Assembly (NCBI GenBank): GCA_025360225.1 | Contig: JANYCN010000034.1 | Span: forward strand, 34,063 to 98,062 | DNA length: 64,000 nt | Direction of reading: 5' to 3' | Source: Actinomycetes bacterium | GTDB taxonomy: Bacteria; Actinomycetota; Thermoleophilia; Gaiellales; F1-60-MAGs149 | Shown here: positions 1 through 64,000 of the stretch, one piece after another | How the letters are laid out: every line of letters starts with the position of its first letter | Numbering within the stretch: position 1 is the first letter of the stretch | Notes under the pieces: model-generated | What the model saw: the letters and a program-made list of their open reading frames with translations, nothing else | Database searches by the model: none | Told to the model about the DNA's origin: nothing | Translations under genes and position numbers: made by a program

Positions 1-1
1 T

Positions 2-793
2 GGCAACCCGTGCGCGATCGACGAGATCGAGACCGTCATCGAGCGTGCCAACGGGGCCGGTGGGCGGATCGACCTGCTGGAGGACACGTGCGAGGCTCTC
101 GGCGCGAGCTTCGCCGGCAAGCAGTGCGGGAGCCACGGGGTGATGGGGACGTACAGCTTCTTCTTCTCCCACCACATCTCGACGATGGAGGGGGGGATGG
201 TCGTGACGGATGACGCCGATCTCGCCGAGACGCTCACCTGTCTTCGCGCCCACGGCTGGACGCGCGATCTCCCGCCCGGGTCGATGCTTGCTCGCGGGCT
301 CTCCGACGATCCGTTCGAGCGGCAGTTCCGCTTCCTTCTTCCGGGCTACAACGTCCGGCCGCTCGAGCTTGCAGCGGCGGTCGGGCTCGTCCAGGTGGAG
401 AAGCTGCCGCGCTTCATCGAGCAGCGTCGCGAGAACGCCGCCACCGCCCGGCGCCTGCTCGCGCCGCTCGCGGGAACGTTTGACCTGCAGAGGGAGACGG
501 CCGAGAGCTCGTGGTTCGGCTTCGGCATCACGATCACCGGCGTTGACCGTCGGGTCGTCACGCGGGCACTGCTCGCACGCGGGATCGAGCACCGGCCGAT
601 CATCACGGGGAACTTCGCCCGGCAGCCGGTCCTCAGGCACCTCGACCACCGGATCTCGGGCCCGCTCACCGGGGCAGACCACGTCGACCGCTGCGGCCTG
701 TTCGTCGGCAACCGGGAGCACGACCTCAGCGCCGAGCTCTCGTTGCTCGCCGCGACCCTGGAACGCCTCACCGAGGAGCGGCTGGCAGCATGA
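2..793 (+). CDS. ColD/E1-like PMP-dependent nucleotide-sugar 3-dehydratase with the DegT/DnrJ/EryC1 fold; the 5' end lies outside the window
   Basis: Frame 2 is open from the window edge into ORF 140..793. The translation ...[17 protein letters not shown] fits the SFxxxKxxxxGEGG cofactor motif but has His in the Lys position, as in ColD and E1 dehydratases. There is an ATGA overlap with gmd at 790-793. Confidence 0.75.
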
Positions 794-1845
794 GACGCGC
801 GTTGATCACCGGCGTGACTGGCCAGGACGGCTCGTACCTCGCCGAGCTTCTCCTCGCCAAGGGCTACGAGGTCCACGGTCTCGTACGGCGATCGTCGTCC
901 TTCAACACGGCGCGCATCGACCACCTGTTCCGCGATCCGCACGACCCGGAAGCCCGGCTGCACCTCCATCACGGAGACCTGTCGGACTCGGGGAACCTCC
1001 GTGGCCTCCTCGAGCGCACCCGGCCAGACGAGATCTACAACCTTGGCGCGCAGTCGCACGTGCGCGTCAGCTTTGACCAGGCCGAGTACACGGCGGACAT
1101 CGACGCTCTCGGCACGCTGCGGTTGCTCGAGGCGATCCGAGACCACGTGCGGATGACGGGTCACGATGTCCGCTTCTACCAGGCAGGGTCGTCGGAGATG
1201 TTCGGCTCCACGCCGCCGCCACAGTGCGAGACGACGCCCTTTCACCCACGCTCGCCCTACGCCGTCGCGAAGGTCTTCAGCTACCACCAGACGATCAACC
1301 ACCGCGAGGCGTTCGGCCTGCACGCTAGCAACGGGATCCTCTTCAACCACGAGTCGCCGCGCCGAGGCGAGACGTTCTTCACGCGCAAGATCACGCGCGC
1401 GGCGACGCGGATCGTCTACGGGCTGCAGGACGCCGTGCACGTCGGCAACCTCGACGCGCAGCGAGACTGGGGGCACGCCGAGGACTACGTCGAGGCGATG
1501 TGGTTGATGCTCCAGGCCGACGAGCCGGGGGACTACGTCGTTGCGACCGGCCAGATGATCGCCGCAGGCGAGTTCGCCCGGAGGGTGTTCGCCCGTCTCT
1601 CGCTCTCCGCCGAGCGGCACCTGCGCTACGACGAGCGCTACCTGCGAGCCGCCGAGGTCGATGCGCTCCAGGGCGACGCCGGCAAGGCCCGGGCCGTGCT
1701 CGGGTGGGCACCGCGACGCACCGTTGACGACCTGATCGAGGACATGGTCGTGAGCGACCTGGAGCTCGCTCGCCAGGAACGTCTGATCCGTGACAGCGGG
1801 AAGCCAGCCGACGCTCCCACCTGGAGCGAGCGGTGGGCGAGCTGA
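790..1845 (+). CDS. gmd: GDP-mannose 4,6-dehydratase
   Basis: [46 protein letters not shown]..., the YAVAKV (YxxxK) motif and [11 protein letters not shown] are all characteristic of Gmd. Length is 351 aa. Confidence 0.95.
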
Positions 1846-2759
1846 TCCTCGTCACCGGCGCCGGCGGCTTCGTTGGCGCGGCGCTGACGGCACGGCTCGT
1901 CCGGCTCGGACACGACGTCGTCGCGGTCACTCGGCCGGACGGGAACACCGCTCGCCTCACCGGGCTCCTCGGTCAGATCGAGGAGCGTCCCGTCGACCTG
2001 ACGTCGGGAGCCGCGATCGGACGGCTCGTCGACGACGTGAGGCCGACGGTCTGCGTCCACTGTGCCGCCGTCGGCGCGACGACGGTCTCGGAGGACGCCG
2101 ATGCGCTCGTCGCCGTGAACACGCTCGCCCCGCTCGCGTTCGCCAGGGCTCTGAGCCTGACCGGTTGCCGGCGTCTCGTCACCGTCGGCTCGAGCTCCGA
2201 GTACGGCCCGTCCGGCGAGCCGATGACGGAGGCGATGCTCGCGCGCCCCGACGACCTGTACGGCGCGACGAAGCTCGCCGGCGGGATCCTCGCCGGTACC
2301 GCAGCCCGGGCCGCCGGCCTCTCGGCCTGTCACGCCCGCCTCTTCTCGGTGTACGGCCCTGGGGAGGATCGACGACGGCTGATCGCCGCCGTCGCGAGCG
2401 CCGTCGTGAGCGGCAGGGCGGTCGAGCTCACCGAGGGCGCGCAGCGTCGCGACCTGGTCTTCATCGATGACGCCGTCGAGGCCCTCGTCCTCGCGATCGC
2501 CTCACCCGACCCGCCGGCGGTGTTCAACGTCGGCACGGGCCTCGGCTCGAGCGTTCGCGACGCGTGCCTTGCGCTTGCCGACGCCGCAGGGGCCAACCAC
2601 GACCTGCTGCGGTTCGGCGCCCTACCGTACCGGTCTGGCGAGCGGTTCGCCTGGAGCGCCGATCCTGCACGGGCCACGGCGCGCCTGGGCTTCGTCGCGA
2701 GGACGTCCCTCGTCGACGGCGCGAGGAAGACGGTGCAGGCGCTACTGGCCCACGCCTGA
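1833..2759 (+). CDS. NAD-dependent epimerase/dehydratase (extended SDR); possibly a ColC/Fcl-like GDP-4-keto-3,6-dideoxyhexose epimerase-reductase
   Basis: GTG start. It has the [13 protein letters not shown] Rossmann motif and the YGATK catalytic YxxxK. Length is 308 aa. It sits immediately downstream of gmd with a 13-nt overlap. Confidence 0.8.
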
Positions 2760-3305
2760 CCAGCGGACACGCCACCAGGCGTCGGCAGCAAGGAACGCCT
2801 CGTCGACCGTCGCGGCCTGGGCGACATGACCGAGATCGGCGACGATGACCGAGTGCCCACGCGCGCGGACATGCCAGGCGATCTCCGCCTCGAACGCTTC
2901 TGGCGGCACGAAGGCCGCTCGCTCGACGAGGTCGAGGTGGGCGGGTGCGACGGCGATCACCGGCGGCGCAGGGCAGTGCACCTCTCCCGCTTCGACGACC
3001 TCCGCTGTCCACCAGCGCAGGTCTTGGACGTGACGCGCGCCGGCGGCGGCGACGAGGCCGACCCCCTCGATCGCCAGCGCCGCACGGATCCGGGCACAGA
3101 GCCCGAGCGATCCAAACGTGGCCCGGGGCCGCGCCAGAACAAGCGCCTCGAGACCGGCGAGGCCACGCGCAGCTACGGCGATCTCGCGGTAGCCGTCGAC
3201 GAGGTCGTGCGCGTCCGACACGTAGCTGAGCGAGTCCGCCTCACCGTGTGTCTGCACGCACGCCTCGAACGTGCCAGCGGGCTCGAGCGACCCGAAGACG
3301 ATCAC
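2742..3305 (-). CDS. Hypothetical protein, last gene of the minus-strand sugar operon
   Basis: It lies within ORF 2742..3356. The GTG at 3305 forms a GTGA overlap with the stop of the upstream gene (3302-3304). I recognise no family motif. Confidence 0.4.
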   Translation of the reverse strand: MIVFGSLEPAGTFEACVQTHGEADSLSYVSDAHDLVDGYREIAVAARGLAGLEALVLARPRATFGSLGLCARIRAALAIEGVGLVAAAGARHVQDLRWWTAEVVEAGEVHCPAPPVIAVAPAHLDLVERAAFVPPEAFEAEIAWHVRARGHSVIVADLGHVAQAATVDEAFLAADAWWRVRWSGVGQ

Positions 3306-4327
3306 GCGGGCTGGCCCCACACGACGTCGAGCATCGCCCGGAAGCGCGCCGTCCACGTGTGCTCCCGGCTCGACCGCTTCCAGGCTGCCGTCGCCATCGC
3401 GATCCGCCGCTCGGGGTCGGCCAACAGGCGCCTGGTCTGCGTCACGCAGTCGTCGGGCGTCGCGTAGATCGCGATCTCCGAGCCGATCGCGAGCAGGTCC
3501 TCCAACCCGATGACGTAGTTCGAGAGCTGCGCCCCACCAGCGATGGCGATCTCGAAGTGCCGCGCCTTCACCTGCTCGTGCGCCTTTGCCATGTCACGGT
3601 TGGAGAGGAAGTTGCGCGGGTCCTCGAGCAGGTAGCGCGTGTCCATCTGACGTGAGTTCGAGACGTTCAGGTTCACGCGGCTCGTGCGGAAGACGTCGGC
3701 CATCTCTGCGAAGGTGACGCGACCGCGCGGCCAGCCTGCGCCGAAGCACTGCACGTCGATGCCGTCTCGTTGGAGGAACCGGACGAGCCAGGCCCGCCAC
3801 GGGTTGACGCCGCCGACGAAGGAGACGTCGTAGCGGAACGCCTCGTCGTCGCTGATCGGTCCGCCCCCGGCGTCGACCAGCTCAGCCGCGTACGCCGTCA
3901 CGATCGGGTGCCCACCGAGCGCCCGGTAGGCAGGTACGACGGATGCCTCGGTGGTCGCGCAGTACGTGAAGACGTCAGCGTAGTGGCGCGAGAAGGAATC
4001 GAAGCGCCACTGGTCGTCCCAGAAGAAGGCGAGCGTCGGAGCGTGCGAGCGGACCGTCCGCCACAGGTCGGTGGAGAAGTCGTGCTCGAACGTTGAGTAG
4101 AAGACGAGGTCGGGCCGGAAACGCTCGACCGCGTCGAGCAGCGCCGCGTCGAGGCTTCCCTTGGAGCGCATCGCGCCGTCGGTGTCGAACACCTCGCACT
4201 CGCCAACGAGCCCGGTGATCGCCGGCTGGAAGAACGAGCGGTCAAACGACGTCCCGCGCGCCGGGTCGCCGTAGTCGTACGCCGGGATCGCGAGAAGGAC
4301 CCTCCGGTCCGGATGGTCAGGCGGCAC
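3302..4327 (-). CDS. CgeB-family (Glyco_trans_1_2 type) glycosyltransferase-like protein
   Basis: The motifs RYDVSFVGGVNPWRAWLVRFL...GAGWPRG...RVNLNVS...KARHFEIAIAGGAQL...ADPERRIAMATAAWKRSSREHTW resemble the CgeB/YkvP family. I chose the GTG at 4327 as start. The Arg/Ser-rich N-terminal extension of the 403-aa ORF overlaps rfbG and is unlikely to be coding. Confidence 0.7.
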   Translation of the reverse strand: MPPDHPDRRVLLAIPAYDYGDPARGTSFDRSFFQPAITGLVGECEVFDTDGAMRSKGSLDAALLDAVERFRPDLVFYSTFEHDFSTDLWRTVRSHAPTLAFFWDDQWRFDSFSRHYADVFTYCATTEASVVPAYRALGGHPIVTAYAAELVDAGGGPISDDEAFRYDVSFVGGVNPWRAWLVRFLQRDGIDVQCFGAGWPRGRVTFAEMADVFRTSRVNLNVSNSRQMDTRYLLEDPRNFLSNRDMAKAHEQVKARHFEIAIAGGAQLSNYVIGLEDLLAIGSEIAIYATPDDCVTQTRRLLADPERRIAMATAAWKRSSREHTWTARFRAMLDVVWGQPA

Positions 4328-5312
4328 GCCGCTGGCCGTTCGCGCCGTCGAGGTATCGCTCGTACCACCCGACGGTGCGCTCGATCCCGGCGTCGAGCCC
4401 GAACCGCGGCTGCCAGCCGAGCAGCGTCCGGGCCTTTGCCGCCGAGAGGTGCTGTGCGGGGATCTCGTGGAGCGCGGTCGCGCCGATCGATGCCTCGAGA
4501 TCGGGGCGTCCACATGCCTCGATCAGGCGGGTGGTCATCGCGAGCGCGCTGAGCGGCGTCTCGTTCGAGAAGTTGAAAGCCTCGCCACGGATCATTGGCT
4601 CGTGCGCGCGCTCTGCGAGCCGCACGTAGGCGTCGGCGGCGTCGTCAACGTAGAGGTAGTCGCGGATCGGTGAGCCGTCGCTCCGCAGGAGCGGCGAGCG
4701 GCCCGCGAGCGCGTCCCGGATCGCTCCAGGCACGAGACGGTTGAAGTTGAGGTCGCCGCCGCCGTAGAGGTTTCCGCAACGCGTCACCACGACCGGCAGG
4801 TCATACGTCGTCGCGTAGGTCTGGGCGATCAGGTCGGCGCAGCTCTTTGAGACGTCGTAGGGATGGCGTCCGGCGAGCGCCTGGTCCTCGCGATACGGCA
4901 GATCGACCTGGCTTCCGTACGCCTTGTCCGACGAGGCGACGACGATCCGGCTCGGGCGGGCGCTTCGCCGGCAGGCGTCGAGTAGCTCCCACGTCCCTGC
5001 GACGTTCGCGCGGAACGTCCCGATCGGGCTCCGCAGGGCGTGGCCGACGATCGTCTGAGCCGCCAGGTGGAACACCGCGTCGATCTCATACTCGACGAGC
5101 ACACGCTCGACGAGGGAGCCGTCCTCGACGTCCCCCGACACGGTGACGCAGCGCGCACGGTCGCCGCTCGTCTCGAGGAGCGCGTCGGGCACGACGTCGC
5201 GAACGAGCGCCACGACGCGCGCTCCCTCTCCGATCAGACGTGGCACGAGCCACGAGCCAAGCAGCCCCGTGGCACCGGTGACGAGGACCGGCCTGTCCTG
5301 CCAGAAGCTCAT
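4317..5312 (-). CDS. rfbG: CDP-glucose 4,6-dehydratase
   Basis: [26 protein letters not shown] is the typical RfbG N-terminus, and YDVSK is the YxxxK motif. The ATG at 5312 (by frame arithmetic) shares one nt with the rfbH stop (TGATG). Confidence 0.85.
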   Translation of the reverse strand: MSFWQDRPVLVTGATGLLGSWLVPRLIGEGARVVALVRDVVPDALLETSGDRARCVTVSGDVEDGSLVERVLVEYEIDAVFHLAAQTIVGHALRSPIGTFRANVAGTWELLDACRRSARPSRIVVASSDKAYGSQVDLPYREDQALAGRHPYDVSKSCADLIAQTYATTYDLPVVVTRCGNLYGGGDLNFNRLVPGAIRDALAGRSPLLRSDGSPIRDYLYVDDAADAYVRLAERAHEPMIRGEAFNFSNETPLSALAMTTRLIEACGRPDLEASIGATALHEIPAQHLSAAKARTLLGWQPRFGLDAGIERTVGWYERYLDGANGQRRAA

Positions 5313-6673
5313 CAGCCGGCCTTTCGCAGGCGTGAGCGCCACGTTGCGAACGTCGCCGCGACGTGCTCAACGTGCGCTTCCCCGATCCCCGGGAAGCACC
5401 CGATCCAGAGGCTGTTCTCGGCAATCTGGTCGGTCGTGTCGAGCCGGCCAACAACGCGGTGAACGCATTCCCGGTAGGCGGGCTGGCGTAGGAGGTTTCC
5501 GGCGAAGATCTGCCGCGTTGCGATGCCGGCTCCTTCGAGGTGACGGACGAGGTCGCGGCGACTCAGACCGGCCTCGGCACGGAGCGTGAGCGCGAAGCCG
5601 AACCAGCTCGGGTCGCTTCCCGCCGTCGCCTCGGGCAGCACGAGGACGTCGGCGTAGGACGCGAGCGCCGTGGAAAGCCGTGCGTGGTTGGCCCGACGGG
5701 CGGCGACGAACTGGGGGAGCCGTTCGAGCTGGACGCGGCCGATCGCCGCCTGCAGGTCGGTCGCCTTCAGGTTGTAGCCAACGTGGGAGTAGACGTACTT
5801 GTGGTCATACCCGGCAGGGAGCGTGCCGAGCTGCTGGTCAAACCGTTTCCCGCAGGTGTTCTCGCAACCAGGCTCACACCAGCAGTCCCGGCCCCAGTCG
5901 CGGATCGACTCGACGATGCGCTTCAGCGCCGGGCGTCGGGTCAGGACCGCACCGCCCTCGCCCGTGGTGATCTGGTGCGCCGGGTAGAAGCTAAGCGTCG
6001 CGAGCGCACCGAACGTGCCAACCTGGCGTCCGTCAAACGTCGCACCGAGAGCGTCACAGCAATCCTCGACGAGGTAGAGGTCGTGCCGCTCGCAGAAGGC
6101 AGAGATCGCTGCGAGGTCGAACGGGTTGCCGAGCGTGTGTGCGAGCACGACCGCCCGCGTCCGCGCCGAGCGAGCCGCCTCGAGCCGTGCAACGTCGATG
6201 TTGTAGGTCGGCAGCGTGACGTCGACGAACACCGGCACGAGGCCGTTCTGCAGGAGCGGGGCGACGGTCGTCGGAAAGCCGGCGGCGACGGTGATCACCT
6301 CGTCACCGGCGACGAGGCGTCGATCCGCGAGCAGCGGCGAGCAGAGCGCGGAGACGGCAGCAAGGTTGGCGCTCGACCCCGAGTTCACCATCAGGGCGTG
6401 GCGTTGCCCCGTCGCACGGGCCAGCGCGCGCTCGAAAGCGCGCGTCTCCGGTCCGGCCGTGAGCCAGAAGTCGAGCGATGCGCGCACCGCCGCGACCACC
6501 TCGGCAGCGCCGTAGACACGACCGGAGACCGGCACCGACGGTGCGGCCGGGTTGAACGACGCCGCCTCGCAGCGTGCGTCAACGAGGTCGGCGACCTGCG
6601 CCAGCAGTGCATCGCGGGGCTCCACGCGTTCGCTATCGGCAGGCAGACGACCATCCTTGAAAGCGGTCCTCAT
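5312..6673 (-). CDS. rfbH: CDP-4-keto-6-deoxy-D-glucose 3-dehydrase (E1, RfbH/DdhC-like), PMP-dependent
   Basis: It has the DegT fold and the motif [14 protein letters not shown], with His replacing the Schiff-base Lys. It also has the Cys-rich [16 protein letters not shown] segment expected for the E1 Fe-S site. I chose the ATG at 6673, 15 nt after the upstream stop. Confidence 0.85.
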
Positions 6674-6687
6674 CCTGCTTTCAAGCA

Positions 6688-8025
6688 CTACGCCGCGCGC
6701 TCCGTGGCCGGAAGGCGGTGCCATCGTGCAGGATCGATCGGTTGATCGAGCGGGTCGGGCGCCGCATAGGGATACACCGGGTAGCCGAGATCCTCGATTC
6801 GTCGCCCCTCGTCGCTGCCGAATCGCGTCAGGAGCAGAGATCCTGGCGTAAGCACCGCCTCCGGTCGGGTGCCGCAGAGGAGATCGCAGTCAAGATCGGG
6901 AGCCGGCTCGAAGGCTGGTCCGATCGTCTCGAGCACGACGTTCGCGTCCTCGTTCTCGCTGACGACGGCGATCCTTCCCGCCCCGGCGCGCTTCAGCGCC
7001 TGAAGCGTCTCGACGAGCGACACGGCCTCCTCGCTCGTCGTCGGCGTCGTCGCGATGACGGTGAACGGGCGCGCGAGGCCCGGCAGGTCGGCATCGCTCA
7101 GGGTGATCCTCACGACGTCGCGAACCTCCTCGCTCTCGGGACAGTGCAGGAGGGCGCTGATCGCCGCGGCGTAGCCCGAGTGCCCGGTGACCGCCGCCCG
7201 GCGGTGCCCGTCGGTGAGGAGCCGGGCCCGGACGCTCAGCGCGACCCGCGCCTCGAGCCGCGCGGCCGCTTCACGCACGGCGTCGGGCATGGCAGCGTCG
7301 CGGGTGATCGAGCGGATCGCCGCTGGTAGCTGGCTCGCGTAGACGGCGGTGCGGCGCGAGTCAGACGTGCCGGAAGAGGCGTGGAAACGAAGCCGTACGA
7401 GCGGCTCAGCGAGCGAGACGACGCCGTAGCGCGCCGCGAGCCGCACCCAGAGGTGCCAGTCGCCGCAGAACGTCAGGCGCGCATCAAACCCGCCGACGGC
7501 GAGGAGCGCCGCTCGTCGAGCGACGACGCTTGGCAGCGACGCCTCGTTGTCGGGCAACAAGCGGGGGACGAACGCGCCGGCAGGGAGGTATCGCGGCACC
7601 TCAGCGAGCCCGAGCGGCCACTGGCCGAGCACGTTGTCGGCGTCATCGATGAGCGTGCAGGTGGAGTGTGCGAAAGCGGCGTCGGTCGTGGCGAGCGCGT
7701 CGACCTTGCGCGCCAGGTTCCCCGGCTCCATCACGTCATCGTCGGTGAAGAACGCGACCCACGGCGCTCGCGACTCGGCGATTCCCCGGTTCATCGAGCC
7801 GTAGACGTGCAGGTCGTGCTCGTTGCGGGTGTACCGGACACGACGGTCTCGCGCGGCGTACGCGGTGACGATCGCCGCCGTCTCGTCCGTCGACCCGTTG
7901 TCGTACACGGCAAGCTCGAGCGACACGCCCTTCTGTGCAAGGATCGAGTCGATCGACGAGCCGAGGTATCGCTCGCCGTTCTTCACGGGCAGGATCACGG
8001 TCAGCTGCGGCTCGTTGTCCTGCAC
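6688..8025 (-). CDS. Family 2 glycosyltransferase with a C-terminal extension of unknown function
   Basis: [24 protein letters not shown]...[12 protein letters not shown]...FFTDDDV is the GT-A fold with its DxD motif. The start is the GTG at 8025. Confidence 0.85.
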
Positions 8026-8032
8026 GAACGGT

Positions 8033-8061
8033 GTATCGACCGCTCACGCGCCTTCCTCAAG
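8033..8061 (-). promoter_or_regulatory. Sigma-28-like promoter (copy D) for the GT2-rfbH-rfbG operon
   Basis: On the minus strand the sequence reads CTTGAG-N15-GTCGATAC, then 7 nt, then the GTG at 8025. The -35 hexamer is the reverse complement of the -35 of copy A. Confidence 0.55.
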
Positions 8062-8084
8062 CCAGCTTCAAGCGTTGCCGATAC
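8056..8084 (+). promoter_or_regulatory. Sigma-28-like promoter (copy A) for the ThDP enzyme-rfbF operon
   Basis: CTCAAG (8056-8061), then N15, then GCCGATAC (8077-8084). The ATG at 8095 follows 10 nt downstream. Confidence 0.6.
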
Positions 8085-8094
8085 CACGGAGAAG

Positions 8095-9813
8095 ATGGCA
8101 ACCCTGGCTGACTGGCTCGGCTCGTTCCTGTTCGAGCAGGGCGTTCGCCGCGTCTATCACGTGCCGGGCGGGATGATCGCGTTGCTCATCGACGCGCTCG
8201 CGCAAACGCCTGGGATCGAGGTGATCACGACCCGCCACGAACAGGGCGCGGCGTTCGCGGCCGAGGGCGAGGCGCGGCTCACGGGCATCCCGGGCGTCGC
8301 CCTCGCGACCTCGGGTCCCGGCGCGACGAACCTCCTCACAGGGATCGGCTCGTGCTACTTCGACTCGATTCCCGCGGTCTTCATCACAGGCCAGGTGAAA
8401 CGCTCCGAGCAGCGGGGGACGCGAGCGGTCAGGCAGGTCGGCTTTCAGGAGACCGATATCGTCGTGATGGCGGCGCCGGTGACGAAGGCGGCGATCGCGA
8501 TCCGGACGATCGAGGAGGCTGCGGGCGTCTTCGAGGACGCGTTCCGCATCGCGCTCAGCGGCCGGCCGGGGCCTGTTCTCGTTGACGTTCCGCTCGACCT
8601 GCAGCGCGCGGAGGTGAGACGCCGCCCGCGCCTCGTCGCGGGACAGCCTCCCGTTGCGGCGTCCGAAGCCGACGTGAAGCGCGCCGCTCGTCGTCTGCTC
8701 GCGGCGGAACGGCCGCTGCTCCTCGCGGGCGGCGGTGTCTGGCACGCCGACGCCCAGCAGGCGCTGGTGCGGGTGGCCACGCTCGCCGACACGCCGATCG
8801 TGCACAGCTTGATGGCGACCGACGTCGTGCCCGCCGGCCACCGTCACCGCTGCGGGATGATCGGCACGTACGGCAACCGTTGGGCGAACCTCGCGCTCGG
8901 GCGCAGCGACCACCTGCTCGTCGTCGGCAGCCGACTCGACATCCGACAGACAGGTGCTGACGTTGCGTGGTTCTGTCACGATCGCACGGTCGATCGAGTG
9001 GACTGTGACGAGGCCGAGCTCGCCGAGCCGGCGGCTACGGAGGCGATCCGCGGAGACGCGCGGCTGTTCCTGTCGGCGCTCGCCGACGAGCTGCTCCAGC
9101 TCGAGCCACCGCCTGCGCGTAACGCGTGGCTCGACGAGATCGGCGACCTGCGCACCGCGTGGCCAGACGTCGACGAGGTCGGTGACGTCGGGAACATCAA
9201 CCCGAACGCGTTCGTCGCGGAGCTGACGGCGGGCGCCGCGAGCGTCAGCGCCATCGTCACCGATGTCGGCCAGCACCAGATGTGGCTCGCACAGTCCGTC
9301 CGTCCGCGTTCTGGTCAACGGGTGATCACGCCCGGGGGCATGGCCGCAATCGGCTTCGGGCTGCCGGCAGCGATCGGCGTCTCGCTCGCCGACCGGTCGA
9401 GCCGCGTGCTTCTCGTCACCGGCGACGGCGGGCTCCAGACGAACCTGCAGGAGCTCGAGACGCTCGTGCACCTGAACCTCGACGTGACCATCGTCGTCCT
9501 TGACAATCGCTGTCACGGGATGGTGCGGCAGTTCCAGACAAGCTACCTCGACGGCAGGCACGTCGGGACGCGCGACGGCTACAGCGCGCCAGACTTCCTG
9601 CGCGTCGCAACGGCCTTCGGCATCCCGTCGCTTGGGATCGCCGAGCCGGCGGAGGTCGGCTCGGGGGTCGACTTCGCGCTCGACGGGTCGGGCCCACGGC
9701 TCCTCGTCGTCGCCGTCGATCCGGACTGCGACGTCTACCCGAAGGTCGCCTTCGGGCGCCCGCTGACCGAGATGGAACCGTTCGTTCGACCCGTTGCCTT
9801 GGAGGGAACGTGA
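8095..9813 (+). CDS. Thiamine-diphosphate-dependent enzyme of the acetolactate-synthase fold; YerE-like candidate for branched-chain sugar synthesis
   Basis: MATLADWLGSFLFEQGVRRVYHVPGGMIALLIDAL...TRHEQGAAFAAEGEARLTG...ATSGPGATNLLTG and the later GDGGLQTNLQELET motif mark a ThDP enzyme. Length is 572 aa. It has a GTGA overlap with rfbF. I saw no ALS small subunit. Confidence 0.8.
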   Translation: MATLADWLGSFLFEQGVRRVYHVPGGMIALLIDALAQTPGIEVITTRHEQGAAFAAEGEARLTGIPGVALATSGPGATNLLTGIGSCYFDSIPAVFITGQVKRSEQRGTRAVRQVGFQETDIVVMAAPVTKAAIAIRTIEEAAGVFEDAFRIALSGRPGPVLVDVPLDLQRAEVRRRPRLVAGQPPVAASEADVKRAARRLLAAERPLLLAGGGVWHADAQQALVRVATLADTPIVHSLMATDVVPAGHRHRCGMIGTYGNRWANLALGRSDHLLVVGSRLDIRQTGADVAWFCHDRTVDRVDCDEAELAEPAATEAIRGDARLFLSALADELLQLEPPPARNAWLDEIGDLRTAWPDVDEVGDVGNINPNAFVAELTAGAASVSAIVTDVGQHQMWLAQSVRPRSGQRVITPGGMAAIGFGLPAAIGVSLADRSSRVLLVTGDGGLQTNLQELETLVHLNLDVTIVVLDNRCHGMVRQFQTSYLDGRHVGTRDGYSAPDFLRVATAFGIPSLGIAEPAEVGSGVDFALDGSGPRLLVVAVDPDCDVYPKVAFGRPLTEMEPFVRPVALEGT

Positions 9814-10616
9814 ACGCACCGAAGGTCGTGATCCTCTGTGGTGGACAGGGAACGAGGCTCCGCGAGGAGACGGAGTTTCGCCCGAAGCCGATGGTCGAGG
9901 TGGGTGGTCGGCCGCTCCTGTTCCACATCATGAAGCTGTATGAGCACCACGGCTTGAACGAGTTCGTGCTCTGCCTCGGCTACCGCGGCTCGATCATCAA
10001 GGAGTACTTCCTCAACTACCGCACGCTGAACGGCGACTGCACCGTCGACCTGCGTTCGGGTACCGTCGAGCTTGAAGGCTCGCCGACCGAGGACTGGCGG
10101 GTCACCCTCGCAGAGACCGGAGAGGACGCGATGACGGGCGCTCGGATCAGCCGAGTCGCGCGTCACGTCGGCAACGACGACGTGTTCTGCTGCACCTACG
10201 GCGATGGCCTCGCGGACGTCGACGTGTCGGCGCTCCTCGACTTCCACCGCGCACACGGGAAGGTCGCGACCGTCACCGGCGTCGTCCCGCCTGGCCGCTT
10301 CGGCCAGCTTCGCACGAGCGGCGCCGCCGTCCAGCGCTTCGCCGAGAAGCCGACGGGACGCGAGCGGATCAACGGCGGCTTCTTCGTCTTCTCCCGTTCG
10401 ATCTTCGACGTCCTCTCCGACAAGCCGAGCTGCGTGCTCGAGCGCGAGCCGCTCGAGCAGCTCGCCGCCGCGGGTGAGCTGATGGTGTACGAGCACGACG
10501 GGTTCTGGCAGTGCGCCGACACGCTGCGCGACGTCGAGCTGCTTCGCGGGCTCTGGGATGGCGGCGCGCCGCCGTGGCGGGTGTGGGACGCGGTGCGCGC
10601 ACCGCTCGCCGCGTAG
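9810..10616 (+). CDS. rfbF: Glucose-1-phosphate cytidylyltransferase
   Basis: KVVILCGGQGTRLREETEFRPKPMVEVGGRPLLFHIMKLYEHHGLNEFVLCLGYRGSIIKEYFLNY is a near-canonical RfbF sequence. Confidence 0.9.
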   Translation: MNAPKVVILCGGQGTRLREETEFRPKPMVEVGGRPLLFHIMKLYEHHGLNEFVLCLGYRGSIIKEYFLNYRTLNGDCTVDLRSGTVELEGSPTEDWRVTLAETGEDAMTGARISRVARHVGNDDVFCCTYGDGLADVDVSALLDFHRAHGKVATVTGVVPPGRFGQLRTSGAAVQRFAEKPTGRERINGGFFVFSRSIFDVLSDKPSCVLEREPLEQLAAAGELMVYEHDGFWQCADTLRDVELLRGLWDGGAPPWRVWDAVRAPLAA

Positions 10617-10623
10617 TCCCTGG

Positions 10624-12003
10624 TCAGGCAGCGAGCGCAGCGAGGTACCGCGGCGCGACGGCGTCCCACGAGTACTCCGCGCGGTAGCGCGCGCGTCCTG
10701 CCACACCGAGCTGCTGGCGAACGGCGCCGTCCGCAAGGAGCGCGGCGATCGCCTCGCCGAGGCCGCTGTTCGGCACGATCAGGCCGCCGGCCAGGTCAGG
10801 AGCGGAGCCGCACGTCTCGGACGCGATCCAGGGAAGGCCGTGGCTCATCGCCTCGAGCAGCACGAGCGGCGTTGCCTCGGCGATCGACGGCAACACGAGG
10901 ACGTCCGCTTCCCGCATCGACCCGGCGACCTCCTCCCGCGTCCGTCCACCGAGCAGCGACACGCGCGCGTCGCTGGACGCCGCGGCGATGATCGCGTGCG
11001 CGAGATCGCGGTGCCCCGGAGCCGGGCCGCCGATGCAGACGAGGCGCGCGTTCGACGGCGCGGCGCGGAAGGCCTCGAGGAGACCGAGATGGTTCTTCTC
11101 GGGCCAGAAGTTCGCGACGTGCAGGACGAGCGGCGTCGCCAGATCAACCTCAATCGCGTCTCGAAGACCAGGCGTCGGGTCGATCACCGGAACCGCGTTC
11201 GGCAGGTACGTCCCCGGCACCCCGAGATGATCGAGCAGTCGCCGATCCCAGCCTGCGTACGAGCTGAACCCGACCGCGTCGACCCGCAGGAGCGCCCTGC
11301 TGTAGGCCTCCGCCTGGTCAGCGCGTGCCCGGACGAGCCGGTCACCATCCTCGTTCACGCACGGCACCACGAGCGAGCGGATGCGCTGCAGGGGGTGGGG
11401 AAGGCCAAGCACCGAGCGGATCGGGTAGCCGCCCGGCGAGGAGATGCCGATCACGGCACCGAAACGGCCGGACGCGAGGAGCGCGTGCAGGGCTTCCTCG
11501 GCGAGTGCCGGCGCCGTGCCGTGGACGGTGATGCCACGCCACCCCGCAACGCGGTCCCGGTGCTCGTAGCAGAGCACCTCGGTCGGTCGGCCGCGTGCGG
11601 TCAGCTCGAACGCGAGGTCGGCAGCGAGCATCTCGGTGCCGCCGACGGACGGGTGGAACAGCTCGACGACGAGCAGGATCCGGTCGCTGACCATCCGCTC
11701 GTCGCCGCCGTAGGCGAGCGCCTCGCCGCAGACGTCGAGCGCCTGGCGCGCCTCGACGAGGTCGGGAGCGACAGCGACGGCGTGTCGTGCGTAGGCGTAG
11801 GCGTCGGCGACCTCGCCCGCATCGTGGAGGACGACCGCGATGTCGGCGAGCGCCTCCGCCCACAGCCGCGTACCGGCGCCGGCGGCGCGTCGGACGGACT
11901 CCAGCGCGCTGTAGGCACCCGTCGCGTCGCCGTCAGCGAACTGCCCCTCCGCCGCCTCGAGCAGGTGGCGGAGATGCTCCTCGTCCGGCGCGTCGGCGAT
12001 CAT
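10624..12003 (-). CDS. TPR-like N-terminal region fused to a GT4 (GT-B) glycosyltransferase
   Basis: ILLVVELFHPSVGGTEMLA...EATPLVLLEAMSHGLPWIAS are GT4 motifs. The start is uncertain (ATG 12003, ATG 12009 or TTG 12063). I chose 12003 because it lies 8 nt after the -10 block of promoter copy C. Confidence 0.75.
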   Translation of the reverse strand: MIADAPDEEHLRHLLEAAEGQFADGDATGAYSALESVRRAAGAGTRLWAEALADIAVVLHDAGEVADAYAYARHAVAVAPDLVEARQALDVCGEALAYGGDERMVSDRILLVVELFHPSVGGTEMLAADLAFELTARGRPTEVLCYEHRDRVAGWRGITVHGTAPALAEEALHALLASGRFGAVIGISSPGGYPIRSVLGLPHPLQRIRSLVVPCVNEDGDRLVRARADQAEAYSRALLRVDAVGFSSYAGWDRRLLDHLGVPGTYLPNAVPVIDPTPGLRDAIEVDLATPLVLHVANFWPEKNHLGLLEAFRAAPSNARLVCIGGPAPGHRDLAHAIIAAASSDARVSLLGGRTREEVAGSMREADVLVLPSIAEATPLVLLEAMSHGLPWIASETCGSAPDLAGGLIVPNSGLGEAIAALLADGAVRQQLGVAGRARYRAEYSWDAVAPRYLAALAA

Positions 12004-12011
12004 CTGCATCG

Positions 12012-12040
12012 GTATCGACGCGCACGTCTGACCACTTGAG
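12012..12040 (-). promoter_or_regulatory. Sigma-28-like promoter (copy C)
   Basis: On the minus strand the sequence reads CTCAAG-N15-GTCGATAC. ATG codons follow 2 nt and 8 nt downstream. Confidence 0.6.
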
Positions 12041-12058
12041 GAGGTTGCCCGTACCACC

Positions 12059-12087
12059 CTCAAGTGGTATCGCGACTCCGTCGATAC
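12059..12087 (+). promoter_or_regulatory. Sigma-28-like promoter (copy B) for the 14-kb plus-strand glycosyltransferase/flagellar gene string
   Basis: CTCAAG-N15-GTCGATAC, then 7 nt, then the GTG at 12095. It is an exact mirror image of copy C. Confidence 0.6.
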
Positions 12088-12094
12088 CGACGAA

Positions 12095-14764
12095 GTGTCG
12101 GCAACCTCGCCACGGGTGACGCTCGCGATCGCAACCCACGACCGTCCAGCGTACCTCGCTGAGGCGCTCGCCAGCGCGTACGCGCAGGACTACGCCGACC
12201 TGGAGATCCTCGTCGTTGACGACGCCTCGGGGCCGGAGACCGTGGCGCTCCTCGACGCCCAGAGCGACCCGCGCCTGCGCGTCCTGCGCCTCGACGAGAA
12301 CGTCGGCATGGTCGGCGCGTTCAACCGGCTCTGGCAGGAAGCACGCGGTGAGCTGGTCGCGATCCTCGACGACGACGACGTCTGCGTGCCGGATCGCGTC
12401 AGCCGCTCGGTCGCCGTCTTCGACCGGCACCCCGGTACGCACGTCGCCTTCGGCGACTCGATCACGATCGACGCGAACGGTCTACCGATCGGCGAGTGGA
12501 CGGTCGGGCACCTCGCCGGCGAGCGGCTCCTTGACGTCCTCGTACGGCGCGTCAACATGATCTGCCACACGACCGTGATGGTCCGTCGCAGCCTGTACGC
12601 GACGCTCGGCGGCTACGACGTCGACCTCCCTGTCGCGCAGGACTACGAGCTGTGGCTCCGAGCCCTGCCCGATCACGAGTTCCGGACGATCCCGGGTGGG
12701 CCGGTGGTGCGCGTTCGCCGACACGGGGCGAACTCGACCACGGCGGCGATGCCTGAGCGAGAGCAGGCGTACGTCGAGCTCAGCATCCGAAAGGCGCTGG
12801 GGTACAGGACGCTGCGCGAGCTCGTCCCGGAGATCGCCTGGGACGCCATCCCGGAGGCGTGGGCCGAGCGGCACGCGCGGATCGTGCTCGCAGCGGCGTT
12901 CGCGCGCCGCGGGCTCACCGCGCTCGCCGCCGAGCAGCTCGAAGGCGCCGACGCGGGCCCGCAGACCTTCGACGCGGCGGCCCGTGCCGACCCGACGTTC
13001 GCGGAGCCGGGCTCGCGCGGCTCGATCGTCCTCACCTCGTTCGGCTGGAACGATGCCGGGGGCGGCACGCGGGTGCCGCGAAACGTCGCACGCGCGCTCG
13101 TCCGTCGTGGGTACGCCGTGACGGTGTTCTACGCCGGCGTCGCTGAGCGTCCCGGGTTGACGCCGTACGCGGTCGAGGAGACGAGCGAGGACGGGATTGA
13201 CCTCGTCGGCGTGTTCAACCGACCACACGGCCTGCTCGACCTCGGCCACCCGCTTCGCGAGATCGACGACCCACCGATCGCGCGAGCCTTCGGCGAGCTG
13301 CTCGATCGGGTAAGGCCCAACGTGATCCACTACCACAACCTCCACAACCTCGGAGCGTCGCTCGTCGACGAGTCGCGATCACGGGGTATCCCAGCCGTCT
13401 TCTCGACGCACAACTACTGGCTCGTCTGTCCGCGCAACTACCTCTTCCGCGCCGACCTCTCGCTCTGCGACGGCCCGGCGGACGAGGGTCGGGCGTGTGC
13501 GTCGTGCGTCGACGCACCGCACCTGAGCGACGGCTACGCGGCCCGACGCAGCGGTGTTCGCGACCGGTTTTCGGCCGGCGTCGAGACCTGCCTCGCCGTC
13601 TCTGAGACGGTCGCTCACACGCTGCTCGACACCGGCTTCGACGATCGGCTCGTGCAGGTCCTGGCACAGGCGATGCCCGAGCCGGAAGGGCTCTGGCGCG
13701 CCGTCGGCGAGGCGCGACCGGCAGGCCGCCGCGGGCGCGACCTCGTCGTCGGCTTCCTCGGCTCGGCGTACCCACACAAGGGGCCCCAGGTGCTCGTCCT
13801 GGCAGCGCAGGCGATGCCCACGGACGTGCGCGTCGAGGTCCACGGCGACGTGCCGCAGCGCACGATCGGCGCCCTTCAGGCGCTTGACCGGCTCGGTCGC
13901 GTCGAGTTCGCCGGCCCGTACTCCGAGCACGACCTGCCGGCGATCCTCTCACGGATCGACGTGGCGGTCGTCCCCTCGGTCTGGTGGGACTGTGCACCGC
14001 TCGTCGTCGCCGAGTGCCTCGCCGCCGGCGTGCCGGTCGTCGGCGCGCGGATGGGCGGGATCGCCGAGGCGATCGACGATGACGTCGATGGGCTCCTCGT
14101 CGCCGGCGGCGACCCGGGCGCGCTCGCAGGGGCGATCACCCGTCTGACGACCGAGCAAGGGCTGCTCGAACGTCTCCAGGCCGGCATCAAGGCACCCGCG
14201 TCGTTCGCCCGCTACGTCGACGCGCTCGAGAGCGCGTACGCAGGCACCTATCGACGAGCGGTCGGAACGCTCACCACCGAGAGCGGCGTGGGACTTCCCC
14301 AGCGCCCCCGACCGGAGCGGGAAGTCCCGCACGCTGCGGAGAAGCTGGTGCGCTTCACGACCCGGACGAGGGCGCTCGTCGCGGCGCCCTGCTGGGGCGA
14401 CCCGGACGGTCTCGAAGCGATCCTCGCGTGCTGGGCGTCGGCGTTCACCGAGGCCGACGACGTCGCCCTCGTGCTGCTCGCCGACACGCACGTCGACGGC
14501 CGCAGCGACGAGCTCGCGGGACGGATCGATGAGGCGGCGCGGGCGCGCGGGATCGACCTCGACGGTGACCTCGCGGAGCTCGTGCTCGTCGATGACGCCA
14601 GCGCCGGCCGCGCCCTCGCGCACGCAGCGGCGGGCGATGGCTACCTGTGCCTGCACCGCGGCGCGCCTGGCCTCGAGCGCGCAGCGGTGCGCGCCGGAGT
14701 GCCGTTGCTCGAGCTCGACGTTGCAGCGTTTCGCGGCTGGTCGACGGGGCGGATCGCCGCGTGA
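12095..14764 (+). CDS. Three-module glycosyltransferase: GT2, GT4 and a C-terminal half-Rossmann module
   Basis: The N-terminus VTLAIATHDRPAYLAEAL...VVDDASGPET...ILDDDDV is GT2. The middle region IVLTSFGWNDAGGGTRVPRNVARAL...APLVVAECLAAGVPVVGARMGG is GT4. The C-terminal ~130 aa (LVAAPCWGDPDGLEAILACWASAFTEADDVALVLLAD) recurs in the next two GT4 proteins. Confidence 0.85.
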   Translation: MSATSPRVTLAIATHDRPAYLAEALASAYAQDYADLEILVVDDASGPETVALLDAQSDPRLRVLRLDENVGMVGAFNRLWQEARGELVAILDDDDVCVPDRVSRSVAVFDRHPGTHVAFGDSITIDANGLPIGEWTVGHLAGERLLDVLVRRVNMICHTTVMVRRSLYATLGGYDVDLPVAQDYELWLRALPDHEFRTIPGGPVVRVRRHGANSTTAAMPEREQAYVELSIRKALGYRTLRELVPEIAWDAIPEAWAERHARIVLAAAFARRGLTALAAEQLEGADAGPQTFDAAARADPTFAEPGSRGSIVLTSFGWNDAGGGTRVPRNVARALVRRGYAVTVFYAGVAERPGLTPYAVEETSEDGIDLVGVFNRPHGLLDLGHPLREIDDPPIARAFGELLDRVRPNVIHYHNLHNLGASLVDESRSRGIPAVFSTHNYWLVCPRNYLFRADLSLCDGPADEGRACASCVDAPHLSDGYAARRSGVRDRFSAGVETCLAVSETVAHTLLDTGFDDRLVQVLAQAMPEPEGLWRAVGEARPAGRRGRDLVVGFLGSAYPHKGPQVLVLAAQAMPTDVRVEVHGDVPQRTIGALQALDRLGRVEFAGPYSEHDLPAILSRIDVAVVPSVWWDCAPLVVAECLAAGVPVVGARMGGIAEAIDDDVDGLLVAGGDPGALAGAITRLTTEQGLLERLQAGIKAPASFARYVDALESAYAGTYRRAVGTLTTESGVGLPQRPRPEREVPHAAEKLVRFTTRTRALVAAPCWGDPDGLEAILACWASAFTEADDVALVLLADTHVDGRSDELAGRIDEAARARGIDLDGDLAELVLVDDASAGRALAHAAAGDGYLCLHRGAPGLERAAVRAGVPLLELDVAAFRGWSTGRIAA

Positions 14765-16422
14765 CACGGGTGCTCCTGACCTCCTACGGCTGGGAGGATG
14801 CCGGCGGCGGGACGCGCGTCCCACGAAACGTCGCGCGGGAGCTGCGCCGTCGCGGACACGACGTGACGGTGTTTCACGCCGCTGTCGACGACCTCGCAGG
14901 GGCGCCAGAGTACGCCGTCCGCAGGTGGCGGGACGGTGACGGCATCGAGCTCGTTGGCGTCCACAACCGCCCGCACGTGATGCTCGATCTCGACCAGCCG
15001 CTGCGCGAGATCGACGACCCGGCGATCTCCGCGACGTTCGGCGCGACGCTCGATCGTGTCCGCCCCGAGGTGGTGCACTTTCACAACCTGCACAACCTCG
15101 GCGCGGCGCTGATCGACGAGACGCGTGCGCGCGGCATCCCGGCGTTCTACACGACCCACAACCACTGGCTCGTGTGCCCTCGCGCGTACCTCGTCACGGC
15201 GGCGGGCGAGCTGTGCGACGGCGTCGCCGACGAGGGACGATCGTGCGCGGCGTGCGCGAACGCGCCAGCGCGGGCGCGGGAGTTCGCCGTGCGCCGGAGC
15301 GAGGTCCGCGATCGCTTCACCCTCGGCGTCGAGCGGTGCCTCGCCGTCTCGGCCAGCGTCGCACGCACCATGGAGAGCGTCGGCTACCGGCCCGACCAGA
15401 TCGTCGTGCTGCAGCAGGCGATGCCTGAACCAGAGGAGCTGTGGCGGCTGGTCGGCCGCGATCGCGCTCCGGGGCCGATCGGCGAGGGCCTCGTTGTCGG
15501 CTTCATCGGCTCGGCGCACGCGCTGAAGGGTCCAAAGGTGCTGGTTGACGCCGCGCAGCTGCTCCCGCCCGGTGTCCATGTCCGGATCCACGGCGACGTG
15601 CGCCCGGACGTCGAACGGTGGCTTCGCTCCGCCGACACAGGAGCCCGCGTCGAGCTCGCCGGTGCGTTCGCGACTGCCGAGCTGCCGACGATCCTCGCCT
15701 CGATCGACGTCGCCGTCGTGCCATCCGTCGTGCAGGACTGTGCGCCTCTCGTGATCGCCGAGTGCCTCGCGGCACGCGTCCCCGTGGTGGGCGCACGGAT
15801 CGGCGGCATCCCCGAGCTTGTTCGCGATGGCGTCGACGGTCTGCTGTTCGCCCCTGGCGACGCCGACGCCCTCACGGCCGTGTTGACGAGGCTCGCAGAC
15901 GAGGACGGCCTGCTCGAGGAGCTGCAGGGTGCGATCGTCGCGCCGACGCCGTTCGCGACCTTCGTCGACGAGCTCGAGCGTACCTACGCAGGCTCCACGA
16001 CGGTGGCTGTGAGCGCCTCCTCGCAACGGAGACGTACGGGCGAGGTGCCGGGCGGCCGTGGTCGGAACCTGCTCGCAGCTCCAGCATGGGGACGCGGCGA
16101 TCTGCTCGACGCCCTGCTGCAGAGCTGGACAGAAGCGTTCTCACCGACCGACGACGTGGCGCTCGTGCTGCTCATTGACACCACTGGCGACAGCGACGTC
16201 ACGGCAGCGGGCGAGCAGATCGAGGCGATCATTGGCGGCGCCGGCGTCGCGGACGTCGTCCTGCTTCAGGCAACTGCCGGCGAGGCGCTCGCCCTCGCGG
16301 AGTCGTGCGACGGCGTCGTCGCCCTGCACCGCGGTGCACCCGGCCTCCTCCGCGCTGCGATCGCGAGCGGCGTACCCGTCGTCGCGCCCGACCACGCCGC
16401 GCTGCGAGCGTGGGCCGCATGA
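14761..16422 (+). CDS. GT4 glycosyltransferase plus a C-terminal half-Rossmann module (paralog 2)
   Basis: GTGA overlap at 14761-14764. Motifs are VLLTSYGWEDAGGGTRVPRNVAREL, APLVIAECLAARVPVVGARIGG and LLAAPAWGRGDLLDALLQSWTEAFSPTDDVALVLLID. Confidence 0.85.
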   Translation: MTRVLLTSYGWEDAGGGTRVPRNVARELRRRGHDVTVFHAAVDDLAGAPEYAVRRWRDGDGIELVGVHNRPHVMLDLDQPLREIDDPAISATFGATLDRVRPEVVHFHNLHNLGAALIDETRARGIPAFYTTHNHWLVCPRAYLVTAAGELCDGVADEGRSCAACANAPARAREFAVRRSEVRDRFTLGVERCLAVSASVARTMESVGYRPDQIVVLQQAMPEPEELWRLVGRDRAPGPIGEGLVVGFIGSAHALKGPKVLVDAAQLLPPGVHVRIHGDVRPDVERWLRSADTGARVELAGAFATAELPTILASIDVAVVPSVVQDCAPLVIAECLAARVPVVGARIGGIPELVRDGVDGLLFAPGDADALTAVLTRLADEDGLLEELQGAIVAPTPFATFVDELERTYAGSTTVAVSASSQRRRTGEVPGGRGRNLLAAPAWGRGDLLDALLQSWTEAFSPTDDVALVLLIDTTGDSDVTAAGEQIEAIIGGAGVADVVLLQATAGEALALAESCDGVVALHRGAPGLLRAAIASGVPVVAPDHAALRAWAA

Positions 16423-17795
16423 GCGTCTCGCTGCTCCTCGTCGTCCGGTTCGGCGCCACGGCGCTCGTCGGCCTTCTGGAGCATCTCGCCGCGCTCCCAT
16501 CGGATCTCGACTTCGAGCTGGTGATCGCCGCCCACGGACCGGACGGCGCCGTCCGCACCGTGCTCGACACCCTCGAGGGCGACGTGACGATCGTCGAGGT
16601 CGCGGACGACGCGAGCACCGCATCGGCCCTCGAGGTGGCGCGCGGCGCCGCGCGCTGGCGAAGGCACGTCGTGCTGACGCCTTCCCTGCGTCCCACCTCG
16701 AGCGAGCTGGAGCGTCTCGCCAGCGGGGGGAGAGCTCGCGTGCGACGCGTCGCGACCGGTCCGCTCGCGTCCGTGATCATCTGCACGCGCGATCGCCCGC
16801 AGGAGGTACGCGGTTGCGTCGAGGGCCTCCTTGCGGCGGGACTCGGGGCGTCTGGCTGTCAGGTGGTGATCGTCGACAACGGTGCGACCGATGACGCGGT
16901 GGAGACGATCGCTGCCCTGGCGGCGAGCGCGCCGGGCACGGTCGCCGCCGTGCGAGAGCCGATCGCCGGCCTCTCCCGGGCTCGGATGACCGGTGCGATG
17001 GCCGCCGTACACGACGTCCTCATCTACCTCGACGATGACGCGCGGGCGGACGACGGGTGGCTCGAGGCCCTGCGCGACGCCTTCGACGATCCTGCTGTCG
17101 CGATCGCCGGCGGGCCGATCCGCGCGGTCTGGGACGCCCCAACCGAGGGCGAGCGGGTGCCGCCCGCGTGGGGCTTCCTGCTTGGGGTGCTCGACCTTGG
17201 CGACGCTGACCGGACGATCACACCCGACCAGGGACCGTATGGCGGCAACTGGGCCGTTCGCCGGCCCGTCCTCGAGGCCGTCGGCGGATTTGACCAAGCG
17301 TTCGGCCCGAGCGACGCCTCGCGCCTTGGCGGCGAGGAGAGCCACGTCAGCCAGGAGGTCAGTCGGCGCCACCTCGGGCTGATCCGCTACGTCGCGGCCG
17401 CGTCGGTCGGCCATCGCACGTCCGCTTCCGTGACGGACGCGCAGCTCGCGCTCCGGGCGTTCCGGGTCGGCGCGGGAGAGATCGCCGTCGGCGCGCGGGG
17501 CGGGACGATCGACGCTGCCGCCGCGCGCCGCCGCATGCGGACGGCCGCCCAGGGCGTCGCGGCGGTGCTCGACCCGTTGCCGACGAGCATTGCCGCGTGT
17601 CTCGCCGCGCTCGCAGACAGCGAGGCGGCCCTCGCCGACCGGCTGCTCGCCGCCGCGCGAGCCGGGCACGTCGCCGGGTGTGCGCAGGTCGCCGCGACGT
17701 GGACGGTGACGCTTGGCGCGCGATCGCTCGCGATCGAGCCCGAGAACGCGCGTGGAATCGTCGAACAGACGGGAGAGGCGGTCTCGAGCTGGTGA
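16419..17795 (+). CDS. Family 2 glycosyltransferase preceded by a degenerate GT2-like N-terminal half
   Basis: ATGA overlap at 16419-16422. SVIICTRDRPQEVRGCVEGL...VVIVDNGATDD...LIYLDDDA are the GT2 motifs. Confidence 0.8.
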   Translation: MSVSLLLVVRFGATALVGLLEHLAALPSDLDFELVIAAHGPDGAVRTVLDTLEGDVTIVEVADDASTASALEVARGAARWRRHVVLTPSLRPTSSELERLASGGRARVRRVATGPLASVIICTRDRPQEVRGCVEGLLAAGLGASGCQVVIVDNGATDDAVETIAALAASAPGTVAAVREPIAGLSRARMTGAMAAVHDVLIYLDDDARADDGWLEALRDAFDDPAVAIAGGPIRAVWDAPTEGERVPPAWGFLLGVLDLGDADRTITPDQGPYGGNWAVRRPVLEAVGGFDQAFGPSDASRLGGEESHVSQEVSRRHLGLIRYVAAASVGHRTSASVTDAQLALRAFRVGAGEIAVGARGGTIDAAAARRRMRTAAQGVAAVLDPLPTSIAACLAALADSEAALADRLLAAARAGHVAGCAQVAATWTVTLGARSLAIEPENARGIVEQTGEAVSSW

Positions 17796-20548
17796 GGGTG
17801 CTGATGACGATGTTCGGCTGGGATGACGCCGGCGGCGGCACGACGATCCCGCGCGAGACGGCGTACGAGCTCGCCCGCCGCGGCCACGACGTGACCGTCT
17901 TCTACGCCGCCACCGAGCCGCTCGCCGGGGCCGGTCGCAACGCGATCCGTGAGCGGTCGGTGGGCGGCGTCCGGCTTGTCGGCGTGCACAACCGCCGCTC
18001 AGTGCTGCTCGACATCGGCCACCCGAGACGGGAGATCGAGGACCCGGAGATCACCGCTGCGTTCGGGTCGCTGCTCGACGAGGTGCGCCCTGACGAGGTG
18101 CTCTTCCACAACCTCCACAACCTCGGCGTCGCCCTCACCGGCGAGACCGCTGCGCGCGGGATCCGTGCGACGTTCACGCCGCACAACTTCTGGCTCCTCT
18201 GCTCACGCAACCACCTGTTGCGACCCGGACCCGCGCTCTGCGACGGGCCTGCTGATCGCGGCGCGGTCTGCGCGTCGTGCACCGGCAGCGGTGCGGTGAT
18301 CGACCACGAGGGCCGCACCAGCGAGCTCCGCGAGCAGGTCTCGCTGAACGTCGAGACGATCACCTGCGTCTCCGCCACCGTGCGCGACGTCCTCGAAGGC
18401 GCGGGCTTTCCCGCGGCGATGCTGGACGTCGCGCCGGTCGCGCCGCCGACGGCTGCGAGCATCTGGGAGGCCGTCGGCAGGGACCGTACCCCGTCGCGGT
18501 CGACGCCCCTGCGGGTGGGGTTCATCGGCTCGTTGCAATCGTTCAAGGGCGCCGCCGTCCTCGCCGCCGCGGCGTCGCTCGCCCGGGCGGAGGTTCTCGT
18601 CGATATCCACGGCGCCGGCGACGAGGAGGCGAGAAGGGCGATCCTTCGCGAGGGCGAGGGGCGCGTGCGGCTCGCCGGCGCCTACAGGACCGCAGACCTG
18701 CCGCAGATCCTCGCGAGCATCGACGTGGCCGTCGTCCCCTCGCTGGTCTGGGAGACCGCTGGCCTGACCGTGCTCGAGTGCCTTGCTGCGCGCGTGCCGG
18801 TGATCGTGCCGCGGCTCGGTGGTCTCGTCGAGTCGATCACGGACGGCGTCAACGGCCTCGTCTGCGAGGCATGGAGCGCTCCCGCGATCGCGGCGGCGCT
18901 CGACCGGCTCGCGGCCGAGCCAGGCCTCCTCGAACACCTGCAGGCGAGCATCGAGGCGCCGCGGACGTTCACGGCGTACGTTGACGACGTCGAGCGGCGT
19001 TGGCGGGATGGTGCGCCAGCGATCCGGACGCGGAACGAGCTGGCCGTTGCGTGGAAGGGCGATCAGCTGCGTCTCTCGAGCCTTGCGGCGGTGAACCGGG
19101 CGGTGTGTGACGGCCTCGAGCGGATCGCCGGGATCCGCCTCGCTCGGCGGGCCAACGACGACCCGACGGCACGTGCGCCGCTGCCACACCCAGCCCACGT
19201 CGAGGTACGACACCAGTGGCCGCCAGACTTCACTGCCGTCGGCGCCGGTCGTCTCGCCCTGATCCAGCCGTGGGAGTTCGGCTCGATCCCGCTCGGCTGG
19301 CGGGACGCCATCCGCGAGTCGGTCGACGAGGTGTGGGTGCCGAGCGAGCACGTGCGGCGCATGTACGTCGACGACGGCATCGACGCGGACCGTGTTCACG
19401 TGGTTGGAAACGGCGTCGACCTCACGCTCCTGACGCCCGAAGGCCCCCAGCATCCGCTGCTGCCGACTCGCGGCGTACGGTTCCTCTACGTCGGCGGCAC
19501 GATCTACCGCAAGGGCGTTGACGTCCTCGTTGAGGCGTTCAAGGAGGCGTTCGGTGGCGGCGACGCGGCGACCCTCGTCGTCAAGGACGTCGGCGCGGCG
19601 TCGTTCTACCAGGGGATGTCGGCCGGGGAGAACATCCGCCAGACGCCCGGGTTGCTGTACGTCGACGACGACCTGACGGACGAGCAGATGGCGGCGCTGT
19701 ACCGCAGCTGCGACGTCCTGGTGCACCCCTACCGCGGCGAGGGCTTCGCGATGCCGGTGCTCGAGGCGATGGCGTGTGGCCTGCCGGTGATCGTCAGCGC
19801 CGGCGGCCCGACGGACGAGTTCTGTCCCGCGGAGGCGTGCTGGCGGATCGTGACGACGCGCCGGGCGGTCCCGCAGGGACGGATCGGGATGGAGACGGTG
19901 CAGGAACCGTGGATGCTCGAGCCCGACGCCGACGATCTCGTCCGGCTGTTCCGCGCCGTTGCCGATGACCCGGCGGAGCGTGCGCGGCGCGGCGCTGCTG
20001 GTCGGGCGGCCGCGCTGGAGCATGGCTGGCAGGCGATCGCGGACCGCTATGCCGAGCGCCTTCACGCTCTCGCTCGGCGGCCGCCGCTCGTGCGCTCGCG
20101 GCCGGTCGAGCCGTTCCCGCTGCCGGGCGCCCGAGCGCGGAACGTGCTCGCCACCCCGGCCTGGCTGGGCGACGATCGCCTCCCCGAGCTCCTGCGCGCG
20201 TGGTCGGAGGCGTTCGACGTGAACGACGATGTCGCTCTGTTCCTGCTCGCCGACCCGCGCCGCGACGGCGACGCTGACCGCTGGGAGAGGCACGTGATGG
20301 CGGCAATCGACGAGGCGGGCGTCGATCCCGACCGGCTCGCCGACATCGCGGTGCTCGATCACCCGTGCCAGGGGGACGACGCCCGGCGCATCCACGACGC
20401 CTGCGACGCCTTCGTTCCCCTGCACGCCGCGTGCGCCGGACACGCACGGCTCGCACGCCTCGTCATCGAACCAGACGCACGTACGCTCAAGCTCGTGCCC
20501 GTACGCGCCGAAAACGATACCGATACCGTGGTGAAGGTGAGGATCTGA
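17792..20548 (+). CDS. Double GT4 glycosyltransferase plus a C-terminal half-Rossmann module (paralog 3)
   Basis: GTGA overlap at 17792-17795. The first GT4 has VLMTMFGWDDAGGGTTIPRETAYEL. The second GT-B domain has FLYVGGTIYRKGVDVLVEAF...HPYRGEGFAMPVLEAMACGLPVIVS. The tail is VLATPAWLGDDRLPELLRAWSEAFDVNDDVALFLLAD. Confidence 0.85.
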   Translation: MRVLMTMFGWDDAGGGTTIPRETAYELARRGHDVTVFYAATEPLAGAGRNAIRERSVGGVRLVGVHNRRSVLLDIGHPRREIEDPEITAAFGSLLDEVRPDEVLFHNLHNLGVALTGETAARGIRATFTPHNFWLLCSRNHLLRPGPALCDGPADRGAVCASCTGSGAVIDHEGRTSELREQVSLNVETITCVSATVRDVLEGAGFPAAMLDVAPVAPPTAASIWEAVGRDRTPSRSTPLRVGFIGSLQSFKGAAVLAAAASLARAEVLVDIHGAGDEEARRAILREGEGRVRLAGAYRTADLPQILASIDVAVVPSLVWETAGLTVLECLAARVPVIVPRLGGLVESITDGVNGLVCEAWSAPAIAAALDRLAAEPGLLEHLQASIEAPRTFTAYVDDVERRWRDGAPAIRTRNELAVAWKGDQLRLSSLAAVNRAVCDGLERIAGIRLARRANDDPTARAPLPHPAHVEVRHQWPPDFTAVGAGRLALIQPWEFGSIPLGWRDAIRESVDEVWVPSEHVRRMYVDDGIDADRVHVVGNGVDLTLLTPEGPQHPLLPTRGVRFLYVGGTIYRKGVDVLVEAFKEAFGGGDAATLVVKDVGAASFYQGMSAGENIRQTPGLLYVDDDLTDEQMAALYRSCDVLVHPYRGEGFAMPVLEAMACGLPVIVSAGGPTDEFCPAEACWRIVTTRRAVPQGRIGMETVQEPWMLEPDADDLVRLFRAVADDPAERARRGAAGRAAALEHGWQAIADRYAERLHALARRPPLVRSRPVEPFPLPGARARNVLATPAWLGDDRLPELLRAWSEAFDVNDDVALFLLADPRRDGDADRWERHVMAAIDEAGVDPDRLADIAVLDHPCQGDDARRIHDACDAFVPLHAACAGHARLARLVIEPDARTLKLVPVRAENDTDTVVKVRI
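20486..20514 (+). promoter_or_regulatory. Sigma-28-like internal promoter (copy E) inside the 3' end of the preceding gene
   Basis: CTCAAG-N15-GCCGAAAA, ending 35 nt before the GTG at 20550. AAGGTGAGGA lies between and could act as a Shine-Dalgarno sequence. Confidence 0.5.
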
Positions 20549-20549
20549 C

Positions 20550-23066
20550 GTGGCGCTGAAGATCGTTCGGGCATCCCAGGACGAGCGCCTGCAGACGCCG
20601 CTGCGCGCCTGGTACGGCGGCCAGCACGACGAGGCCATCACCCTGCTCGCGTCGCCCGAGGGCGGCCGTTTCGCGGACGACGCGACGCAGGTCGTCGCGG
20701 CAGCGCTCGCCACCGAACCGGAGCGCGTCGCGGCGATCGGCACGGCCCTGACGCGCTGGACCGACGAGTCGGCCGCCTACCGGATCCTCCGCCGCAGCGC
20801 CGAGAGCCTGATCGACGAGACGGCCGCGATCTCGCCCGCGCGCTGGGCGCCCCGCGGGATGACGCTGCTTGCCCTGACACGTCCGTGGCTCGACGTCCAT
20901 CCAGCCGAGCCGGTCCTGCTCAACTACGTCGGTGTCACGCTGTACGGGTTGAACGAGCCGTCCCTCGCGCTCGGCCTCTTGCAGGCTGCGCAGGCGATCG
21001 ACCCGACGGTCGAGAACATCGCCGGCAACCTGGCCGCCGTTCGCCACCGGGTGCGACACCCTGTCGTCCTGCACCTCGGCCCGCGCGAGAGCGGACAGAT
21101 GAAGGCACAGCGCGCCTTCTTCAAGGCGCTCGGCGGGCGTGCCCGCGTAGCCGCCGACCCGGTTCGCCTGTCGCTCTGCATGATCGTCCGCGACGAGGAG
21201 GAGATGCTCCCCGAGTGCCTGGCGTCGTGCGCCGCAGGGGTTGACGAGATCGTCATCGTCGACACCGGATCGACCGATCGAACCGTCGAGATCGCCGAGT
21301 CGTTCGGCGCCACGGTGCTGCACTTCCCGTGGAACGGCTCATTCTCCGATGCCCGTAACCACGGCATCGCTGCGGCAACGGGCACCCACATCCTCTGGCT
21401 CGACGCCGACGAGCGGCTCGAGGACGGCGACGCGGAGAACCTGCACGCGGTCGCCGGCGAGCCGTACCGCGAGGCGCACTGGCTCGTCGAGACGAACTTC
21501 ACCGGTCAGGAGGAGGTCGGAACCGCGGCCACCCACCTCGCCCTGCGGATCTGGAAGAACCGGCCGCAGTACCGTTTCACCGGTGCGATCCACGAGCAGA
21601 TCCGCGTCTCGATGCCGACCGATCTGGGAGAGCGGTTCGCCGTCTCTAGCCTCCGCATCCGCCACTACGGGTACCTGAAGAGCCGGATCGACGAGCGCGA
21701 CAAGCACCAGCGCAACCTGACGCTGCTGCTGAAGGAGCTTTTGCAGAGCCCGAACAACGCCTTCACGCACTTCAACCTCGGCACCGAGTACCTCGGCACG
21801 CAGGACCTCGACCTGGCGTCGAAGCACCTCGAGGAGGCATACCGGCTGCTGCAGCGCGACGAGGGCTGGTACGAGTACGCGTACGCGTCGCTGCTGGCGA
21901 CGCGCCTCGTGGGCATACGCCGCGTCCGCGGCGACCTTGATGGTGCCGACGTGCTCGCCTCGCAGCTCTTGCAGGCCTACCCGGCGTTCACCGACCTCGT
22001 GTTCGAGCGTGGCTTGATCGCCCGTGAGCGGGACGACAGGCACGGTGCGATCGAGCACTTCGAGACGTGCCTTGAGATGGGCGACGCACCGGCGCGGTTT
22101 GCCGGGATGGTCGGTCGTGGCACGTTCCTCGCGCTCGCGGCGCTCGCGACGACCGCCCTCGAGATCGACGACCAGGACCGTGCGATCGGCTACCTCGAGC
22201 GGTCGCTGGACGAGCACCCGTCCTACCTCCCGGCAGGCCTCGACCTGACGGACGCGCTCCTCGTCGCTCCGGGCTGCGATCCGGCCGCCGTCCTCGCCCG
22301 CATGGAGGCAACGGGCAACGACGTCGCGACCTGGTGGCTGTTCCTCGGCACCGCGTTCTACGAGCGTGGCCACTCGCTGATCGCCGAGTCCCTGTTTCGT
22401 CGAGCGCTCGCGAAGGCGCCGACGAACCCGGCCGCGAGCATCGGCCTCGTCGAGACGCTGCTCACCCAGCACCGTTACGCCGAGGCAGCCGCCGGAGCAC
22501 CGGATCTGCCGGTCGGCACGCCGTTCTTCCTCGCCGTCGAGCGCGCGCGGATCCTCGCCCTCTCGCTCGCCAACGAGGCGACCGCCGCGACCGCCGCGGC
22601 CGAGCGGTTCGCCGCGGGCGGCGCCGACCCAGCGGAGGCGGCGTTCCTCGTCCACCTCGCACCGGCGATCGCTGGGATGGAGGACGGCGTCGCGCTGCCC
22701 GCTTCGTCGGCGCCATTCGCGCTTCGCATGCTCGACTCGCTCGCACGTCTCGAGGAGTACGACGCGTTCGGGCGGCTCGTCCCGCTCGTCACCGGCGCGA
22801 TCGGCAACGGTCGTGTGGCGGCGCTGTCGCTCGCCGAGCTGTACCTCGCGCGCGGCTTCTACCAGCTCGCGGGTGAGCAGGCGATCGCCGCGATCGAGAT
22901 CGGCGGGCCCGAGGCGCGCGCGCTCGCCGTCCTCGGCAAGGCGGCGGTTGCCGAAGGACTGTTCGACGACGCGTTGCCGGTGCTCGAGGCCTCGCTCGAG
23001 CTCGATCCGTCGCAGGTGCCGGTGCGCACCCTGCTCGACACGCTACGCACCCGCGTCGCGGCGTAA
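20550..23066 (+). CDS. TPR-GT2-TPR protein (FlmG-like architecture); candidate protein glycosyltransferase
   Basis: The central LSLCMIVRDEEEMLPECLASC...IVIVDTGSTDRT...LWLDADERLE is a GT2 domain. It is flanked by TPR-like helical repeats (FNLGTEYLGTQDLDLASKHLEEAY, GLDLTDAL...FLGTAFYERGH...). Confidence 0.8.
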   Translation: MALKIVRASQDERLQTPLRAWYGGQHDEAITLLASPEGGRFADDATQVVAAALATEPERVAAIGTALTRWTDESAAYRILRRSAESLIDETAAISPARWAPRGMTLLALTRPWLDVHPAEPVLLNYVGVTLYGLNEPSLALGLLQAAQAIDPTVENIAGNLAAVRHRVRHPVVLHLGPRESGQMKAQRAFFKALGGRARVAADPVRLSLCMIVRDEEEMLPECLASCAAGVDEIVIVDTGSTDRTVEIAESFGATVLHFPWNGSFSDARNHGIAAATGTHILWLDADERLEDGDAENLHAVAGEPYREAHWLVETNFTGQEEVGTAATHLALRIWKNRPQYRFTGAIHEQIRVSMPTDLGERFAVSSLRIRHYGYLKSRIDERDKHQRNLTLLLKELLQSPNNAFTHFNLGTEYLGTQDLDLASKHLEEAYRLLQRDEGWYEYAYASLLATRLVGIRRVRGDLDGADVLASQLLQAYPAFTDLVFERGLIARERDDRHGAIEHFETCLEMGDAPARFAGMVGRGTFLALAALATTALEIDDQDRAIGYLERSLDEHPSYLPAGLDLTDALLVAPGCDPAAVLARMEATGNDVATWWLFLGTAFYERGHSLIAESLFRRALAKAPTNPAASIGLVETLLTQHRYAEAAAGAPDLPVGTPFFLAVERARILALSLANEATAATAAAERFAAGGADPAEAAFLVHLAPAIAGMEDGVALPASSAPFALRMLDSLARLEEYDAFGRLVPLVTGAIGNGRVAALSLAELYLARGFYQLAGEQAIAAIEIGGPEARALAVLGKAAVAEGLFDDALPVLEASLELDPSQVPVRTLLDTLRTRVAA

Positions 23067-23188
23067 CCACGGTGTTTCCCCGAACGGGGGATCTTTCGAC
23101 ACGCTTGCGATCCGTCCAATATGATCTTGTGTAGCTGTGTCCCCGGCATGAGGCCAGGGTCCTGCGAGGTACCGCCAAGGAGGCCGCG

Positions 23189-23503
23189 GTGCAAGCACAG
23201 CGCGCGACAGATGTCAGCGAGTTCCCCGACCGCATCACGCCGATCGAGCGCGTGCACGCGGCAGCACAGGTGCACGCGGCGACGCAGGCCCATGCGGGGT
23301 TCTCCGTCGTCGTGGCGGACGCGACGCCGAGCCGGACGTTCGAGGTCCGCTACGGCCTCGATCCGATCGCCAACGTGTGGGTGGCGAGCTTCTTCGACGG
23401 CGCCACCGGCGAGCTCGTGAAGACGGTGCCCTCGACGAAGGTCATGCACCAGCTGGCAGAGCTGCGGGCGATCCACGAGCGCTCCGTCGATCACCACGCC
23501 TGA
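23189..23503 (+). CDS. flaG: FlaG-like flagellar protein
   Basis: GTG start preceded by AAGGAGG. The C-terminal FEVRYGLDPIANVWVASFFDGATGELVKTVPSTKVMHQLAEL resembles the FlaG family core. Length is 104 aa. Confidence 0.7.
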   Translation: MQAQRATDVSEFPDRITPIERVHAAAQVHAATQAHAGFSVVVADATPSRTFEVRYGLDPIANVWVASFFDGATGELVKTVPSTKVMHQLAELRAIHERSVDHHA

Positions 23504-23552
23504 CGACTCCGGATCCGCGGTTGACGTACGTCGCGAAAACGGCAAACTTCCC

Positions 23553-23581
23553 CTTCACCGATGGGGGTTGCACGCCGATAG
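23553..23581 (+). promoter_or_regulatory. Weaker sigma-28-like element (copy G) upstream of fliS
   Basis: CTTCAC-N15-GCCGATAG, ending 47 nt before the GTG at 23629. The -10 half and the spacing are good but the -35 half is poor. Confidence 0.35.
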
Positions 23582-23628
23582 ATGGAGAAGGCGATACCGC
23601 ATCGCACCCCATCGCGGTCGGAGGACAC

Positions 23629-24000
23629 GTGGCAACGGGCTACCAGGCGTACCAGACGAACGCGATCCAGACCGCTCCGCCAGAGCAGCTCGTCGTGATG
23701 CTCTACGACGGCTGTCTGCGGTTCCTTCGTCGCGCCGAGAGCGCCGCGAAGACCGGTACCCGGCCCCAGGTGACCGAGGCCGTCGCACGCGCGACGGCGA
23801 TCATCATGGAGCTCAACGCCACGCTCGACATGGAGCGTGGGGGAGAGATCGCGTCGAACCTGCGCTCGCTGTACTTCTTCCTGCACCGGCACCTGCTCGA
23901 GGCGTCCCGCGAGGGTTCGCCGGAGCAGATTCGCCAGGCGATCGGGCTGATCGGAGACCTGCGCGACGCCTTCGCGGAGGCGGCGAAGAAGGTCGCGTGA
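23629..24000 (+). CDS. fliS: Flagellar export chaperone FliS
   Basis: YQAYQTNAIQTAPPEQLVVMLYDGCLRFLRRA...ATAIIMELNATLDMERGGEIASNLRSLYFFLHRHLLEA is canonical FliS. The GTG at 23629 is preceded by GGAGGA. Confidence 0.9.
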   Translation: MATGYQAYQTNAIQTAPPEQLVVMLYDGCLRFLRRAESAAKTGTRPQVTEAVARATAIIMELNATLDMERGGEIASNLRSLYFFLHRHLLEASREGSPEQIRQAIGLIGDLRDAFAEAAKKVA

Positions 24001-24326
24001 TCGGCAGCGACGTCGAGAGGGTGCTGCGAACGGTCGTCGAGCTGACCGAGCTCGAGTCGGCGCTGATCGCCGAGCGCGACGCGGCGGCCCTGACGATGCT
24101 CGGCGATGAACGCGAGGCGCTCCTCCGTGAGCTTCCCGACGCCCTCCCCGAGCGCTGCGCACCCCTCGTCGAGCGCTTCAGGCGCGCTCGCGACGCGAAC
24201 CTGATCGCTGCCACGGCGGCGGCGGCGGCGATCCGCTCCCAGCTCGGCACGACCCACCAACGACGCAAGGCGATCGGCGGTTACGCCTCCGACGCCCGTG
24301 AGCGTCCGGAGCGCGGGGTCGCCTGA
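23997..24326 (+). CDS. Small helical protein, possibly an FlgN/FliT-like flagellar chaperone
   Basis: GTGA overlap with fliS and TGATG overlap with fliD. The sequence VVELTELESALIAERDAAALTMLGDEREALLREL is weakly FlgN-like. Length is 109 aa. Confidence 0.45.
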   Translation: MIGSDVERVLRTVVELTELESALIAERDAAALTMLGDEREALLRELPDALPERCAPLVERFRRARDANLIAATAAAAAIRSQLGTTHQRRKAIGGYASDARERPERGVA

Positions 24327-26188
24327 TGAGCACGACGCCGACGACCTCGACCTCGGGGAACTCGATCAACTTCACCGGGCTCGCGTCCGGCATCGACACC
24401 GCGTCGATCGTCACCGAGCTGATGCGGATCGAGCACCGGCCGGTCGACCTGATGACGATCGCGCAGACCGTCGAGCAGACCCGCAACCAGGCGCTCGCTG
24501 ACATCTCAACGAAGCTGAAGTCGCTGAAGACGGCAGCGGACTCGATCAGCGACCAGGCGTTCTGGACGGGAGCGGCGCACGGAACCTCCGGTGACGAGTC
24601 GTCGTTCACCGTCGCCGTCGCCGCGGGCGCGCCGAAGGCCACCTACCAGGTGCAGGTGAAGAACCTCGCCTCAGGTGACGTCTGGGCACAGCAGGCAACG
24701 GCGGGGACGCACACCTTCGGCGAGGTGTACGCCGGCGCTGGCGTCCTCGGTACGAGCACCTCGCTGCTCAGCTCGCTGACGACCGCGACCGGCACCTCGC
24801 TCGGCCTCGTCGCCGGCCAGACGGTGTCGCTCGGGGCATCCGTCGGCGGCTCGCCGCTGACCACGACGCCCTTCACGGTCACCGCGACCTCGACGCTCGA
24901 CGACCTCAAAGGCTGGGTGCAGACCCAGCTGCCAGGCGCGAGCGTCGGCATCGCGACGGGCGGGCGGATCCGCATCACGAGCGGTGTCGGCACCGACCAG
25001 GACGTCATCGGCGCACGGCTCAGCAGCTCCGGACCAGCCTCCGCCGTGTTCAACAGCCAGTTCAACGCGCCCGTTGCGAACACGCCGGCTCTCGGTCTCG
25101 GCAAGGTGAACGCCGACGACACGCTGCACGTCGGCGCGTCAGGCATGACCTTCGACGTGACCGTGCGCGCCGGCTGGACGATGGCGCAGGTCGCCCAGGC
25201 GATCAACGGCGCGAACGGCGGCGTCACGGCCGGCGTCACCGATGGCCGCCTGCGGATCTCCGCGAAAGACACCGGAACCATCGGCGGGGGCGTATCGATC
25301 TCCTCGAGCGGCTCGGCCGCGGGTGACCTCGCGCTCGTTCGCCAGTCGACGGCACGAGACGCGCTCGTGACGGTCGACGGCATCGACGTATCGAGCGCGA
25401 CGAACACCACGAGCTCGGTGATTCCCGGCGCGACGCTGACGCTGCTGAAGAGCATGACGACGAGCGCGACGGCGACGACCGACCCGAACTGGGTCGACTC
25501 CGCGGAGGCAACGAAACGCGCGCAGGGGTACGTCGACGCGTACAACGTGGTGCTCGACACCGTCAACGCCGCGGTCACCGAGCAGAAGGTGCCGAAGCCT
25601 GCAAACGCCGGTGACCGTCTGCGGGGCCTGCTGTTCAACGACGGGACGCTGACGACGATCCAGGACGGCCTGCGCAACGCGATGGCGAACGCCGTCGGCG
25701 GTCTCGCGCCGGGCAAGGGGCTCGGCACGAACATCGGCATCTCCACCGGCGCAGCGAACAGCGGCGGGGTGGCGAACAACAAGAGCGCGATCGACGGACG
25801 GCTGACGTTCGACGCGACGGCGTTCCAGGCGGCGTTCGCGAACGACCGGGAGTCGGTACGCAACGTCATCGGCCAGGTCGGCTCGACATCGCGCACCACC
25901 GGTCTCGCCGCCCGCGTCTCCGACCTCGTCGCGAACTACACCTCCTCGACGAGCTACATCGGCGTCAACGGCACCCTGCACACGCTGAACGGCGGCGGCA
26001 TCCTCGCGGCGGCGATCACGGGATCGGCCGCGAAGATCAAGGACTACGACCAGCGCATCGCCGACATGACCGACCGCCTGACGCTCCGCGAGGCGACGCT
26101 GAAGGCGCAGTTCACCGCGATGGAGACGGCGATCAGCCGGCTGAAGGCGGCGCAGGTCAGCTTCCCGACGACCACGACGGGCGGGTAG
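24326..26188 (+). CDS. fliD: Flagellar filament cap protein FliD (HAP2)
   Basis: INFTGLASGIDTASIVTELMRIEHRPVDLM...TKLKSLKTAADSI at the N-terminus, and C-terminal ...RLTLREATLKAQFTAMETAISRLKAAQ, are typical of FliD. Confidence 0.9.
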   Translation: MSTTPTTSTSGNSINFTGLASGIDTASIVTELMRIEHRPVDLMTIAQTVEQTRNQALADISTKLKSLKTAADSISDQAFWTGAAHGTSGDESSFTVAVAAGAPKATYQVQVKNLASGDVWAQQATAGTHTFGEVYAGAGVLGTSTSLLSSLTTATGTSLGLVAGQTVSLGASVGGSPLTTTPFTVTATSTLDDLKGWVQTQLPGASVGIATGGRIRITSGVGTDQDVIGARLSSSGPASAVFNSQFNAPVANTPALGLGKVNADDTLHVGASGMTFDVTVRAGWTMAQVAQAINGANGGVTAGVTDGRLRISAKDTGTIGGGVSISSSGSAAGDLALVRQSTARDALVTVDGIDVSSATNTTSSVIPGATLTLLKSMTTSATATTDPNWVDSAEATKRAQGYVDAYNVVLDTVNAAVTEQKVPKPANAGDRLRGLLFNDGTLTTIQDGLRNAMANAVGGLAPGKGLGTNIGISTGAANSGGVANNKSAIDGRLTFDATAFQAAFANDRESVRNVIGQVGSTSRTTGLAARVSDLVANYTSSTSYIGVNGTLHTLNGGGILAAAITGSAAKIKDYDQRIADMTDRLTLREATLKAQFTAMETAISRLKAAQVSFPTTTTGG

Positions 26189-26242
26189 GCGCTGCTCCCC
26201 TGCGACACGCGTGCCTGGCACCGGTGTCGCAGCTGGCCTACC
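26184..26242. terminator. GC-rich bidirectional hairpin between convergent fliD and the 925-aa gene
   Basis: There is a perfect 9-bp stem, CTGCGACAC (26200-26208) paired with GTGTCGCAG (26224-26232). An outer pair GGTAGGC/GCCTACC contains both stop codons. There is no U-tract. Confidence 0.5.
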
Positions 26243-29015
26243 GCCCGAGCGAGACCACGAGCGCGACGCGGAAGCCGGTGGCGAGTCGGGAGCCGACGGC
26301 GACCTTCGCGCGGATCACGCGCCCCTTCGCGACCGTGCGCGAGCGGGCCTTCGTGACCGCTCCGACGCCGCAGTGCGCGGCAACGAGCCGCGCCTTCGCG
26401 ACCGCCAGCGTCGCCTTCGCAACCGTCGGTACGACGCACTGCACGAGCGCCCGCCCGATCACCGGGCCCGAGGTTGCCGACGCGCCGCCGCCGGCGTTCG
26501 AGGCGGTGACGGTGCACGTGATCGCCTTCCCGACGTCCGCCACGACGACGGCGTGTGTCGCCGGCATCGCGGAGCCGAGCGCGGTTCCGGCGCGCGACCA
26601 CACGTAGGAGTACCCGGTCGGCGCGTTCGTCCACGTCCCGGTCGAGCAGGTCAGTCCCGAGCCGACCACGGCCGACCCGGAGATCGCTGGGACCGTCTGG
26701 TTGACAGGTGCCGGTGGAGACCCGACGAGGACGGCCAGCGAGGGCGCCGTTGCCGAGCCGCCGTCGTTGGAGGCCGTCACCTCGCAGCGGACGGCCAGGT
26801 CGACGTCCGCGCTGACGAGCTGGTAGGTCGCCCTCCTTGCCTCGGGGATCACCGATCCCTTCTTCCCCCGTACCCAGACGTACTCGTAGCTGGTCGGCCG
26901 GTTCAGCCACCTGCCGGTCGAGCACTGGATCCTGCCACCGACGAACGCTTCGCCCCGGATCGCCGGGGCCGCGTCGTTCACGGGAGGCGGCACCGCAATC
27001 ACGACGGCGCCCGAGACGACCGTGCTCCGCAGGTCCGAGCGAAGCGCCGTCGTCGCGGTCGTCGCACAGGCGATCCTCTGGGCGCCGTCGCTGGCGGTCG
27101 GCGTGTAGGTCGAGGCCGTGGCGCCCTCGATCACGACATCGTTCCGAAGCCAGACGAATGGGCCGATCGTGAAGGCGACGTCATTGACGACGTCGAACGC
27201 CTGCCACAGAGCCGGCAGGCAGGTCAGCTCCGACCCGACCGCCGCCGCCGGCGGGACGACCTTCGGCGCCATCACCTCGTACATCAGCCCGTCGAGGCTC
27301 GGTACGGTCACGTCGGCCACGCCGATCAGGACGCTCGTGCCCGGCCCGATGTTCGTGGCGTACACGTGGACGGTGTGCGAGCCGGGCGTCAGCCCGCCGA
27401 TCGTTGCGTCGAATCCCGTGGTGTCACCGAGCCCGAGTCCGGTGTACACGGCGGCGACGTCCGGACGGCTGACGGTGGTCGTGCCGAGGTCGTAGGCGCT
27501 GCCGACGCCCGGAACGCCGTCGACGTAGGCGTCGATCTGGAGAGGCGTCGTCGGCGCGTCCACGTCGAACGCCCACCCGGCAACGCGGATGCCTGACGGG
27601 TCGGCACCCTGCGCGACCTCAAGGTGGGCGGTCGGCGAGCCGGTCGTGGCCGGGTCAATCGTGACGGCGACCTGGGCCAGCAGCGCGATCGCAGAGCCCG
27701 CGACCTTCGTCCCGTAGACGTACAGCTGGTGCGTCCCGCTGGAGAGGCCTGGGATCGAGACGTCGAATCCGTGGCCGGCCGACGCGCCCGGGTAGGCAGC
27801 AGCGACGTCGCTGCGCACGAGGTCGGCGACGTGGTCGTAGGACGACGCGCCCGAGCCCGCCGTACCGTCGACGTACACCTTCACGTGCGCGGGAGCGGTC
27901 GGCGCGTCACCGTCGAGCACCCAGCCTGCAACGTTCGTTGTTCCCGAGAGGTCGGCGCCCCAGCGATCGACGTGTCCGATCGGGTCGGATGCTGGCGGCG
28001 GGGGAGGCGGGGGAGGGGCCGGCACGGCCGGGACGCAGGCGTGGTCGGTGTTCGACCAGTATCGCTCGACGAGCAGAAGGCTCGTGGCGAGCGTCCGTAC
28101 GGGGTCGCTCGGCACGCCGTCCGGTGCGGTCGCGCTCGGCTGGCAGATGTCACCTGCCTCTCCGGTGTCGAGCCAGAGCTCGAGCGATCCGCCGAAGTGC
28201 GTGTTGTCGACCCAGCCGGTTCCCGGCGTCGGGTCGGTCGCGGCCTCGACGAGCTCGTGTGACCAGGCCTGCGAGTAACGGTCGAGGCGCATCGCGGCGT
28301 CGCTGGCGTGCATGCACTGCTGCGGGACGACCGTGAACGAGAAGCCCTGAATCCGGAACGCGAGCGGGTTGTAGAGCTGGGGGTCGGGGACGACGGCCGC
28401 CGAGAACGCGTGGAACGCCGCGGTCGTCGTGCAGTCCGCCTTCGGCGAGCCGGTGATCGTGACGCCGTCGGGCAGGAAGACGGCGTAGAGCGTGTTGTCG
28501 TCGGGATACGGAACGCCCGTTCCCGGCACCTCGACCTCGCACTCCACCCATCCCAGCAGGCTCACGAAGTTCGTCGCACCGGTTGGCCTGCGCGTGCCGC
28601 ATGCAGACGAGGACTCGTGCCCGCTGTGGAACATGCCGTGCCCGACGCCGTACTGGCGCGCGCCGTCGAGGTAGCTGCTGGCGACGACGCCTTGGATCAT
28701 CGCGTTGATCGTCGCGCGCTTCGGGGCGTCCGCGTTCGTCGTGTCGGTGTCCCACGCGTTGTCCCAGTAGAGCGCAACGACGTGCGGCGACGCGATCACA
28801 CGGCCGAACACGTGCGTGCCGGTGCAGTTCGTTGGCGGGCAGACGGGGATGAGGCCCGTGAACAGCCCGAGCGTGGCCGCCTGGAACACGCCGTTGCCGC
28901 GGTTGTCGTTGAGCTGGATCGGCCCTCGACCCGCCTGGGCCGCCGGGACCGCGCTCAGGACGCCGAGCAGCAGCACGAGCGAGGCCGTCCACCGCAGGGG
29001 GTGGCGCAGGAGCAT
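26238..29015 (-). CDS. Large secreted multidomain surface protein
   Basis: The signal peptide is MLLRHPLRWTASLVLLLGVLSAVPAAQA. A Cys-rich N-terminal domain of ~330 aa has unknown function and is followed by a Pro8 linker. Two copies follow of a ~110-aa module (GWVLDGDAPT...VYVDG...RSDVAAAYPG...GF). Three copies follow of a (L/I)xCxxGxW...Y.Y.W Ig-like repeat. The tail is PASTA-like (CVVPTVAKATLAVAKARLVAAHC). Confidence 0.8.
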   Translation of the reverse strand: MLLRHPLRWTASLVLLLGVLSAVPAAQAGRGPIQLNDNRGNGVFQAATLGLFTGLIPVCPPTNCTGTHVFGRVIASPHVVALYWDNAWDTDTTNADAPKRATINAMIQGVVASSYLDGARQYGVGHGMFHSGHESSSACGTRRPTGATNFVSLLGWVECEVEVPGTGVPYPDDNTLYAVFLPDGVTITGSPKADCTTTAAFHAFSAAVVPDPQLYNPLAFRIQGFSFTVVPQQCMHASDAAMRLDRYSQAWSHELVEAATDPTPGTGWVDNTHFGGSLELWLDTGEAGDICQPSATAPDGVPSDPVRTLATSLLLVERYWSNTDHACVPAVPAPPPPPPPPASDPIGHVDRWGADLSGTTNVAGWVLDGDAPTAPAHVKVYVDGTAGSGASSYDHVADLVRSDVAAAYPGASAGHGFDVSIPGLSSGTHQLYVYGTKVAGSAIALLAQVAVTIDPATTGSPTAHLEVAQGADPSGIRVAGWAFDVDAPTTPLQIDAYVDGVPGVGSAYDLGTTTVSRPDVAAVYTGLGLGDTTGFDATIGGLTPGSHTVHVYATNIGPGTSVLIGVADVTVPSLDGLMYEVMAPKVVPPAAAVGSELTCLPALWQAFDVVNDVAFTIGPFVWLRNDVVIEGATASTYTPTASDGAQRIACATTATTALRSDLRSTVVSGAVVIAVPPPVNDAAPAIRGEAFVGGRIQCSTGRWLNRPTSYEYVWVRGKKGSVIPEARRATYQLVSADVDLAVRCEVTASNDGGSATAPSLAVLVGSPPAPVNQTVPAISGSAVVGSGLTCSTGTWTNAPTGYSYVWSRAGTALGSAMPATHAVVVADVGKAITCTVTASNAGGGASATSGPVIGRALVQCVVPTVAKATLAVAKARLVAAHCGVGAVTKARSRTVAKGRVIRAKVAVGSRLATGFRVALVVSLGR

Positions 29016-29055
29016 GGGACGACGCTATCACACCCCGCGCGTGAGCGCGAACCGG

Positions 29056-29304
29056 TCAGCCCCGGCGCGGACCTGGAGCGAGCGCGTCGTTGCCGGGCCT
29101 CGTCAGGACGACCTGCAGGTCTCGGAGGACGCGGATCGCGAACCCTGCCTCGCAGGACGCGAGGTAGGAGCGCCAGGTGCGAAGGAAGCGCTCGTCGTAG
29201 CCGAGCAGGCGGACCTGCTCGATGTCGCGGATCCAGTCGGGCCGCCGTCGGAACCGCTCGTAGCGGTCGGCGGGAACGGCGATCGACTGGAGGCACGCGA
29301 GCCC
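29056..29304 (-). pseudogene. 3' remnant of a cyclopropane-fatty-acyl-phospholipid-synthase-family methyltransferase
   Basis: LQSIAVPADRYERFRRRPDWIRDI..EQVRLLGYDERFLRTWRSYLASCEAGFAIRVLRDLQVVLTRPG matches only the C-terminal ~20 percent of CFA synthases. It appears to have an internal gap. The rest of the 208-aa ORF is low-complexity. Confidence 0.5.
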
Positions 29305-29307
29305 GGT

Positions 29308-29688
29308 CGGCTCCCGGTGACGGTGACGCCGCGCGGCGTCGCGAGCCGCACGCAGCCGATCGCCGTCGAGGATGTGATCGGGTATCTCGTCGCTGCACTC
29401 GATCACCCCGCGTCGCCAGGCGGAGTCGTCTTCGAGATCGGCTGCCGGGACGTCGTCACCTACCGCGACCTGATCGGGGAGTGCGCCGTCGTCGAGCGCT
29501 TCGAGATCGGGCACGTCAAGCGCCTGCTCCAGCTCGAGCTCACGGCCGGCACCGTTGGCTCCGTGATTGCCCCGACCGCATTCCTCGAGCCAGCCGGGCT
29601 CGCCGGCCTTGCCTACCGGTACGCGACCTGGCCGATCCACGACCGGATCTTCCGGGGGATGGCGCGCGCGATCGGCCGACATGCGGAA
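29308..29688 (+). pseudogene. 3' remnant of an SDR / DUF2867-type NAD(P)-binding protein
   Basis: VTVTPRGVASRTQPIAVEDVIGYLVAALDHPASPGGVVFEIGCRDVVTYRDLI ... AYRYATWPIHDRIFRGMARAIGRHA matches only the C-terminal part of that family. There is no Rossmann N-terminus. The upstream part of the ORF overlaps the 925-aa gene. Confidence 0.45.
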
Positions 29689-29758
29689 GCGGGTGGAGGG
29701 AATCGAACCCTCGTCTGAGGCTTGGAAGGCCGCCGCTCTACCATTGAGCTACACCCGC
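29688..29758 (-). tRNA. tRNA-Gly (anticodon UCC)
   Basis: The reverse complement GCGGGTGTAGCTCAATGGTAGAGCGGCGGCCTTCCAAGCCTCAGACGAGGGTTCGATTCCCTCCACCCGCT folds as a cloverleaf. The anticodon loop is CTTCCAA and the T-loop is TTCGATT. There is one C-U mismatch in the anticodon stem. CCA is not encoded. Confidence 0.9.
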
Positions 29759-29775
29759 CCGCTGCTCGGAGGATA

Positions 29776-29804
29776 CTCAAGCCGGCGGCCGCAGCGTCCG
29801 ATGC
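29776..29804 (+). promoter_or_regulatory. Sigma-28-like promoter (copy F) for the PilZ gene
   Basis: CTCAAG-N15-TCCGATGC, then 7 nt, then the GTG at 29812. This is the same geometry as copies B and D. Confidence 0.5.
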
Positions 29805-29811
29805 CCTGAGG

Positions 29812-30426
29812 GTGGGGCAGACCGCACCAGACGACCGGCTCCTGTTCGCCCACGCGCTCGACGCCGGCCACGAGCTGACCGTCGCGCGTGCCGACGGGCC
29901 GCTCGTCGACACGACGGTGATGGCGGTGACGGGCGTCGACCTTGACCTACGAGCCGCGCCCGGGGCGTTGCCTGAGGGAACGCTTGCCACGGCGCGACTG
30001 CACGACGGCTCTTCAGCGTGGTTCGCGACGTTGATGGTGCTCTCGGTCGACGGAACGCTGGTGCGTGCCCGCATCGGTGACGCCGTGCCGGTGACGTCGG
30101 AGCGCTGGGCCGAGCGCGTCGACCTTCCCGGGCCGGCGGTCGTTCGTCCAGAGTCCGGCGCGACGGCGATCGTCCGCGCCGAGTCGGTGAACATCAGCCT
30201 GACCGGGATCGCGCTTGCCGTGAACGGCGCGGCGCCGGCGGCGGGAACGAGCGTCGGCGTCGTGCTGGCGGGCGACGGTGACGGCTCGATCGCCTGCCGC
30301 GCTCGCGTGCAGCGGCGCACGGCGACGCCCGGTGGTGCGTTGCTCGCGCTCGAGATCATCGGGATCTCTCGCGAGGATCATCGGCGGCTCGCCCAGGCGA
30401 TCGATCGCCGGCTTCAAAGCTGCTGA
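29812..30426 (+). CDS. PilZ-domain protein (candidate c-di-GMP receptor, YcgR-like)
   Basis: The C-terminal half has RWAER (RxxxR) followed 24 aa later by NISLTG ((D/N)xSxxG). The longer ORF start at 29722 would overlap tRNA-Gly. The GTG at 29812 is in frame and matches the promoter geometry. Confidence 0.7.
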   Translation: MGQTAPDDRLLFAHALDAGHELTVARADGPLVDTTVMAVTGVDLDLRAAPGALPEGTLATARLHDGSSAWFATLMVLSVDGTLVRARIGDAVPVTSERWAERVDLPGPAVVRPESGATAIVRAESVNISLTGIALAVNGAAPAAGTSVGVVLAGDGDGSIACRARVQRRTATPGGALLALEIIGISREDHRRLAQAIDRRLQSC

Positions 30427-30528
30427 AATCCCCCGAAATGGGACGTCGGTAAGGTGATCGTCCGCCGATATCGAAAGAGGCCGCGGATGCGCGCGGCCGA
30501 CGTTCTGGCGAACGACAAGGGAGATGGA

Positions 30529-31950
30529 ATGGGCCTGCGACGGCGCACCACCATCCTCGGGGCGGTGACCGCGGCGCTCGCCGTGGTCGCTCCTGCCGAG
30601 GCAGCACAGCACCGAGGGACGGTGCTGTCGTTCAGCACCGCGAAGCACGAGCTGCGGGTCGTCGACGCGAACGGCAAGGCGGCAACGTTCCGTCTCGTCG
30701 GCAAGGTCCGCGGGCACCTCGCGGTCGGCGCGAAGGTATCGTTCGCGGCGAAAGGCACGAAGGCGTCGAGCGTGCGGGTGGCGGGTCGCTCCTCCGCCTT
30801 CCACGTCAAGGGCAAGGTCGCCCACGCCGCCGGCGGTGCGCTCGGCGTGCGTCTCGCCGACAACCGGCCGCTGACGGTCGGGAACGTCTCGGTGACGCTC
30901 GTCGGGTTTGCGCCTGACCAGAAGGTCGACGTGACGGTGACCGACTCGGACGCCGGCGACATCAACGTGATCATCAAGCTCGACGGCGGCGGTGGCGCCG
31001 CGTGCACCGCGCCCTGCCCGATGCAGGCCGAGGGACACGTGACGAGCGTCAGCCTGACGAGCGGCGCGGAGACGTTCACGATCGACTCGGGCGACCACGG
31101 GCCGGGCTACACCTTCAAGGCCGACCCGGCGTTGATCGCCGCGAACGCGATCACCGTCGGCGACGAGGTACGCGTCGCCGCCACCGACAACGGCGACGGC
31201 ACGTTCACTGCGACCGCGGTGAAGGTCGAGCACGACTCCTCCCACGATGGCGACAGCAAGAAGCCGCACGACGTCTTCGGCGTCGTCTCGAACATCACCG
31301 CGACGACCTTCACGCTGTCCCATCCGGGATCGGGTGGAAGCGAGTCGCTCGTCATCACCGCCGCGCCGGAGCTGCTCGCGACGCTGCACGCCGACGAGGT
31401 CGTGCACGCTGTCGTCGTCCGCGCCGCCGACGGCACCGTCACCGCGACGGCCGCGACGGAGGTGACGCTACCGCCGGCGACGATCGACCTGCGCGCAAAG
31501 GTGCTGGCGATCGGTGCCGACAGCTTCCTCGTCGGCGACGACAACCCGGAGCATCACGGCCTGACCGTGCACGCAACGGCCGAGCAGATGACCACGTGGG
31601 CGCTGTCGGCCGGCGATCGCGTGCACCTCACGGCACACCGCGACGCGCCAGAGCACTGGGTGGCGGACACCGTCGAGAAGCTCGCACCACCCCCGCCGCC
31701 CCCGCCGCCGCCGCCACCCCCGCCGCCGGTCGGCTTCGACGCTCACGGTACGGTCGGCGAGATCCACGCTGACGGCAGCTTCACGATCGTCCGCGAGGAT
31801 GGCCCCGACCATCACCTCGTGACGTGGCTCCTGCTCGACCCCGGTCACCTGCTCGGCGCGGTCACCGCCGGCCAGGTCGTCAACCTGCACGTGCACGTCG
31901 AGGGTGCCGAGCACCGCATCATCCTCGACGCGATCAGCGTCGCCGTGTAG
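30529..31950 (+). CDS. Secreted repeat protein (DUF5666-like beta modules) with an internal Pro14 linker
   Basis: The ATG at 30529 is preceded by GGGAGA. The signal peptide is MGLRRRTTILGAVTAALAVVAPAEA. There are repeated V.V.G.V...-type modules. The 3' end overlaps the convergent S8 gene by 17 nt. Confidence 0.65.
   Translation: MGLRRRTTILGAVTAALAVVAPAEAAQHRGTVLSFSTAKHELRVVDANGKAATFRLVGKVRGHLAVGAKVSFAAKGTKASSVRVAGRSSAFHVKGKVAHAAGGALGVRLADNRPLTVGNVSVTLVGFAPDQKVDVTVTDSDAGDINVIIKLDGGGGAACTAPCPMQAEGHVTSVSLTSGAETFTIDSGDHGPGYTFKADPALIAANAITVGDEVRVAATDNGDGTFTATAVKVEHDSSHDGDSKKPHDVFGVVSNITATTFTLSHPGSGGSESLVITAAPELLATLHADEVVHAVVVRAADGTVTATAATEVTLPPATIDLRAKVLAIGADSFLVGDDNPEHHGLTVHATAEQMTTWALSAGDRVHLTAHRDAPEHWVADTVEKLAPPPPPPPPPPPPPPVGFDAHGTVGEIHADGSFTIVREDGPDHHLVTWLLLDPGHLLGAVTAGQVVNLHVHVEGAEHRIILDAISVAV
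31687..31728 (+). repeat. Run of 14 consecutive proline codons (CCN)
   Basis: The sequence ccacccccgccgcccccgccgccgccgccacccccgccgccg encodes Pro14 inside the 30529..31950 CDS. Confidence 0.9.
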
Positions 31951-34438
31951 CGAGCGTCGCGAGCCAGATCCAGGAACGGTAGGCGGTGAGCCGCAGCGTC
32001 CCGTGTGAGGGGGCGCTGCGGCTCGTCGTGCCGAGTCGCACGCTCGCGACGCCGGCTGCGGCGAGCGAGACGTCGATCAGCCGCGGCCCCCGCCCGAGCG
32101 GGTGCCAGGCGCCGGCGATCCTGCCGCGGACGGTGCGCGTCACGAGACGCCCACCGATGCGCGCGAGGTCGACGCGGAGAAGCTCACGGCCGCGTCGGTC
32201 GCGCACGGCAAGGACCGCGAGGCAGCCACGGACGCTGGCTGCGTCGGCGTCGAGCAGGAAGGAGACCTCGAGGGTTCCCGCCCTGGTTGGCGTCGGCTCC
32301 GCAACGAAGGTCGCACGCCCACCGAGGCGGATCGTGAGCGCGGAGAGGCGGGCGCTAAGCCGCAGCGGCAGGACGACGGTGGCGGCGACGGGCGCCGACC
32401 AGTTGCCGGCAGCGTCTCGCCCGCGCACGGAGAGCACGTGTGCACCCGGCGTCCAGCCGCTCGCGTCGACCGCCGCGGCGACGACCCCCGCGACGATCGC
32501 CAGCGGGTGGTGCGCGCCGGCGCCGTCTGACCACTCGGCGGTCGCGGCATCGCCGACGGACGCCGCGAGGTGGACGCGCGCGTCACGGTCGAGCGTGACG
32601 CGCCACCCCTGCACGAGCGGTGGCGTGCGGTCGAGGAGGAACGGGACGTCGAGCGCGTCGCTCATGTTGCCCACGAGGTCGGTGGCAACGAGGTGAGCGA
32701 CGTGCTGGCCGTCGGGCAGCGAAGCGGCGTCGAACGCGACCGCCACCGGCGACCCGCTCGCGGGCGTGATCACCGCTCCGCCGGCGTCGAGCGCGAGGCT
32801 GATCGAGGCGAGGCCCGAGCCGACCTCGGTGACGTTCGCGGTGATCACGCTGGCGCCGACGAGCCCTGCCGAGAGCATCGGCGCGGTGCGGTCGACGATC
32901 ACCTGCGCGGTGTCGAGCACGCCGACGTTGCCAACGGTGTCGACGGCGAAGGCCGTGAGCGGGTAGGTGCCCTCCGCGAGCCCGGCCGGAACGTCGACGG
33001 TCGCCACCGGGCCGGCCGTCGTCACGGTGGCGCCGCGGAACGACGTCTCGAGGTGGTCGACGGCGGAGACGACGTGAGCGAGCGCCACCGCGTCGGTCGC
33101 CGTGATCGTGATCGTGCGGCCGCCGCGGGTGACGATCACCGTCGGCAGGTCGAGCACGGGCGCCGTCGTATCGCGTGCCGTCGGCAACGACGTAGCGAGG
33201 AGCGCCGCGACGTCGAGGCGGCCATAGCCGGCGCCGGGATCGGCGATCGCGGCGGCGGTCGAGCGCAGCGCCGCCGCCTGCTCGTCGGCGGTCATCCCGG
33301 CATGGCGTTGCAGCAGGACGGCGAGCGCGGCGGCGACCTGCGGCGCCGCGACGGAGGTTCCGGCAACCGGGTTCGTCACGAGGAACGGGCGGTGCGCCAC
33401 GTCGATGCCGACGGCGGGGGCGACGACGTCGGGAAACGGCGCGCTACCGCGACACGCCGACGCGTCGCCATGCCCGGAGAAGGCGGCGACGGTGGTTGCC
33501 GTCTCGAGGCCACCGACGGCGAATGCCTCAGGTAACGAGGCGGGGGAGTCCGGCACGCCGCTGTCGCCCGAGGCGAAGACCGGCAGGATGCCGGCGGCCC
33601 GTAGCGCCACGAGCGGCATCTGGTACACGGTGCCGCAGACGACGCCGGTCGAGCCCCAGGAGGCGTTGACGACGTCCGGGGCGTCGGGCGTGCGCGGGTC
33701 GCCGTCCGGGTCGAGGGCCCACTGGAGGGCAGCCGTCGTGCCACTCACGGTGTCGCTGCACTGGCTGTTGAAGATGTTCGCGGCGATCAGCGACGCGCCG
33801 GGGGCGCCTGCCGCGACGACGCCGGCAACCGAGGTGCCGTGACCGTCGCAGCCGTGCGGGGCGTAGCCATCGACCGGCGTTGTCGACGTTGCCGTCGCGT
33901 CGAACCAGTCGCTCGGACGGCCGCGATAGCGCCCGGCGGGCAGCCCGCTCAGGTCAAGGCCCGAGTCGATCACCGCCACCGTGATCCCCGTGCCGTCCGA
34001 CGGCGTCGTCGGGTCACTCCAGACGGGAGCGAACGCGTCCAGGCCGACCCAGTCAAACCCTTCCGGATGCACGGACGCACCGTCGGGCGTGATGCCTGCG
34101 ACGTCGCCGCGGCCCCGGAGAGCATCGAGGAACGAGCGACGCGCAACGACGGCGTAGCTACCGTTGATCCAGAGCACGCGGACGCTGCGCACGATCCCAT
34201 GCCGGCGACCGTTGGCGAGCGTCGCGGCGACCATCCGGCCCCGCCGAGCGAGCTGCGCGCGCAGAAGCACCTCGACGCTCGCCGCGCGCGTCTGCCGGTC
34301 GGGCGCGAACAGCAGGCGCGGAACGGAGATCGAGCGCACGTGGATGATCGCCGCGACGTACGGGTCGCTCCCCGCGACGGAGGCGCTCGCACCGGTGGCG
34401 AGGAGGATCGCCGCGGCGGCGAGCGCTCGCCGGATCAC
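31934..34438 (-). CDS. Secreted subtilisin-family (S8) serine peptidase with a long Ig-like C-terminal region
   Basis: The catalytic triad contexts are VAVIDSGLD (Asp), HGTSVAGVVAAG (His) and GTSVAAPQVAAALAVLLQ (Ser). The GTG at 34438 forms a GTGA overlap with the copCD stop. Confidence 0.85.
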   Translation of the reverse strand: MIRRALAAAAILLATGASASVAGSDPYVAAIIHVRSISVPRLLFAPDRQTRAASVEVLLRAQLARRGRMVAATLANGRRHGIVRSVRVLWINGSYAVVARRSFLDALRGRGDVAGITPDGASVHPEGFDWVGLDAFAPVWSDPTTPSDGTGITVAVIDSGLDLSGLPAGRYRGRPSDWFDATATSTTPVDGYAPHGCDGHGTSVAGVVAAGAPGASLIAANIFNSQCSDTVSGTTAALQWALDPDGDPRTPDAPDVVNASWGSTGVVCGTVYQMPLVALRAAGILPVFASGDSGVPDSPASLPEAFAVGGLETATTVAAFSGHGDASACRGSAPFPDVVAPAVGIDVAHRPFLVTNPVAGTSVAAPQVAAALAVLLQRHAGMTADEQAAALRSTAAAIADPGAGYGRLDVAALLATSLPTARDTTAPVLDLPTVIVTRGGRTITITATDAVALAHVVSAVDHLETSFRGATVTTAGPVATVDVPAGLAEGTYPLTAFAVDTVGNVGVLDTAQVIVDRTAPMLSAGLVGASVITANVTEVGSGLASISLALDAGGAVITPASGSPVAVAFDAASLPDGQHVAHLVATDLVGNMSDALDVPFLLDRTPPLVQGWRVTLDRDARVHLAASVGDAATAEWSDGAGAHHPLAIVAGVVAAAVDASGWTPGAHVLSVRGRDAAGNWSAPVAATVVLPLRLSARLSALTIRLGGRATFVAEPTPTRAGTLEVSFLLDADAASVRGCLAVLAVRDRRGRELLRVDLARIGGRLVTRTVRGRIAGAWHPLGRGPRLIDVSLAAAGVASVRLGTTSRSAPSHGTLRLTAYRSWIWLATLATRRR

Positions 34439-36165
34439 GTTGGTCGTCTCCGGCGCCAGAGCAGCAGCGCGTAGCTGATGAGACCGCCGACGCCGAGCGT
34501 CCAGGCGACCGGCGTCGAGGTCGCGGTGATCGGTGCGCGGGAGTAGGTGACGGGCGCGAGGTCGCGGACGGCGCCGCCGACGATCCACGGGGTCGTCACG
34601 GACTGGTCGGCCTGGCCGGCGCGGACGATCAGCGCGGAGAGGCGGATCGCACCTGGCTGGCGAAGCGCTAGCCCGTTCACGTCCCACTCCGTCCCCGTTC
34701 CGTGCGTGGCGGGGTACGGCGTGAAGCGCCGTCCGTCGCTGTTGACGCCGAGGGTGACGGCGGTGATCGGTCCGGGCGCGGGGTGGCGCGTCTCGAGGAC
34801 GTCGACGGCGACGAAGTTGGTGCCTGGCCGGTTCGGTTTGGCGCGGAACACGACGATCATCGTGTCGGCGTTCAGCGTCGCGATCTGCGTCGCGGCCGGC
34901 GGCGGCGGCGGGTCGGCGAAGCGCACGCCGCGGGCCGGCGCGCCAGCCGCGGCGATCCCCGCCGGCAGCAGGACGGCGACGAGCAGCAGCGCCTCGAGGG
35001 GGATCGAGCGCGCCGCGACGAGCGGTCGGCCGCGCGCGGCGTGCAGCGCACGGTTGGTGACGAGCGCGAGCGCGCCGGCGGCGACCAGCAGCAGCCCCTT
35101 CCCGAGGATCGCCGTGCCGTACACGGTCGTCAGGAGCGCGTCGACGGTGGCGACGTGGATCCCGGCGCTGACGATGCCGGTGATCGCGATCACGCCGGCG
35201 GCGGGCCCGGCGATCCAGCCGGCGCGGCGCAGCGTGGCGATGGCGTCGTCGCGCTCGCTGCTGCGTCGCAGCGCCGGCACGACGAGCAACACCATCGCGA
35301 GGACGAGGCCGATCCAGACGGCGGCGGCGGCGAGGTGCACGGCGAGGACGACCTCAGACGGCGCGCCGATCGCCGCGGCGTGCGAGCCGACGGCGCCGGC
35401 CGCCGCTGCGCCGATCGCTGCAGCCAGGGCTGCCCGAACCTGCTGGGCGCGGACGGCGGCGACGGCAGCCAGGACCAGCGCGGTGCGAAGCAGGAGCCCC
35501 TGCCCCGAGCCTGTGTCGAGCAGCACCCGGCGCAGCTCGTCGACGCCGATGCCGATCTCCGAGAGCTGGATGCTGAGCAGGCCGACGCCGGCGCCGACCG
35601 CTGCGAGCGCCACGACGGCGGTCCGACGCTGGCGGACAGCGGCGGAGGCGGGGGAGAGCAGGGCGAGCGCGAGGAGCCCGACGAGCAGCGCGATCGCCGC
35701 GAACTGCACGGCGCGAACGGTCGCCTCGAGGTAGGAGGGCGTTGGCTCCGGTGGCACGAGCGCGACGCGCGCGCGGGCCGGCACGACGTCGGTGCCGACG
35801 CCGAACTCGAGCTGGTCGCCGATCGTGTGCAGGTCGTCAGCGGAGACGGCGCGCCACACGACCTTGTACGCGCCGTGGGGGAGCGTCGGCAGCACGACGT
35901 GGACGGTGGCCTGGTCGAGGGTCGCGACGAGGCGCTTGCCGGCGCCGCTGGTCGACGCGACGACGCTGCCGTCGCTGGCGACGATCTTCACCGTGACGTA
36001 GTGCAGCACGACCGGCTGGCTGAAGTCGAGCCGCAGCTCGGGAGGCGTCGCGGCGGTCGTCGAGCCGTCGGCGGGGAGCGAGCGGATCAGCTCGGAGTGC
36101 GCCAACGCCACGGCAGGCACGACGAGCGTGATCGCGAGCGCCAGCAGGAGCGCGAGGCGCCGCAC
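34435..36165 (-). CDS. CopC-CopD fusion protein (YcnJ-like copper handling/transport) with an extra C-terminal domain and a terminal TM helix
   Basis: The signal peptide is followed by AHSELIRSLPADGSTTAATPPELRLDFSQPV...YKVVWRAVSADDLHTIGDQLEF, which is a CopC domain. Multiple hydrophobic helices follow and are CopD-like. The start lies 3 nt after the upstream stop. Confidence 0.85.
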   Translation of the reverse strand: MRRLALLLALAITLVVPAVALAHSELIRSLPADGSTTAATPPELRLDFSQPVVLHYVTVKIVASDGSVVASTSGAGKRLVATLDQATVHVVLPTLPHGAYKVVWRAVSADDLHTIGDQLEFGVGTDVVPARARVALVPPEPTPSYLEATVRAVQFAAIALLVGLLALALLSPASAAVRQRRTAVVALAAVGAGVGLLSIQLSEIGIGVDELRRVLLDTGSGQGLLLRTALVLAAVAAVRAQQVRAALAAAIGAAAAGAVGSHAAAIGAPSEVVLAVHLAAAAVWIGLVLAMVLLVVPALRRSSERDDAIATLRRAGWIAGPAAGVIAITGIVSAGIHVATVDALLTTVYGTAILGKGLLLVAAGALALVTNRALHAARGRPLVAARSIPLEALLLVAVLLPAGIAAAGAPARGVRFADPPPPPAATQIATLNADTMIVVFRAKPNRPGTNFVAVDVLETRHPAPGPITAVTLGVNSDGRRFTPYPATHGTGTEWDVNGLALRQPGAIRLSALIVRAGQADQSVTTPWIVGGAVRDLAPVTYSRAPITATSTPVAWTLGVGGLISYALLLWRRRRPT

Positions 36166-36168
36166 GGC

Positions 36169-36678
36169 TTAGACGACCCGGATGTGCTTGATCTCGAGGT
36201 CGCCGACGAAGATGTCGAGGTAGTCGCCTCGGATCACCGTGCCGGCCGCGTTGCGGAAGATGATGTAGTAGCCCTGGCCGGCGACGAGCGTCGAGTCGCC
36301 CGGGGTGAGGGCGCGGGTGTCGAGGATCTTCGCGGCGCGTTCGTCGCCGATCAGCATCTTCACGACGGAGTGGTGGCCGACGACGGGCTCGGCCTTGAGC
36401 GGGTCGAGGATGCGGAAGCGGACGTCGATCAGGCCGTCGTCGCCGGTCAGGCCGACCTGGTAGAACTGGATGCCGTACCTCGCCTCGATGTCAGCGTGGG
36501 CGGGGATCGCGCTGGGCTTGATCGCGCCAGCAGCCGGCGCGGGCGCGGCGGTCGGGTCGGCGCTGATCGCGCGGGCGCCGATGAAGGCGCCGACGGCGAG
36601 CAGCCCGGTAACGACGATGGCCGCGATCGCTGGTCGGCGGTCGCGGCCCCGTGGGATTGGTGGTGTGTCGATGCTCAT
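36169..36678 (-). CDS. Small N-terminally anchored extracytoplasmic protein of unknown function
   Basis: It has one TM helix (PAIAAIVVTGLLAVGAFIGA) and then a ~120-aa domain containing an HH pair. It sits between the cupredoxin genes and copCD. Confidence 0.6.
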   Translation of the reverse strand: MSIDTPPIPRGRDRRPAIAAIVVTGLLAVGAFIGARAISADPTAAPAPAAGAIKPSAIPAHADIEARYGIQFYQVGLTGDDGLIDVRFRILDPLKAEPVVGHHSVVKMLIGDERAAKILDTRALTPGDSTLVAGQGYYIIFRNAAGTVIRGDYLDIFVGDLEIKHIRVV

Positions 36679-36698
36679 GCTCGTTCAGGTTCTCGCGG

Positions 36699-36732
36699 CT
36701 CCCCCGTCCGGCGCATCGTCCGGACGGGGGAG
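36699..36732 (-). promoter_or_regulatory. Perfect 13-bp GC-rich intercistronic stem-loop
   Basis: CTCCCCCGTCCGG (36699-36711) pairs with CCGGACGGGGGAG (36720-36732), leaving an 8-nt loop. It lies between the stop at 36743 and the ATG at 36678. No U-tract follows. Confidence 0.6.
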
Positions 36733-36742
36733 GCTGCGAGAG

Positions 36743-39700
36743 CTAGTGCGTCGAAGCGTACTGGTCGACGTACAGGGTACCGGCAGCCTTCGCGGTGCCG
36801 GTGGCTCCGAGGCTGACACGATCGACCCGCTGGGTCGCCGTGTCGATGCCGGTGAGGCTGGTGAGGGCGACGCCATCGAGCTTGACGTTGATCTCACCGG
36901 TCTTCGAGGCGTACCAGTCCACCGCGATGGTGTGGACGTCGTCGGAGACGAGCACCCAGTCACCGGTCTTGACGGTGGATCCGTCGTGGGCGGTGACGCG
37001 CAGGTACTGGCCGGTGGCGTCCGTCTTGCGCTCGAGCGTGAACACGCTCGCGGCGCCGTTGTTGCCGGCGAGGATCACCTGGGCGTCGCCACCGGTGGTG
37101 GAGCCGTTGGTGTCGAGCTTGAACGATGCGTGGTACGCGCTGACCGCGAGGTGGTCAACGTGCGTCACGGCGCCGTTCGTCACCGCGAGGCCACGCTTGC
37201 CGACGAGTGCGGCGGCCTTCGTGACCTTCACCTTGCCGCTTGCCTTCCAGCCCTTCATGCCGTTCTCGAAACCGGACGCGAAGAGCGGGCGGAAGTTGAT
37301 CAGCACGGTGAGCTTCTTGATCGGCGACCAGTTGCCGGCCATGTCACGCACCCGCACCGAGAGGGTGTGGACGCCCGACGACCAGCGGCTGACGTCGATC
37401 TGTGCCGCGAGCTTGACGACGTACCTCGTGCCCTTGATGCCGGTCACGTTGAGCGCGTTCGCCTTGCCGAGGCCCGGGTCGCTGCCTTCGAACCACTCGG
37501 CTGCGGAGAGCGCGCCGCCTGCTGCTGCGTCGGCGCCGAGGTTCTCGGTGCCGCTCAGCCGGAGGATGAAGCGCGAGGCCTTGCCGAGCTTCTTGCCAGC
37601 CTGACGGAAGGCGATCGCGCCGCCCTCCTGGGTGACCCCGGCCGGCTCGAGCGTCGGCACGAGCGGCTTCGTCGTGTCGATGATCTCCGTCGTGGAGGCG
37701 CACGAGCCCCAGTTTCCGGCCTCGTCCTGCGAGCGGGCGTAGTACTTCACGGTGAGCGTGAGGCCGTACTTGGCGCCGGCGGCAGGAGCCAACGCGGCGA
37801 CCTCGAGGTTGGCGTTGTCAATCCGCCTCCAGCCATCGGTGAAGGTGATCTGTCCGGTACTGGTGTTCCCTGTGATCCTCGCGAACTTGCCGACGTCCGT
37901 ACCGACGGTGGAACTCGTGATCGCGATGGTGTTGGGCGTCGCCAGGTTTTGAAGCAGGTTCGGGCTCCACTTGCCAGCCTTGCCGCTGTCGGTGATCGAG
38001 GTCGCCGTGCTGCTCGAGATACCACCGGCCATCACCGAGATGAACCGGTTCAGGTCGGCGAGCGGGATGTACGCGAAGCGTCGCTCGGAGAGCGGGTTGA
38101 CCTGGGTGACGCCGTCGAAGTCGAACCGGGTGCCAGCCGGGTTCAGTGCGCTGCACATCGCCGGCTGGGCTGCGGAGCTGACGTCCTGCCAGGCACCGAC
38201 GACGTCGGCAACGTGCGAGCTGGTGTCGACGGCGCTTGCGTAGGCGCGGACGTAGTACTGGTTGATGTCGTAGCCGAGCGTGCCGTTGTTCCAGCCGACG
38301 GCGATGCCGCCGTTCGGATGTGTTGCGTCGGCCGGAAGGCGCTGCTGGAGGGCCTTCAGCGGATCGACGTCGAACGAGGTGGTCGGCCCGGTCGCGTCGT
38401 AGAGGAACGTTGCGGTGCCGACATCGTTCAGCGTGGCGTCCGTCGTGCTCGTCGTGTTGCCGAGCGCGTCGGTGGCGGTGATCTGCACGGTGTAGGTCTG
38501 ACCGTCGGTCAACGATGTCTTGCAGTCGGCGAGCGGGATGTCGCCCTGCAGGTCGACGGACACCGCCGGGACGACGCCGATCTGCGTCACCGCACAGCTG
38601 GTGCCGAGAACCGTTGCCGTGAACGACGCGACGTCCGAGCCGCCCGTCTGGGAGTCATCGCCGGTCGCCCAGAAGTGCAGCGCCGCCGTGCCGTTCGTGA
38701 CGGGGGCGCCGAGCGAGACGCGCGTGACGTCCGGCCCGACGTTGTCGAGCATGAAGGAGATCGAGCTGACCTCGCCAGCGACGCCGCTAAACGTCGCCTG
38801 GAAGTAGATGCGATGGAGCTTCGCCCAGCCGGTCGACGGCGACGCGGACTCCTTCTGGAGGATCGTCAAGAGATCGCTGTCGGTGAGGCTGATCGAGAAC
38901 GCCCCGCCGGCAGCGGATCCGGAGACGCTGCCGCTTGCGGAGGCCGGCGTGGCGTCAACGCTCCACGCGACGGTGTCCGCGGCGCCGCCTGCTAGGCACT
39001 GGAGCGCCGAGCCGGTGACGGTCACGCCGGTGCCGGAGCTCCAGTGCGCCGCTGCCGCGGAACCGAGCGCGAGGTTCTGCACGGTCGCCTTGGCGGTCGG
39101 GCAGAGCCCTGTGGTTGACGAGCTGACGCCCGCGACCTGCAGGTACAGCGCCATGCCGAGGCCACCGAGTCCCATGTCCTTGCCCTGGTCGGCGATGACG
39201 GTGCGCTCGTCAATGGTGGTGGAGGTGATCGCGATCAGGTCGTCGGCGGTCGAGCCGCCCGGGAGGGCCTCGATCACGGCGTCGATGCCCTGGCCGAGGC
39301 CGCTCACGACGTTCGTCAGCGCGTGGGCGTCGAAGCCGACGTGGTGCTGGCGGCTGCCGAGAACGCCCATCCAGTGGTTCTCGATGCCGGCGTTGACGTA
39401 GCGCACGAGCGTCGTGCTGCCACCGGTGACAGGGACGTCGCTCGCGGTCGGCTGACCGTTCACGAGGTACCAGGAGGGATTCCAGCCGTTCGGGTCGTTC
39501 ATCTCGAAGGCGAGCGGGTCCGGCGACAGGTTCAGCGCCGGGTCGAGGTCGGAGAGCACCGCAACCTGCTCGTCGGTGAACGTTGAGGCCTCGCCGTAGA
39601 CGCCGGTTGTCGCTTCGACGACGAGCGCGCCGTAGAGGCCCATCGCGTTCTCACGCTTGCCGTTCGGCGTCGCGCCGGCGCCGTAGAGGTACGTGCCAGG

Positions 39701-40177
39701 CGCGGCGTTGACGATGCGGTACGTCGCGACGCTTCCGGGAGCGACGCCAGTGATGTCCGAGCCGCTCCGCCACGTGGTGCCGTTGTCGTGCGACCACTGC
39801 GACACCGCCTGAGGAAGCCCGAGCCCCAGCTCGCCCGCAAGCAAGCCGTTGTGAACGTTGATCGTGATCGTCACGCCGGCGGCGGCGACGATCGTCGGAC
39901 CGCCAACGCCGGTGTTGTCCGCCGGGGCTGCGCCCATCGCGAAGCGCCAGGTCGGGATGGTCAGTCCAGTTGCCGACCCGTCGGGGAGGGTGATGTGGCT
40001 GGCGCCAGCGTACAGCTCGACGGTGCAGTCAGCGGCACACTGCACCGGCAGCTTGCCGGTCGCCGTGGCGGGCGTCGAGGCGCCCGCGACCGGGACGGTG
40101 ACGACCAGCCCGGCGAGCGCGAGCGCGCCGGCCAGGATGCCGCGTCGGGCCCGGGGCCTCGTCTGGTGGTTGGTCAC
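36743..40177 (-). CDS. Tat-signal surface protein: two ligand-less cupredoxin (MCO-like) domains, Ig-like modules and a LamG/ConA-like C-terminus
   Basis: The GTG at 40177 is preceded by AGGAGA. The Tat-like signal is RARRGILAGALALAG. The MCO-fold landmarks GTYLYGAG...MGLYGALVVEA and WYLVNGQPT...LVRYVNAG are present, but the HxH and HCH copper ligands are absent. The C-terminal region, ending ...GTAKAAGTLYVDQYASTH, looks like a lectin fold. Confidence 0.75.
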   Translation of the reverse strand: MTNHQTRPRARRGILAGALALAGLVVTVPVAGASTPATATGKLPVQCAADCTVELYAGASHITLPDGSATGLTIPTWRFAMGAAPADNTGVGGPTIVAAAGVTITINVHNGLLAGELGLGLPQAVSQWSHDNGTTWRSGSDITGVAPGSVATYRIVNAAPGTYLYGAGATPNGKRENAMGLYGALVVEATTGVYGEASTFTDEQVAVLSDLDPALNLSPDPLAFEMNDPNGWNPSWYLVNGQPTASDVPVTGGSTTLVRYVNAGIENHWMGVLGSRQHHVGFDAHALTNVVSGLGQGIDAVIEALPGGSTADDLIAITSTTIDERTVIADQGKDMGLGGLGMALYLQVAGVSSSTTGLCPTAKATVQNLALGSAAAAHWSSGTGVTVTGSALQCLAGGAADTVAWSVDATPASASGSVSGSAAGGAFSISLTDSDLLTILQKESASPSTGWAKLHRIYFQATFSGVAGEVSSISFMLDNVGPDVTRVSLGAPVTNGTAALHFWATGDDSQTGGSDVASFTATVLGTSCAVTQIGVVPAVSVDLQGDIPLADCKTSLTDGQTYTVQITATDALGNTTSTTDATLNDVGTATFLYDATGPTTSFDVDPLKALQQRLPADATHPNGGIAVGWNNGTLGYDINQYYVRAYASAVDTSSHVADVVGAWQDVSSAAQPAMCSALNPAGTRFDFDGVTQVNPLSERRFAYIPLADLNRFISVMAGGISSSTATSITDSGKAGKWSPNLLQNLATPNTIAITSSTVGTDVGKFARITGNTSTGQITFTDGWRRIDNANLEVAALAPAAGAKYGLTLTVKYYARSQDEAGNWGSCASTTEIIDTTKPLVPTLEPAGVTQEGGAIAFRQAGKKLGKASRFILRLSGTENLGADAAAGGALSAAEWFEGSDPGLGKANALNVTGIKGTRYVVKLAAQIDVSRWSSGVHTLSVRVRDMAGNWSPIKKLTVLINFRPLFASGFENGMKGWKASGKVKVTKAAALVGKRGLAVTNGAVTHVDHLAVSAYHASFKLDTNGSTTGGDAQVILAGNNGAASVFTLERKTDATGQYLRVTAHDGSTVKTGDWVLVSDDVHTIAVDWYASKTGEINVKLDGVALTSLTGIDTATQRVDRVSLGATGTAKAAGTLYVDQYASTH

Positions 40178-40215
40178 GTCAGGGTCTCCTGCAGGGATGC
40201 GGGGGTTGGCGGTGG

Positions 40216-41736
40216 TCACTGTGCGCACCCCCAGTGGCCGGGCGGGTCGATGCGGTAGAGCGTGAGCATGCCGCCCATCGCCGCGCCGAAGGTCGTCGCC
40301 TCGTTCACTGCGTGGCTGTGGGCGACGTGGTAGTACTCGCCGCACTCGTTGAACGAGGTGATGCCCATCGGCAGGTCGTCCTGCTTGCCGAGGTACGGGG
40401 AGCCACCGAACCAGCTGTTGCCGACGGTGTAGCGGGTATCACGGAAGTCGTGCGTCGGCACGGGAATCGGGTTCGTCGCCGGATCCCAGCCGTGCGTGTC
40501 CTTCCAGAACCACGTGGAGTCGATCGTCTGGTTCGCGGCGATCTCGATCACGTAGTGGTTGATCGTGAGATCCGTGCCGTTCGCGACCAGCGGCGCACCG
40601 TCCACGCCGTGCACGAGCGTGTCTGCGGCGTGCGGGTGGAACGGATGGGCCGTCTCGCTGGCGTTGAAGTAGCGCACCGCGACGGGCAGCGGGTCGTAGC
40701 CGTTCAAGACGGTGTGCGGAAGTCCCAGGTTGGTCACGACGTGAGTCACAGGGTCCGTACGCGTCAACTGGGCACCGTCCGCCAGCGGCAGCACGTGGAC
40801 GAGGCCCGAGTACGGCTGGGCGGGGAGCCACTCGGCGCCGTTCGGGGCGATCGTGTCGGGCATCGAGCGCCCGTTGATGAACCAGTAGCGCGGCGTGAAC
40901 GCCGTCATCTCGTATGGCTTACCATGGTCGAGCGCCTGGTGCAGGTCAGAGTCGACGTCGCTCAGCACCTGCGCGTACTCGCGCCCGTAGCTATCGGCGA
41001 ACGTCGACGGCAGCAGCTCGGTGGTGTGGTTAAACAGCGTCGGGTTCGGACCCGTCGCATCGCTCGACGGATGGATCACGAGAGCGCCGAAGAGACCCAT
41101 CTGCTCCTGCTGGGCGGCGTTCGTGCCGCTCAGGTAGAGGAACGAGCCGGGCTTCGACGCGACGAACGAGTACGTCACCGACTGGCCAACGTCGACGGAC
41201 TGGACGGCCGACTGCAACGTCGTCGCCGGCGTGCCAGGGGCCGCTGTGTTCGTGACGATCTCCGGCTGCACCGGTGCGCCGTCCGCGGTAACCCCGGTCT
41301 GGCCGGGGAACTGGATCGACGTGCGCGGTGGCAGGGCCCCGGCGACGATCGGATCGCTGAGCGCGAGCCCGTTCGTGAGGCTGACCTTGATCGTCTCGCC
41401 CTCGTTCGCGCAGAGGAAGGGCGACGGGTAGCTGTAGTCACCCTCGTCCGATGCGTAGCCCCACATCGGAACCTGGTTGCCGTCTGGCGTGTGGATCTGG
41501 CCGTACTTCGCCGTCAGCTTGAACGTGCGGATCGTGACGCCGGTCTCGACGCTCTTCGTCCCGTTCGTGCAGACGAGCTCGTCGCTGCGGGTGAGGCTGG
41601 CCGACTTCGTGTGGCCAGGGGTCGTGAAGGCCCCGAACGCGCCTGCGGCCGTGATCGCCGCGACCGGCAGGAGCCAGATCGGGCGGACACGGCGGAGGCC
41701 GCGGCGGGGAGCGGTGGTGTTAGGTGTTCCGTCCAC
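40216..41736 (-). CDS. Two-domain multicopper-oxidase-like protein with copper ligands only in the C-terminal domain and no type-1 Cys
   Basis: The GTG at 41736 lies 9 nt after the upstream stop. The signal is PRRGLRRVRPIWLLPVAAITAAGAFG. The N-domain ends MGLFGALVIHP and has no HxH. The C-domain has AHPFHPHA (HxxHxH) and YYHVAHSHAVNE (HSH). Confidence 0.8.
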   Translation of the reverse strand: MDGTPNTTAPRRGLRRVRPIWLLPVAAITAAGAFGAFTTPGHTKSASLTRSDELVCTNGTKSVETGVTIRTFKLTAKYGQIHTPDGNQVPMWGYASDEGDYSYPSPFLCANEGETIKVSLTNGLALSDPIVAGALPPRTSIQFPGQTGVTADGAPVQPEIVTNTAAPGTPATTLQSAVQSVDVGQSVTYSFVASKPGSFLYLSGTNAAQQEQMGLFGALVIHPSSDATGPNPTLFNHTTELLPSTFADSYGREYAQVLSDVDSDLHQALDHGKPYEMTAFTPRYWFINGRSMPDTIAPNGAEWLPAQPYSGLVHVLPLADGAQLTRTDPVTHVVTNLGLPHTVLNGYDPLPVAVRYFNASETAHPFHPHAADTLVHGVDGAPLVANGTDLTINHYVIEIAANQTIDSTWFWKDTHGWDPATNPIPVPTHDFRDTRYTVGNSWFGGSPYLGKQDDLPMGITSFNECGEYYHVAHSHAVNEATTFGAAMGGMLTLYRIDPPGHWGCAQ

Positions 41737-41745
41737 GTCGTTACC

Positions 41746-43422
41746 TCAGATGCCCAGGTCGTTGGGGATGGCGATGCGCTGCGCGGCGACGGTGCCCGCG
41801 GGGTAGACGCGCACCTGGGTAGCGATACCCGTGTACACCGTTCCTCCGCCCGAGCCGTCGTTCGCGAAGTCGCGGTCGTAGAACATGTAGATGTCGGGCC
41901 CGTCAACCGCGTTGCCGGTGGAGTGCGCCGGCGCGATGAAGGTGGCGTCGTAGCTCTCACCCGGCGACACGTCGATCGTGTCCGTCGTGTAGACGTTGTT
42001 CTCGAGCCAGTCGGCGTCGCGCCCGACGACGGTGAGCGGGATGCCGTCCATCTGGAGCGAGTGGTCCTGATAGCCGAGGCAGGCGATGCGAAGCAGCACC
42101 CGCTCGCCGGGGTTGCACGTGATCAGCGAGGTGTACGGCTGGTAGGCGAGCTGCGTGTCGAGCAGGGAGTAGCTCACTGAACCCACGGCGGGGAAGCTCG
42201 GCGACCCACCCTGAATCGTGAAGGTCGTGCCCGTGTTCGCCGAGACCGTGAACGGCACGCCCCCTACGTTGGCGGTGGTGCCGACGAGCATGTTGTCGAC
42301 CCAGATCGGCAGGGGTGCGACGGCGGGCGTGATGACGGCCTGCGATGTTGCGGGCACGCCGAGAACGATCGGGTCGGCGACCGGCGCCGCCATCGTGCCG
42401 CTGCCGGAGCCGAGGTCGATGCCGACCTCGAGCACGGCGTTCGGCTTGATCGAGTCCGGGTACGAGCGCCCGTTGATCGTCCACGCGTCAGCGTGGAACT
42501 CCGACCAGTCGGGCTGCTGGATGTGCGAGAGCTTCTGGTGCTGCTGCAGGTCGTAGTCCATCAGCATGAAGGAGAACTCGCGGTTGTAGTACGTCGACCT
42601 CGGATCGGTGGGCTGGACGCCGTCGTTGTAGACGTACCTGATCGGCAGCCCGGCCACGGCACCGGCGAAGGTCGCGGCGCTCGGGAAGGTCACGTTCGAG
42701 TTCTGCTTCGGGCGGATCCAGACGGAGCCGGTCATGCCGAGCTGGATGTGCTCGACGTCCTCCCAGTGGCAGTGGTACATGTACGTGCCGGGCACCTGGC
42801 AGTCGTAGAAGTACGTGAACGTCTTGTTGATCGGTGCCGCGCCAGACATCTCCGGGACGCCGTCAAACCATGGCGTGGCGTTCTTGAAGCCGTGCCAGTG
42901 CACGGTGTGTCCGTCGGGGATGTCGGGGCGCTGCGCCCAGCCGAGGTTGTACAGCGTGATCTCGACCTGGTCGCCCTCGTCGTAGGACATGATGTACGAC
43001 GAGGTCTGGGTGAGGCCTTTCAGCCGGTAGATCTTCTGTCGTGCAGCGTCGGCGTCGCTCGACGTCGGGTCGATCTTCGCGGCCGCCACCCACTCCAGGT
43101 GCGCCGCGGTGACATCACGGAAGCCGTAGCAGTACAGGTTCTGCGGCGCTCGTGCCATGTCGTCCGGGAAGTAGACCTTCCCGTCGATCCCGGTCTGGCC
43201 CGGGCCAGGGATGTACGCCCAGCCGTCGGTGCCAGCGAGGGCGACCTGCGTCTTGACGGCGCTCGGGATGTTGGCCGCGCTCTCCCCTCCGTGCGCCGCG
43301 GCTGAGCCGGGCGCACGAAGGGTCTGGATGAGCGCTCCGGCGCCGAGGGCGCCAGCGGTGAGCCCGCCGCCGAGCTCGAGCAGCCGACGGCGGCTCATGC
43401 GCGGGTTCGAGGCGTGGGTCAC
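41746..43422 (-). CDS. Tat-exported two-domain multicopper oxidase with all its copper ligands in the N-terminal domain
   Basis: The GTG at 43422 forms a GTGA overlap with the giant gene's stop and is preceded by AAGGGGG; the ATG at 43398 is an alternative start. The Tat signal is MSRRRLLELGGG. Ligand motifs are HTVHWHG and YMYHCHWEDVEHIQLGM. The C-domain has YQDHSLQMDG in place of HxHxH. Confidence 0.85.
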   Translation of the reverse strand: MTHASNPRMSRRRLLELGGGLTAGALGAGALIQTLRAPGSAAAHGGESAANIPSAVKTQVALAGTDGWAYIPGPGQTGIDGKVYFPDDMARAPQNLYCYGFRDVTAAHLEWVAAAKIDPTSSDADAARQKIYRLKGLTQTSSYIMSYDEGDQVEITLYNLGWAQRPDIPDGHTVHWHGFKNATPWFDGVPEMSGAAPINKTFTYFYDCQVPGTYMYHCHWEDVEHIQLGMTGSVWIRPKQNSNVTFPSAATFAGAVAGLPIRYVYNDGVQPTDPRSTYYNREFSFMLMDYDLQQHQKLSHIQQPDWSEFHADAWTINGRSYPDSIKPNAVLEVGIDLGSGSGTMAAPVADPIVLGVPATSQAVITPAVAPLPIWVDNMLVGTTANVGGVPFTVSANTGTTFTIQGGSPSFPAVGSVSYSLLDTQLAYQPYTSLITCNPGERVLLRIACLGYQDHSLQMDGIPLTVVGRDADWLENNVYTTDTIDVSPGESYDATFIAPAHSTGNAVDGPDIYMFYDRDFANDGSGGGTVYTGIATQVRVYPAGTVAAQRIAIPNDLGI

Positions 43423-46400
43423 TTCGCCCCCTTCCGGTTGTTGGAGATGGACACGGTCTGCCACGCGGACACGTTCTTGCTGCGGCCGGTGGCGATCACG
43501 ACCCGCACCCGGTAGGTGCCGGCCTTCAGGTTGACGGAGACGTTGTACGTCCTCGTGCCAACCGTCATGCGGTACGAGCGAACGGTCGAGCCGACCTTGA
43601 CCTGGAGGGTCGCGGTCGATCCGGCCGAGACGGGGCTCCAGCGAAGGCCACCGATGCTGCCCACCGGGGCTGCGTGCGGGTCCTGGCTGGCGAAGCGACC
43701 GATCGCGGCCGACACCTTGAGGGTGCCGCCCTTCACGAGCGGCGCGATCCACGCGGACTTCGTGCCGCCGTTGTACTGGTCGGCGCCACGATCGTTCACT
43801 GCCGTGGCCGCTCGCGGCTCACCGTCAATGTCGGTGCCTGGAGCGAAGAAGCGCTCCCGTCCGAGAGCAGGCGGGTTGCTGCCGACGCCTGTCTGGAGAC
43901 AGTTCGTCTGCGACGTCGACAGGTAGGTGCTGGCTGGGCCAGCGCCATCCGCGACGTCGACGCACTGGACGCCGCCGCCGATCGCCGAGCTCGACTTGTA
44001 GTTCCCCATCCGGACGGACGGGAAGTCGATCGCGAGGATCGTCCCGGCGATGAAGTTCGCGTCGCCGCGGAACGGTGCGAGGATCACGCTCGTGTCGTAG
44101 GTCGCATCCTGGATGCTCGCCGGTGCGGGAACAGCCAGGAGGCTCGAGTCAGGGCTCGCACCGGCGGAGCTCGACGTGGTCGTCGTGCTGCCCTGCGGGT
44201 AGAGCGTGACGCCGTCGACCGAGCCGATGTCCCAGATCGCCGGGTTCGACGTGTCGCCCGAGAGCCCGATCCCGGTGACGATGCCACCGTTGTAGGTGCC
44301 GGCGAGGTTGCCCCAGAAGTAGTTGTTCAGGAGCGTCGGCGGCGTCGAGGCCGGGACGTTCGCGGAGCCCATCAGCACCACGCTGTTCAGCGCCGTGGAG
44401 AGACCGGCCGGGGCAGGCTGCCCGTTCGACGTCATCGCGGTGGCGGTGGTGAGGTTCTTCATGATCGTGTTGTTCGCGATCAGCAGCTTGCTCGTGTCGT
44501 CGATCGCGATGCCGCCGCCCTCGTGCGCGGAGACGTTGTTCGCGATCACGTTGTTCGTGACCTTGATCTGGTGGTTTCCGGCCATCAGGAACCGGATGCC
44601 ACCTCCATCGTCACCTGCGAGGTTCGACTGAATGACATTCGCGTCGATCGTCACCGTGCCCGAGCCAGCCGAGATGCCCGGCTGGGGCGGCAGGCCCGGG
44701 AAGAGCTTCGGGTTCGGCAGCTGGCCGGCGATGAACACGCCGGCTCCCTCGTCGTAGCTCTGGTTGAAGTAGACGCGGTTCTTCGTGATCATGCCGTTCG
44801 GCGAGAGGCCGTAGTGCGAGATGCCACCACCGTACTCGGCGGAGTAGTTACCGCAGACGACGTTGCGCTGCACCGTGTAGTCATCAGAGCCGTTGAACAG
44901 GCCCACGGCACCGGCGAGGCGGAAGCCGCCGTTCGCGTCGAGCTGGTTGTTCGCGATCGTGACGTGGTCGTTCTTCTTCGCGCTCTGTAGGAGCTCCGGC
45001 ACGTACGGCGAGCCGATCCGGATGCCGCCGCCGAGCGAGCCAGCGTTCTGGTTGATGATGTTGTTCTTGACCTCGAGGTAGTGCGCCGAGGAGGCTGCGA
45101 AGACGCCGCCACCCTGGCTCGCCGGCTGGCCGACGGCCTGCGTGCGGGCTGGCAGCGGGCCACCGCCGGTGGCGGTGTTCAGGCCACCCGGCAGCTCGAA
45201 CGACGTGCCACCGGTGAGCTGGAAGCCGTCCACGGCAGCGCGGTAGGCGCTGTTGAAGAGGCTGTTGTTACCACGCTGTCCGGTGAGCACCGTGACGACA
45301 GCGCCGTCCTGGAGCGTGTCGGTGTTCCGGATCATGCCCTGCACCCAGGTGGCGAGGTCGTACCACCACACCGCGTACGCGGTGCCGGAGCCGTCAGCGA
45401 GCGACGCGGTGCCGAACTGCGAGCCATCGATCACCGTGCCGTCCTCCGTCGTGCCGCGAAGGTTGACGTCGGAGTAGCTCGACGGGTAATCACCGCCGGC
45501 ACCGAAGCCCTGGAGCTTGATGCGCGTCGGAACGATCAGGTTCTCGAAGTAGGCGCCACGCGGGTTGATCACCGAGCGGCCACGGTTCGTCGGGTCGTAG
45601 GAGACCTCGTGCGAGCCAGGGTGCACCATGATCAGGCTCGGACGGTTGTCTAGCTGGTCGCCTGGACCGGGCGTGTTCTCGCCGAGCCCACCGATCGCGT
45701 TGGCGTCGATGTTCGCCGAGGCGTCGATCGCTGCCTGGATGCTCTTGAACTGGTTCGCGAGCGGCGCCAGGTAGCCGTTGCCTGCGCTGCCGGCGTTCGG
45801 GCCGACCTCGAAGAGGCGCGGGTTGGTCGGCGTGCCGACCGCACCGGAGCCGAGCAGGAAGATCGAGACGGCGTTGACCGCCTCCTGGTTGTTGTTGGTG
45901 TTGTCGACGTACAGCTGGTAGCTGCCCGCCGCTCCGGCCGGGACGTGCACGGTGATCAGGTTGTCGGCCGAGGCCGCCACCGAGGTCGTCGTGACGCCGG
46001 CAAGACCGGGCAGGAACTCCCACCGCTCGCCCGGCAGCGGCAGCCGCTGGCGGCCGACCGTGGTCGGATCGAGGGCGAGCGTGTTCGTGCCCGTGGTCAC
46101 GCCGGCGATCGTTGCGGTGAAGCCGGACGCCGTGCGGACCTGGCGTCCAACCATCGCCTGCACGAGCGCCGTGCCGCCATCCACCGCGACGACCATCGAG
46201 TTGTGGTCGACGGCGACCGCGTTGGCGGTAGCGGAAGCGGGAGTGCCGTCACCGGCAACCGGTGGGGTGCCCTGTGCTGCGCTGAGGAAGAGCTGGGTCG
46301 CCTGGATCCCCGGGTTGAAGGTGGCGCCCTGAGAGCTATCGATCCGGGCCGAGAACGCCTGGTCCTTGAAGTACAGGCCGGCGGGGTCGACGGTGAGGCG

Positions 46401-49400
46401 CGGGCTGATCGTCACCGACTGCGTGCCGGCGATCGAGTACGTCGCTGCACCCGACGGCGCTGGTATCGCCGGGGTGATGCCGGTCAGGCTCAGCTTGCCC
46501 GTTGCCGTCCCGGTCGAGCTGACGGTGCCCGAGATGGTGCCGGTGTAGGCGCCCGGCGCGGTGAAGCTCACGGTCGCTCCGACCGCCCCGGTAGCCGTGT
46601 ACGGCGTTGCGACGATCGCGCCGTCGATCGTGTAGGCCGCGCCCGTCGCGGGAGCGGTCGTACCGGCAAGCGTGAGCCGCGCTGGCACGGCGAAGGCCCT
46701 CGTGCCGGCACCAGCGGTGGATGGAGCGGTGTAGGCGGTGACGGTGTACGTCGCGGCGCCGACGCGGACGATCGAGCCGACCACCGCGCTCGACGTGTAG
46801 CTCTGCGAGACGTACGCGCCGTTCGTGAGCTGGGTCAGGGTGACGGTCCACGGCGTGCCAGCGGCGAGGTTGAACGTCCCGAGGATGCGGATCCCAAGCA
46901 CGTTGACGACCGTCACCGGGTAGTTGACACCGCCCGCTACGAGCGTCCCTGCCCAGCCGGTCGGGTAGCCCGGAGCGGGAATGCTGAAGGCCGCTCCGCC
47001 GGCGGCGACGGTGCCGCTCCCGTTCTTGACCCGCGACAGCGACACGTTCCAGGTCGAGCCAGCCGGCAACGTGAAGGTGCCATTGAGCGTCGAACCGCTC
47101 GCGTTCGTCGAGACGTCGTAGGTCGTGGTGCTTCCGCCGACGGTGCGGGAGATCGTTCCTGTCCAAGGCGCCGGGAAGGGGTTGACGGCACCCACGTTGA
47201 TGGTGTTCGTCGCCCCGCCGCCGCCAATGGTGACCGTTCCCGTGTACACCGCAGGAGCGACGGTGCCGCCAGCGAGCTGCTGGTAGGTGCCCGTGCCGGT
47301 CGTCGTCGGCGAGTACGCCTGCACCTGGTAGCCCTGGGTGTCGTACGACGTGACCGAGCCGGCGTAGCTGAGCACGCCGTTCTCCTCGTTCACGAGCTTC
47401 ACGCTCGGCGCGGTGCCGAACCCGATGCCCTTGACGACGAAGTCGCCGCCGGTGGCTGCCGAGGTCGCAACCTTGTCGATCGAGAACACCTGCGGCGTCA
47501 CGTTCGCGCCGGTCTTCTGCAGCATGCAGTCGGCCGGGTGGTTCGACGTTGCGCCCGCACCCTGCACCGGCGCTGCGGCCGAGGTGAGGGCGAGGTCGGT
47601 GATGTAGGAGACGCCAGGGTAGAGCTGGAAGGGCGCCGCGATCGTGCGGTACTGCGCGTTGTAGTGCTGGTTCGGCTTCGTCGGCCGCGGGTTGTAGAGC
47701 GGGTCGTTGACCGCCTTGCCGTCCGCCGTCCAGGTGCCGCCATCGTTGTAGTCGGCGTGCTTCGGGTCGGCCGTCGACGGGTCGTTCGCGACCAGGGTGT
47801 AGACCTGGGGCGAGACGCCCGACGGCGTCGGCGCGTTGATGCGGTTCGTCGTCGGCAGCATCACGCTGTAGTAGCCGTTGGCGTCCGTGACGGTCTCCGC
47901 CTGGAGACGACCCGACCAGTCGTAGAAGGAGAGCGGCATGTGCACTGCCGGCGACTTGTCGCCGTAGAACGACTCTTTCGGGTCGATCGACACGTTCAGG
48001 TCGTCGATCAGGAGGCCGAAGTGGATGCCGGGGAGCGGCGTGTTCGTGAAGAGCTCGAACGACGGTGCGACGGACTCGCTGTTGTCGACGTGCACGACCT
48101 TCGAGTCGCAGAGCGCGGCGCGCTTGCCCTCGTAGGGGCTGCCACCCGTGCCTGCGAAGGCGTCGTTGGCGATCGGGAACGACTGCGGCAGCGCGGTCTT
48201 GTTGATGTCCGTCGTCTGACCGGTCGCCGTGGCACTGACGGCCCCGTACCCGTCCGTCCCGGCTCCAAGAACATCGACCTGGCGGCTGATGCCAGAGCAC
48301 TCCTGGAAGAGGATCTTCGGCGCGTTCGGCTGGCCGACGGTATCACCGGTGTAGACGTTGATGTCCTCTTCCTTGGTGACGTTGTAGATCGCGTTGCCGT
48401 TCTTGTCGACAGGGATCTCCTCCTTGACGACGTAGTCGCCCGGCGACATCGGCACCGTGGTGCCATGCGAGGAGTCGGTGAACACGTCGGTGAGCGCGTA
48501 GTTGCCGTTCAGCTTCGCGCCCCAGTCCTTGCCGCCGTTCCCGTCCGGGATCAGACCAACCTTCGAGCCGCCGCCGATGCCCTCGACGCACTCGTGCGGC
48601 TGCGTCGCGGACTCGTTCGTTGCGAGGCCCACCGGCGTCGTCCAGGGCACGGCGTTGGTGGCGGCGGTCTCGGCGTTGAAGTGATCCTGGACGCCGGAGA
48701 AGTTGCCGTTGACGAGAGCGTTGCCGGTGCCGAGCGTGTAACCCCACTCGGCCTGCCACGGGTAGGCGACGGCGCCGCCCTTCGCGTTGAAGGTGGTGCA
48801 GTCGACCGGGCGCGCCCAGCGCTCGGTCGTGTACGCCGGGCCTGCGTCGTAAAGGTCGGGGCTCGCGGCGGTCTTGTCCTTCACGATCAGGTCGTTCTGG
48901 TTCGCCGGCACGCCCGACGGATCGAGCACCATCACCGACCCGTCCTTCGGGTCATAGAGGGTGTGTCCGGCCGCGTCCTTCGCGACCTTGAAGAGGTGCA
49001 TGCGGATTCCGGGAATGCCCGGCTGCCAGTCCTCGAGCTTCGCCTGGTCGGCCTGCGTCTCGTTGCGCGTCGTGCCGTAGGAGACGGTGCCGACGATGCC
49101 GCCGTTCTCGGTCTTCGTGTACGGCTGCTTCGCCCAGTTGATCCGGACGGCCTGCGTGATCCACGGGATCACGTTGATGTCGACCGCGCCACCGAGGTAG
49201 GTGGTTGGCTTCGCGTCGTTGCCGGACTGCACGGTGATGCCGGTGTTCTTGTAGGCGGTGTCGAAGGCCTCGAGGATCGTCCACTGGCCGATCGGGTAGA
49301 GGCCGGGCAGGTCGTAGTTGCCGTTCTGGTCGGTGAAGGTGGAGTTCGTGCCCTGCTCGAAGAGGGTGTTCTCGCGCGAGCGATGGCTGAGGAAGAAGTG

Positions 49401-51680
49401 CGGCAACCCGGGCTCGCCCGGCTCACCCTTCTCCCACATCCCGTCGTGGTTGGTGTCGACGAAGTCCTGCTTGCCGTTGCCGTTCAGGTCGTTGAAGACC
49501 GAGCCCTGCAGGTGCGTCCACCAGCGCGGCAGGCGCAGCGTGTCCATCTCGGACTGCTCGCCGGCGACGACGGTGACGTTCTGCGAGTAGAGGATCTGGT
49601 TCTGGTCCCAGTCCCACACGGTGATGCCATAGTCGCCGGGCAGCACGCCCTCGACCTTGAACTCGCCGGTCTTGTACAGCGCCTTGATCGCCGGATCGTC
49701 GGCGAAGAAGGAGCGCGACCAGATCGTGCGGTCACCGTTCTGGAAGTCGACCAGCGCGACCTCGAGGCGCTTCTCCGCGCCCGCATCCTGCTGCAACGAG
49801 TACTCGTTCTGGCCGATGTAGTTGCCGTTCACGGGGTTCGGCGAGTAGGACAGCGAGTCGTGCACGAAGCCGTGGATCGAGCCGGTGGCGGTCGCGGCGA
49901 CGGCTCGTGTGAACGGACCCTGCGGGCGGTTGACCGTGAACGAGGCGCCAACGGCCGGCACGTCGGAGAACGGCGTGTCGACGGTGAACGTACGATCGCG
50001 GAGCGACAGGACCGTGTGCACCGTGCCGCTCGTGTCGCCCACGAGCGTGACGGTGCGACCGATCAGGTTCCCGGGCACGTTGCCGTTGCCGGCGATCGTG
50101 ATCGCCGTGGTCGGCGTCGTCGGGCCAGGGGTCGGCAGACCATCGGCACCGTTGTAGGAGGAGGTGTGCACCCAGCCGGAGAACGCCCAGGCGACCTTCT
50201 CGCCGCCGTTCACGAGCTCCCAGTCAAAGCCGCTGTCGCCGGCGACGCTCCAGATGTCCCAGTCGTGCGCGCCCTCGAGCGTGCTCGTCTGCGTCCACTC
50301 GGGACGATGGATCGTCGCGGGCGAGCCGCCCGTCACGTCCGGCGGCGAGATCGTCGTCGTGTTGCGGTTCGGCTCGAGGTTGCGGATCACGACGTGACCC
50401 TTCTCCTGAATGTAGGAGCCCGCGTTCTCCGGGTCAGGGATCCACTCGGAGTGCGAGAGGCACTTGCCGCCCGTCCCCGGGATCACCTGCGGCTGAGCGA
50501 TGTTGCCCTGCGCGTCGATCCAGCGCTCGGGATGGTTCGCGTCGACGGCGTCGTAGTGGACGCCACGGTAGTCACCCTCGGCGGTCTTGAAGACCGGGTC
50601 GCCGTTGCCGTCGTACAGCTGGTACACGGAGAGGCCGGCACCGTCAAGCACCGGCATGCCCTTCATCTTGTTCGGCGGCACGGCATTCGTCGAGTCCAGC
50701 TGGTCCGCGCCGTAGAACAGCGGCACGTAGTCCGAGCAGATCTGGTGGACGTAGGCGTCCGTCGTGATCGCCTCGCCGGTGATGTCCGTGACGACCGCCT
50801 TGAAGCCGTTCAGGCCCTGCTCCTCGGTGCGGTCGTACTCGCTGTTCGTCGGCGCGACGTCCGCGAAGACGTCGCGGCGCACGGTCACCAGGGGCTGCGG
50901 GTTGAACTGGGCGAACACGTCTACCGCCTTCGTCGTCGGCTGCGAGCAGCCAACGCCGTTGACGTCGAGGTTGTCCGCGCCGCAGACGACCGTGAAGCTC
51001 GTGCCCGCGACCTCGTAGCCCTGTGCGTAGACGGAGACGAAGTACTTGCCGGCAGGCAGGTCGGCCGTCGGCGTGGCGGTGTACGGGGACTGGACGGAGG
51101 GACCCCAGCCCGCGACCGTCGTGCGGGTTCCGGCGAGGACGGTCTGGTCGCCGAGGGTGCGCGGGTCGGTGGCGACGTTGTCGCCCGCCGTCATGACGGC
51201 GACGGTGCCGGCGTCCTGGGCGCTGTTCGCCGCAAGGCTGCCGGACGCTGGAACCTGGACGTTGCCCGTGGTGCCCGGGTCGATCGCGCGCAGCGAAGCC
51301 CAGTTGCAGCCGACGGGGTAGGTCTGGTAGAGGGCGGCCTGCTGCGCCGCGGGCGCGTCGCTCGGCCGGCAGGCGAAGTAGGAGCTGAGCTGCGCCGCGC
51401 TTCCACCGAGGCTCAGGAACGAGCGGCCGGTGGCCTCGTCGAAGCCCTGCCACGGGTCGCTGACGGTGTCGCGGACGATCACCCAGTGGTAGGGCGTGCT
51501 CGCGTCGATCTTCGCGCCGTCGTGCTTGAAGATCGTGCTGTCGGCCGGGTTCGCGACCGTCCGACCCTCCCTGACCTGCAGCGTGAGCGTGTCTGCAAGG
51601 GCAGGGATCGCCCCGGCCAACACGAACGCAGCCGTCGAGGCGGCTGCCAGCACGGTCCTACGCAATCGTCGGTGGATCAT
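43419..51680 (-). CDS. Giant (about 2750 aa) secreted protein with SdrD/Cna-B-type beta-sandwich, IPT/TIG-like and right-handed parallel beta-helix repeats
   Basis: The ATG at 51680 is preceded by GAGGAG. The signal is MIHRRLRRTVLAAASTAAFVLAGAIPALA. The SdrD-B-like segment is LQGSVFNDLNGNGKQDF...FTDQNGNYDLPGLYP. The beta-helix turns are VKNNIINQNAGSLGGGIRI, VQRNVVCGNYSAEYGGGISH, IDANVIQSNLAGDDGGGIRF and VTNNVIANNVSAHEGGGIAI. Confidence 0.85.
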   Translation of the reverse strand: MIHRRLRRTVLAAASTAAFVLAGAIPALADTLTLQVREGRTVANPADSTIFKHDGAKIDASTPYHWVIVRDTVSDPWQGFDEATGRSFLSLGGSAAQLSSYFACRPSDAPAAQQAALYQTYPVGCNWASLRAIDPGTTGNVQVPASGSLAANSAQDAGTVAVMTAGDNVATDPRTLGDQTVLAGTRTTVAGWGPSVQSPYTATPTADLPAGKYFVSVYAQGYEVAGTSFTVVCGADNLDVNGVGCSQPTTKAVDVFAQFNPQPLVTVRRDVFADVAPTNSEYDRTEEQGLNGFKAVVTDITGEAITTDAYVHQICSDYVPLFYGADQLDSTNAVPPNKMKGMPVLDGAGLSVYQLYDGNGDPVFKTAEGDYRGVHYDAVDANHPERWIDAQGNIAQPQVIPGTGGKCLSHSEWIPDPENAGSYIQEKGHVVIRNLEPNRNTTTISPPDVTGGSPATIHRPEWTQTSTLEGAHDWDIWSVAGDSGFDWELVNGGEKVAWAFSGWVHTSSYNGADGLPTPGPTTPTTAITIAGNGNVPGNLIGRTVTLVGDTSGTVHTVLSLRDRTFTVDTPFSDVPAVGASFTVNRPQGPFTRAVAATATGSIHGFVHDSLSYSPNPVNGNYIGQNEYSLQQDAGAEKRLEVALVDFQNGDRTIWSRSFFADDPAIKALYKTGEFKVEGVLPGDYGITVWDWDQNQILYSQNVTVVAGEQSEMDTLRLPRWWTHLQGSVFNDLNGNGKQDFVDTNHDGMWEKGEPGEPGLPHFFLSHRSRENTLFEQGTNSTFTDQNGNYDLPGLYPIGQWTILEAFDTAYKNTGITVQSGNDAKPTTYLGGAVDINVIPWITQAVRINWAKQPYTKTENGGIVGTVSYGTTRNETQADQAKLEDWQPGIPGIRMHLFKVAKDAAGHTLYDPKDGSVMVLDPSGVPANQNDLIVKDKTAASPDLYDAGPAYTTERWARPVDCTTFNAKGGAVAYPWQAEWGYTLGTGNALVNGNFSGVQDHFNAETAATNAVPWTTPVGLATNESATQPHECVEGIGGGSKVGLIPDGNGGKDWGAKLNGNYALTDVFTDSSHGTTVPMSPGDYVVKEEIPVDKNGNAIYNVTKEEDINVYTGDTVGQPNAPKILFQECSGISRQVDVLGAGTDGYGAVSATATGQTTDINKTALPQSFPIANDAFAGTGGSPYEGKRAALCDSKVVHVDNSESVAPSFELFTNTPLPGIHFGLLIDDLNVSIDPKESFYGDKSPAVHMPLSFYDWSGRLQAETVTDANGYYSVMLPTTNRINAPTPSGVSPQVYTLVANDPSTADPKHADYNDGGTWTADGKAVNDPLYNPRPTKPNQHYNAQYRTIAAPFQLYPGVSYITDLALTSAAAPVQGAGATSNHPADCMLQKTGANVTPQVFSIDKVATSAATGGDFVVKGIGFGTAPSVKLVNEENGVLSYAGSVTSYDTQGYQVQAYSPTTTGTGTYQQLAGGTVAPAVYTGTVTIGGGGATNTINVGAVNPFPAPWTGTISRTVGGSTTTYDVSTNASGSTLNGTFTLPAGSTWNVSLSRVKNGSGTVAAGGAAFSIPAPGYPTGWAGTLVAGGVNYPVTVVNVLGIRILGTFNLAAGTPWTVTLTQLTNGAYVSQSYTSSAVVGSIVRVGAATYTVTAYTAPSTAGAGTRAFAVPARLTLAGTTAPATGAAYTIDGAIVATPYTATGAVGATVSFTAPGAYTGTISGTVSSTGTATGKLSLTGITPAIPAPSGAATYSIAGTQSVTISPRLTVDPAGLYFKDQAFSARIDSSQGATFNPGIQATQLFLSAAQGTPPVAGDGTPASATANAVAVDHNSMVVAVDGGTALVQAMVGRQVRTASGFTATIAGVTTGTNTLALDPTTVGRQRLPLPGERWEFLPGLAGVTTTSVAASADNLITVHVPAGAAGSYQLYVDNTNNNQEAVNAVSIFLLGSGAVGTPTNPRLFEVGPNAGSAGNGYLAPLANQFKSIQAAIDASANIDANAIGGLGENTPGPGDQLDNRPSLIMVHPGSHEVSYDPTNRGRSVINPRGAYFENLIVPTRIKLQGFGAGGDYPSSYSDVNLRGTTEDGTVIDGSQFGTASLADGSGTAYAVWWYDLATWVQGMIRNTDTLQDGAVVTVLTGQRGNNSLFNSAYRAAVDGFQLTGGTSFELPGGLNTATGGGPLPARTQAVGQPASQGGGVFAASSAHYLEVKNNIINQNAGSLGGGIRIGSPYVPELLQSAKKNDHVTIANNQLDANGGFRLAGAVGLFNGSDDYTVQRNVVCGNYSAEYGGGISHYGLSPNGMITKNRVYFNQSYDEGAGVFIAGQLPNPKLFPGLPPQPGISAGSGTVTIDANVIQSNLAGDDGGGIRFLMAGNHQIKVTNNVIANNVSAHEGGGIAIDDTSKLLIANNTIMKNLTTATAMTSNGQPAPAGLSTALNSVVLMGSANVPASTPPTLLNNYFWGNLAGTYNGGIVTGIGLSGDTSNPAIWDIGSVDGVTLYPQGSTTTTSSSAGASPDSSLLAVPAPASIQDATYDTSVILAPFRGDANFIAGTILAIDFPSVRMGNYKSSSAIGGGVQCVDVADGAGPASTYLSTSQTNCLQTGVGSNPPALGRERFFAPGTDIDGEPRAATAVNDRGADQYNGGTKSAWIAPLVKGGTLKVSAAIGRFASQDPHAAPVGSIGGLRWSPVSAGSTATLQVKVGSTVRSYRMTVGTRTYNVSVNLKAGTYRVRVVIATGRSKNVSAWQTVSISNNRKGAK

Positions 51681-51888
51681 GTCGTCGCATCTCCTCGGCG
51701 CATTGGGCAACTGCTCCTTCTCTTCTCGCGCGTGCGTTGTCTTGAACCGCACGGCGCGGCTCGTTTCGGGTGTGTTCGGGGCGGCCAGGACGCGTTCCGT
51801 GGCGGGCCTGAACGATCGGTTTCTCCGTCGTGGGGATAACGGAGGTCTCCGCTAACCTACATGGTTCTACCGGAAACTGTCGATGTTT

Positions 51889-51904
51889 ATGACAAAGTTG
51901 TCAT
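51889..51904. promoter_or_regulatory. Perfect palindrome ATGACAA-AG-TTGTCAT in the AT-richer leader/promoter region of the giant gene
   Basis: I read this directly from the sequence. It lies in the 259-nt gap between the HK stop (51940) and the ATG at 51680. It is flanked by related half-sites (TGTCGAT, CTGACATC) and by small hairpins at 51909-51926 and 51823-51844. Confidence 0.5.
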
Positions 51905-51939
51905 CAAGCTGACATCATAGCGTCAGATTGGCAGGATCG

Positions 51940-53055
51940 TCAGATCGCGCGGCGCGGCGCCTTGCCGCGGGCGCGCGCCGGCACGAAGCCGGGCAGCCGC
52001 ACGGTGACGCGCGTCCCCTCGCCGGCGGCGCTCGCGGCGGCGACGGTGCCGCCGTGCGCCTCGACGACGTCGCTGACGATCGCCAGACCGAGACCGGAGC
52101 CGCCCGTCTGGCGCGAGCGCGAGCGATCGCCGCGGTAGAAGCGATCGAACACGTGTGGAAGCGCCTCCGGCGGGATGCCGACGCCCGTGTCGGAGACGAC
52201 GATCACCAGGACGTCGCCGTCGGAGGAGGCGTCAACGGCGATCCGGTCGCCTGCGCTGGTGTAGCTGACGGCGTTCTCGAAGATGTTGTCGAGCGCCTGC
52301 GCGAGCGTGTTGCCGTCGCAGACCAGCGTGCCGTCAGCAGCGATCGCGACGTCCCAGACGCGGTCACCGACCGCGAGCCAGCGTTCCGCGATCGACTCGA
52401 GCAGCTCCTGCGCATCCGTCGGCGCGCGCTCGAGCGCGGCGGCTGCGTCGAGCCGGCCAACGAGCAGCAGGTCACCGACGAGCGACTCGATGCGCCGTAG
52501 CTCGTCGATGACGATCCGCTTCGCCTCCGACACGTCCGCGGCGCTCGGCGGCCCAGCGCGGCCGAGGATGTCGAGGTGGCCGTGCGCGATCGTCAGCGGC
52601 GTCATCAGGTCGTGCGTCACGTTCGCGAAGAACGCGCGCTCGCGCTCGAGCACCCGGCGGCGCTCCTCGGCAAGCTCCGTCACCTGCACGGCAGCCTTCT
52701 GGCGGCTGCGCACGTGCCACGCGGTCGAGAGGAACATCGAGATCATCATCGGCACCTCGACCAGCTCGGCGACCCCCTCACCGCCGCCGACGACGTTCAC
52801 GAGCGTCAGCCCGCCGGTCGTCACCGTCACGCCGACCGCGGAGACGACGACGCCGCGCGTCTGCCAGAGGCGCAGCCCGTAGACGATCGTCACCGCCGTG
52901 TAGATGAAGTGGAACGGGATCGGCGCGAGCGCCGCGTGCACCACCAGCATGCCGACGAGGCAGAGGGCGACGAACGCCGTCAGGAGCCACTCGGCGCGGT
53001 AGCCAACCGCCGCCCAGCGGATCAGCGAGCGGACCGCTCCGACGCCCTCCGTCAT
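51940..53055 (-). CDS. Sensor histidine kinase (membrane-embedded N-terminus, HisKA and HATPase_c domains)
   Basis: The H-box is FFANVTHDLMTPLTIAHGHLDIL. The G-boxes are DTGVGIP and GGSGLGLAIVSDVVEAHGG. About four hydrophobic helices are present and there is no large sensor domain. ATGA overlap with the response regulator. Confidence 0.9.
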   Translation of the reverse strand: MTEGVGAVRSLIRWAAVGYRAEWLLTAFVALCLVGMLVVHAALAPIPFHFIYTAVTIVYGLRLWQTRGVVVSAVGVTVTTGGLTLVNVVGGGEGVAELVEVPMMISMFLSTAWHVRSRQKAAVQVTELAEERRRVLERERAFFANVTHDLMTPLTIAHGHLDILGRAGPPSAADVSEAKRIVIDELRRIESLVGDLLLVGRLDAAAALERAPTDAQELLESIAERWLAVGDRVWDVAIAADGTLVCDGNTLAQALDNIFENAVSYTSAGDRIAVDASSDGDVLVIVVSDTGVGIPPEALPHVFDRFYRGDRSRSRQTGGSGLGLAIVSDVVEAHGGTVAAASAAGEGTRVTVRLPGFVPARARGKAPRRAI

Positions 53056-53714
53056 TCCGAGAGGCGGTAGCCGGCCGACCTGACCGTCTCGATGCGATCC
53101 TGGCCGATCTTCCCGCGCAGCCGACGCATCGACACGTCGACGACGTTCGTGTTCGGCTGGTGCGAGTAGCCCCAGACCGCGCTGAGCAGGCGCTGACGCG
53201 AGATCGTGCGCCCACGGTTGCGCATCAGGTACTCGAGCAGGCGGAACTCGAGGCCCGTCAACACGATCGGTCCCTCGCCACCGTCGACGCGGTGCGAGCG
53301 CGTGTCGAGCACGAGACCGCCAACCTGCAGCACCTCGGCGCCGGCGTCGGTCGCCGCACGGGCCCGCTGGTGGATGCGGATCCGTTCGACGAGCTCGTCA
53401 AAGGAGAACGGCTTCACCATGTAGTCGCAGGCGCCGCCCCGCAGACCCTCGAGCTTCGTCGCGATGTCGCGCCGCGCCGAGAGGATCAGCACCGACAGGT
53501 CCGGATACTCGACCTTCAGCCGCTCGAGCACCTCGAGACCGTTCATCCCGGGCAGAGCGAGGTCGAGGATGACGAACTCGATCTCGTTGCGCGAGACCCA
53601 GGCAAGCGCCGACTCGCCGTCCGACACCGCGTCCACGACGAAGCCCTCGGCCTGCAGGCCGCTCGTGAGAAACCGCGAGATCCGGGGCTCGTCTTCAACG
53701 ACGAGGATGCGCAT
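53052..53714 (-). CDS. OmpR-family response regulator
   Basis: The receiver domain is MRILVVEDEPRISRFL...VILDLALPGMNGLEVL. The C-terminal winged helix is LTGLEFRLLEYLMRNRGRTISRQRLL...VDVSMRRLRGKI. Confidence 0.9.
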   Translation of the reverse strand: MRILVVEDEPRISRFLTSGLQAEGFVVDAVSDGESALAWVSRNEIEFVILDLALPGMNGLEVLERLKVEYPDLSVLILSARRDIATKLEGLRGGACDYMVKPFSFDELVERIRIHQRARAATDAGAEVLQVGGLVLDTRSHRVDGGEGPIVLTGLEFRLLEYLMRNRGRTISRQRLLSAVWGYSHQPNTNVVDVSMRRLRGKIGQDRIETVRSAGYRLSE

Positions 53715-53726
53715 GGGTCGTTCCTC

Positions 53727-53751
53727 GGGGTGGGGGTTGGCGGTGGGGGGG
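53727..53751 (+). other. G-run tract (GGGGTGGGGGTTGGCGGTGGGGGGG), C-rich in the response-regulator 5' leader
   Basis: I read this directly from the sequence. It lies 13 nt upstream of the ATG at 53714 on the opposite strand. Confidence 0.6.
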
Positions 53752-53780
53752 TGCCGCCAGCTCAATCCTAACGGACGATC

Positions 53781-56700
53781 CTACGGTCCGATCGTCACCG
53801 TGACATCGATGGCGCTGATCGTCGTCACCTGGCACGGGTTGTTGTGGCCCGCGATCGTGTTGCAGGACGGCGCACCGCCGCCGCCGCTCCACACCAGCGG
53901 CAGGCCGGCGAACCCGCTGACGGTGAGGAACTCGTCGGCGTAGTGCGGAAACAGCCCGCTACACGGGCTCGTCGCCTGCGTGCAGCCAACGATCGTGTTC
54001 GTCGCGTCGGTCACCGAGCCGCTACCGATCACGTGGAGGGTGAGGGCGTGCAGCGCAAGGGTGAAGCTGACGTCGAGGGACGTGTCCGCGGTGGGCGTGA
54101 ACGTGCAGGTCAGGGCACCGGCGGCGCACGGGACTCCCATCCACGTCGCGACCTGCGAGTCAGCGGCCGGCGCAGCGAGCAGCGTGATCGACGAGCCCGC
54201 GCTGACGGAGGTGAAGCAGGTGCCCGGGCAGCTGATCCCACCGCTCGAGGAGACGGTGCCGGTGGCGACGTTCGTCGTCGTCAGCGAGCTGGTCGTGACG
54301 ACGACGGAGAAGCGCCGCAGGGCGAACACCGCGGTCACCGACGTGTCAGCCGTCAGCGTGAGCGCGCATGGCGTCGTCGACCCGGTGCAGCCGCCGACCC
54401 ACTGGGAGAACGTCGAGCTGGCGTCCGGCGTCTGCGTCAGCGACAGCGAGGAGCCGTACGGGTAGCTCGCCGAGCAGGTGCCCGGGCAGCTGATCTTGCC
54501 GTCCGTGCTCGCCACCGAGCCGCCCGACCCGGCGACACCGCCGGTGCCGACCGACAGCGTGACGTTCGCCGGCACGAACGAGGCCTGCACGGCGCGCGCC
54601 TGGTCGAGCAGCACCGTGCACGTCGTCAACGTCGCCGTGAGGCAGCCGCTGAAGCCGTGCGCCAGGGACGTCGCGTTCGGCACGGCGGTCAGCGTCACCG
54701 TCGTTCCCGCATCGAAGGCGCCGGTGCAGGTCGTCGTGCTGGTGCTGGTGCAGGTGACGCCAGGCGCCGGCGTCGCGCTGACGGAGCCGCCGCCCGGGCC
54801 GAGGATCGTCACCGTCAGCGGCGCCTGGATCTTCCAGGTGTAGGTTGCGGTCGCCGGCGTCGCACCGGTTCCGCCGGCAGCGCTGACCGCGAACGTGTGC
54901 TGGCCAAGGGCGAGCGCTGGAAGGGTGTAGCTCGCGGCCGGGCAGACGATCATCACACCATCGAGCTTGCAGGTGAACGGCGTCAGTGCCGGCGTGACGG
55001 TCCAGGCGAAGAAGCCGCCGATCGCCGTCGTCGGGTTGGCGGGCTTGAAGACGAAGGTGATGGTCGGGTCGACGATCACGGTCGTCGACGCCGGGCTCGA
55101 GACGGCGGTGGCGGTGGCGGCGACGACCGTGATCGTGTGCGTGCCGGAGGTTGGCAGCGCCGCCGTGTACGGGCTCGTGCACGCCGTCGCGGCGACGGCG
55201 TCGACCTGGCAGGTGACGCTCGTCGGTGGCGCACCGCCGAGCGTGAACACGACCGGGGCGCTCGTCGCCGTCTGGTGCGTCCCCGTTATCGGCGCGGTGA
55301 TCGTCACGGTCGGCACGGGCGGCAGCACGTTCCACAGCACATGGACGGTGACGGCGTTGCTCGGGGCGGCGCCGGTCGCAGTGATTTCCAGGTCCTGCGG
55401 GCCTTCGGCCAGCCCGCTCACCACGATCGGGCTCGCGCAGGACGCGCGCTGGGCCCTGTTCAGCTTGCAGGTCAGCGTCAGGCCGCTCGTTGGCGTCGTC
55501 GCGTAGGCGACCGAGGCCGTCGTCGCGATCGAGTCCACGGGCGGGGTGGTGATCGTCACCGTCGGGTCGACGATCCAGGTAGCGCTGGCCGTCGCCATGC
55601 CGGTGACGTTGCCGACGGAGACGGCGACCGCGTGCTGGCCGGCGCCGACGTTGACGTTGATCGGCGTGCTGCAGCTGGCGAGCGGCGCGCCATCGAGGGT
55701 GCAGCTCGTCGTCGCGACGAGGCCGCTCGCGGCCCAGGCAACGCTCATCGTCGTCGCCGTCGTGCGGGCCGGCACGACATTCGTGATCGCCACCGTCGGC
55801 GCCGGCGGATCCTGCTGCCAGGTCACGGTCTTGCTCACCGGCGTCGAGCCTGCGCCACCGGTCGCCGTCACCGTCACGGTGTGCTTCTGCGCGACCAGCT
55901 CCGAGTACGGCACCGGCGACGTGCACGGCGTCGACACGGAGCTGTCAATCGAGCAGAGGTACGTCACCTTGCCAGCAGGCGCCGCGGCGAACGTGATCGA
56001 GGCCGAGGTCGACGTCGTCGGGCTCGCCGGCGACGAGATCGTCAGCGCGTGCTGCACGATCCACGAGACGGTCGGGGTCTGGTTCGTGCCGCTGACGTTG
56101 CCGACGCTCACCAGGAACGCGTGCGTGCCAGACGCGAGGCCCGAGAGGTCAAACGGGCTCGTGCACGACGCCGTGACCGCGTCGAGCGTGCAGGTCTGCG
56201 TCGTCACGACGCCGCTCGTCGTCCAGGCGATCGTGCTGGCGGGCTGGCTCGTGATCGTCGCCGTGGGCGCCGGCGGATCCTGCTGCCAGGTCACGGTCTT
56301 GCTCACCGGCGTCGAGCCTGCGCCACCCGTTGCCGTCACCGTCAGGGCGTGCGCGCCGACGGCGAGGCCGGCCAGGCTCAGGGGGCTGGTGCACGACGCT
56401 TTGGCGCCGTTGTCCACCGTGCAGGTGGTCGGGGTCGCGACGGGCGTCGCCGTCCAGGCGATCGTCGCCGACGTCGCGACCGTCGGCGTCGGCGGCGCGG
56501 TGACGGTCAGGGTCGGGTCGAGGATCCAGGTCGCCGACGCCGCGTCGCCGCCGGTGATGTTCGCGACCGTGACGACGAACGCGTGCGTGCCGGCGGGGAC
56601 GGCATCGAGCTTGAGCGGCGAGGTGCAGGGCGTGAAGATCGTGCCGTCGAGCGTGCAGGTGCTGGTCGAGACGACGCCGGAAGCCGTCCAGGCGAGGCGC

Positions 56701-58583
56701 GCTGAGGTCTCCGTCGAGCGTGCGGCGGGCACCGTCGTGAACGCCACGGTGGGTGCCGGCGGGTCCTGGCGCCAGGTCGCCGTCGCGCTCGCATCGATCG
56801 TGCCGGCGCCGCCGGACGCGGTCACGCGCAGGGAGTGCTGGCCGAGGCCGGCGAGCGCGACGGGAGACGTGCACGGCGTGGAGGAGGAGGCGCCGTCGAG
56901 CGCGCAGAGCGTGGTCACGCCAGCGGCGGGCGTCGTCGTGAAGGTGACGCTCGGGCTGGCGTCGGTCGTCGGGTTCGCCGGGCCGCTGACCGTGAGCGTG
57001 GGGTCGACCGTCCAGCGCACCGAGAGCGGCAGAGCGGCGGTGCCGTCGTTGCCGTCGGCGGTGATCGCCAGCACGTGAGGCCCGGCGGCGAGGCCGCTCA
57101 GCGGGGCGCAGGAGCTCGGCAAGACGCCGTCGAGGGCGCACCTGGCGGCGCCGTTCGTCGTGAACGTGATGTCCGCCGTGTCCGCGGTGGTGTGCGCCGA
57201 TGGTGCCGCGGTGAGCGTGAGATAAGGCACCTGCGTCCACGCCGCCTGCGCGGTCGCCTGTGCGCCGTTCCCGCTGGCGGTGACGGTCACGAGGTGCTTG
57301 CCGGTCGCGAGCCCGCTGAACGTGCAGGCCGATGCATCGAGCGTGCACGTTATGTCAGCTCCGGCGCTCGCCGCCCATGCGATCACGACCGCCGTCGCGT
57401 CCGTCGTCGCCGGCGGCGTCACGGTGAACGAGACCGTTGGCTTGGCGAGGACCGTCCACGTGCTCGTGCTGGCGTGTGCCACGCCGCCCGGCCCGGCGAC
57501 CGTCACGGCGACGGCGTAGGAGCCGACCGCGAGGTCGGCGAGCGTCAGCGGCGCCGTGCAGGCTGCTGCGGCGGCGCCGTTCACGCTGCACGTCGCGCCG
57601 TCAACGACGCCGGTGGTCGTGAAGTCGATCGTCGCCGCGGTGAGCAGCGTCCCGCCGGAGGGCGCCGAGCTGATCGTCACGCTGGGCGCCGCGGGAACGC
57701 TCATCGCTGCTGAGCGACGCGCCAGCGATCCGCCGGGGCCGCTGACAGTGGCGCGGCACGCGAGGGCGTGCCCGGCGTCGGCGGCGGTCGTCGGGCGGGT
57801 CGCCGTGGTCGTCGCGTCGCGGGTTCCGTCCACCAGCCAGGCGTACGTCGTCGTGCGCACGCCGGCGAGCGCGTTCGTCTGACACCCGAGCGGCTGGTCG
57901 ACGTGCGCCTCGCCGGTGATCGTCGGTGCGGCCTGCGATGGGGCAGCGCTGGCGCGCGGCAGGGCGACGAGCGTCGGCTGGCCGCCGCGGATGACGAGGA
58001 GGAACACCGTCGTGGCGCCCGCGATCGGGTCAACGCCGGCCGCGGCGCCGCTCGACCCCCCGCGGGCGATCGCCAGGGGAAGCGGCACGCCATCGTCGCC
58101 GGGCGTGGCGGTGACGGTGGTCGCGTGGCCGGTCGTCAACGCGCGCTGCGGCGCGCCGGCAAGGGAGGCGGCCGCGCTCGGTGACGCGGGGAGCAGGTCG
58201 ACGATGATCGCCGTCGCGCTCGCCGGTGCGACGGACTCGCGGACGGCGAGCAGCTGGTAGCCGCGACCGCTCGGCGCGAGCACGACGGTCGTGCGCCCGC
58301 CCGCCGTGAGCGTGACGACGAGCCGCGCGAGACGCACGTGACGACGGTCGAGCGCAACGAGCGTGTGACGCCCGGCCGGGATCGACCAGGTCGGCGAGAC
58401 GCCGAGGGCCCGCGCGCCGGTCGGCTCGAGCTTGCCGTCAACCGTCAGGTCGACGCGGACGAGCGTCGAGACACCGCTCGCGAGGCGCAGCGAGGCCGGC
58501 GCTGCGGCAAGGGCGACTGCCGGCGCGACGGCGAGGAGCGCGCACACGCAGGCGAGAGCAAGGGACGTGCGACGGGGACGCAT
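53781..58583 (-). CDS. 1600-aa secreted surface protein: DUF4397-like N-terminus, more than 12 two-Cys Ig-like modules and C-terminal InlB-B-repeat-like modules
   Basis: The signal is MRPRRTSLALACVCALLAVAPAVALA. The reiterated modules read ...TC(T/S)LDG....C(T/S)SP..L.GLA.G.H...VTA.G. The C-terminal repeats read G.VS..P.G..C...C...F..G..VTLTA.P...S.F..W.G.C. Confidence 0.85.
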   Translation of the reverse strand: MRPRRTSLALACVCALLAVAPAVALAAAPASLRLASGVSTLVRVDLTVDGKLEPTGARALGVSPTWSIPAGRHTLVALDRRHVRLARLVVTLTAGGRTTVVLAPSGRGYQLLAVRESVAPASATAIIVDLLPASPSAAASLAGAPQRALTTGHATTVTATPGDDGVPLPLAIARGGSSGAAAGVDPIAGATTVFLLVIRGGQPTLVALPRASAAPSQAAPTITGEAHVDQPLGCQTNALAGVRTTTYAWLVDGTRDATTTATRPTTAADAGHALACRATVSGPGGSLARRSAAMSVPAAPSVTISSAPSGGTLLTAATIDFTTTGVVDGATCSVNGAAAAACTAPLTLADLAVGSYAVAVTVAGPGGVAHASTSTWTVLAKPTVSFTVTPPATTDATAVVIAWAASAGADITCTLDASACTFSGLATGKHLVTVTASGNGAQATAQAAWTQVPYLTLTAAPSAHTTADTADITFTTNGAARCALDGVLPSSCAPLSGLAAGPHVLAITADGNDGTAALPLSVRWTVDPTLTVSGPANPTTDASPSVTFTTTPAAGVTTLCALDGASSSTPCTSPVALAGLGQHSLRVTASGGAGTIDASATATWRQDPPAPTVAFTTVPAARSTETSARLAWTASGVVSTSTCTLDGTIFTPCTSPLKLDAVPAGTHAFVVTVANITGGDAASATWILDPTLTVTAPPTPTVATSATIAWTATPVATPTTCTVDNGAKASCTSPLSLAGLAVGAHALTVTATGGAGSTPVSKTVTWQQDPPAPTATITSQPASTIAWTTSGVVTTQTCTLDAVTASCTSPFDLSGLASGTHAFLVSVGNVSGTNQTPTVSWIVQHALTISSPASPTTSTSASITFAAAPAGKVTYLCSIDSSVSTPCTSPVPYSELVAQKHTVTVTATGGAGSTPVSKTVTWQQDPPAPTVAITNVVPARTTATTMSVAWAASGLVATTSCTLDGAPLASCSTPINVNVGAGQHAVAVSVGNVTGMATASATWIVDPTVTITTPPVDSIATTASVAYATTPTSGLTLTCKLNRAQRASCASPIVVSGLAEGPQDLEITATGAAPSNAVTVHVLWNVLPPVPTVTITAPITGTHQTATSAPVVFTLGGAPPTSVTCQVDAVAATACTSPYTAALPTSGTHTITVVAATATAVSSPASTTVIVDPTITFVFKPANPTTAIGGFFAWTVTPALTPFTCKLDGVMIVCPAASYTLPALALGQHTFAVSAAGGTGATPATATYTWKIQAPLTVTILGPGGGSVSATPAPGVTCTSTSTTTCTGAFDAGTTVTLTAVPNATSLAHGFSGCLTATLTTCTVLLDQARAVQASFVPANVTLSVGTGGVAGSGGSVASTDGKISCPGTCSASYPYGSSLSLTQTPDASSTFSQWVGGCTGSTTPCALTLTADTSVTAVFALRRFSVVVTTSSLTTTNVATGTVSSSGGISCPGTCFTSVSAGSSITLLAAPAADSQVATWMGVPCAAGALTCTFTPTADTSLDVSFTLALHALTLHVIGSGSVTDATNTIVGCTQATSPCSGLFPHYADEFLTVSGFAGLPLVWSGGGGAPSCNTIAGHNNPCQVTTISAIDVTVTIGP
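55801..55859. repeat. Intragenic perfect 59-bp direct repeat, copy 1
   Basis: gccggcggatcctgctgccaggtcacggtcttgctcaccggcgtcgagcctgcgccacc is identical to 56269-56327. It encodes GGAGSTPVSKTVTWQQDPPAP. Confidence 0.9.
56269..56327. repeat. Intragenic perfect 59-bp direct repeat, copy 2
   Basis: It is identical to 55801-55859 and offset by 468 nt (156 codons, in frame). Confidence 0.9.
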
Positions 58584-58659
58584 CCCCGCTAGGTTCGCAC
58601 GGGATCGTGAGAAAGTCCATAGCGAGCATGAACATCTCAGCGATTTCAGCAGCTTACGA

Positions 58660-58732
58660 CGCGCCCGGCAGGATTCGAACCTGCGACCTTGGGATTAGAA
58701 GCCCCCTGCTCTATCCCCTGAGCTACGGGCGC
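58660..58732 (-). tRNA. tRNA-Arg (anticodon UCU)
   Basis: The reverse complement GCGCCCGTAGCTCAGGGGATAGAGCAGGGGGCTTCTAATCCCAAGGTCGCAGGTTCGAATCCTGCCGGGCGCG folds as a cloverleaf. The anticodon loop is CTTCTAA and the T-loop is TTCGAAT. The anticodon stem has one G-A mismatch and one G-U pair. CCA is not encoded. Confidence 0.85.
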
Positions 58733-58749
58733 GTGCTAACCATCGTAGT

Positions 58750-59202
58750 GTGCCGAGACGCCCGCCGGTGATCGCCCTGCTCCTCCTCGCCACCGGTTGT
58801 GGCGTTGGCGACGGCTCGTCGTCCGCCGCGACGGCGCGCTGGATCGCCGGCGCCGACGCGATCTGCGCGCGGTACGGCGCCCGCGTCGCTGCCATACCGG
58901 CCGGCGTGCCGGCGGTGCGCCTGCCCGCGTTGCTCGCCGTCGCGCTGCCCGAGGTCGCCGAGGTGGCGCGGCTCCCGGTGCCCGACGGGGCGGACGCCAC
59001 CGCGATCCGGGCGGTGATCAGCGCGCGCGCGGACGCGGTCGCGGCGATCACGAAGGCAGCAGGCGAGGCGCTGCGCGGCACCGATCCCACCGCGACGCTG
59101 CGCCGGACGAAGGCGCTCTCCGACCACGCGAACGCCCTCGCGACGACCCTCGGCATGCACGTCTGCGGCCGGGCGCGGCAGGGCGCGACGAACTCGACGT
59201 AG
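58750..59202 (+). CDS. Putative lipoprotein of unknown function
   Basis: GTG start. The lipobox is LLLATGC. The rest is Ala-rich and helical. Length is 150 aa. Confidence 0.55.
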   Translation: MPRRPPVIALLLLATGCGVGDGSSSAATARWIAGADAICARYGARVAAIPAGVPAVRLPALLAVALPEVAEVARLPVPDGADATAIRAVISARADAVAAITKAAGEALRGTDPTATLRRTKALSDHANALATTLGMHVCGRARQGATNST

Positions 59203-59291
59203 GGAGCGGTGTCGCACGGTGCCCGGCCGGAGAGCGCACCGAGCTGCTCCCGGCATGCGCGGGAGCGCCGCCGCGCGCCGGCGGCCCGGTG

Positions 59292-60677
59292 CTACGCCAA
59301 CGACAGGATCTGCGCCCACAGGGCGGCGACGTGGCGGCGCTCGGTGTGGGTCTGGCCGATCGAGATGCGGATCGTCGCGTGGCCGGCCAGGCGGGTCTGG
59401 GTGAGCGCCGCGCGGCCGCTCGCGTTCACGGCCTCGACGATGCGAAGCGTCGCCTCGTCGCCATCCAGGTGGCGCACGCACACCAGCCCAAGCCGCGGCG
59501 GGGCGACGAGGACGAAGCGCGCGTCGGCGGCGACCCAGGTGACGAGCTCGGCAGCGAGCGCGACGCCATGCCGGATGAACGCCTGCAGGCCCGCGACGCC
59601 GTAGTGGCGGATCACGAACCACAGCTTCAACGCCCGGAACCGGCGGCCGAGCGGCACCTGCCAGTCGCGGTAGTCGATCACCGACCCCGCCGCGGAGGCG
59701 GCGTTGCGCAGGTACTCCGGCACGATCGAGAGGGCGTCGACCAGCGCCTGGCGATCCCGGACGTAGAACAGCGTGCAGTCGAAGTTCGTCAGGAGCCACT
59801 TGTGCGGGTTCGTCGAGTAGCTATCGGCAAGCTCGACACCGTCGTTCAGTCCCCGGAGCTCCGGACAGATCGCGGCGACGCCAGCCATCGCCGCATCGAC
59901 GTGAAGCCACAGCCGCTCGCGAGCGCAGAGCTCGCCGAGCGCCCGCACCGGGTCGACGGCGAGGCTCGAGGTGGTGCCGACGCTCGCAGCAACGAAGAAC
60001 GGCACCAGCCCCGCGGCGCGATCCGCCGCAACCTGGACCTCGAGCAGGTCGACGCGCATCGCGAAGGTCGCGTCGACGTCGATCAGACGCAGGTGGGGGA
60101 TCCCGGCGACGCGCGCATCCTTCTCGACGGAGGAGTGCGTCTGGGTCGACACGTACGCAACCAGCTCGCCGTCGCTCACCGCAGCCCGCGAGCGCGCAGC
60201 GACGAGCGCCGTGAGCGCTGCACTGGACGCCGAGTCGTGCAGGACGCCACCGCCGGCACCGTCGCTGCGAAACGCCTCCGGCAGCCCGAGCATCCCGACG
60301 AGCCAGTCCAGGACGTGCGCCTCGAGCTCCGTGCAGGCCGGACTGGTGGCCCACAACATGCCCTGTTGGCCGAGGCCGGCGGAGGCGAGCTCGCCGAGAA
60401 TCGACGGCCCGGAGACGTTCGCCGGGAAGAACGCGAACCAGTCAGGCGACTGCCAGCCAACAACGCCCGGCAGCACGACGCGATCGAGGTCGGCGGCGAT
60501 CACCTCCCATGGCTCACCCTCGACCGGAGGTTCATGCGGGAGCAGCGCGCGGATCGCTCCGGGCGCGACCTGCGGGTACACCGGAAGCCCCTCGACCCGC
60601 TCCATGTAGGACGCGACCCAGTCGACCATCGCGTGTCCGTGACGCCGAAACGCGTCCGGCGTCATGTGCCCCGTCAC
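59292..60677 (-). CDS. Group II PLP-dependent decarboxylase (aromatic-L-amino-acid/tyrosine decarboxylase-like)
   Basis: Motifs are FRRHGHAMVDWVASYMERVEGLPVYPQVAPGAI, WQSPDWFAFFPAN and STNPHKWLLTNFDCTLFYV (the PLP Lys). The GTG at 60677 forms a GTGA overlap with the upstream CHAD gene. Confidence 0.9.
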   Translation of the reverse strand: MTGHMTPDAFRRHGHAMVDWVASYMERVEGLPVYPQVAPGAIRALLPHEPPVEGEPWEVIAADLDRVVLPGVVGWQSPDWFAFFPANVSGPSILGELASAGLGQQGMLWATSPACTELEAHVLDWLVGMLGLPEAFRSDGAGGGVLHDSASSAALTALVAARSRAAVSDGELVAYVSTQTHSSVEKDARVAGIPHLRLIDVDATFAMRVDLLEVQVAADRAAGLVPFFVAASVGTTSSLAVDPVRALGELCARERLWLHVDAAMAGVAAICPELRGLNDGVELADSYSTNPHKWLLTNFDCTLFYVRDRQALVDALSIVPEYLRNAASAAGSVIDYRDWQVPLGRRFRALKLWFVIRHYGVAGLQAFIRHGVALAAELVTWVAADARFVLVAPPRLGLVCVRHLDGDEATLRIVEAVNASGRAALTQTRLAGHATIRISIGQTHTERRHVAALWAQILSLA

Positions 60678-61210
60678 GAGCCGGGCTTCGCGAGCGCCTG
60701 CCGGACGCGCTCCCGGAACCCGGTACGCCGAAGCGTGTCCCAGCGGTCAAGGAAGGTCGCGTAGAGGACCGTGCGCCGCGCCGTCGTGGCGACGACGAGC
60801 GCCTCCAGTCCGACGTACGCCGCACGGTTCGGCAACGCTGCGAAGGCCTCGGGCGAACGATCGGCGGCGACGAGAAAGACGCGGTCCTGCTCACGGAGCC
60901 GGGCGACGTGCGCGTCGATCTCCGGCACGAGGACGTCCGCGTCATGGATCTCGCCGAGCACCTCCTGCAACCACCTCGCCTCACCCTCAAGACGAGCTCC
61001 AACCTTACCGAACGAGAAGCCGACGATCTCGAGGACGTAGCGCAGGCGTTTCGCCGCGATCCGCATGTCGTGCAGCTCGGTCACGCGATCCGGGTCGCGG
61101 ATCGCCGGATCGAAGGCGTACAGCTCATCGAGCCGCGTGCGAACGATCCGCGCCGCGTTCGCGCGGAACGAGCCATCCGGGTCGAGCCCGCGCACGCCGT
61201 GAGCCCTCAT
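60674..61210 (-). CDS. CHAD-domain protein (short, 178 aa)
   Basis: VTELHDMRIAAKRLRYVLEIVG and LGEIHDADVL are CHAD signature helices. Confidence 0.8.
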   Translation of the reverse strand: MRAHGVRGLDPDGSFRANAARIVRTRLDELYAFDPAIRDPDRVTELHDMRIAAKRLRYVLEIVGFSFGKVGARLEGEARWLQEVLGEIHDADVLVPEIDAHVARLREQDRVFLVAADRSPEAFAALPNRAAYVGLEALVVATTARRTVLYATFLDRWDTLRRTGFRERVRQALAKPGS

Positions 61211-61683
61211 CGACGTCCGTCCTCAACGAGCCGTGCGACCTGCCGCGAGAACCGCTCCTTGTCGAGCCGCAAAAGCGCTGGCGGAAGATGGTCGTCGGCC
61301 GCGACCCTGCGGGCGGCGAGCTCCGCGATCAGGCTCTCCACGCCGGCCCGGTCCTCCACCGGCGCGGCTGCCGCGTACGCTCGCAGACCGTCGATCTGCA
61401 CGTCCAGATCGCGGGCCTCGGAGAGCGCGTCAGCGGTGTCCTTGACGAGACGAAGCAGCGTCAGATGGGCGCGCCCGGGAAAACAGCCAGCGTACACCTC
61501 GAGCACGGCGCGCAGGCGCCGGGAGGCGACGCGCATCTGGTGCAGCGCCTCGATGTCCTCGCCGGCAAGGGTGCCGTCGCGGTGGACGAGCAGCTCCGGT
61601 CCGCGAACCGCGAGCGACCGGCGCGCCGCGTCGCGGAACGACCCGCGTGGATCGATCTCCACCGGCTCGGGACCGCCAGCCAT
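61207..61683 (-). CDS. CHAD-domain protein (short, 158 aa)
   Basis: IEALHQMRVASRRLRAVLEVYAG and LSEARDLDVQI are CHAD signatures. ATGA overlap with the next CHAD gene and TGATG overlap with ppk. Confidence 0.8.
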   Translation of the reverse strand: MAGGPEPVEIDPRGSFRDAARRSLAVRGPELLVHRDGTLAGEDIEALHQMRVASRRLRAVLEVYAGCFPGRAHLTLLRLVKDTADALSEARDLDVQIDGLRAYAAAAPVEDRAGVESLIAELAARRVAADDHLPPALLRLDKERFSRQVARLVEDGRR

Positions 61684-63857
61684 CAGCCGGCCTCGGGCGA
61701 TCGGGCACCGGGCTTGCCGGGCTGCGCGCGGCGCACGAGCCGACGCTCCGCCGCAGCCTCACGCCGGTCGGCGGCCTCCTCGCGCTCGGCGTAGGAGACG
61801 GCACGCTCCATCAACGCGGCCTGGCTCGACAGCGCCGTCCCCTCCTCGTCGGGTCGCAGGCGCCGCCACGCACCGTCGCCGTCGAGCTCCCACGCCCCCT
61901 CCGAGTCGGCGAGGAGCAGGTCGAGCACCGTGTCGATCTCCGACACGAGCTCCGGATCGTCGACCGGGGTGATCACCTCGATCCGGTTGTCGAGGTTGCG
62001 TGGCATCAGGTCGGCCGAGCCCATCAGCGTCGCGTCGCCGTGCATCGTGTGGAACCGGTAGATGCGCGAGTGCTCGAGGAACCGGCCGAGGATCGAGCGC
62101 ACGCGGATCGTCTCTGATAGACCGGGGACGCCCGGGCGCAGGCAGCACGTGCCGCGGACGATGACGTCGATCGTCACGCCGACCTGGGAGGCGCGGTACA
62201 GCTCCGCAATCACGGCGCGGTCGACGAGCGCGTTGGTCTTCAGCACCATCCTCGCCGGCTGGTGCGCGTCGTGCTCGTGCGCGCAACGCCGGATCTCGTC
62301 GACGAGACGGTCGCGCATCTGCGCCGGCGCGACCCAGAGGCGGCGGTAACGCGCCGGCCGGCCGAACCCGGTGAGGTGGTTGAACAGGTCGGAGACGTCA
62401 GCGGTGACGTCCTCGCGGCACGTGAACAGCCCGAGGTCGGTGTACAGCCGCGCCGTCGCCGGATGGTAGTTGCCGGTGCCAATGTGCGCGTAGCGCCGCG
62501 CGACGCCCTCCTCGCGGCGCACGACGAGCGCGAGCTTGCAGTGCGTCTTCAGGCCCTGCAGCCCGTAGACGACGTGCACGCCGGCACGCTCGAGCGAGCG
62601 CGCCCAACGGATGTTCTTCTCCTCGTCGAACCGCGCCGTCACCTCAACCATCGCGACGGCCTGCTTGCCCTGCTCGGCAGCGCGGATCAACGCCGGCACG
62701 ATCGGCGAGTCGCCGCTCGTCCGGTAGATCGTGTGCTTGATCGCAAGGACGTCAGGGTCGTCGACGGCCTGCTCGATGAACCGCTCAACCGAGGTCGGGA
62801 ACGAGTCGTACGGGTGGTGGACGAGGATGTCGCCGCGCCGCAGCTCGGCGAACATGTCGACACGGCCGTCCTCGTTGTCCAGGCGCGGCTGCGTCTGCGG
62901 CGTCCACGGCTCGTAGTGCAGGTCGGGCCGGTCAATCGAGGCGATCGGGAACAGGTCTGCAAGGTCGAGAGGGCGCCGCGCGCGGTAGACGTGGTCAGGA
63001 TGCACCCGCAACGCCTGCTCGATCGTCTCGCGCATCGCGACCGACATCGTGTCCTCGACCTCGAGCCGCACGACGTCCCCGAACCGCCGTCGCGAGAGCT
63101 CCTGCTCGACCGCCTCCAGCAGGTCCTCTGCTCCTTCGGAGATGTCGAAGTCGGCATCGCGCGTGACGCGGAACATCGCATGCTCGGAGAAGGCCATGCC
63201 GGGGAACAGCGAGGCAAGGTTGTCGGCGATCACCTCCTCGAGGGCGACGTAGCGACGCCCGCGCTCGAGGGCGACGAAGCGCGGCAGCACCTCCGGCACC
63301 TTCACCCGCGCGAAGCGCTCCTCACCCGTCTCCGGGTCGACGACGTTGACACCGAGCGAAAGCGAGAGGTTCGAGATGTACGGGAACGGTCGGCCGGGAC
63401 CGACGGCGAGCGGCGTCAGAGCAGGGAAGATCTCGCGCTCGAAGAGCGCGCGAAGCCGTCCGCGCTCCTCGTGCGTCAGCTCGTGCAGGGCGAGCACACG
63501 GATGTCCTGTTCGGCGAGAGCGGGGAGGAGCTGGCCGTGCAGGATCGCCTCCAGCTCTGTCTCGAGCGCACGGACACGGTCGGCGATCGCGTGCAGCACG
63601 TCCTCGGGCCGACGGCCCTCGCTCGGGAGCGTTCCGGCCGCTGCATGGTCGACGAGCCCGGCGACACGGACCATGAAGAACTCGTCGAGGTTGTTCGCGT
63701 AGATCGCGCAGAACTTGAGCCGCTCGAGCAGCGGCAGGCTCGCGTCGCCGGCGAGCTGCAGCACGCGATCGTTGAAGTCGACCCAGGAGAGCTCGCGGTT
63801 CAGGTACAACGACGCGTCGTCGAGCGCAGGCTGGCGCCGGCCACGCGTCCGGGCCAT
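61683..63857 (-). CDS. ppk: Polyphosphate kinase 1
   Basis: YLNRELSWVDFNDRVLQLAGDASLPLLERLKFCAIYANNLDEFFMVRVAGL and the later HTKLALVVRRE-type segment (HCKLALVVRREEG) are canonical PPK1. Length is 724 aa. Confidence 0.95.
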   Translation of the reverse strand: MARTRGRRQPALDDASLYLNRELSWVDFNDRVLQLAGDASLPLLERLKFCAIYANNLDEFFMVRVAGLVDHAAAGTLPSEGRRPEDVLHAIADRVRALETELEAILHGQLLPALAEQDIRVLALHELTHEERGRLRALFEREIFPALTPLAVGPGRPFPYISNLSLSLGVNVVDPETGEERFARVKVPEVLPRFVALERGRRYVALEEVIADNLASLFPGMAFSEHAMFRVTRDADFDISEGAEDLLEAVEQELSRRRFGDVVRLEVEDTMSVAMRETIEQALRVHPDHVYRARRPLDLADLFPIASIDRPDLHYEPWTPQTQPRLDNEDGRVDMFAELRRGDILVHHPYDSFPTSVERFIEQAVDDPDVLAIKHTIYRTSGDSPIVPALIRAAEQGKQAVAMVEVTARFDEEKNIRWARSLERAGVHVVYGLQGLKTHCKLALVVRREEGVARRYAHIGTGNYHPATARLYTDLGLFTCREDVTADVSDLFNHLTGFGRPARYRRLWVAPAQMRDRLVDEIRRCAHEHDAHQPARMVLKTNALVDRAVIAELYRASQVGVTIDVIVRGTCCLRPGVPGLSETIRVRSILGRFLEHSRIYRFHTMHGDATLMGSADLMPRNLDNRIEVITPVDDPELVSEIDTVLDLLLADSEGAWELDGDGAWRRLRPDEEGTALSSQAALMERAVSYAEREEAADRREAAAERRLVRRAQPGKPGARSPEAG

Positions 63858-64000
63858 CAGGCCGTGACCCGTGCGGTGGCGATCAGCCTGATCTGCTTCG
63901 GGCGCAACAGCCAGCGCAGCTCACAACGCGATCGCAACGTCCCCGCCTCGATCCGCGCGATCCCGCCCTTCGGCATCGTCACGTGCGCGCCCGTGAGATA
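63857..64000 (-). CDS. 3' end of an unidentified upstream gene; the 5' part lies outside the window
   Basis: The open frame ends ...LTGAHVTMPKGGIARIEAGTLRSRCELRWLLRPKQIRLIATARVTA*, with its TGA sharing one nt with the ppk ATG. The family is not identifiable from 47 residues. Confidence 0.35.
   Translation of the reverse strand, partial: YLTGAHVTMPKGGIARIEAGTLRSRCELRWLLRPKQIRLIATARVTA

Follow-up and report, generated by a model that had tools for sequence, protein, structure and literature searches.

Two glycosyltransferase genes that point away from each other are separated by a gap carrying two inverted repeats, one nested inside the other, which raises the question of whether this symmetry marks a dedicated regulatory device or something more ordinary. 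An earlier note on this DNA had described both repeats as perfect and as sharing one symmetry centre at 12049/12050 of the window (the whole 64-kb stretch analysed here), and the sequence agrees. The features of the locus are given below, with predicted promoter elements placed on the repeat arms that contain them.

10624–12003, minus strand: GT4-family glycosyltransferase gene (Pfam Glycos_transf_1 and Glyco_trans_1_4)
12009–12020: left outer perfect arm, TCGGTATCGACG, 12 nt, pairing with 12079–12090
12012–12019, minus strand: predicted -10 box of the leftward promoter, GTCGATAC on the minus strand; core of the left outer arm
12031–12041: left inner perfect arm, ACCACTTGAGG, from reading of the sequence
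12035–12040, minus strand: predicted -35 box of the leftward promoter, CTCAAG on the minus strand; core of the left inner arm, from sequence and orthologs
12047–12054: conserved central block, CCCGTACC, 4 nt upstream of the right -35 box
12058–12068: right inner perfect arm, CCTCAAGTGGT, from reading of the sequence
12059–12064, plus strand: predicted -35 box of the rightward promoter, CTCAAG; core of the right inner arm
12079–12090: right outer perfect arm, CGTCGATACCGA, 12 nt
12080–12087, plus strand: predicted -10 box of the rightward promoter, GTCGATAC; core of the right outer arm
12095–14764, plus strand: GT2+GT4 fusion glycosyltransferase gene with a GTG start (Pfam)

Read through from 12009 to 12090, the sequence is TCGGTATCGACG-cgcacgtctg-ACCACTTGAGG-aggttgcccgtaccac-CCTCAAGTGGT-atcgcgactc-CGTCGATACCGA, and both perfect arm pairs are concentric on 12049/12050. 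The outer arms had been reported as 10 nt long (GGTATCGACG at 12011–12020 and CGTCGATACC at 12079–12088); they were correctly placed, but the perfect arm actually extends over 12 nt. As had also been noted, the segments between the arms are asymmetric: these 10-nt segments show no complementarity, and a repeat search found the whole 38-nt arms to be 74% complementary. The reported gap length of 85 nt holds if the left gene starts at ATG 12009, but we argue below that ATG 12003 is the real start.

The GC content of the window is 70%, and lone perfect inverted repeats of at least 10 nt are common there, with 40 centres (arms at most 50 nt from the centre) in the window versus 25 ± 4.6 in dinucleotide shuffles. 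The position 12049/12050 is the sole centre in 64 kb with two separate perfect arms, an arrangement that appeared in none of 30 shuffles. Likewise, the composite CTCAAG-N13-17-GTCGATA occurs twice in the window against an expectation of 0.00. The nested repeat is real and goes beyond chance. A further 9-nt perfect inverted repeat, GAGGTTGCC / GGCAACCTC (12041–12049 and 12100–12108), joins the centre of the gap with codons 2–5 of the right-hand gene; this one is probably a chance match, because its upstream arm would not be transcribed.

Two outward-facing promoter motifs and their conservation in relatives

Each half of the repeat, read outward, consists of CTCAAG-N15-GTCGATAC. The earlier note had taken the inner arms as the -35 and the outer arms as the -10 elements of two outward promoters, a reading that gained ground from two sides: the boxes are kept in five orthologous loci while the spacers diverge, and the -35/-10 composite also occurs singly and directionally before other genes. 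We consider it likely, on the strength of these sequence patterns, that 12009–12090 represents two independent, non-overlapping, divergent promoters of the flagellar sigma-28-family type (FliA/SigD/WhiG).

We compared the window with a near-identical contig (L005), with L003 and L004 at 71% amino-acid identity, with L008, L012, L013 and L014 at about 52–54% identity, and with L009 and L006. The named homologues of the right-hand gene belong to Gaiellales, Solirubrobacteraceae and Baekduia MAGs and so assign the window to the class Thermoleophilia. A divergent gap is found at the equivalent place in L004, L008, L012, L013 and L014, all of them Thermoleophilia metagenomes, and both promoters are kept in all five. 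On the right side, these orthologs read CTCAAG-N15-G(T/C)CGAT(A/G)(C/G)-N7-GTG; the -35 hexamer CTCAAG is invariant in 6/6 orthologous gaps, and the -10 box is GTCGATAG, GCCGATGC or GCCGATGG in the orthologs, at the same 15-nt spacing. On the left side, they read CT(C/A)AAG or TTCAAG, N15, (G/C/T)(T/C)CGAT(A/G)C, N6–7, and GTG or ATG, the hexamer being CTCAAG, TTCAAG or CTAAAG. The spacing between -35 and -10 boxes is identical in all 11 ortholog promoters. In a six-way alignment, the spacers vary, and the invariant columns fall in the two -35 hexamers, in CGAT of each -10 box, in the GTG start codon and in TAC of the central block. Boxes that are kept while spacers diverge are the footprint of two promoters.

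The partners of the gap are less constant on the left. In both the window and L004, the left-hand gene encodes a GT4 protein of 461 aa. L008 and L012 instead carry a GT2/GT1 fusion of ~900 aa at this place, and the protein found there in L013 and L014, ~488 aa long, is unannotated. A scan of the genome collection for the left GT4 protein yielded only L001, a non-syntenic relative at 44%, and one unrelated Clostridia locus; the N-terminal 300 aa of the right-hand protein, run against metagenomes, yielded only GT2 relatives at 25–29%.

Comparison of the orthologous gaps, the check that the earlier note had proposed, gave a divided answer: the -35/-10 boxes are conserved, but neither the arms beyond the consensus nor the distance between the two promoters is. 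Measured from -35 to -35, L012 has 16 nt, the window and L004 have 18 nt, and L008, L013 and L014 have 26 nt. Among the distant relatives at ~53% identity (L008 and L012–L014), arm agreement is confined to promoter-consensus positions, and the boxes of the two sides are not the same (CTAAAG versus CTCAAG; CCCGATGC versus GCCGATGC or GCCGATGG). The extended perfect symmetry is therefore lineage-specific.

Such symmetry could have arisen by a recent inverted duplication or gene conversion of a single promoter, with no selection on the symmetry itself. The differing left-hand genes imply that a rearrangement on the left side did occur, and the left and right promoters are far more alike in the window and L004 than in other lineages. 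Nevertheless, a recent duplication would have copied the spacer too, and the middle 10–11 nt of the two spacers match at ~3/11 positions, no better than chance, while the blocks of 11 and 12 nt beside them are perfect. This contrast argues for selection on the elements, and we regard a recent duplication as doubtful, if well worth keeping in mind. It bears on origin only and is compatible with promoter function, and an old duplication or conversion could still underlie the pair.

The earlier note had further suggested that a cruciform or RNA hairpin might coordinate both operons; formed by the repeat, such a structure would couple or terminate transcription. Folded as single-stranded DNA, 12004–12095 does reach -26.7 kcal/mol (z = -5.8 versus shuffles). 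This fold is not conserved, however, as the orthologous gap of L008 shows nothing unusual (z = -0.37). Moreover, the flanking genes point outward and their predicted starts lie outside the arms, so that neither predicted transcript contains both arms. A terminator scan found no terminator-like site in the gap, and the gap matched no Rfam family at E ≤ 1. A 16-nt central loop and interrupted arms would also be expected to make cruciform extrusion unfavourable. We thus consider a role of the repeat as a cruciform or hairpin hardly credible.

A subtler alternative accepts the promoters as real but proposes that the extended symmetry (ACCACTTGAGG...CCTCAAGTGGT, possibly with the GTAC block) doubles as an operator for a dimeric regulator of both. 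In the window and in L004, CTCAAGTGGT is identical at both promoters, and its TGGT part, an extension after the -35 box, is absent from the other promoters of the same type in the window. Between the promoters, the block (G/C)(T/C)C(G/A)TAC(C/G) is present in 6/6 orthologs, its last base lying 3 nt before CTCAAG in 5/6, and in L012 it forms the perfect palindrome TCGTACGA. The central block may serve as an upstream element of a promoter or as the binding site of a regulator; both it and the TGGT extension go beyond what the promoter model alone explains. On the other hand, the inner arms are 27 bp apart from centre to centre, or ~2.6 helical turns, and hence lie on different faces of the helix. 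The notion of a dimer bridging the arms, as put forward in the earlier note, also sits poorly with a promoter distance of 16, 18 or 26 nt and with arms that are not conserved outside the consensus. Half-sites and spacing conserved beyond promoter needs, as expected of a palindromic operator, were not found in the orthologs, where only TGGT is shared with L004; because the spacers of the window and L004 are still ~60% identical, retention of TGGT is weak evidence of selection. Finally, single, oriented half-units at a fixed distance from start codons are unlike a palindromic operator. We hold an additional operator function to be improbable.

Returning to the two divergent promoters, we interpret the nested symmetry as a by-product of placing two like promoters head to head, because the -35-to--35 distance varies, the arms are identical only at consensus positions in distant relatives, and the hairpin potential is not conserved. 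The arrangement is tidy but ordinary and constitutes no new regulatory device. A striking nested palindrome can thus be explained without any special mechanism, which calls for caution in genome scans for symmetric sites.

One more sequence in the gap deserves mention. GGTATCG, the core of the left outer arm, has a third copy at 12066–12072, right after the right inner arm (CCTCAAGTGGTATCGCG); this copy is kept in L004, and L008 and L012 carry CGATAC in the forward sense at the equivalent place. We examined the copy as a third, minus-strand -10 box and rejected it, as it has no -35 partner at the right distance; it is probably not a promoter.

Directional single sites and the sigma-28-like consensus

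A weight matrix trained on the sites of relatives only was run over the window and returned six sites of at least 16 bits, compared with 0.25 expected; five reached at least 20 bits. These five strongest sites are the following.

6661, minus strand: before rfbH; GTG 6625, 7 nt after the box
8056, plus strand: before the TPP-enzyme operon; ATG 8095, 10 nt after the box
12040, minus strand: before the GT4 gene; ATG 12003; 22.6 bits, among the top three
12059, plus strand: before the GT2+GT4 gene; GTG 12095
29776, plus strand: before the PilZ gene; GTG 29812, 7 nt after the box

The site before the PilZ gene, CTCAAG-N15-TCCGATGC with its start codon (29776–29812), is truly intergenic, with a tRNA-Gly(TCC) at 29685–29759, and it suggests that a flagellar-brake-like protein belongs to the same regulon. 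In other Actinomycetota, WhiG is controlled by c-di-GMP via RsiG. The rfbH site (minus strand, 6633–6661) reads TTCAAG-N15-GCCGATAG and is followed, after 7 nt, by an in-frame GTG at 6625. In the near-identical deposited contig, rfbH is called from a start 63 nt farther upstream that overlaps the stop codon of the GT2 gene before it. The shorter version with its leaderless start is likely correct, because the NCBIfam RfbH alignment begins at residue 4 of the frame started at GTG 6625.

The motif also recurs before flagellar genes outside the training set. GTCAAG-N15-GCCGATA(C/G) lies between the flaG-like gene and fliS in L008 (17852), L012 (10649) and L014 (10794), where the -10 boxes are GCCGATAC or GCCGATAG. 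The fliS promoter of the window (23553–23581) is weaker at -35, reading CTTCAC-N15-GCCGATAG, and its start codon lies ~40 nt downstream, so this mRNA would not be leaderless. In a Baekduia MAG (L006), CCTCAAG-N14-GCCGATCA stands before a flagellin gene, its spacer being shorter by 1 nt. The matrix scan found no motif in the non-flagellar control loci L007, L001, L010 and L011; L007 (P0023, 50% identity) has a non-flagellar context and served as a negative control only. This directional recurrence before flagellar genes indicates that the motif marks a flagellum-linked regulon.

Two other places in the island carry related sequences. A second divergent gap, at 8025–8095, separates a GT2 gene (minus strand, GTG 8025) from the TPP-enzyme operon (plus strand, ATG 8095). 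Its plus-strand promoter reads CTCAAG (8056–8061)-N15-GCCGATAC (8077–8084). On the minus strand, GTCGATAC (8040–8033) stands 7 nt before GTG 8025, and the -35 position of this box falls on the same 6 bp as the plus-strand CTCAAG, read backwards (CTTGAG) and off consensus; it may be a promoter that lacks a -35 box, one of two overlapping promoters or a chance occurrence. At 20486–20550, CTCAAG-N15-GCCGAAAA scores 12.6 bits; it is located ~35 nt before the start of the GT2-TPR gene (GTG 20550), within the 3′ end of the glycosyltransferase gene that precedes it, and is followed by a tandem CGATACCGATACC at 20515–20527; CGTACG directly abuts its CTCAAG. This site may be a weak internal promoter.

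Which sigma factor would read the motif? According to the main text of a recent survey, the consensus of actinobacterial WhiG, a sigma-28-family factor, comprises a -35 of xT(C/A)Ax, a spacer of 16 nt and a -10 of GCCGA, in which CGA is fixed and the first two bases are variable (PMC13595943); the classic flagellar consensus is TAAA / GCCGATAA (PMC8325347). Both sides of the gap, written as CTCAA-N16-GTCGA, agree with the sigma-28/WhiG consensus of that text in -35, -10 and spacing, the mismatch at position 2 being tolerated. Measured against GCCGATAA, the -10 box GTCGATAC has T at position 2 and C at position 8, which we counted against a sigma-28 reading. The gene context agrees as well, since the same motif stands before late flagellar and motility genes (fliS, flagellin and PilZ). 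A promoter scan found no sigma-70-type promoter in the gap. Pfam detected neither a sigma-28/WhiG gene nor any other sigma factor gene in the 64-kb window, and we therefore infer the cognate factor, putatively sigma-28/WhiG, from class-level literature; WhiG homologues are reported in three Thermoleophilia species (PMC8325347).

A different alternative sigma factor, such as an ECF-type one recognising CGTC in the -10 region, is another candidate reader. Both boxes read CGTCGATAC, which contains CGTC, and CGTC is typical of many ECF -10 elements. We rejected this assignment, as the sister sites GCCGATAC, GCCGATAG, TCCGATGC and CCCGATGC are without CGTC. Furthermore, CGAT forms the invariant core, as it does in GCCGATAA, the -35 element reads CT(C/A)AAG rather than being GGAAC-like, and the target genes include flagellin (in the Baekduia MAG), fliS and PilZ. 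An ECF-type factor is thus very unlikely to be the reader.

The sigma-28-type assignment can be set beside promoters known from elsewhere. WhiG promoters have been mapped in Rubrobacter radiotolerans (PMC8325347), and in 2026 WhiG1/2 promoters were predicted inside the flagellar clusters of other Actinomycetota, as reported in the main text of that survey (PMC13595943). As far as those descriptions go, the sites studied here resemble them in the -35 element (xT(C/A)Ax or TAAA), the 15/16-nt spacing and the -10 GCCGA with its invariant CGA (PMC13595943, PMC8325347), in the presence of several sites within one flagellar region, and in having a gene for PilZ, a c-di-GMP-binding domain, among the targets. 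Unlike the WhiG consensus given there, the -10 box here ends in TAC or TGC instead of TAA; unlike the promoters described there, those of the window abut start codons, with probably leaderless mRNAs, and their targets are sugar-biosynthesis and glycosyltransferase genes. The main text of the survey names no Thermoleophilia lineage of the Gaiellales- or Solirubrobacterales-like kind (PMC13595943).

Our comparison with divergent promoters in general leads to a similar mixture of likeness and difference. Back-to-back divergent promoters in bacterial intergenic regions are a well-known general class. The present pair shares with that class two outward promoters in one ~90 bp gap, with core elements that do not overlap, and both operons would answer one signal. 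It differs in that both promoters appear to serve the same alternative sigma factor, their near-identical elements generating perfect nested inverted repeats.

Predicted leaderless starts in a glycosyltransferase island

The distance between promoter and start codon bears on how these genes would be expressed. For the left gene, ATG 12003–12001 lies 8 nt after the -10 box, and ATG 12009 only 2 nt after it. Begun at 12003, the left protein has 17 aa before a conserved LEA motif, equal to its L004 ortholog, which is begun 7 nt after its own -10 box. For the right gene, GTG 12095 lies exactly 7 nt past the -10 box, and this distance is 7 nt in 6/6 orthologs although the 7 bases themselves differ. 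Across the window and its orthologs, the start codon follows the -10 box by 6–8 nt in 12/12 promoters of the gap. An exact look-up of the 889-aa right protein found no record, as the deposited call (P0001) begins 7 codons later; independent gene calls choose the N7-GTG start in L004, L008, L012 and L013, and the next in-frame Val codon is GTC in L008 and L012–L014, which makes a later start unavailable in these four. Bacterial polymerases initiate about 7 nt past the -10 element. A start codon follows each -10 box within 6–8 nt, which leaves no space for a Shine-Dalgarno sequence; both mRNAs are therefore probably leaderless, starting at ATG 12003 leftward and at GTG 12095 rightward. Start-codon calls would likely be corrected accordingly for the left GT4 gene (12003), rfbH (6625) and the PilZ gene (29812).

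Leaderless mRNAs are well known in Actinomycetota. The predicted transcripts resemble them in having the start codon at the predicted transcription start with no space for a Shine-Dalgarno sequence, and differ in being coupled to a sigma-28-type promoter with a strict -10-to-start distance of 6–8 nt across orthologs.

The genes in question belong to a sugar-biosynthesis/glycosyltransferase island at approximately 1–23066. It comprises DegT-type aminotransferases including RfbH (662 bits), GDP-mannose-dehydratase-like enzymes, epimerases, a nucleotidyltransferase, an acetolactate-synthase-like TPP enzyme and seven glycosyltransferase genes, one of them encoding a GT2-TPR protein. Three flagellar genes, counting the flaG-like ORF, follow ~11 kb downstream of the divergent gap, and with them a PilZ-domain gene.

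23189–23503: flaG-like ORF (our own reading; no Pfam hit)
23629–24000: fliS
24326–26188: fliD (Pfam)
~29812–30426: PilZ-domain gene (Pfam)

The synteny of L008, L012 and L014 matches this order, with GT2-GT4, GT2-TPR, flaG-like, fliS, a short gene and fliD. The two short ORFs flanking fliS, at 23189–23503 and 24003–24326, have no Pfam hit and occupy the usual places of flaG and of fliT or an equivalent chaperone; their syntenic counterparts in L008, L012 and L014 are 104–122 aa and 108–109 aa long. The window contains no flagellin gene, and synteny points to flagellin as most likely the glycosylation target of the island.

Taken as a mechanism, RNA polymerase carrying a sigma-28-family factor would initiate ~7–8 nt past each -10 box. 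The initiation point would coincide with the start codon, ATG 12003 leftward and GTG 12095 rightward, giving leaderless mRNAs. Both transcripts would encode glycosyltransferases of the island adjoining the flaG-like gene, fliS and fliD, and the glycosylation genes would thereby be switched on together with the late genes of the flagellar filament. It is also conceivable, though a long shot, that the GTAC block at 12047–12054, possibly with TGGT, is a third element through which a regulator gates both leaderless glycosylation operons. If so, that regulator would be a checkpoint by which early-branching Actinomycetota link the glycosylation of flagellin with filament assembly or with c-di-GMP.

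Flagellar glycosylation under a flagellar sigma factor has precedents. In Clostridioides difficile, flagellar glycosylation genes are SigD-dependent, and Listeria GmaR is a TPR-containing GT2 flagellin glycosyltransferase. As in flagellin glycosylation islands of this kind, glycosyltransferases (including GT2-TPR) and nucleotide-sugar genes adjoin fliS/fliD under a predicted flagellar sigma factor. Unlike those islands, the pathway here looks like a CDP-3,6-dideoxyhexose or branched-sugar route (RfbH, nucleotidyltransferase, dehydratases and TPP enzyme), the host belongs to an early-branching actinobacterial class, and the flagellin substrate is putative. Three aspects are new: the lineage, the fact that such promoters are coupled to a PilZ gene and a glycosylation island, and the way in which start codons strictly abut the promoters.

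Thermoleophilia are poorly studied and known largely from metagenomes, and we found no promoter data for this class. The sites described here provide a clean promoter model of the flagellar sigma factor for it, supported by comparison among relatives, CT(C/A)AAG-N15-(G/C)(C/T)CGAT(A/G)(C/G) with the start codon 6–8 nt later, and place a large sugar/glycosyltransferase island together with a PilZ gene in a predicted late-flagellar regulon.

Farther along the window, the minus strand of 34435–51851 carries a CopC/CopD gene followed by a series of very large ORFs of 1232, 510, 691 and about 2800 aa, with weak hits to multicopper-oxidase and Ig-like domains and with persistently positive GC skew and negative AT skew. 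This region looks like an unusual cluster of copper-related surface proteins.

Follow-up and report, generated by a model that had tools for sequence, protein, structure and literature searches.

In two-domain multicopper oxidases (2dMCOs) the trinuclear copper cluster lies at a subunit interface, where domain 1 of one chain meets domain 2 of the next, and the known type-C 2dMCOs are homotrimers (PMC3192119). The metagenomic mgLAC (PDB 2zwn) and the blue copper oxidase of Nitrosomonas europaea (PDB 3g5w) are two-domain proteins of this type, with the type-1 copper site in domain 1 and, by the established geometry, eight cluster histidines per chain and three active sites per trimer. Six-domain multicopper oxidases (MCOs) such as ceruloplasmin and MnxG of the Bacillus Mnx complex are single chains with six cupredoxin domains, one trinuclear cluster and degenerate other interfaces; the type-1 sites of ceruloplasmin are in the even-numbered domains, and MnxE and MnxF, the accessory subunits of Mnx, contribute no ligands to the cluster and are not paralogs of the MCO. 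The MCO fold also occurs without copper ligands in FtsP (SufI), a cell-division protein of three domains that is exported by Tat and acts alone, in a non-catalytic role. The 2dMCO Nmar_1354 of Nitrosopumilus maritimus (PDB 9cck) has been termed a 'heterotrimer' (PMC11761707). In the proteobacterial copABCD-copRS systems the genes for CopC, CopD and an OmpR-type two-component system accompany that of an extracytoplasmic MCO (PMC8689200), and Bacillus subtilis YcnJ is a CopC-CopD fusion with an architecture like that of the fusion described below (PMC8689200, PMC12362106).

We analysed a 64,000-nucleotide stretch of DNA from an Actinomycetes bacterium, here called the window, in which three open reading frames (ORFs), A, B and C, all lie on the minus strand at exactly the coordinates given by an earlier first-pass annotation; every A, B and C motif quoted there, including the three N-termini with paired arginines, was located unchanged in the translations. 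The genes of the row are as follows:

51940..53765, minus strand: two-component system, with an OmpR-type response regulator (53052-53765) and a histidine kinase (51940-53055).
43419..51752, minus strand: giant secreted protein of 2777 aa, with a right-handed beta-helix at its C-terminus.
41746..43422, minus strand: protein A, 558 aa, putative Tat-exported two-domain MCO subunit, domain 1 with ligands and domain 2 without.
40216..41736, minus strand: protein B, 506 aa, with a predicted Sec-type signal and two cupredoxin domains, domain 1 without ligands and domain 2 with the four cluster His only.
36743..40177, minus strand: protein C, 1144 aa, with a predicted Sec-type signal, a ligand-free two-domain MCO fold (~45-350), then several beta-sandwich (Ig-like) modules and a C-terminal beta-sandwich.
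36169..36678, minus strand: small protein D169, with one N-terminal membrane anchor and an outer domain of ~110 aa.
34435..36165, minus strand: CopC-CopD fusion, 576 aa, with a C-terminal conserved domain after the membrane part.
31934..34687, minus strand: subtilisin-like S8 protease with Ig-like (Big_13) domains, of uncertain true start; last gene of the row.

A, B and C are separate ORFs, each with its own start codon and signal peptide, and C has a GTG start with an AGGAG ribosome-binding site 8 nt upstream. Gene junctions in the cluster are short or overlapping; in the window the stop of the giant gene overlaps the start of A by 4 nt, an overlap that the gene calls show in all three places checked.

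Profile-profile alignment shows full-length 2dMCO paralogs in A, in B and in the first ~350 residues of C, with both cupredoxin domains homologous (A and B, E=1e-33; A and C, E=7e-25; B and C, E=1e-51) and with the 'missing' motifs falling exactly at the expected ligand positions. In Pfam, A matches PF07732, PF07731 and PF00394, and B and C each match PF07732, all above gathering score. The closest solved relatives of A are 2zwn and 3g5w, to which its domain 1 aligns including all ligands. The AF2 model of B has a pTM of 0.81 and its best fold matches are 2dMCOs (TM 0.70-0.78), the model of C matches 3g5w and 2zwn at TM 0.72-0.74 with an rmsd of 3.3-3.4 Å, and the homotrimeric 2dMCOs superpose on the B and C models at TM 0.70-0.75. 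These fold matches, together with PF07732 and the homology to A and B, uphold the earlier reading that C begins with two ligand-free MCO-fold domains. The structure 9cck is among the sequence and fold matches, but the three chains of Nmar_1354 come from one gene, are distinguished only by whether a pendant cupredoxin domain has been lost and each have a full ligand set, unlike A, B and C. The motifs that distinguish A and B are:

43375..43395, minus strand: A, twin-arginine motif SRRRLLE, export signal.
42892..42909, minus strand: A, H172-T-V-H175-W-H177, the type-1 His followed by an HxH of the trinuclear cluster, invariant in 81/81.
42733..42774, minus strand: A, H217-C218-H219-W-E-D-V-E-H225-...-M230, the Cys-His route by which electrons pass from type-1 copper to the cluster.
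40630..40638, minus strand: B, H367-P-H369, within PFHPHG, invariant in 73/73.
40312..40320, minus strand: B, H473-S-H475, each His in 72/73.

Domain 1 of A has the type-1 site residues H172, C218, H225 and M230 and four trinuclear-cluster histidines, H175, H177, H217 and H219 (strings HTVHWHG at residues 172-178 and YMYHCHWEDVEHIQLGM at residues 214-230), and all eight residues are kept in 81 of 81 homologs. H172-T-V-H175-W-H177 aligns to HTIHWHG of 2zwn and 3g5w, and the HxxHxH and HCHxxxxHxxxxM motifs of these enzymes align with A residue for residue. In a type-C 2dMCO the chain adds two more HxH motifs in its domain 2, and A has none there: the first position (HSH of 2zwn) is occupied by Q and D in the window, with T and D prevailing in the family, and the second (HDH of 3g5w) holds Y515 and R517. 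The string YQDHSLQMDG stands at residues 451-460. In B the strings SIQFPGQTG (140-148) and FLYLSGT (199-205) mark the empty domain and AHPFHPHA (363-370) and YYHVAHSH (468-475) the histidine-bearing one; the serine that the first-pass annotation saw in place of the type-1 Cys proved to be Ser in 57 and Asn in 15 of 73 homologs. C, with GTYLYGAG at 161-168, MGLYGALVVEA at 179-189 and LVRYVNAG at 257-264, has no type-1 site and no cluster His. There are two HxH motifs in A, two in B and none in C; the eight cluster His are complete only in A plus B, and no single polypeptide carries all eight in four HxH motifs. A and B do not fit the pattern of copper nitrite reductases: in NirK two His from domain 1 and one from domain 2 of the adjoining subunit make up the type-2 site, without HxH pairs, whereas A has MCO-type HxH and HCH motifs and B two HxH motifs; NirK entries are only weaker sequence matches to A and B.

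The complementary ligand split between A domain 1 and B domain 2, claimed at first from a single sequence, is thus real and family-wide (81/81 for A, 72-73 of 73 for B). Because the ligands are invariant across homolog sets from 80 related loci at ~45% identity, we judge the split to be far beyond chance; the complementarity is exact and invariant, and the remainder of A and B is only ~45% conserved. A homolog alignment had been set beforehand as a check, and in the 80 related loci it gave conserved ligand loss and no conserved His at other ligand positions in A domain 2, B domain 1 or C. Where the empty domains have lost their ligands, the substitutes are conserved in turn: B has S-I-x-F-P-G-Q and Y-x-S-G-T, C has Y-E-A-G, and A has Y515 and R517. 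This suggests that the interfaces of these domains are maintained. The four Cys of B (56, 109, 465 and 504) are invariant and probably form two disulfides.

Homologs of A are present in at least 552 species genomes, and practically all of the 80 loci retrieved, which belong to Actinomycetota and Chloroflexota, have the cluster in the conserved order giant beta-helix protein, A, B, C, small membrane-anchored D169 and CopC-CopD fusion. Raw counts at eligible loci (those with enough flank) are 74/75 for B, 65/66 for C, 61/62 for D169 and 65/67 for the giant gene directly upstream of A; the B miss and the two giant misses are ORF-calling artefacts, and both giant-miss loci do have a giant match upstream of A. 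The CopC-CopD gene is found at 52 of 59 eligible loci, an S8 protease homolog in 26 of 80 loci, mostly just after the CopC-CopD gene, and two-component homologs near the cluster in 38-45 of 80. In two independent metagenomic contigs an in-frame B::C fusion has replaced the separate B and C genes, with the flanking A, D169 and CopC-CopD genes unchanged; the giant gene is still upstream in L083, whose contig extends that far. Six cupredoxin domains in one chain, as in ceruloplasmin, were not seen at this locus, and elsewhere only the B::C fusions occur.

What do these proteins make together? Since a 2dMCO cluster sits between domain 1 and the domain 2 of a neighbour, neither A nor B alone could build one, and, to judge from their ligands, homotrimers of either protein would form none. 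The invariant complementary split and the strict A-B-C synteny strongly imply obligate A-B pairing. The HCH His pair that A keeps in 81/81 homologs would be useful only given a trinuclear cluster, which also supports a heteromer. We consider it fairly probable that A, B and C form one hetero-oligomeric enzyme, with the cluster shared by A and B and the ring closed by C, that acts as a surface metal-ion oxidase in copper handling. In this enzyme A would be the catalytic subunit, whose blue type-1 copper in domain 1 would take electrons from the substrate and pass them over the Cys-His bridge to the four-His half of the O2-reducing trinuclear cluster that A supplies; B domain 2 would give the remaining four His, so that a single cluster, and four coppers per complex, would be expected, only at the A-domain-1/B-domain-2 interface. 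The three proteins would be ancient paralogs of a type-C 2dMCO among which the copper ligands have been divided. Compared with the type-C homotrimers, the eight His are spread over two polypeptides and a third has none, giving at most one active site per assembly.

The route of export differs from that first proposed, in which twin-arginine signals in all three proteins meant export after folding and cofactor loading. The arginine pairs are indeed present in the window, but by family comparison a Tat signal is conserved in A only (RR in 77/78 and [STGN]RRx[FL][LIFVM] in 62/78 signal peptides); the strict motif is found in 1/73 B and 0/64 C homologs, whose signals are Sec-type, and export of a loaded complex therefore cannot apply. 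Because A would be exported folded by Tat, and B and C by Sec, assembly of the complex and copper loading of its cluster would take place outside the cytoplasmic membrane.

The enzyme would be co-expressed with the giant beta-helix surface protein, D169 and the CopC-CopD fusion. The CopC part of the fusion matches PF04234 with 59.3 bits (cutoff 23.3), and its H23 and H113 (46/46) and D111 (45/46) presumably sit at the expected Cu(II) site, so the fusion probably binds Cu(II). The CopD part, with multiple membrane segments and conserved H262 and H277, falls below cutoff (PF05425, 31.3 bits against 32.1; NCBIfam CopD, 46.7 against 195). D169 has no conserved His, Cys or Met and matched no known family; it thus lacks the conserved His that the copper-binding protein YcnI should have. 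The best NCBIfam match of the response regulator is the heavy-metal family TIGR01387, below cutoff (192.7 bits against 279.2), and the kinase also scores below the family cutoffs, in both cases a difference from copRS; the kinase has membrane segments only and no extracytoplasmic sensor domain. The copABCD-RS operon parallels this CopC/CopD context (PMC8689200), but CopA is a single-chain three-domain MCO, no CopB is encoded here, and the giant protein and D169 have no counterpart in the copABCD or YcnJ systems. Absence of CopC-CopD from 7 of 59 eligible loci, and of an outer metal-sensing domain from the kinase, speak against the proposal.

The substrate of the proposed enzyme would most likely be Cu(I), oxidized to Cu(II) at the cell surface. 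Five acidic residues by the type-1 ligands of A (D167, D170, E221, D222 and E224) are invariant or nearly so, E221, D222 and E224 being invariant within the HCH motif region, and the alignments show them missing from the laccase-type relatives 2zwn and 3g5w; they would fit a cationic metal substrate. Fe(II) or Mn(II) would be no less suited to them than Cu(I), and no Met-rich segment as in known cuprous oxidases is present. It is possible, if somewhat doubtful, that the same heteromer instead oxidizes Fe(II) or Mn(II), or else groups of phenolic or tyrosine type, perhaps in cross-linking or mineralising on the giant protein, with CopC-CopD as its copper supply. In its favour, the type-1 site of A has carboxylate-rich surroundings that resemble ferroxidase sites, the giant gene is conserved and its stop overlaps the A start, assembly outside the membrane would create a need for a copper donor, CopC homologs have been linked to copper delivery (PMC8689200), and seven loci manage without CopC-CopD. 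Against it, cop operons show the same combination of MCO, CopC, CopD and OmpR-type regulator (PMC8689200), the regulator matches the heavy-metal family best, though below cutoff, and Tyr, His and Met are not abundant in the giant protein.

A ring of A, B and C is plausible. In the preferred enzyme the metal-free C would most likely complete a pseudo-threefold ring, in which B, A and C follow one another in that cyclic order, with copper-free interfaces between C domain 2 and B domain 1 and between C domain 1 and A domain 2; with one ligand-competent interface, one trinuclear cluster would be expected among six domains, the state of the six-domain MCOs. The ceruloplasmin-like topology of the first-pass annotation holds as an analogy, but six-domain MCOs are single chains, and here three genes of type-C ancestry place the type-1 site in the N-terminal domain of the unit. 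C, B domain 1 and A domain 2 resemble FtsP in keeping the fold and losing the ligands; C differs as a two-domain unit encoded beside ligand-bearing paralogs and fused to B in some lineages. The Ig-like tail of C would attach the complex to other surface components. Its supposed LamG-like end is a confident beta-sandwich in the AF2 model, with no Pfam support for LamG, and membrane-segment prediction found no C-terminal membrane segment.

It is unlikely, in our view, that A and B work without C in the ring, as A2B, a higher-order cage or a scaffold-docked pair, with C an adaptor to the giant protein or cell wall. C diverges fastest of the three, and its ~30% identity would also fit a mere adaptor; the solved 2dMCO 7rab is a dodecamer, so higher-order assemblies exist. 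The L084 locus combines A and B with a tandem C::C', which brings the cupredoxin domains to eight, and this tandem, with its scaffold-like dockerin-like end, is unexplained by a simple six-domain ring. However, on geometric grounds a closed pseudo-threefold ring needs three two-domain units and A and B cannot alternate in it, C keeps the whole 2dMCO fold (TM ~0.73) with conserved residues at its former ligand positions, and the B::C fusions tie C to B. That there is no heteromer at all, and that A carries electrons as a blue-copper protein, B binds or buffers copper and C serves as an adhesin, degenerate cupredoxins sharing only regulation, is very improbable in spite of the separate signal peptides and export routes and of ligand-free MCO-fold proteins such as FtsP, since the residues kept make up precisely two halves of a single trinuclear cluster and no more, a pure electron carrier needs no invariant H175, H177, H217 and H219, synteny is strict across two phyla, and B::C fusions exist.

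We found no published description of the A-B-C split arrangement in the literature. Three adjacent genes would each encode a piece of a copper oxidase whose O2-reducing cluster is possible only where two of the proteins meet, an unreported arrangement that is conserved in hundreds of soil bacteria.

The three adjacent genes for the secreted multicopper oxidase (MCO) paralogs A, B and C belong to one minus-strand run with tight junctions, in a window of ~70% G+C, and the public assembly GCA_043763365.1 also has calls for these genes:

Genes of the row, from upstream to downstream
53052-53765, minus strand, OmpR-type response regulator
51940-53055, minus strand, histidine kinase whose first ~115 residues contain nothing but membrane segments, with the extracytoplasmic sensor domain lacking
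43419-51752, minus strand, giant secreted protein of 2777 aa with a C-terminal right-handed beta-helix
41746-43422, minus strand, A
40216-41736, minus strand, B
36743-40177, minus strand, C
36169-36678, minus strand, D169, a membrane-anchored protein of 169 aa
34435-36165, minus strand, CopC-CopD fusion
31934-34687, minus strand, S8 protease with Ig-like domains

The stop of the giant gene and the start of A overlap by 4 nt, as do the A start and the gene just upstream of it in two further metagenomic contigs, L082 and L083. A and B are separated by a 9 nt gap, with a GAGG that overlaps the stop codon, and C starts at a GTG with AGGAG 8 nt upstream. A and B share a reading frame, with just TGA and three codons (GGT AAC GAC) between them at 41736-41748; because the spacing varies elsewhere, and the genes overlap at some loci, this is probably chance and not programmed read-through. 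Very long antisense ORFs of up to 1964 aa lie over real genes (for example 45945-51839 and 34702-36816, both plus strand) and were rejected as Arg/Gly/Asp-rich artefacts of the high G+C. Convergent on the S8 protease gene is a plus-strand gene (30454-31950) for a 498-aa protein with weak DUF5666 and CusF-like matches, no homolog of which was found in the 80 related loci.

Pfam Cu-oxidase domains are present in A, B and C, and the ligand motifs that the first-pass annotation quoted for the three proteins were all found at the residues it gave. The solved structures closest to A are the type-C two-domain MCOs (2dMCOs) 2zwn and 3g5w, whose HTIHWHG and YHCHVNVNEH..GM align with HTVHWHG and YHCHWEDVEHIQLGM of A; in domain 2 of A, Q and D stand opposite the HSH of 2zwn, and Y and R opposite the HDH of 3g5w. 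Profile-profile comparison of the family alignments gave homology over both cupredoxin domains of A, B and the N-terminal ~350 residues of C (E values of 1e-33 for A with B, 7e-25 for A with C and 1e-51 for B with C), and it brings together DGHTVHWHG (A), PRTSIQFPGQ (B) and GELGLGLPQ (C), then YMYHCH (A), FLYLSG (B) and YLYGAG (C), and finally ETAHPFHPHA (B), YQDHSLQMDG (A) and IENHWMGVLG (C). The AlphaFold2 model of B (pTM 0.81) has 7rab, 3gdc, 2zwn and 3g5w as its top fold matches (TM 0.70-0.78), and the model of C, confident over residues 45-350, superimposes on 3g5w and 2zwn with TM 0.72-0.74 and rmsd 3.3-3.4 Å. The LamG-like end that had been proposed for C had no Pfam match even at E=1, and in the fold search with the whole C model the oxidase part dominated the matches. 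A NirK-like function was rejected because of the ligand pattern.

Some members of these families carry additional sequence. Residues ~330-425 of A (window ~42150-42430) form a ~90-residue insertion between the cupredoxin domains that is common to the window protein and its nearest relatives P0002, P0004, P0010 and P0012 and is missing in most members, and an A-type and a B-type protein from one contig (P0118 and P0122) have still larger Thr/Gly-rich insertions. The distant relative P0416 (745 aa) apparently has two two-domain units in one chain, with several HxH in each half, and could represent a different route to a multi-unit oxidase.

Is the division of the copper ligands between A and B an accident of one genome? 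A search of 5.8 billion proteins returned 1317 relatives of A, and nearly all of the best 120 of these have no HxH beyond the HWH and HCH of domain 1. Relatives of B number at least 1047, and exactly two HxH occur in 112 of the 120 best. When 1.84 billion cluster representatives were searched with a profile, 769 clusters of B type (50% identity) passed the threshold of E<=1e-30. In a scan that took a single genome for each species, at least 552 loci encode an A relative, and cultured carriers include Kribbella, Terrabacter, Amycolatopsis and Nakamurella; the 80 best loci, from many orders of Actinomycetota and several classes of Chloroflexota, make up the sample for conservation and synteny. 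In that sample H172, H175, H177, H217, C218, H219, H225 and M230 of A are present in 81/81 sequences, H367 and H369 of B in 73/73, and H473 and H475 of B in 72/73; between H473 and H475, B has Ser or Asn and in no case Cys. No conserved His was found at a ligand position in A domain 2, B domain 1 or C across the 80 loci. The empty sites have conserved replacements instead (S-I-x-F-P-G-Q and Y-x-S-G-T in B, Y-E-A-G in C, and Y515 and R517 in A), which we read as selection on copper-free interfaces that have been retained. The complementary ligand loss, for which an alignment of homologs had been proposed as a check, is thus a conserved family trait and not an accident of one genome; the original observation is confirmed and much strengthened by the comparative data.

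The neighborhood is conserved as well. When the window proteins were compared by phmmer with all ORFs of the 80 loci, the order giant protein, A, B, C, D169, CopC-CopD was the same everywhere. Counting as eligible only loci with enough flanking sequence, B is present in 74 of 75, C in 65 of 66, D169 in 61 of 62, CopC-CopD in 52 of 59 and the giant protein in 65 of 67; the one B miss and the two giant misses are ORF-calling artefacts, the gene being present at all three loci. No A without B was found in the 80 loci. A two-component system lies near the cluster in 38-45 of the 80, and the S8 protease in 26. At the score threshold used, CopC-CopD was not detected after D169 in seven loci (L005, L010, L011, L025, L027, L056 and L059), which are mostly from Chloroflexota with one from Ilumatobacteraceae, and most of which have a homolog of the S8 protease in that position; the cluster may thus not always include the copper permease.

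Among diverse B-type representatives, two are uninterrupted fusions of B with C: P0287 (884 aa, in frame at L082:1961-4615) and P0288 (1156 aa, in frame at L083:5246-8716). Both consist of a complete B, a linker and then a ligand-free two-domain unit of C type that is without the Ig-like tail; the linkers are ~145 and ~470 residues long, respectively, and both end, immediately ahead of the C-type unit, in the same small Arg-rich module. The two contigs come from different samples and neither has a separate C gene: the order is A, B::C, D169, CopC-CopD in L082, which begins just upstream of A in a partial gene, and giant protein, A, B::C, D169, CopC-CopD in L083. Fusion of this kind is a classical indication that two proteins, here B and C, work together in a complex. 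No A::B fusion was found among the homologs examined. Three other long candidates (P0161, P0316 and P0385) were rejected as frameshift or ORF-calling artefacts, with Arg/Pro-rich out-of-frame read-through of the same kind as is seen upstream of C in the window; P0287 and P0288 alone were kept as real B::C fusions.

What do these patterns imply for assembly? According to published descriptions, all characterized 2dMCOs form homotrimers, and each contact between two monomers holds an active site (PMC3192119). With this geometry and the ligand pattern, a trinuclear (three-copper) cluster could be held only where domain 1 of A contacts domain 2 of B, and the H217-C218-H219 triad of A would connect it with the type-1 copper of the same domain. 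Obligate pairing of A and B, as read from the sequences, is very likely. A closed ring of two-domain units requires a third unit, for which C is the obvious candidate; it would close the ring, its cyclic order being B, A, C, and the whole would hold a single type-1 copper and a single cluster, or four coppers in all. Such an A-B-C ring is plausible, and the B::C fusions lend it independent support. One contig, L084, has a tandem C::C' protein (P0356, 696 aa, L084:4112-6202) with two ligand-free C-type units and a dockerin-like C-terminus downstream of a normal A and B; its total of eight cupredoxin domains is unexplained by a simple six-domain ring.

The proposal of twin-arginine (Tat) signals in all three proteins did not hold. 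The RR pair is present in 77/78 A sequences, 62/78 of which match the strict consensus; this consensus occurs in 1/73 B and 0/64 C members, many of which have a plain Sec-type signal peptide without RR. Four Cys of B (56, 109, 465 and 504) are invariant, which fits disulfide formation outside the cytoplasm; A has no conserved Cys apart from the copper ligand. Given the different export of A and of B and C, together with the B cysteines, the complex and its shared cluster would have to be put together outside the membrane, which makes a copper-donor role plausible for the co-encoded CopC domain. In that domain H23 and H113 are invariant and D111 nearly so, at what we take to be the expected position of a Cu(II) site. 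Published work connects homologs of CopC with the delivery and uptake of copper (PMC8689200, PMC12362106), and the copABCD-RS operon likewise combines an MCO, CopC, CopD and an OmpR-type regulator (PMC8689200). The top family match of the regulator encoded here is the heavy-metal class, with a score under the cutoff, and the kinase, if it senses copper, works otherwise than CusS-type kinases.

Beside the type-1 ligands of A are five acidic residues (D167, D170, E221, D222 and E224) that are invariant or nearly so and that the laccase-type relatives in the alignment do not have. Acidic residues of this kind mark the sites for metal-ion substrates in CueO and Fet3p. With the cop-like context, they lead us to favor a metal-ion oxidase, most likely of Cu(I); less likely alternatives are Fe(II) or Mn(II) as the substrate, or a role on the giant protein. 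Homologs of the giant protein (1800-2800 aa, secreted, with a C-terminal right-handed beta-helix) lie directly upstream of A in essentially all of the 80 loci. Conservation covers its residues ~200-1450 and ~2000-2600, and ~1500-1900 are lineage-specific. The protein is not rich in His or Met and has a generic beta-helix as its sole Pfam match and none in NCBIfam or PDB sequences. D169 has an outer domain of ~110 residues with invariant G69, G82 and D92 and nearly invariant K95 and N143. Pfam, NCBIfam and PDB searches gave no match for it, none of its His, Cys or Met residues is conserved, and with no conserved metal ligand it was rejected as a YcnI-like copper protein.

We found no description of a heteromeric 2dMCO or of this gene cluster in full-text searches of the literature. 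A, B and C are made of type-C 2dMCO parts but lack what defines that family, eight cluster His in each chain, and FtsP resembles C in having a copper-free MCO fold. In the Nmar_1354 'heterotrimer' (PMC11761707) all chains are products of a single gene and differ in whether a pendant domain is present, unlike the three-gene A-B-C. Six-domain oxidases have one cluster among six domains, as the proposed ring would, but A-B-C is made of three chains and has its type-1 site in an N-terminal domain. The earlier interpretation has partial support: the complementary split stands, its ceruloplasmin-like topology is only an analogy, and its Tat export holds for A alone.

To our knowledge, the step from homotrimeric 2dMCOs to asymmetric six-domain enzymes such as ceruloplasmin has so far been inferred solely from sequence comparisons. 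A-B-C might be a pseudo-symmetric heterotrimeric MCO, a living intermediate between homotrimeric two-domain and single-chain six-domain oxidases, that joins the giant protein, D169 and the CopC-CopD permease in an oxidase-permease machine for metal uptake at the surface of single-membrane bacteria, the copper counterpart of the yeast Fet3-Ftr1 iron system; we regard this reading as rather unlikely. If true, a natural and widespread heterotrimer would show that step in action, with one working site and two silenced interfaces among three paralogs that are sometimes partly fused. Such a heterotrimer would bear on annotation too: the ~769 B-type clusters (50% identity) and at least as many A-type proteins are now labelled 'multicopper oxidase', yet none of these could be active without its partners, a point of relevance to enzyme mining. 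The conserved link to the giant protein and the CopC-CopD permease points to an uncharacterized metal-handling system in common soil Actinomycetota and Chloroflexota.

Follow-up and report, generated by a model that had tools for sequence, protein, structure and literature searches.

Two-domain multicopper oxidases (MCOs), such as SLAC, mgLAC (2ZWN) and the enzyme of Nitrosomonas europaea (3G5W), are homotrimers in which the trinuclear copper site lies at the subunit interface and every chain carries all of the ligands. Here, we describe a gene cassette from an actinomycete contig (JANYCN010000034.1), of which a stretch of 64,000 nucleotides, hereafter the window, was analysed; it encodes a giant secreted protein followed by three cupredoxin proteins, MCO-A, MCO-B and MCO-C. 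The nearest solved relatives of MCO-A are the two-domain MCOs 2ZWN and 3G5W, followed by the copper nitrite reductase NirK. Unlike in the two-domain enzymes, the ligands are here divided over two paralogs while a third paralog has none, and the genes are obligately linked to a giant non-cupredoxin protein.

The Cop/Pco systems (copABCD-copRS, pcoABCDRSE) and the CusRS regulon share with the cassette an MCO, putative CopC/CopD functions, an OmpR-type two-component system and, in the case of the CusRS and pco systems, an identical operator core, the CusR/pcoE box. Compared with Cop/Pco, however, the MCOs of the cassette are of the two-domain type and split, CopB/PcoB is absent, the giant beta-helix protein and the S8 peptidase come in addition, and the CopA model (TIGR01480) scores far below its cut-off of 479, with 39.6 bits for MCO-A and 22.7 bits for MCO-B.

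Extracellular oxidases with additional parts are also known, and Bacillus Mnx is a multi-subunit complex with accessory subunits. Like Mnx, Geobacter OmpB and Leptothrix MofA, the cassette pairs an extracellular oxidase with accessory subunits or with domains of adhesive or Ig-like type (PMC5566968 for MCOs). Adhesion-domain MCOs of this extracellular kind are regarded as candidate metal oxidoreductases, and the iron oxidiser Sideroxydans has been remarked to have three extracellular MCO genes in tandem (PMC5566968). In OmpB, MofA and Mnx, the adhesion domains lie within the MCO chain or the accessory subunits are small, whereas here such domains reside on a separate protein of 1700-3400 aa, and homology to the cassette was detected for the cupredoxin fold only.

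With AlgE A-modules, PL6 and PL1 enzymes, CASH/PbH1 proteins and NosD, the giant protein shares a parallel beta-helix of the right-handed type in which an Asn ladder and GGG turns occur; in contrast to them, it has no sequence-level relation to these families, shows none of their catalytic motifs and carries its helix embedded in a multi-sandwich protein tied to an oxidase. With SdrD and other MSCRAMM adhesins and with Gram-positive pilins, it shares a stalk of CnaB/SdrD-B-type sandwiches with calcium motifs, but it lacks LPXTG and a ligand-binding A domain, and its neighbourhood shows neither sortase nor pilin genes. Full-text searches of the literature turned up neither the giant protein nor a split MCO. 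Both the giant and its partner families are large, no member appears to be characterised, and existing names go no further than “SdrD B-like” or “multicopper oxidase domain-containing”.

The giant gene and its conserved cassette

The cassette runs in the order two-component system, giant gene, MCO-A, MCO-B, MCO-C, small protein, CopC-CopD and, often, S8 peptidase; its features lie on the minus strand of the window, to which all positions refer, except for a palindrome that has no strand. The first structural gene, at 43419-51680, encodes the giant protein within an enclosing reading frame of 43419-51752, and the ATG at 51680 gives 2753 aa. The N-terminus, MIHRRLRRTVLAAASTAAFVLAGAIPALA followed by DT, is that of a Sec-type signal peptide (aa 1-29, 51594-51680), and public data hold an identical 2753-aa protein (P0001, at locus L001), which together establish as real the secreted open reading frame proposed in an earlier note on this DNA. 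All homologs likewise begin with a signal peptide, whose hydrophobic N-terminus does not conserve a twin-arginine motif. Members of the family usually measure 1650-2300 aa and reach 3400 aa. The protein ends in ...SISNNRKGAK and, like nearly every homolog, has neither an LPXTG motif nor a hydrophobic, membrane-spanning segment at its C-terminus; therefore, it is unlikely to be the cell anchor of the oxidase, one of the roles that had been suggested for it.

In a one-genome-per-species collection, relatives of the giant protein were found at 481 places, of which the best 80 loci were examined. MCO-A and MCO-B lie directly downstream and in the same orientation in 73 of these 80, and the remaining seven stop at contig ends. 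The giant gene is followed by MCO-A and MCO-B in 7/7 metagenome or genome contexts, and in the reverse direction all three independently chosen MCO-B homologs have a giant gene upstream. Distant proteobacterial relatives retain the oxidase pair in a changed gene order, which in Methylotenera is MCO-A-type, MCO-B-type, giant; there, and at a second distant locus, the triad sits beside a secretin. Linkage thus holds at every evaluable locus in Actinomycetota, Chloroflexota, Myxococcota-like bacteria and Betaproteobacteria, in both search directions. Homologs consistently found apart from MCO genes, which the earlier note named as the sign of an accidental neighbourhood, were not encountered, and the survey supports that the giant and oxidase genes belong together. 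Carriers are mostly soil and sludge heterotrophs, the cultured ones including Nakamurella panacisegetis, Intrasporangium, Terrabacter, Nocardioides, Cellulomonas, Xylanimonas and Planosporangium.

At the junction with MCO-A, the giant TGA (43419-43421) overlaps a GTG (43420-43422) within ggaagggggcgaaGTGAcc, forming the GTGA at 43419-43422 that had already been read there. An ATGA stands at the equivalent junction in L002, L003, L008 and L009, and the MCO-A N-termini of these relatives (MTDASHVRLSRRRLLELGGG) align with VTHASNPRMSRRRLLELGGG, which supports the overlapped GTG as the start of MCO-A; an alternative ATG 24 nt downstream was rejected because, unlike the overlapped start, it is unconserved in the relatives. 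The MCO-C GTG overlaps the MCO-B stop in the same manner (GTGA, 40216-40219). A 4-nt overlap between the giant gene and MCO-A is available in 19 of about 79 other loci, the remainder having a gap of roughly 10-140 nt, rarely larger, and no promoter- or terminator-like site was found between 31000 and 44000. Since the junctions overlap by 4 nt or are short and no such site intervenes, co-transcription of the giant and oxidase genes is plausible. The earlier proposal of coupling through one message therefore stands for operon linkage, which is general, but not for coupling by overlap, which only 19 of the roughly 79 loci could offer.

Downstream of the oxidase genes, a small protein of 169 aa with an N-terminal membrane segment (36169-36678) belongs to no Pfam or NCBIfam family, yields tblastn matches in about 55 loci and keeps its position in most loci. 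It is followed by a CopC-CopD fusion protein (34435-36165; Pfam, NCBIfam), a candidate for copper handling or import that lies downstream in many loci; its CopC part scores 59.3 against a Pfam cut-off of 23.3, its CopD part 31.3 against 32.1, and the NCBIfam equivalogs fall under their cut-offs. A subtilisin-like S8 peptidase with Big_13 domains (31934-34687, the start being approximate; Pfam Peptidase_S8) occurs in many loci and is missing from a substantial fraction. A 1600-aa protein encoded upstream (53781-58583) was rejected as a cassette member, being found solely in a contig identical to the window.

A putative copper-type regulatory region

Upstream of the giant gene lie an OmpR-family response regulator (53052-53765; Pfam Response_reg and Trans_reg_C) and a sensor histidine kinase (51940-53055; Pfam HisKA and HATPase_c), whose genes overlap by 4 nt. 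The best NCBIfam of the regulator is the heavy-metal family cztR_silR_copR (TIGR01387), at 192.7 bits against a cut-off of 279. The pair is upstream of the giant gene in L003, L008 and L044 and divergent in L088-L090. A perfect palindrome, ATGACAAcTTTGTCAT (51889-51904), constitutes a conserved upstream motif and a putative operator; its end at 51889 is 209 nt upstream of the giant ATG, and it occurs once in the window versus an expectation of 0. Within 1.9 Mb of loci, the generalised form ATGACR-N4-YGTCAT was counted 16 times, always just upstream of giant-gene homologs, and the palindrome core is identical to the CusR/pcoE box of E. coli, TGACAAnnTTGTCAT (PMC11195947). Induction of the operon by copper is suggested by these features. 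Copper control, if real, is not universal, because the Chloroflexota loci have NarL-type regulators and no palindrome.

Sandwich domains of the giant protein

AF2 models of the giant protein are of moderate overall confidence, with mean pLDDT values of 67 and 63.5. The N-terminus of about 700 aa, which the earlier note could not assign, proved assignable by Foldseek, in that aa 30-520 (50121-51593) form CnaB/pilin/SdrD-like beta-sandwiches matching SdrD, SpaA, GBS52 and EbpB at E-values from 5e-4 to 5e-2. This region, with a mean pLDDT of 63.5, also has lineage-specific loops and inserts modelled at low confidence, and its block conserved in BLAST comprises residues 200-510.

The middle block (aa ~600-1450, 47331-49880), delimited by BLAST, Pfam and profile evidence, consists of SdrD-B/CarboxypepD_reg-type sandwiches with conserved cysteines and is closed by an IPT/TIG domain (aa ~1395-1470; profile match). 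Homologs have precomputed assignments to PF17210, PF13620, PF14686 and PF01833. The reading of both sandwiches and IPT/TIG module from the bare letters was right: the giant protein contains the Ca2+ motif DxNxNGxxD of SdrD-B as SVFNDLNGNGKQD, and the family profile matches SdrD at an E-value of 2e-9, the CGTase domain corresponding to IPT/TIG at 1.4e-8 and an IPT/TIG protein at 4e-3. The matches of the full-length profile to solved structures were confined to these SdrD-B and IPT parts, and in family scans of the whole protein Beta_helix was the sole Pfam above its cut-off and NCBIfam gave nothing.

Following the IPT/TIG domain, a Thr/Gly/Ala-rich region (aa ~1450-1900, 45981-47330) measures 451 aa here, 734 aa in P0004 and 10-35 aa in 40 other aligned homologs. 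It therefore represents a lineage-specific insert of about 430 aa, present among the aligned homologs in the giant protein and P0004 only. The region had been described as long beta-repeats; its composition is as described, but self-BLAST gave no sharp internal repeats, and the insert lies outside the family core. A tandem repeat or a module shared with neighbouring genes was likewise rejected, since self-BLAST and tblastn returned weak compositional similarity (to the 1600-aa protein and MCO-C). At the other end, the C-terminal sandwich (aa ~2641-2753, 43422-43760) is indeed modelled by AF2, as a beta-sandwich-like domain with four long strands, but at low confidence (pLDDT 50-63), and it aligns with P0002-P0004 only, the closest relatives.

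A beta-helix with an invariant acid ladder

The conserved C-terminal block (aa ~1900-2640, 43761-45980; BLAST, AF2, Foldseek) contains a right-handed beta-helix, whose core (aa 2150-2470, 44271-45233) is modelled with a pLDDT of about 90. The parallel beta-helix that NN(V/I)I..N....GGGI turns had suggested is borne out by Pfam PF13229 (32.9 bits against a cut-off of 25.9, residues 2338-2418), by AF2 and by Foldseek, and about eight Asn-ladder turns and five to six GGG(I/V) turns can be counted in its sequence. Large-domain fold matches of the giant protein are beta-helix proteins throughout; the top match of the helix is AlgE6 (E 5e-4), followed by PL6 lyases, tailspikes, PelC and NosD. This likeness is at the level of fold only, as the profile of the helix core found no beta-helix protein among solved structures at E<=10. 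The same profile retrieves 685 clusters (50% identity) at E<=1e-30.

Residues conserved across the family stand on successive coils of the helix: C2276, E2282-Y2283, D2310-E2311, D2357-D2358, R2363 and H2386-E2387, all of them invariant apart from H2386, which is conserved in about 90% of the family. Checked residue by residue, the acid ladder is intact in the giant protein. Neither Pfam nor NCBIfam gave a match to a lyase or epimerase family in the giant protein, and the AlgE motif YG(F/I)DPH(D/E) is absent, the closest string being EYGGGISHYG. The NosD model PF05048 scores 13.8 bits, under its cut-off of 23.6, and no nos genes are nearby.

Complementary copper ligands in MCO-A and MCO-B

MCO-A (558 aa, 41746-43422; Pfam, sequence) has a Tat signal with the motif SRRRLLELGG and Cu-oxidase domains. 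Its T1 copper site is formed by H172, C218, H225 and M230, and it contributes four trinuclear-cluster histidines, H175, H177, H217 and H219, with conservation of 95-100% over 78 sequences; in both MCO-A and the aligned 2ZWN, the T1 motif and the HxxHxH and HCH motifs lie in the N-terminal cupredoxin domain. MCO-B (506 aa, 40216-41736; Pfam, sequence) has a Sec-type signal and no T1 cysteine, and it presents two HxH motifs, H367/H369 and H473/H475, conserved at 97-99% over 76 sequences; its family comprises at least 1047 clusters. MCO-C (36743-40219, 1158 aa from the GTG at 40219; Pfam, ligand alignment) consists of a cupredoxin domain without conserved copper ligands and a long Ig-like (Big_13) C-terminal extension. 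Across loci, MCO-A always has a Tat motif and MCO-B and MCO-C are of Sec type, and the Methylotenera pair shows an identical ligand split.

No chain thus holds the complete ligand set expected of each chain in a two-domain MCO: MCO-A has the T1 site and four histidines, MCO-B the other four histidines, and MCO-C none. Because the sets of MCO-A and MCO-B are complementary, the sequences imply a copper site divided over the two chains, that is, a split heteromeric oxidase. The partner of the giant protein would then be no ordinary “MCO pair”, as it had been called, for the locus encodes three paralogous proteins of two-domain cupredoxin type with complementary copper ligands, and we infer that MCO-A, MCO-B and MCO-C may assemble as a heterotrimer.

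In their last ~230 aa, the giant protein and the MCO-C from the same locus share 44-86% identity in 22 of 69 loci, and one further locus has Golvesin_C on both proteins. By its sequence, this common C-terminal module looks like a shared “address”. The giant protein and MCO-C of the window have no module in common, so that the co-targeting argument is borrowed here from other lineages.

Discussion

The reading that we favour, tentatively, is that the giant protein is an extracellular, non-catalytic-copper subunit of a conserved oxidase, with a role in polymer binding or targeting. In this mechanism, the giant gene would be transcribed first in a single operon from a promoter with a CusR-box-like palindrome, probably governed by the adjacent heavy-metal-type two-component system, for which copper is the probable signal. 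The protein would be exported unfolded via Sec without covalent anchoring, its rod of CnaB/SdrD-B-type sandwiches and its IPT domain serving as a spacer that carries a CASH-type right-handed beta-helix at its far end. There, the invariant acidic, His/Tyr and Arg residues along successive coils may form a groove that binds, and may also modify, an anionic polymer, for which a glycan of the envelope, the matrix or the environment is the likeliest candidate. The E-Y/D-E/D-D/H-E ladder and the conserved Arg could equally be a catalytic (lyase/epimerase-like) or metal-binding site. Polymer binding and a physical association with the oxidase would allow the giant protein to hold or target the enzyme on the polymer; the scaffold and polymer-modifying roles that the earlier note had considered are likewise putative. 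The oxidase itself would assemble outside the cell, Tat-exported MCO-A supplying the T1 copper and one half of the ligands for the trinuclear site, Sec-exported MCO-B the remaining half, and Sec-exported MCO-C adhesive C-terminal domains without copper ligands, while CopC-CopD might assist copper supply.

It is also conceivable, although unlikely, that the giant protein has an enzymatic activity of its own, with the beta-helix acting as a polyuronide or glycan lyase or epimerase in sequence with the oxidase on an extracellular polymer (plant wall, humic matter or EPS) and without a stable complex. PL1, PL6 and AlgE enzymes have Ca2+ and acid-base sites, which the invariant Tyr, His, Asp/Glu and Arg across successive coils resemble; moreover, the fold ranks closest to the catalytic A-module of the mannuronan C-5 epimerase AlgE6 and next to alginate lyases of PL6, depolymerase tailspikes and pectate lyase C, and soil and sludge heterotrophs would be suitable hosts. 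Against this weigh the missing sequence-level family match and AlgE motif, a stalk of more than 1200 aa that such an enzyme would not need, and the C-terminal modules common to the giant protein and MCO-C, which would go unexplained.

An improbable reading makes the giant protein the substrate, processed by the S8 peptidase and oxidatively cross-linked by the oxidase to form a surface layer or matrix with a protective role. The spore-coat CotA and the insect cuticle laccase-2 are precedents for structural proteins being cross-linked in laccase fashion, the synthesis of an oxidase and a protease would be linked to that of a very large structural protein, and pilin/CnaB-type domains typify surface polymers stabilised by covalent bonds. 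However, Tyr and Lys are not enriched (3.6% and 2.5%), the best-conserved part is the beta-helix groove and no cross-linking motif, and the S8 gene is lacking from many loci, as described above.

We see only a slight chance that the cassette is a monoderm counterpart of Cop/Pco copper resistance, in which the oxidase detoxifies Cu(I) and the giant protein sequesters or binds copper at the surface. The CusR-box-like operator, the heavy-metal-type regulator, the CopC-CopD gene, the weak similarity of MCO-A and MCO-B to the CopA family and the weak match of the beta-helix to NosD, a “periplasmic copper-binding” protein, would all suit it, but the CopA and NosD scores lie under their cut-offs, the former far under. 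As His (1.4%), Met (0.8%) and Cys (0.5%) are scarce in the giant protein, unlike in Met/His-rich copper binders, a copper sponge was rejected. Besides, CopCD usually serves for import (YcnJ), a role more in line with cofactor supply than with resistance.

Small, too, is the probability that we attach to extracellular Mn(II) or Fe(II) oxidation, with the acidic helix and sandwiches binding metal or nucleating and holding mineral, as with OmpB and MofA. Adhesion-domain MCOs and the three tandem MCO genes of an iron oxidiser provide precedents (PMC5566968), an acid ladder is present on the helix, and the triad adjoins a secretin in Methylotenera and at the second distant locus. Yet homology to MofA, OmpB and MnxG extends no further than the cupredoxin fold, the hosts as a group are not known metal oxidisers, and the cassette has neither cytochromes nor porins. 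Finally, accidental adjacency or mere inherited synteny of the giant and oxidase genes is refuted by the linkage at all evaluable loci despite changes in gene order, and we give it practically no credence.

Returning to the giant protein as a targeting subunit, a more far-reaching view, possible but doubtful, is that the cassette represents an undescribed class of extracellular oxidase, common in soil Actinomycetota and Chloroflexota, in which a copper-switched A/B/C heterotrimer would have a single T1 and a single trinuclear site across the MCO-A/MCO-B interface and an obligate giant polymer-presenting beta-helix arm. If the heterotrimer is true, it would be a living intermediate between homotrimeric two-domain and single-chain six-domain MCOs, a new multicopper oxidase architecture and a natural test of the two-domain to six-domain route. 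That the giant partner is obligatory hints at a way for an MCO to reach an insoluble or polymeric substrate, and such a targeting mechanism would be relevant to soil carbon turnover, biofilm matrix chemistry and laccase engineering.

The giant gene and its junction with the oxidase

The longest open reading frame on the minus strand of the window, whose G+C content is about 70%, runs from 51752 to 43419, and its ATG at 51680 gives a protein of 2753 residues, the giant, which begins with a typical signal peptide (MIHRRLRRTVLAAASTAAFVLAGAIPALA, followed by DT). Since an identical protein is recorded in public assemblies (P0001; contig L001), the giant is a real called gene. Its 3' end reads ggaagggggcgaaGTGAcc, where the TGA stop (43419-43421) has three bases in common with a GTG (43420-43422) that opens MCO-A, 558 aa long, in which Pfam recognizes three Cu-oxidase domains and which bears a twin-arginine motif, SRRRLLELGG. 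At this junction the closest relatives read ATGA, and their MCO-A N-termini can be aligned with that of the window (MTDASHVRLSRRRLLELGGG versus VTHASNPRMSRRRLLELGGG). They do not conserve the alternative ATG lying in frame 24 nt further on, which was rejected, so the overlapped GTG is preferred as the start. A plausible ribosome-binding site, the purine-rich GGAAGGGGG, lies four bases before this GTG.

The overlap proposed by the earlier note is thus present in the sequence, with a start supported by relatives, and its claim that the two genes are coupled stands in part: operon linkage of the giant and MCO-A is general, but the 4-nt overlap is possible in only 19 other loci, the gap in the remainder being mostly 10-140 nt and occasionally several hundred nucleotides or more. 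Overlap coupling is accordingly typical of some lineages only.

Gene order and upstream palindrome

The layout is operon-like, with all genes on the minus strand. A response regulator (53765-53052) and a histidine kinase (53055-51940) are followed by a 259-bp intergenic region (51681-51939), the giant (51680-43419) and three paralogous cupredoxin/multicopper oxidase genes, MCO-A (43422-41746), MCO-B (41736-40216) and MCO-C (40219-36743). MCO-A and MCO-B are 9 nt apart, and a second GTGA stop/start overlap at MCO-B/MCO-C (40216-40219) mirrors the giant/MCO-A junction. Then come a 169-aa membrane-tethered protein (36678-36169), a CopC-CopD fusion (36165-34435) and an S8 peptidase with Big_13 domains (about 34687-31934). 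Between 31000 and 44000, no promoter-like or terminator-like sites were found (shuffles give 0.4 and 2.9, respectively).

The 169-aa protein (36169-36678) has an N-terminal membrane segment, lies directly after MCO-C in most loci and has no family assignment; it is a candidate assembly factor or copper chaperone. MCO-C residues 946-977 and S8 peptidase residues 745-776 share a 32-aa stretch of 53% identity, of the OmpL47/Big_13 domain type. Upstream of the two-component system, 53781-58583 on the minus strand encodes a protein of 1600 aa, with matches to Flg_new_2 (InlB B-repeat-like) and PEGA, that was found next to the cassette in no other locus except a contig identical to the window.

The intergenic region upstream of the giant holds a conserved perfect palindrome, ATGACAAcTTTGTCAT (51889-51904), which is the sole match in the window and has none in 100 shuffles. 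Its core is identical to the Escherichia coli CusR box and the pcoE promoter palindrome, TGACAAnnTTGTCAT (PMC11195947). A generalized motif, ATGACR-N4-YGTCAT, has 16 occurrences in the fetched loci (1.9 Mb), in each case just upstream of a giant homolog in an Actinomycetota locus with an OmpR-type two-component system; it does not occur in the Chloroflexota loci, where the regulators are NarL-type. The best NCBIfam family of the response regulator is the heavy-metal regulator group (192.7 bits, cut-off 279). From these sequence features, copper-responsive control of the giant operon is likely in the lineage of the window.

Domain anatomy of the giant

Secreted and unanchored, the giant combines a conserved beta-helix with an IPT domain and sandwiches of the stalk type. 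In a Pfam scan only Beta_helix (PF13229) passes, with 32.9 bits at residues 2338-2418, while NosD, fn3_3 and Big-like matches fall below threshold; an NCBIfam scan gave no match. About 45 full-length homologs of 1650-3360 aa, mainly from Chloroflexota and Actinomycetota metagenome-assembled genomes (MAGs), share three BLAST-conserved blocks (residues ~200-510, ~600-1430 and ~1900-2640). Signal peptides are found in all homologs, and an LPXTG motif or C-terminal membrane segment is absent from the giant and from nearly all of them.

The SdrD-B and IPT/TIG modules named by the earlier note are backed by matches of the family profile to solved structures, namely SdrD (E 2e-9), the IPT-like domain of cyclodextrin glycosyltransferases (1.4e-8) and an IPT/TIG protein (4e-3), and the Ca2+ motif DxNxNGxxD is visible as SVFNDLNGNGKQD. 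For residues 30-520, an AlphaFold2 model built with 36 homologs has a mean pLDDT of 63.5, its poorly modelled parts being inserts, and matches SdrD, the pilins SpaA, GBS52 and EbpB, and related CnaB-type sandwiches (E 5e-4 to 5e-2, probability up to 0.98). The N-terminal ~700 residues that had been left unassigned are thus more stalk.

The Thr/Gly/Ala-rich region (residues 1450-1900; 45981-47330, minus strand) spans 451 aa here and 734 aa in the homolog P0004 but just 10-35 aa in the other 40 aligned homologs, which identifies it as a lineage-specific insert. No sharp internal repeats were found in it, so its earlier description as beta-repeats is replaced. The N-terminal region, too, is enlarged (611 aa versus ~340 in most homologs). 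MCO-A, at 558 aa, is about 100 aa above its typical homologs (415-456 aa), an insertion judged from length alone. Such comparisons suggest parallel insertions in several operon proteins of this lineage, and the Thr/Gly/Ala-rich ones may be O-glycosylated linkers. The last ~110 residues of the giant form a poorly modelled sandwich common to the closest relatives only.

The parallel beta-helix proposed from the sequence is borne out both by PF13229 and by an AlphaFold2 model of residues 1890-2753 (mean pLDDT 67, ~90 in the coils), whose top fold match is the A-module of the mannuronan C-5 epimerase AlgE6 (E 5e-4, probability 1.0), followed by PL6 alginate lyases, capsule-depolymerase tailspikes, pectate lyase C and NosD. 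No part of the family is better conserved than the helix core (residues 2150-2470), which has invariant or near-invariant C2276, E2282-Y2283, D2310-E2311, D2357-D2358, R2363 and H2386 (~90%)-E2387. These residues, all intact in the giant of the window, directly precede the GGG turn in four successive coils, beside the Asn ladder. By sequence, the core profile matched no solved structure even at E<=10; among 1.84 billion representatives, it retrieved 685 clusters (50% identity) at E<=1e-30, a number that rises to 1164 at E<=1e-10. An active lyase or epimerase working in sequence with the oxidase is a reading to which the fold matches are relevant; the giant, however, lacks the signature of any such family, and we consider this reading unlikely.

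Linkage of the giant and the oxidase across genomes

The genetic linkage of the giant to its complementary cupredoxin partners, two or three in number, is obligate and ancient. Seven contigs with giant homologs of 31-42% identity all carry the giant, MCO-A and MCO-B, and six of them an MCO-C-like gene, usually followed by the small ORF and CopC/CopD and/or S8, often with a two-component system ahead. A one-genome-per-species scan of 185,579 species gave at least 481 confirmed places with giant relatives. The hosts among the matches listed include Chloroflexota, many Actinomycetota (Intrasporangium, Terrabacter, Nocardioides, Cellulomonas, Xylanimonas, Cryobacterium, Frigoribacterium, Planosporangium) and a few Anaeromyxobacter-like MAGs. 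In the best 80 of these loci, MCO-A and MCO-B lie directly downstream on the same strand in 73, and in the other seven (L011, L022, L024, L061, L067, L071, L081) the contig stops 0-1.6 kb after the last giant match. Conversely, three MCO-B homologs from cultured species outside the matches listed (Nakamurella panacisegetis, Sphaerisporangium album, Plantactinospora siamensis) each have a giant gene, encoding 1720-1820 aa, two genes upstream.

Even in the two most distant of the relatives examined, giant and MCO genes stay together, in a changed order. Methylotenera versatilis has regulator, MCO, MCO, giant, adjoining pseudopilin, secretin and SCO1/SenC genes; the P0044 locus has the giant first, then two MCO genes, a gene for a 911-aa protein and a small ORF, and a secretin gene is close by. 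Because linkage holds in all evaluable loci and persists despite changed order, and homologs without MCO neighbors did not turn up, accidental adjacency is excluded and the grouping of the giant with the MCO genes in the earlier note is upheld. For diderm hosts, gene content suggests a dedicated outer-membrane export of the giant/MCO system. In Methylotenera (contig L091, 1-5891 and 25135-25845), the neighboring secretin is accompanied by genes for PilN and pseudopilins, resembling type II secretion or type IV pilus systems, and by the SCO1/SenC copper chaperone.

At their C-termini (the last ~230 residues of each), the giant and the MCO-C of one operon are 44-86% identical in 22 of 69 loci (L007, 76%, giant residues 1732-1985 versus MCO-C residues 742-989; L076, 86%; also L035, L043, L050, L055, L057, L070, L086 and others). 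Between genera, orthologous giants reach only ~35-40% identity overall. The module has no Pfam family. In the P0044 locus, a Golvesin_C domain occurs in both the giant and its MCO-C counterpart. The same terminal module in otherwise unrelated proteins is expected if both target the same ligand or surface. The giant/MCO-C pair of the window itself lacks the module, and the common-target argument would apply to it indirectly, borrowed from other lineages.

A proposed multicopper oxidase split between two proteins

Alignment of the ORFs downstream of the giant across loci revealed complementary copper ligands. MCO-A conserves H172, H175, H177, H217, C218, H219, H225 and M230 at 95-100% in 78 sequences, a complete T1 site plus four histidines of the trinuclear cluster (HxxHxH, HCHx5Hx4M). 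MCO-B keeps H367, H369, H473 and H475, in two HxH motifs, in 97-99% of 76 sequences and lacks the T1 cysteine, while in the MCO-C alignment no His or Cys is conserved above 81%. The window-type split is seen in 70-78 sequences and recurs in the Methylotenera pair (HTVHFH and HCH versus HPFHEH and HSH). H295 and H300 of MCO-A (window about 42523-42540), outside the T1/trinuclear motifs, are 100% conserved.

Among solved structures, MCO-A is closest to the two-domain multicopper oxidases 2ZWN and 3G5W, then to copper nitrite reductases. Enzymes of this kind are trimeric, and their catalytic copper site lies where subunits meet. On the simplest reading of the ligand pattern, MCO-A and MCO-B would form the trinuclear site between them, and MCO-C would be the third member of the heteromer, devoid of copper. 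MCO-A always has a Tat motif, and MCO-B, MCO-C and the giant have Sec-type signals; assembly and interface copper loading would accordingly take place outside the cell, which gives the extracytoplasmic CopC domain a plausible role.

Interpretation and relation to known systems

We tentatively favor the giant as the polymer-binding or targeting arm of this proposed split oxidase, acting outside the cell. That it is instead a structural substrate cross-linked by the oxidase seems improbable. A copper-defense role of the Cop/Pco kind, with the giant as a copper sink, is improbable too; the low His, Met and Cys content of the giant speaks against it. The cassette appears to be like Cop/Pco in its regulation and CopC/CopD content, and unlike it in its oxidase. 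Equally doubtful is an oxidation of metals outside the cell in which the giant would serve as a mineral-binding surface, a reading drawn by analogy with OmpB and MofA (PMC5566968).

As a targeting arm or otherwise, the giant belongs to the PbH1/CASH beta-helix superfamily, with SdrD-B-type domains. It differs from MSCRAMM proteins in lacking the defining LPXTG, and from NosD in scoring below cut-off, with nos genes absent from the neighborhood. Public records name the giant "SdrD B-like domain-containing protein", "uncharacterized repeat protein (TIGR01451 family)" or "hypothetical protein", and its partners "multicopper oxidase domain-containing protein" or "copper oxidase"; full-text literature searches returned no description of the giant family or of a split two-domain multicopper oxidase. 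The cassette combines a secreted multidomain protein with a beta-helix and a proposed multicopper oxidase of several subunits, both of known kinds; that together they make up a separate type of extracellular oxidase machinery is a fair possibility, though less likely than not. Its universal linkage, wide distribution and unusual oxidase make the cassette notable beyond a routine large surface protein.
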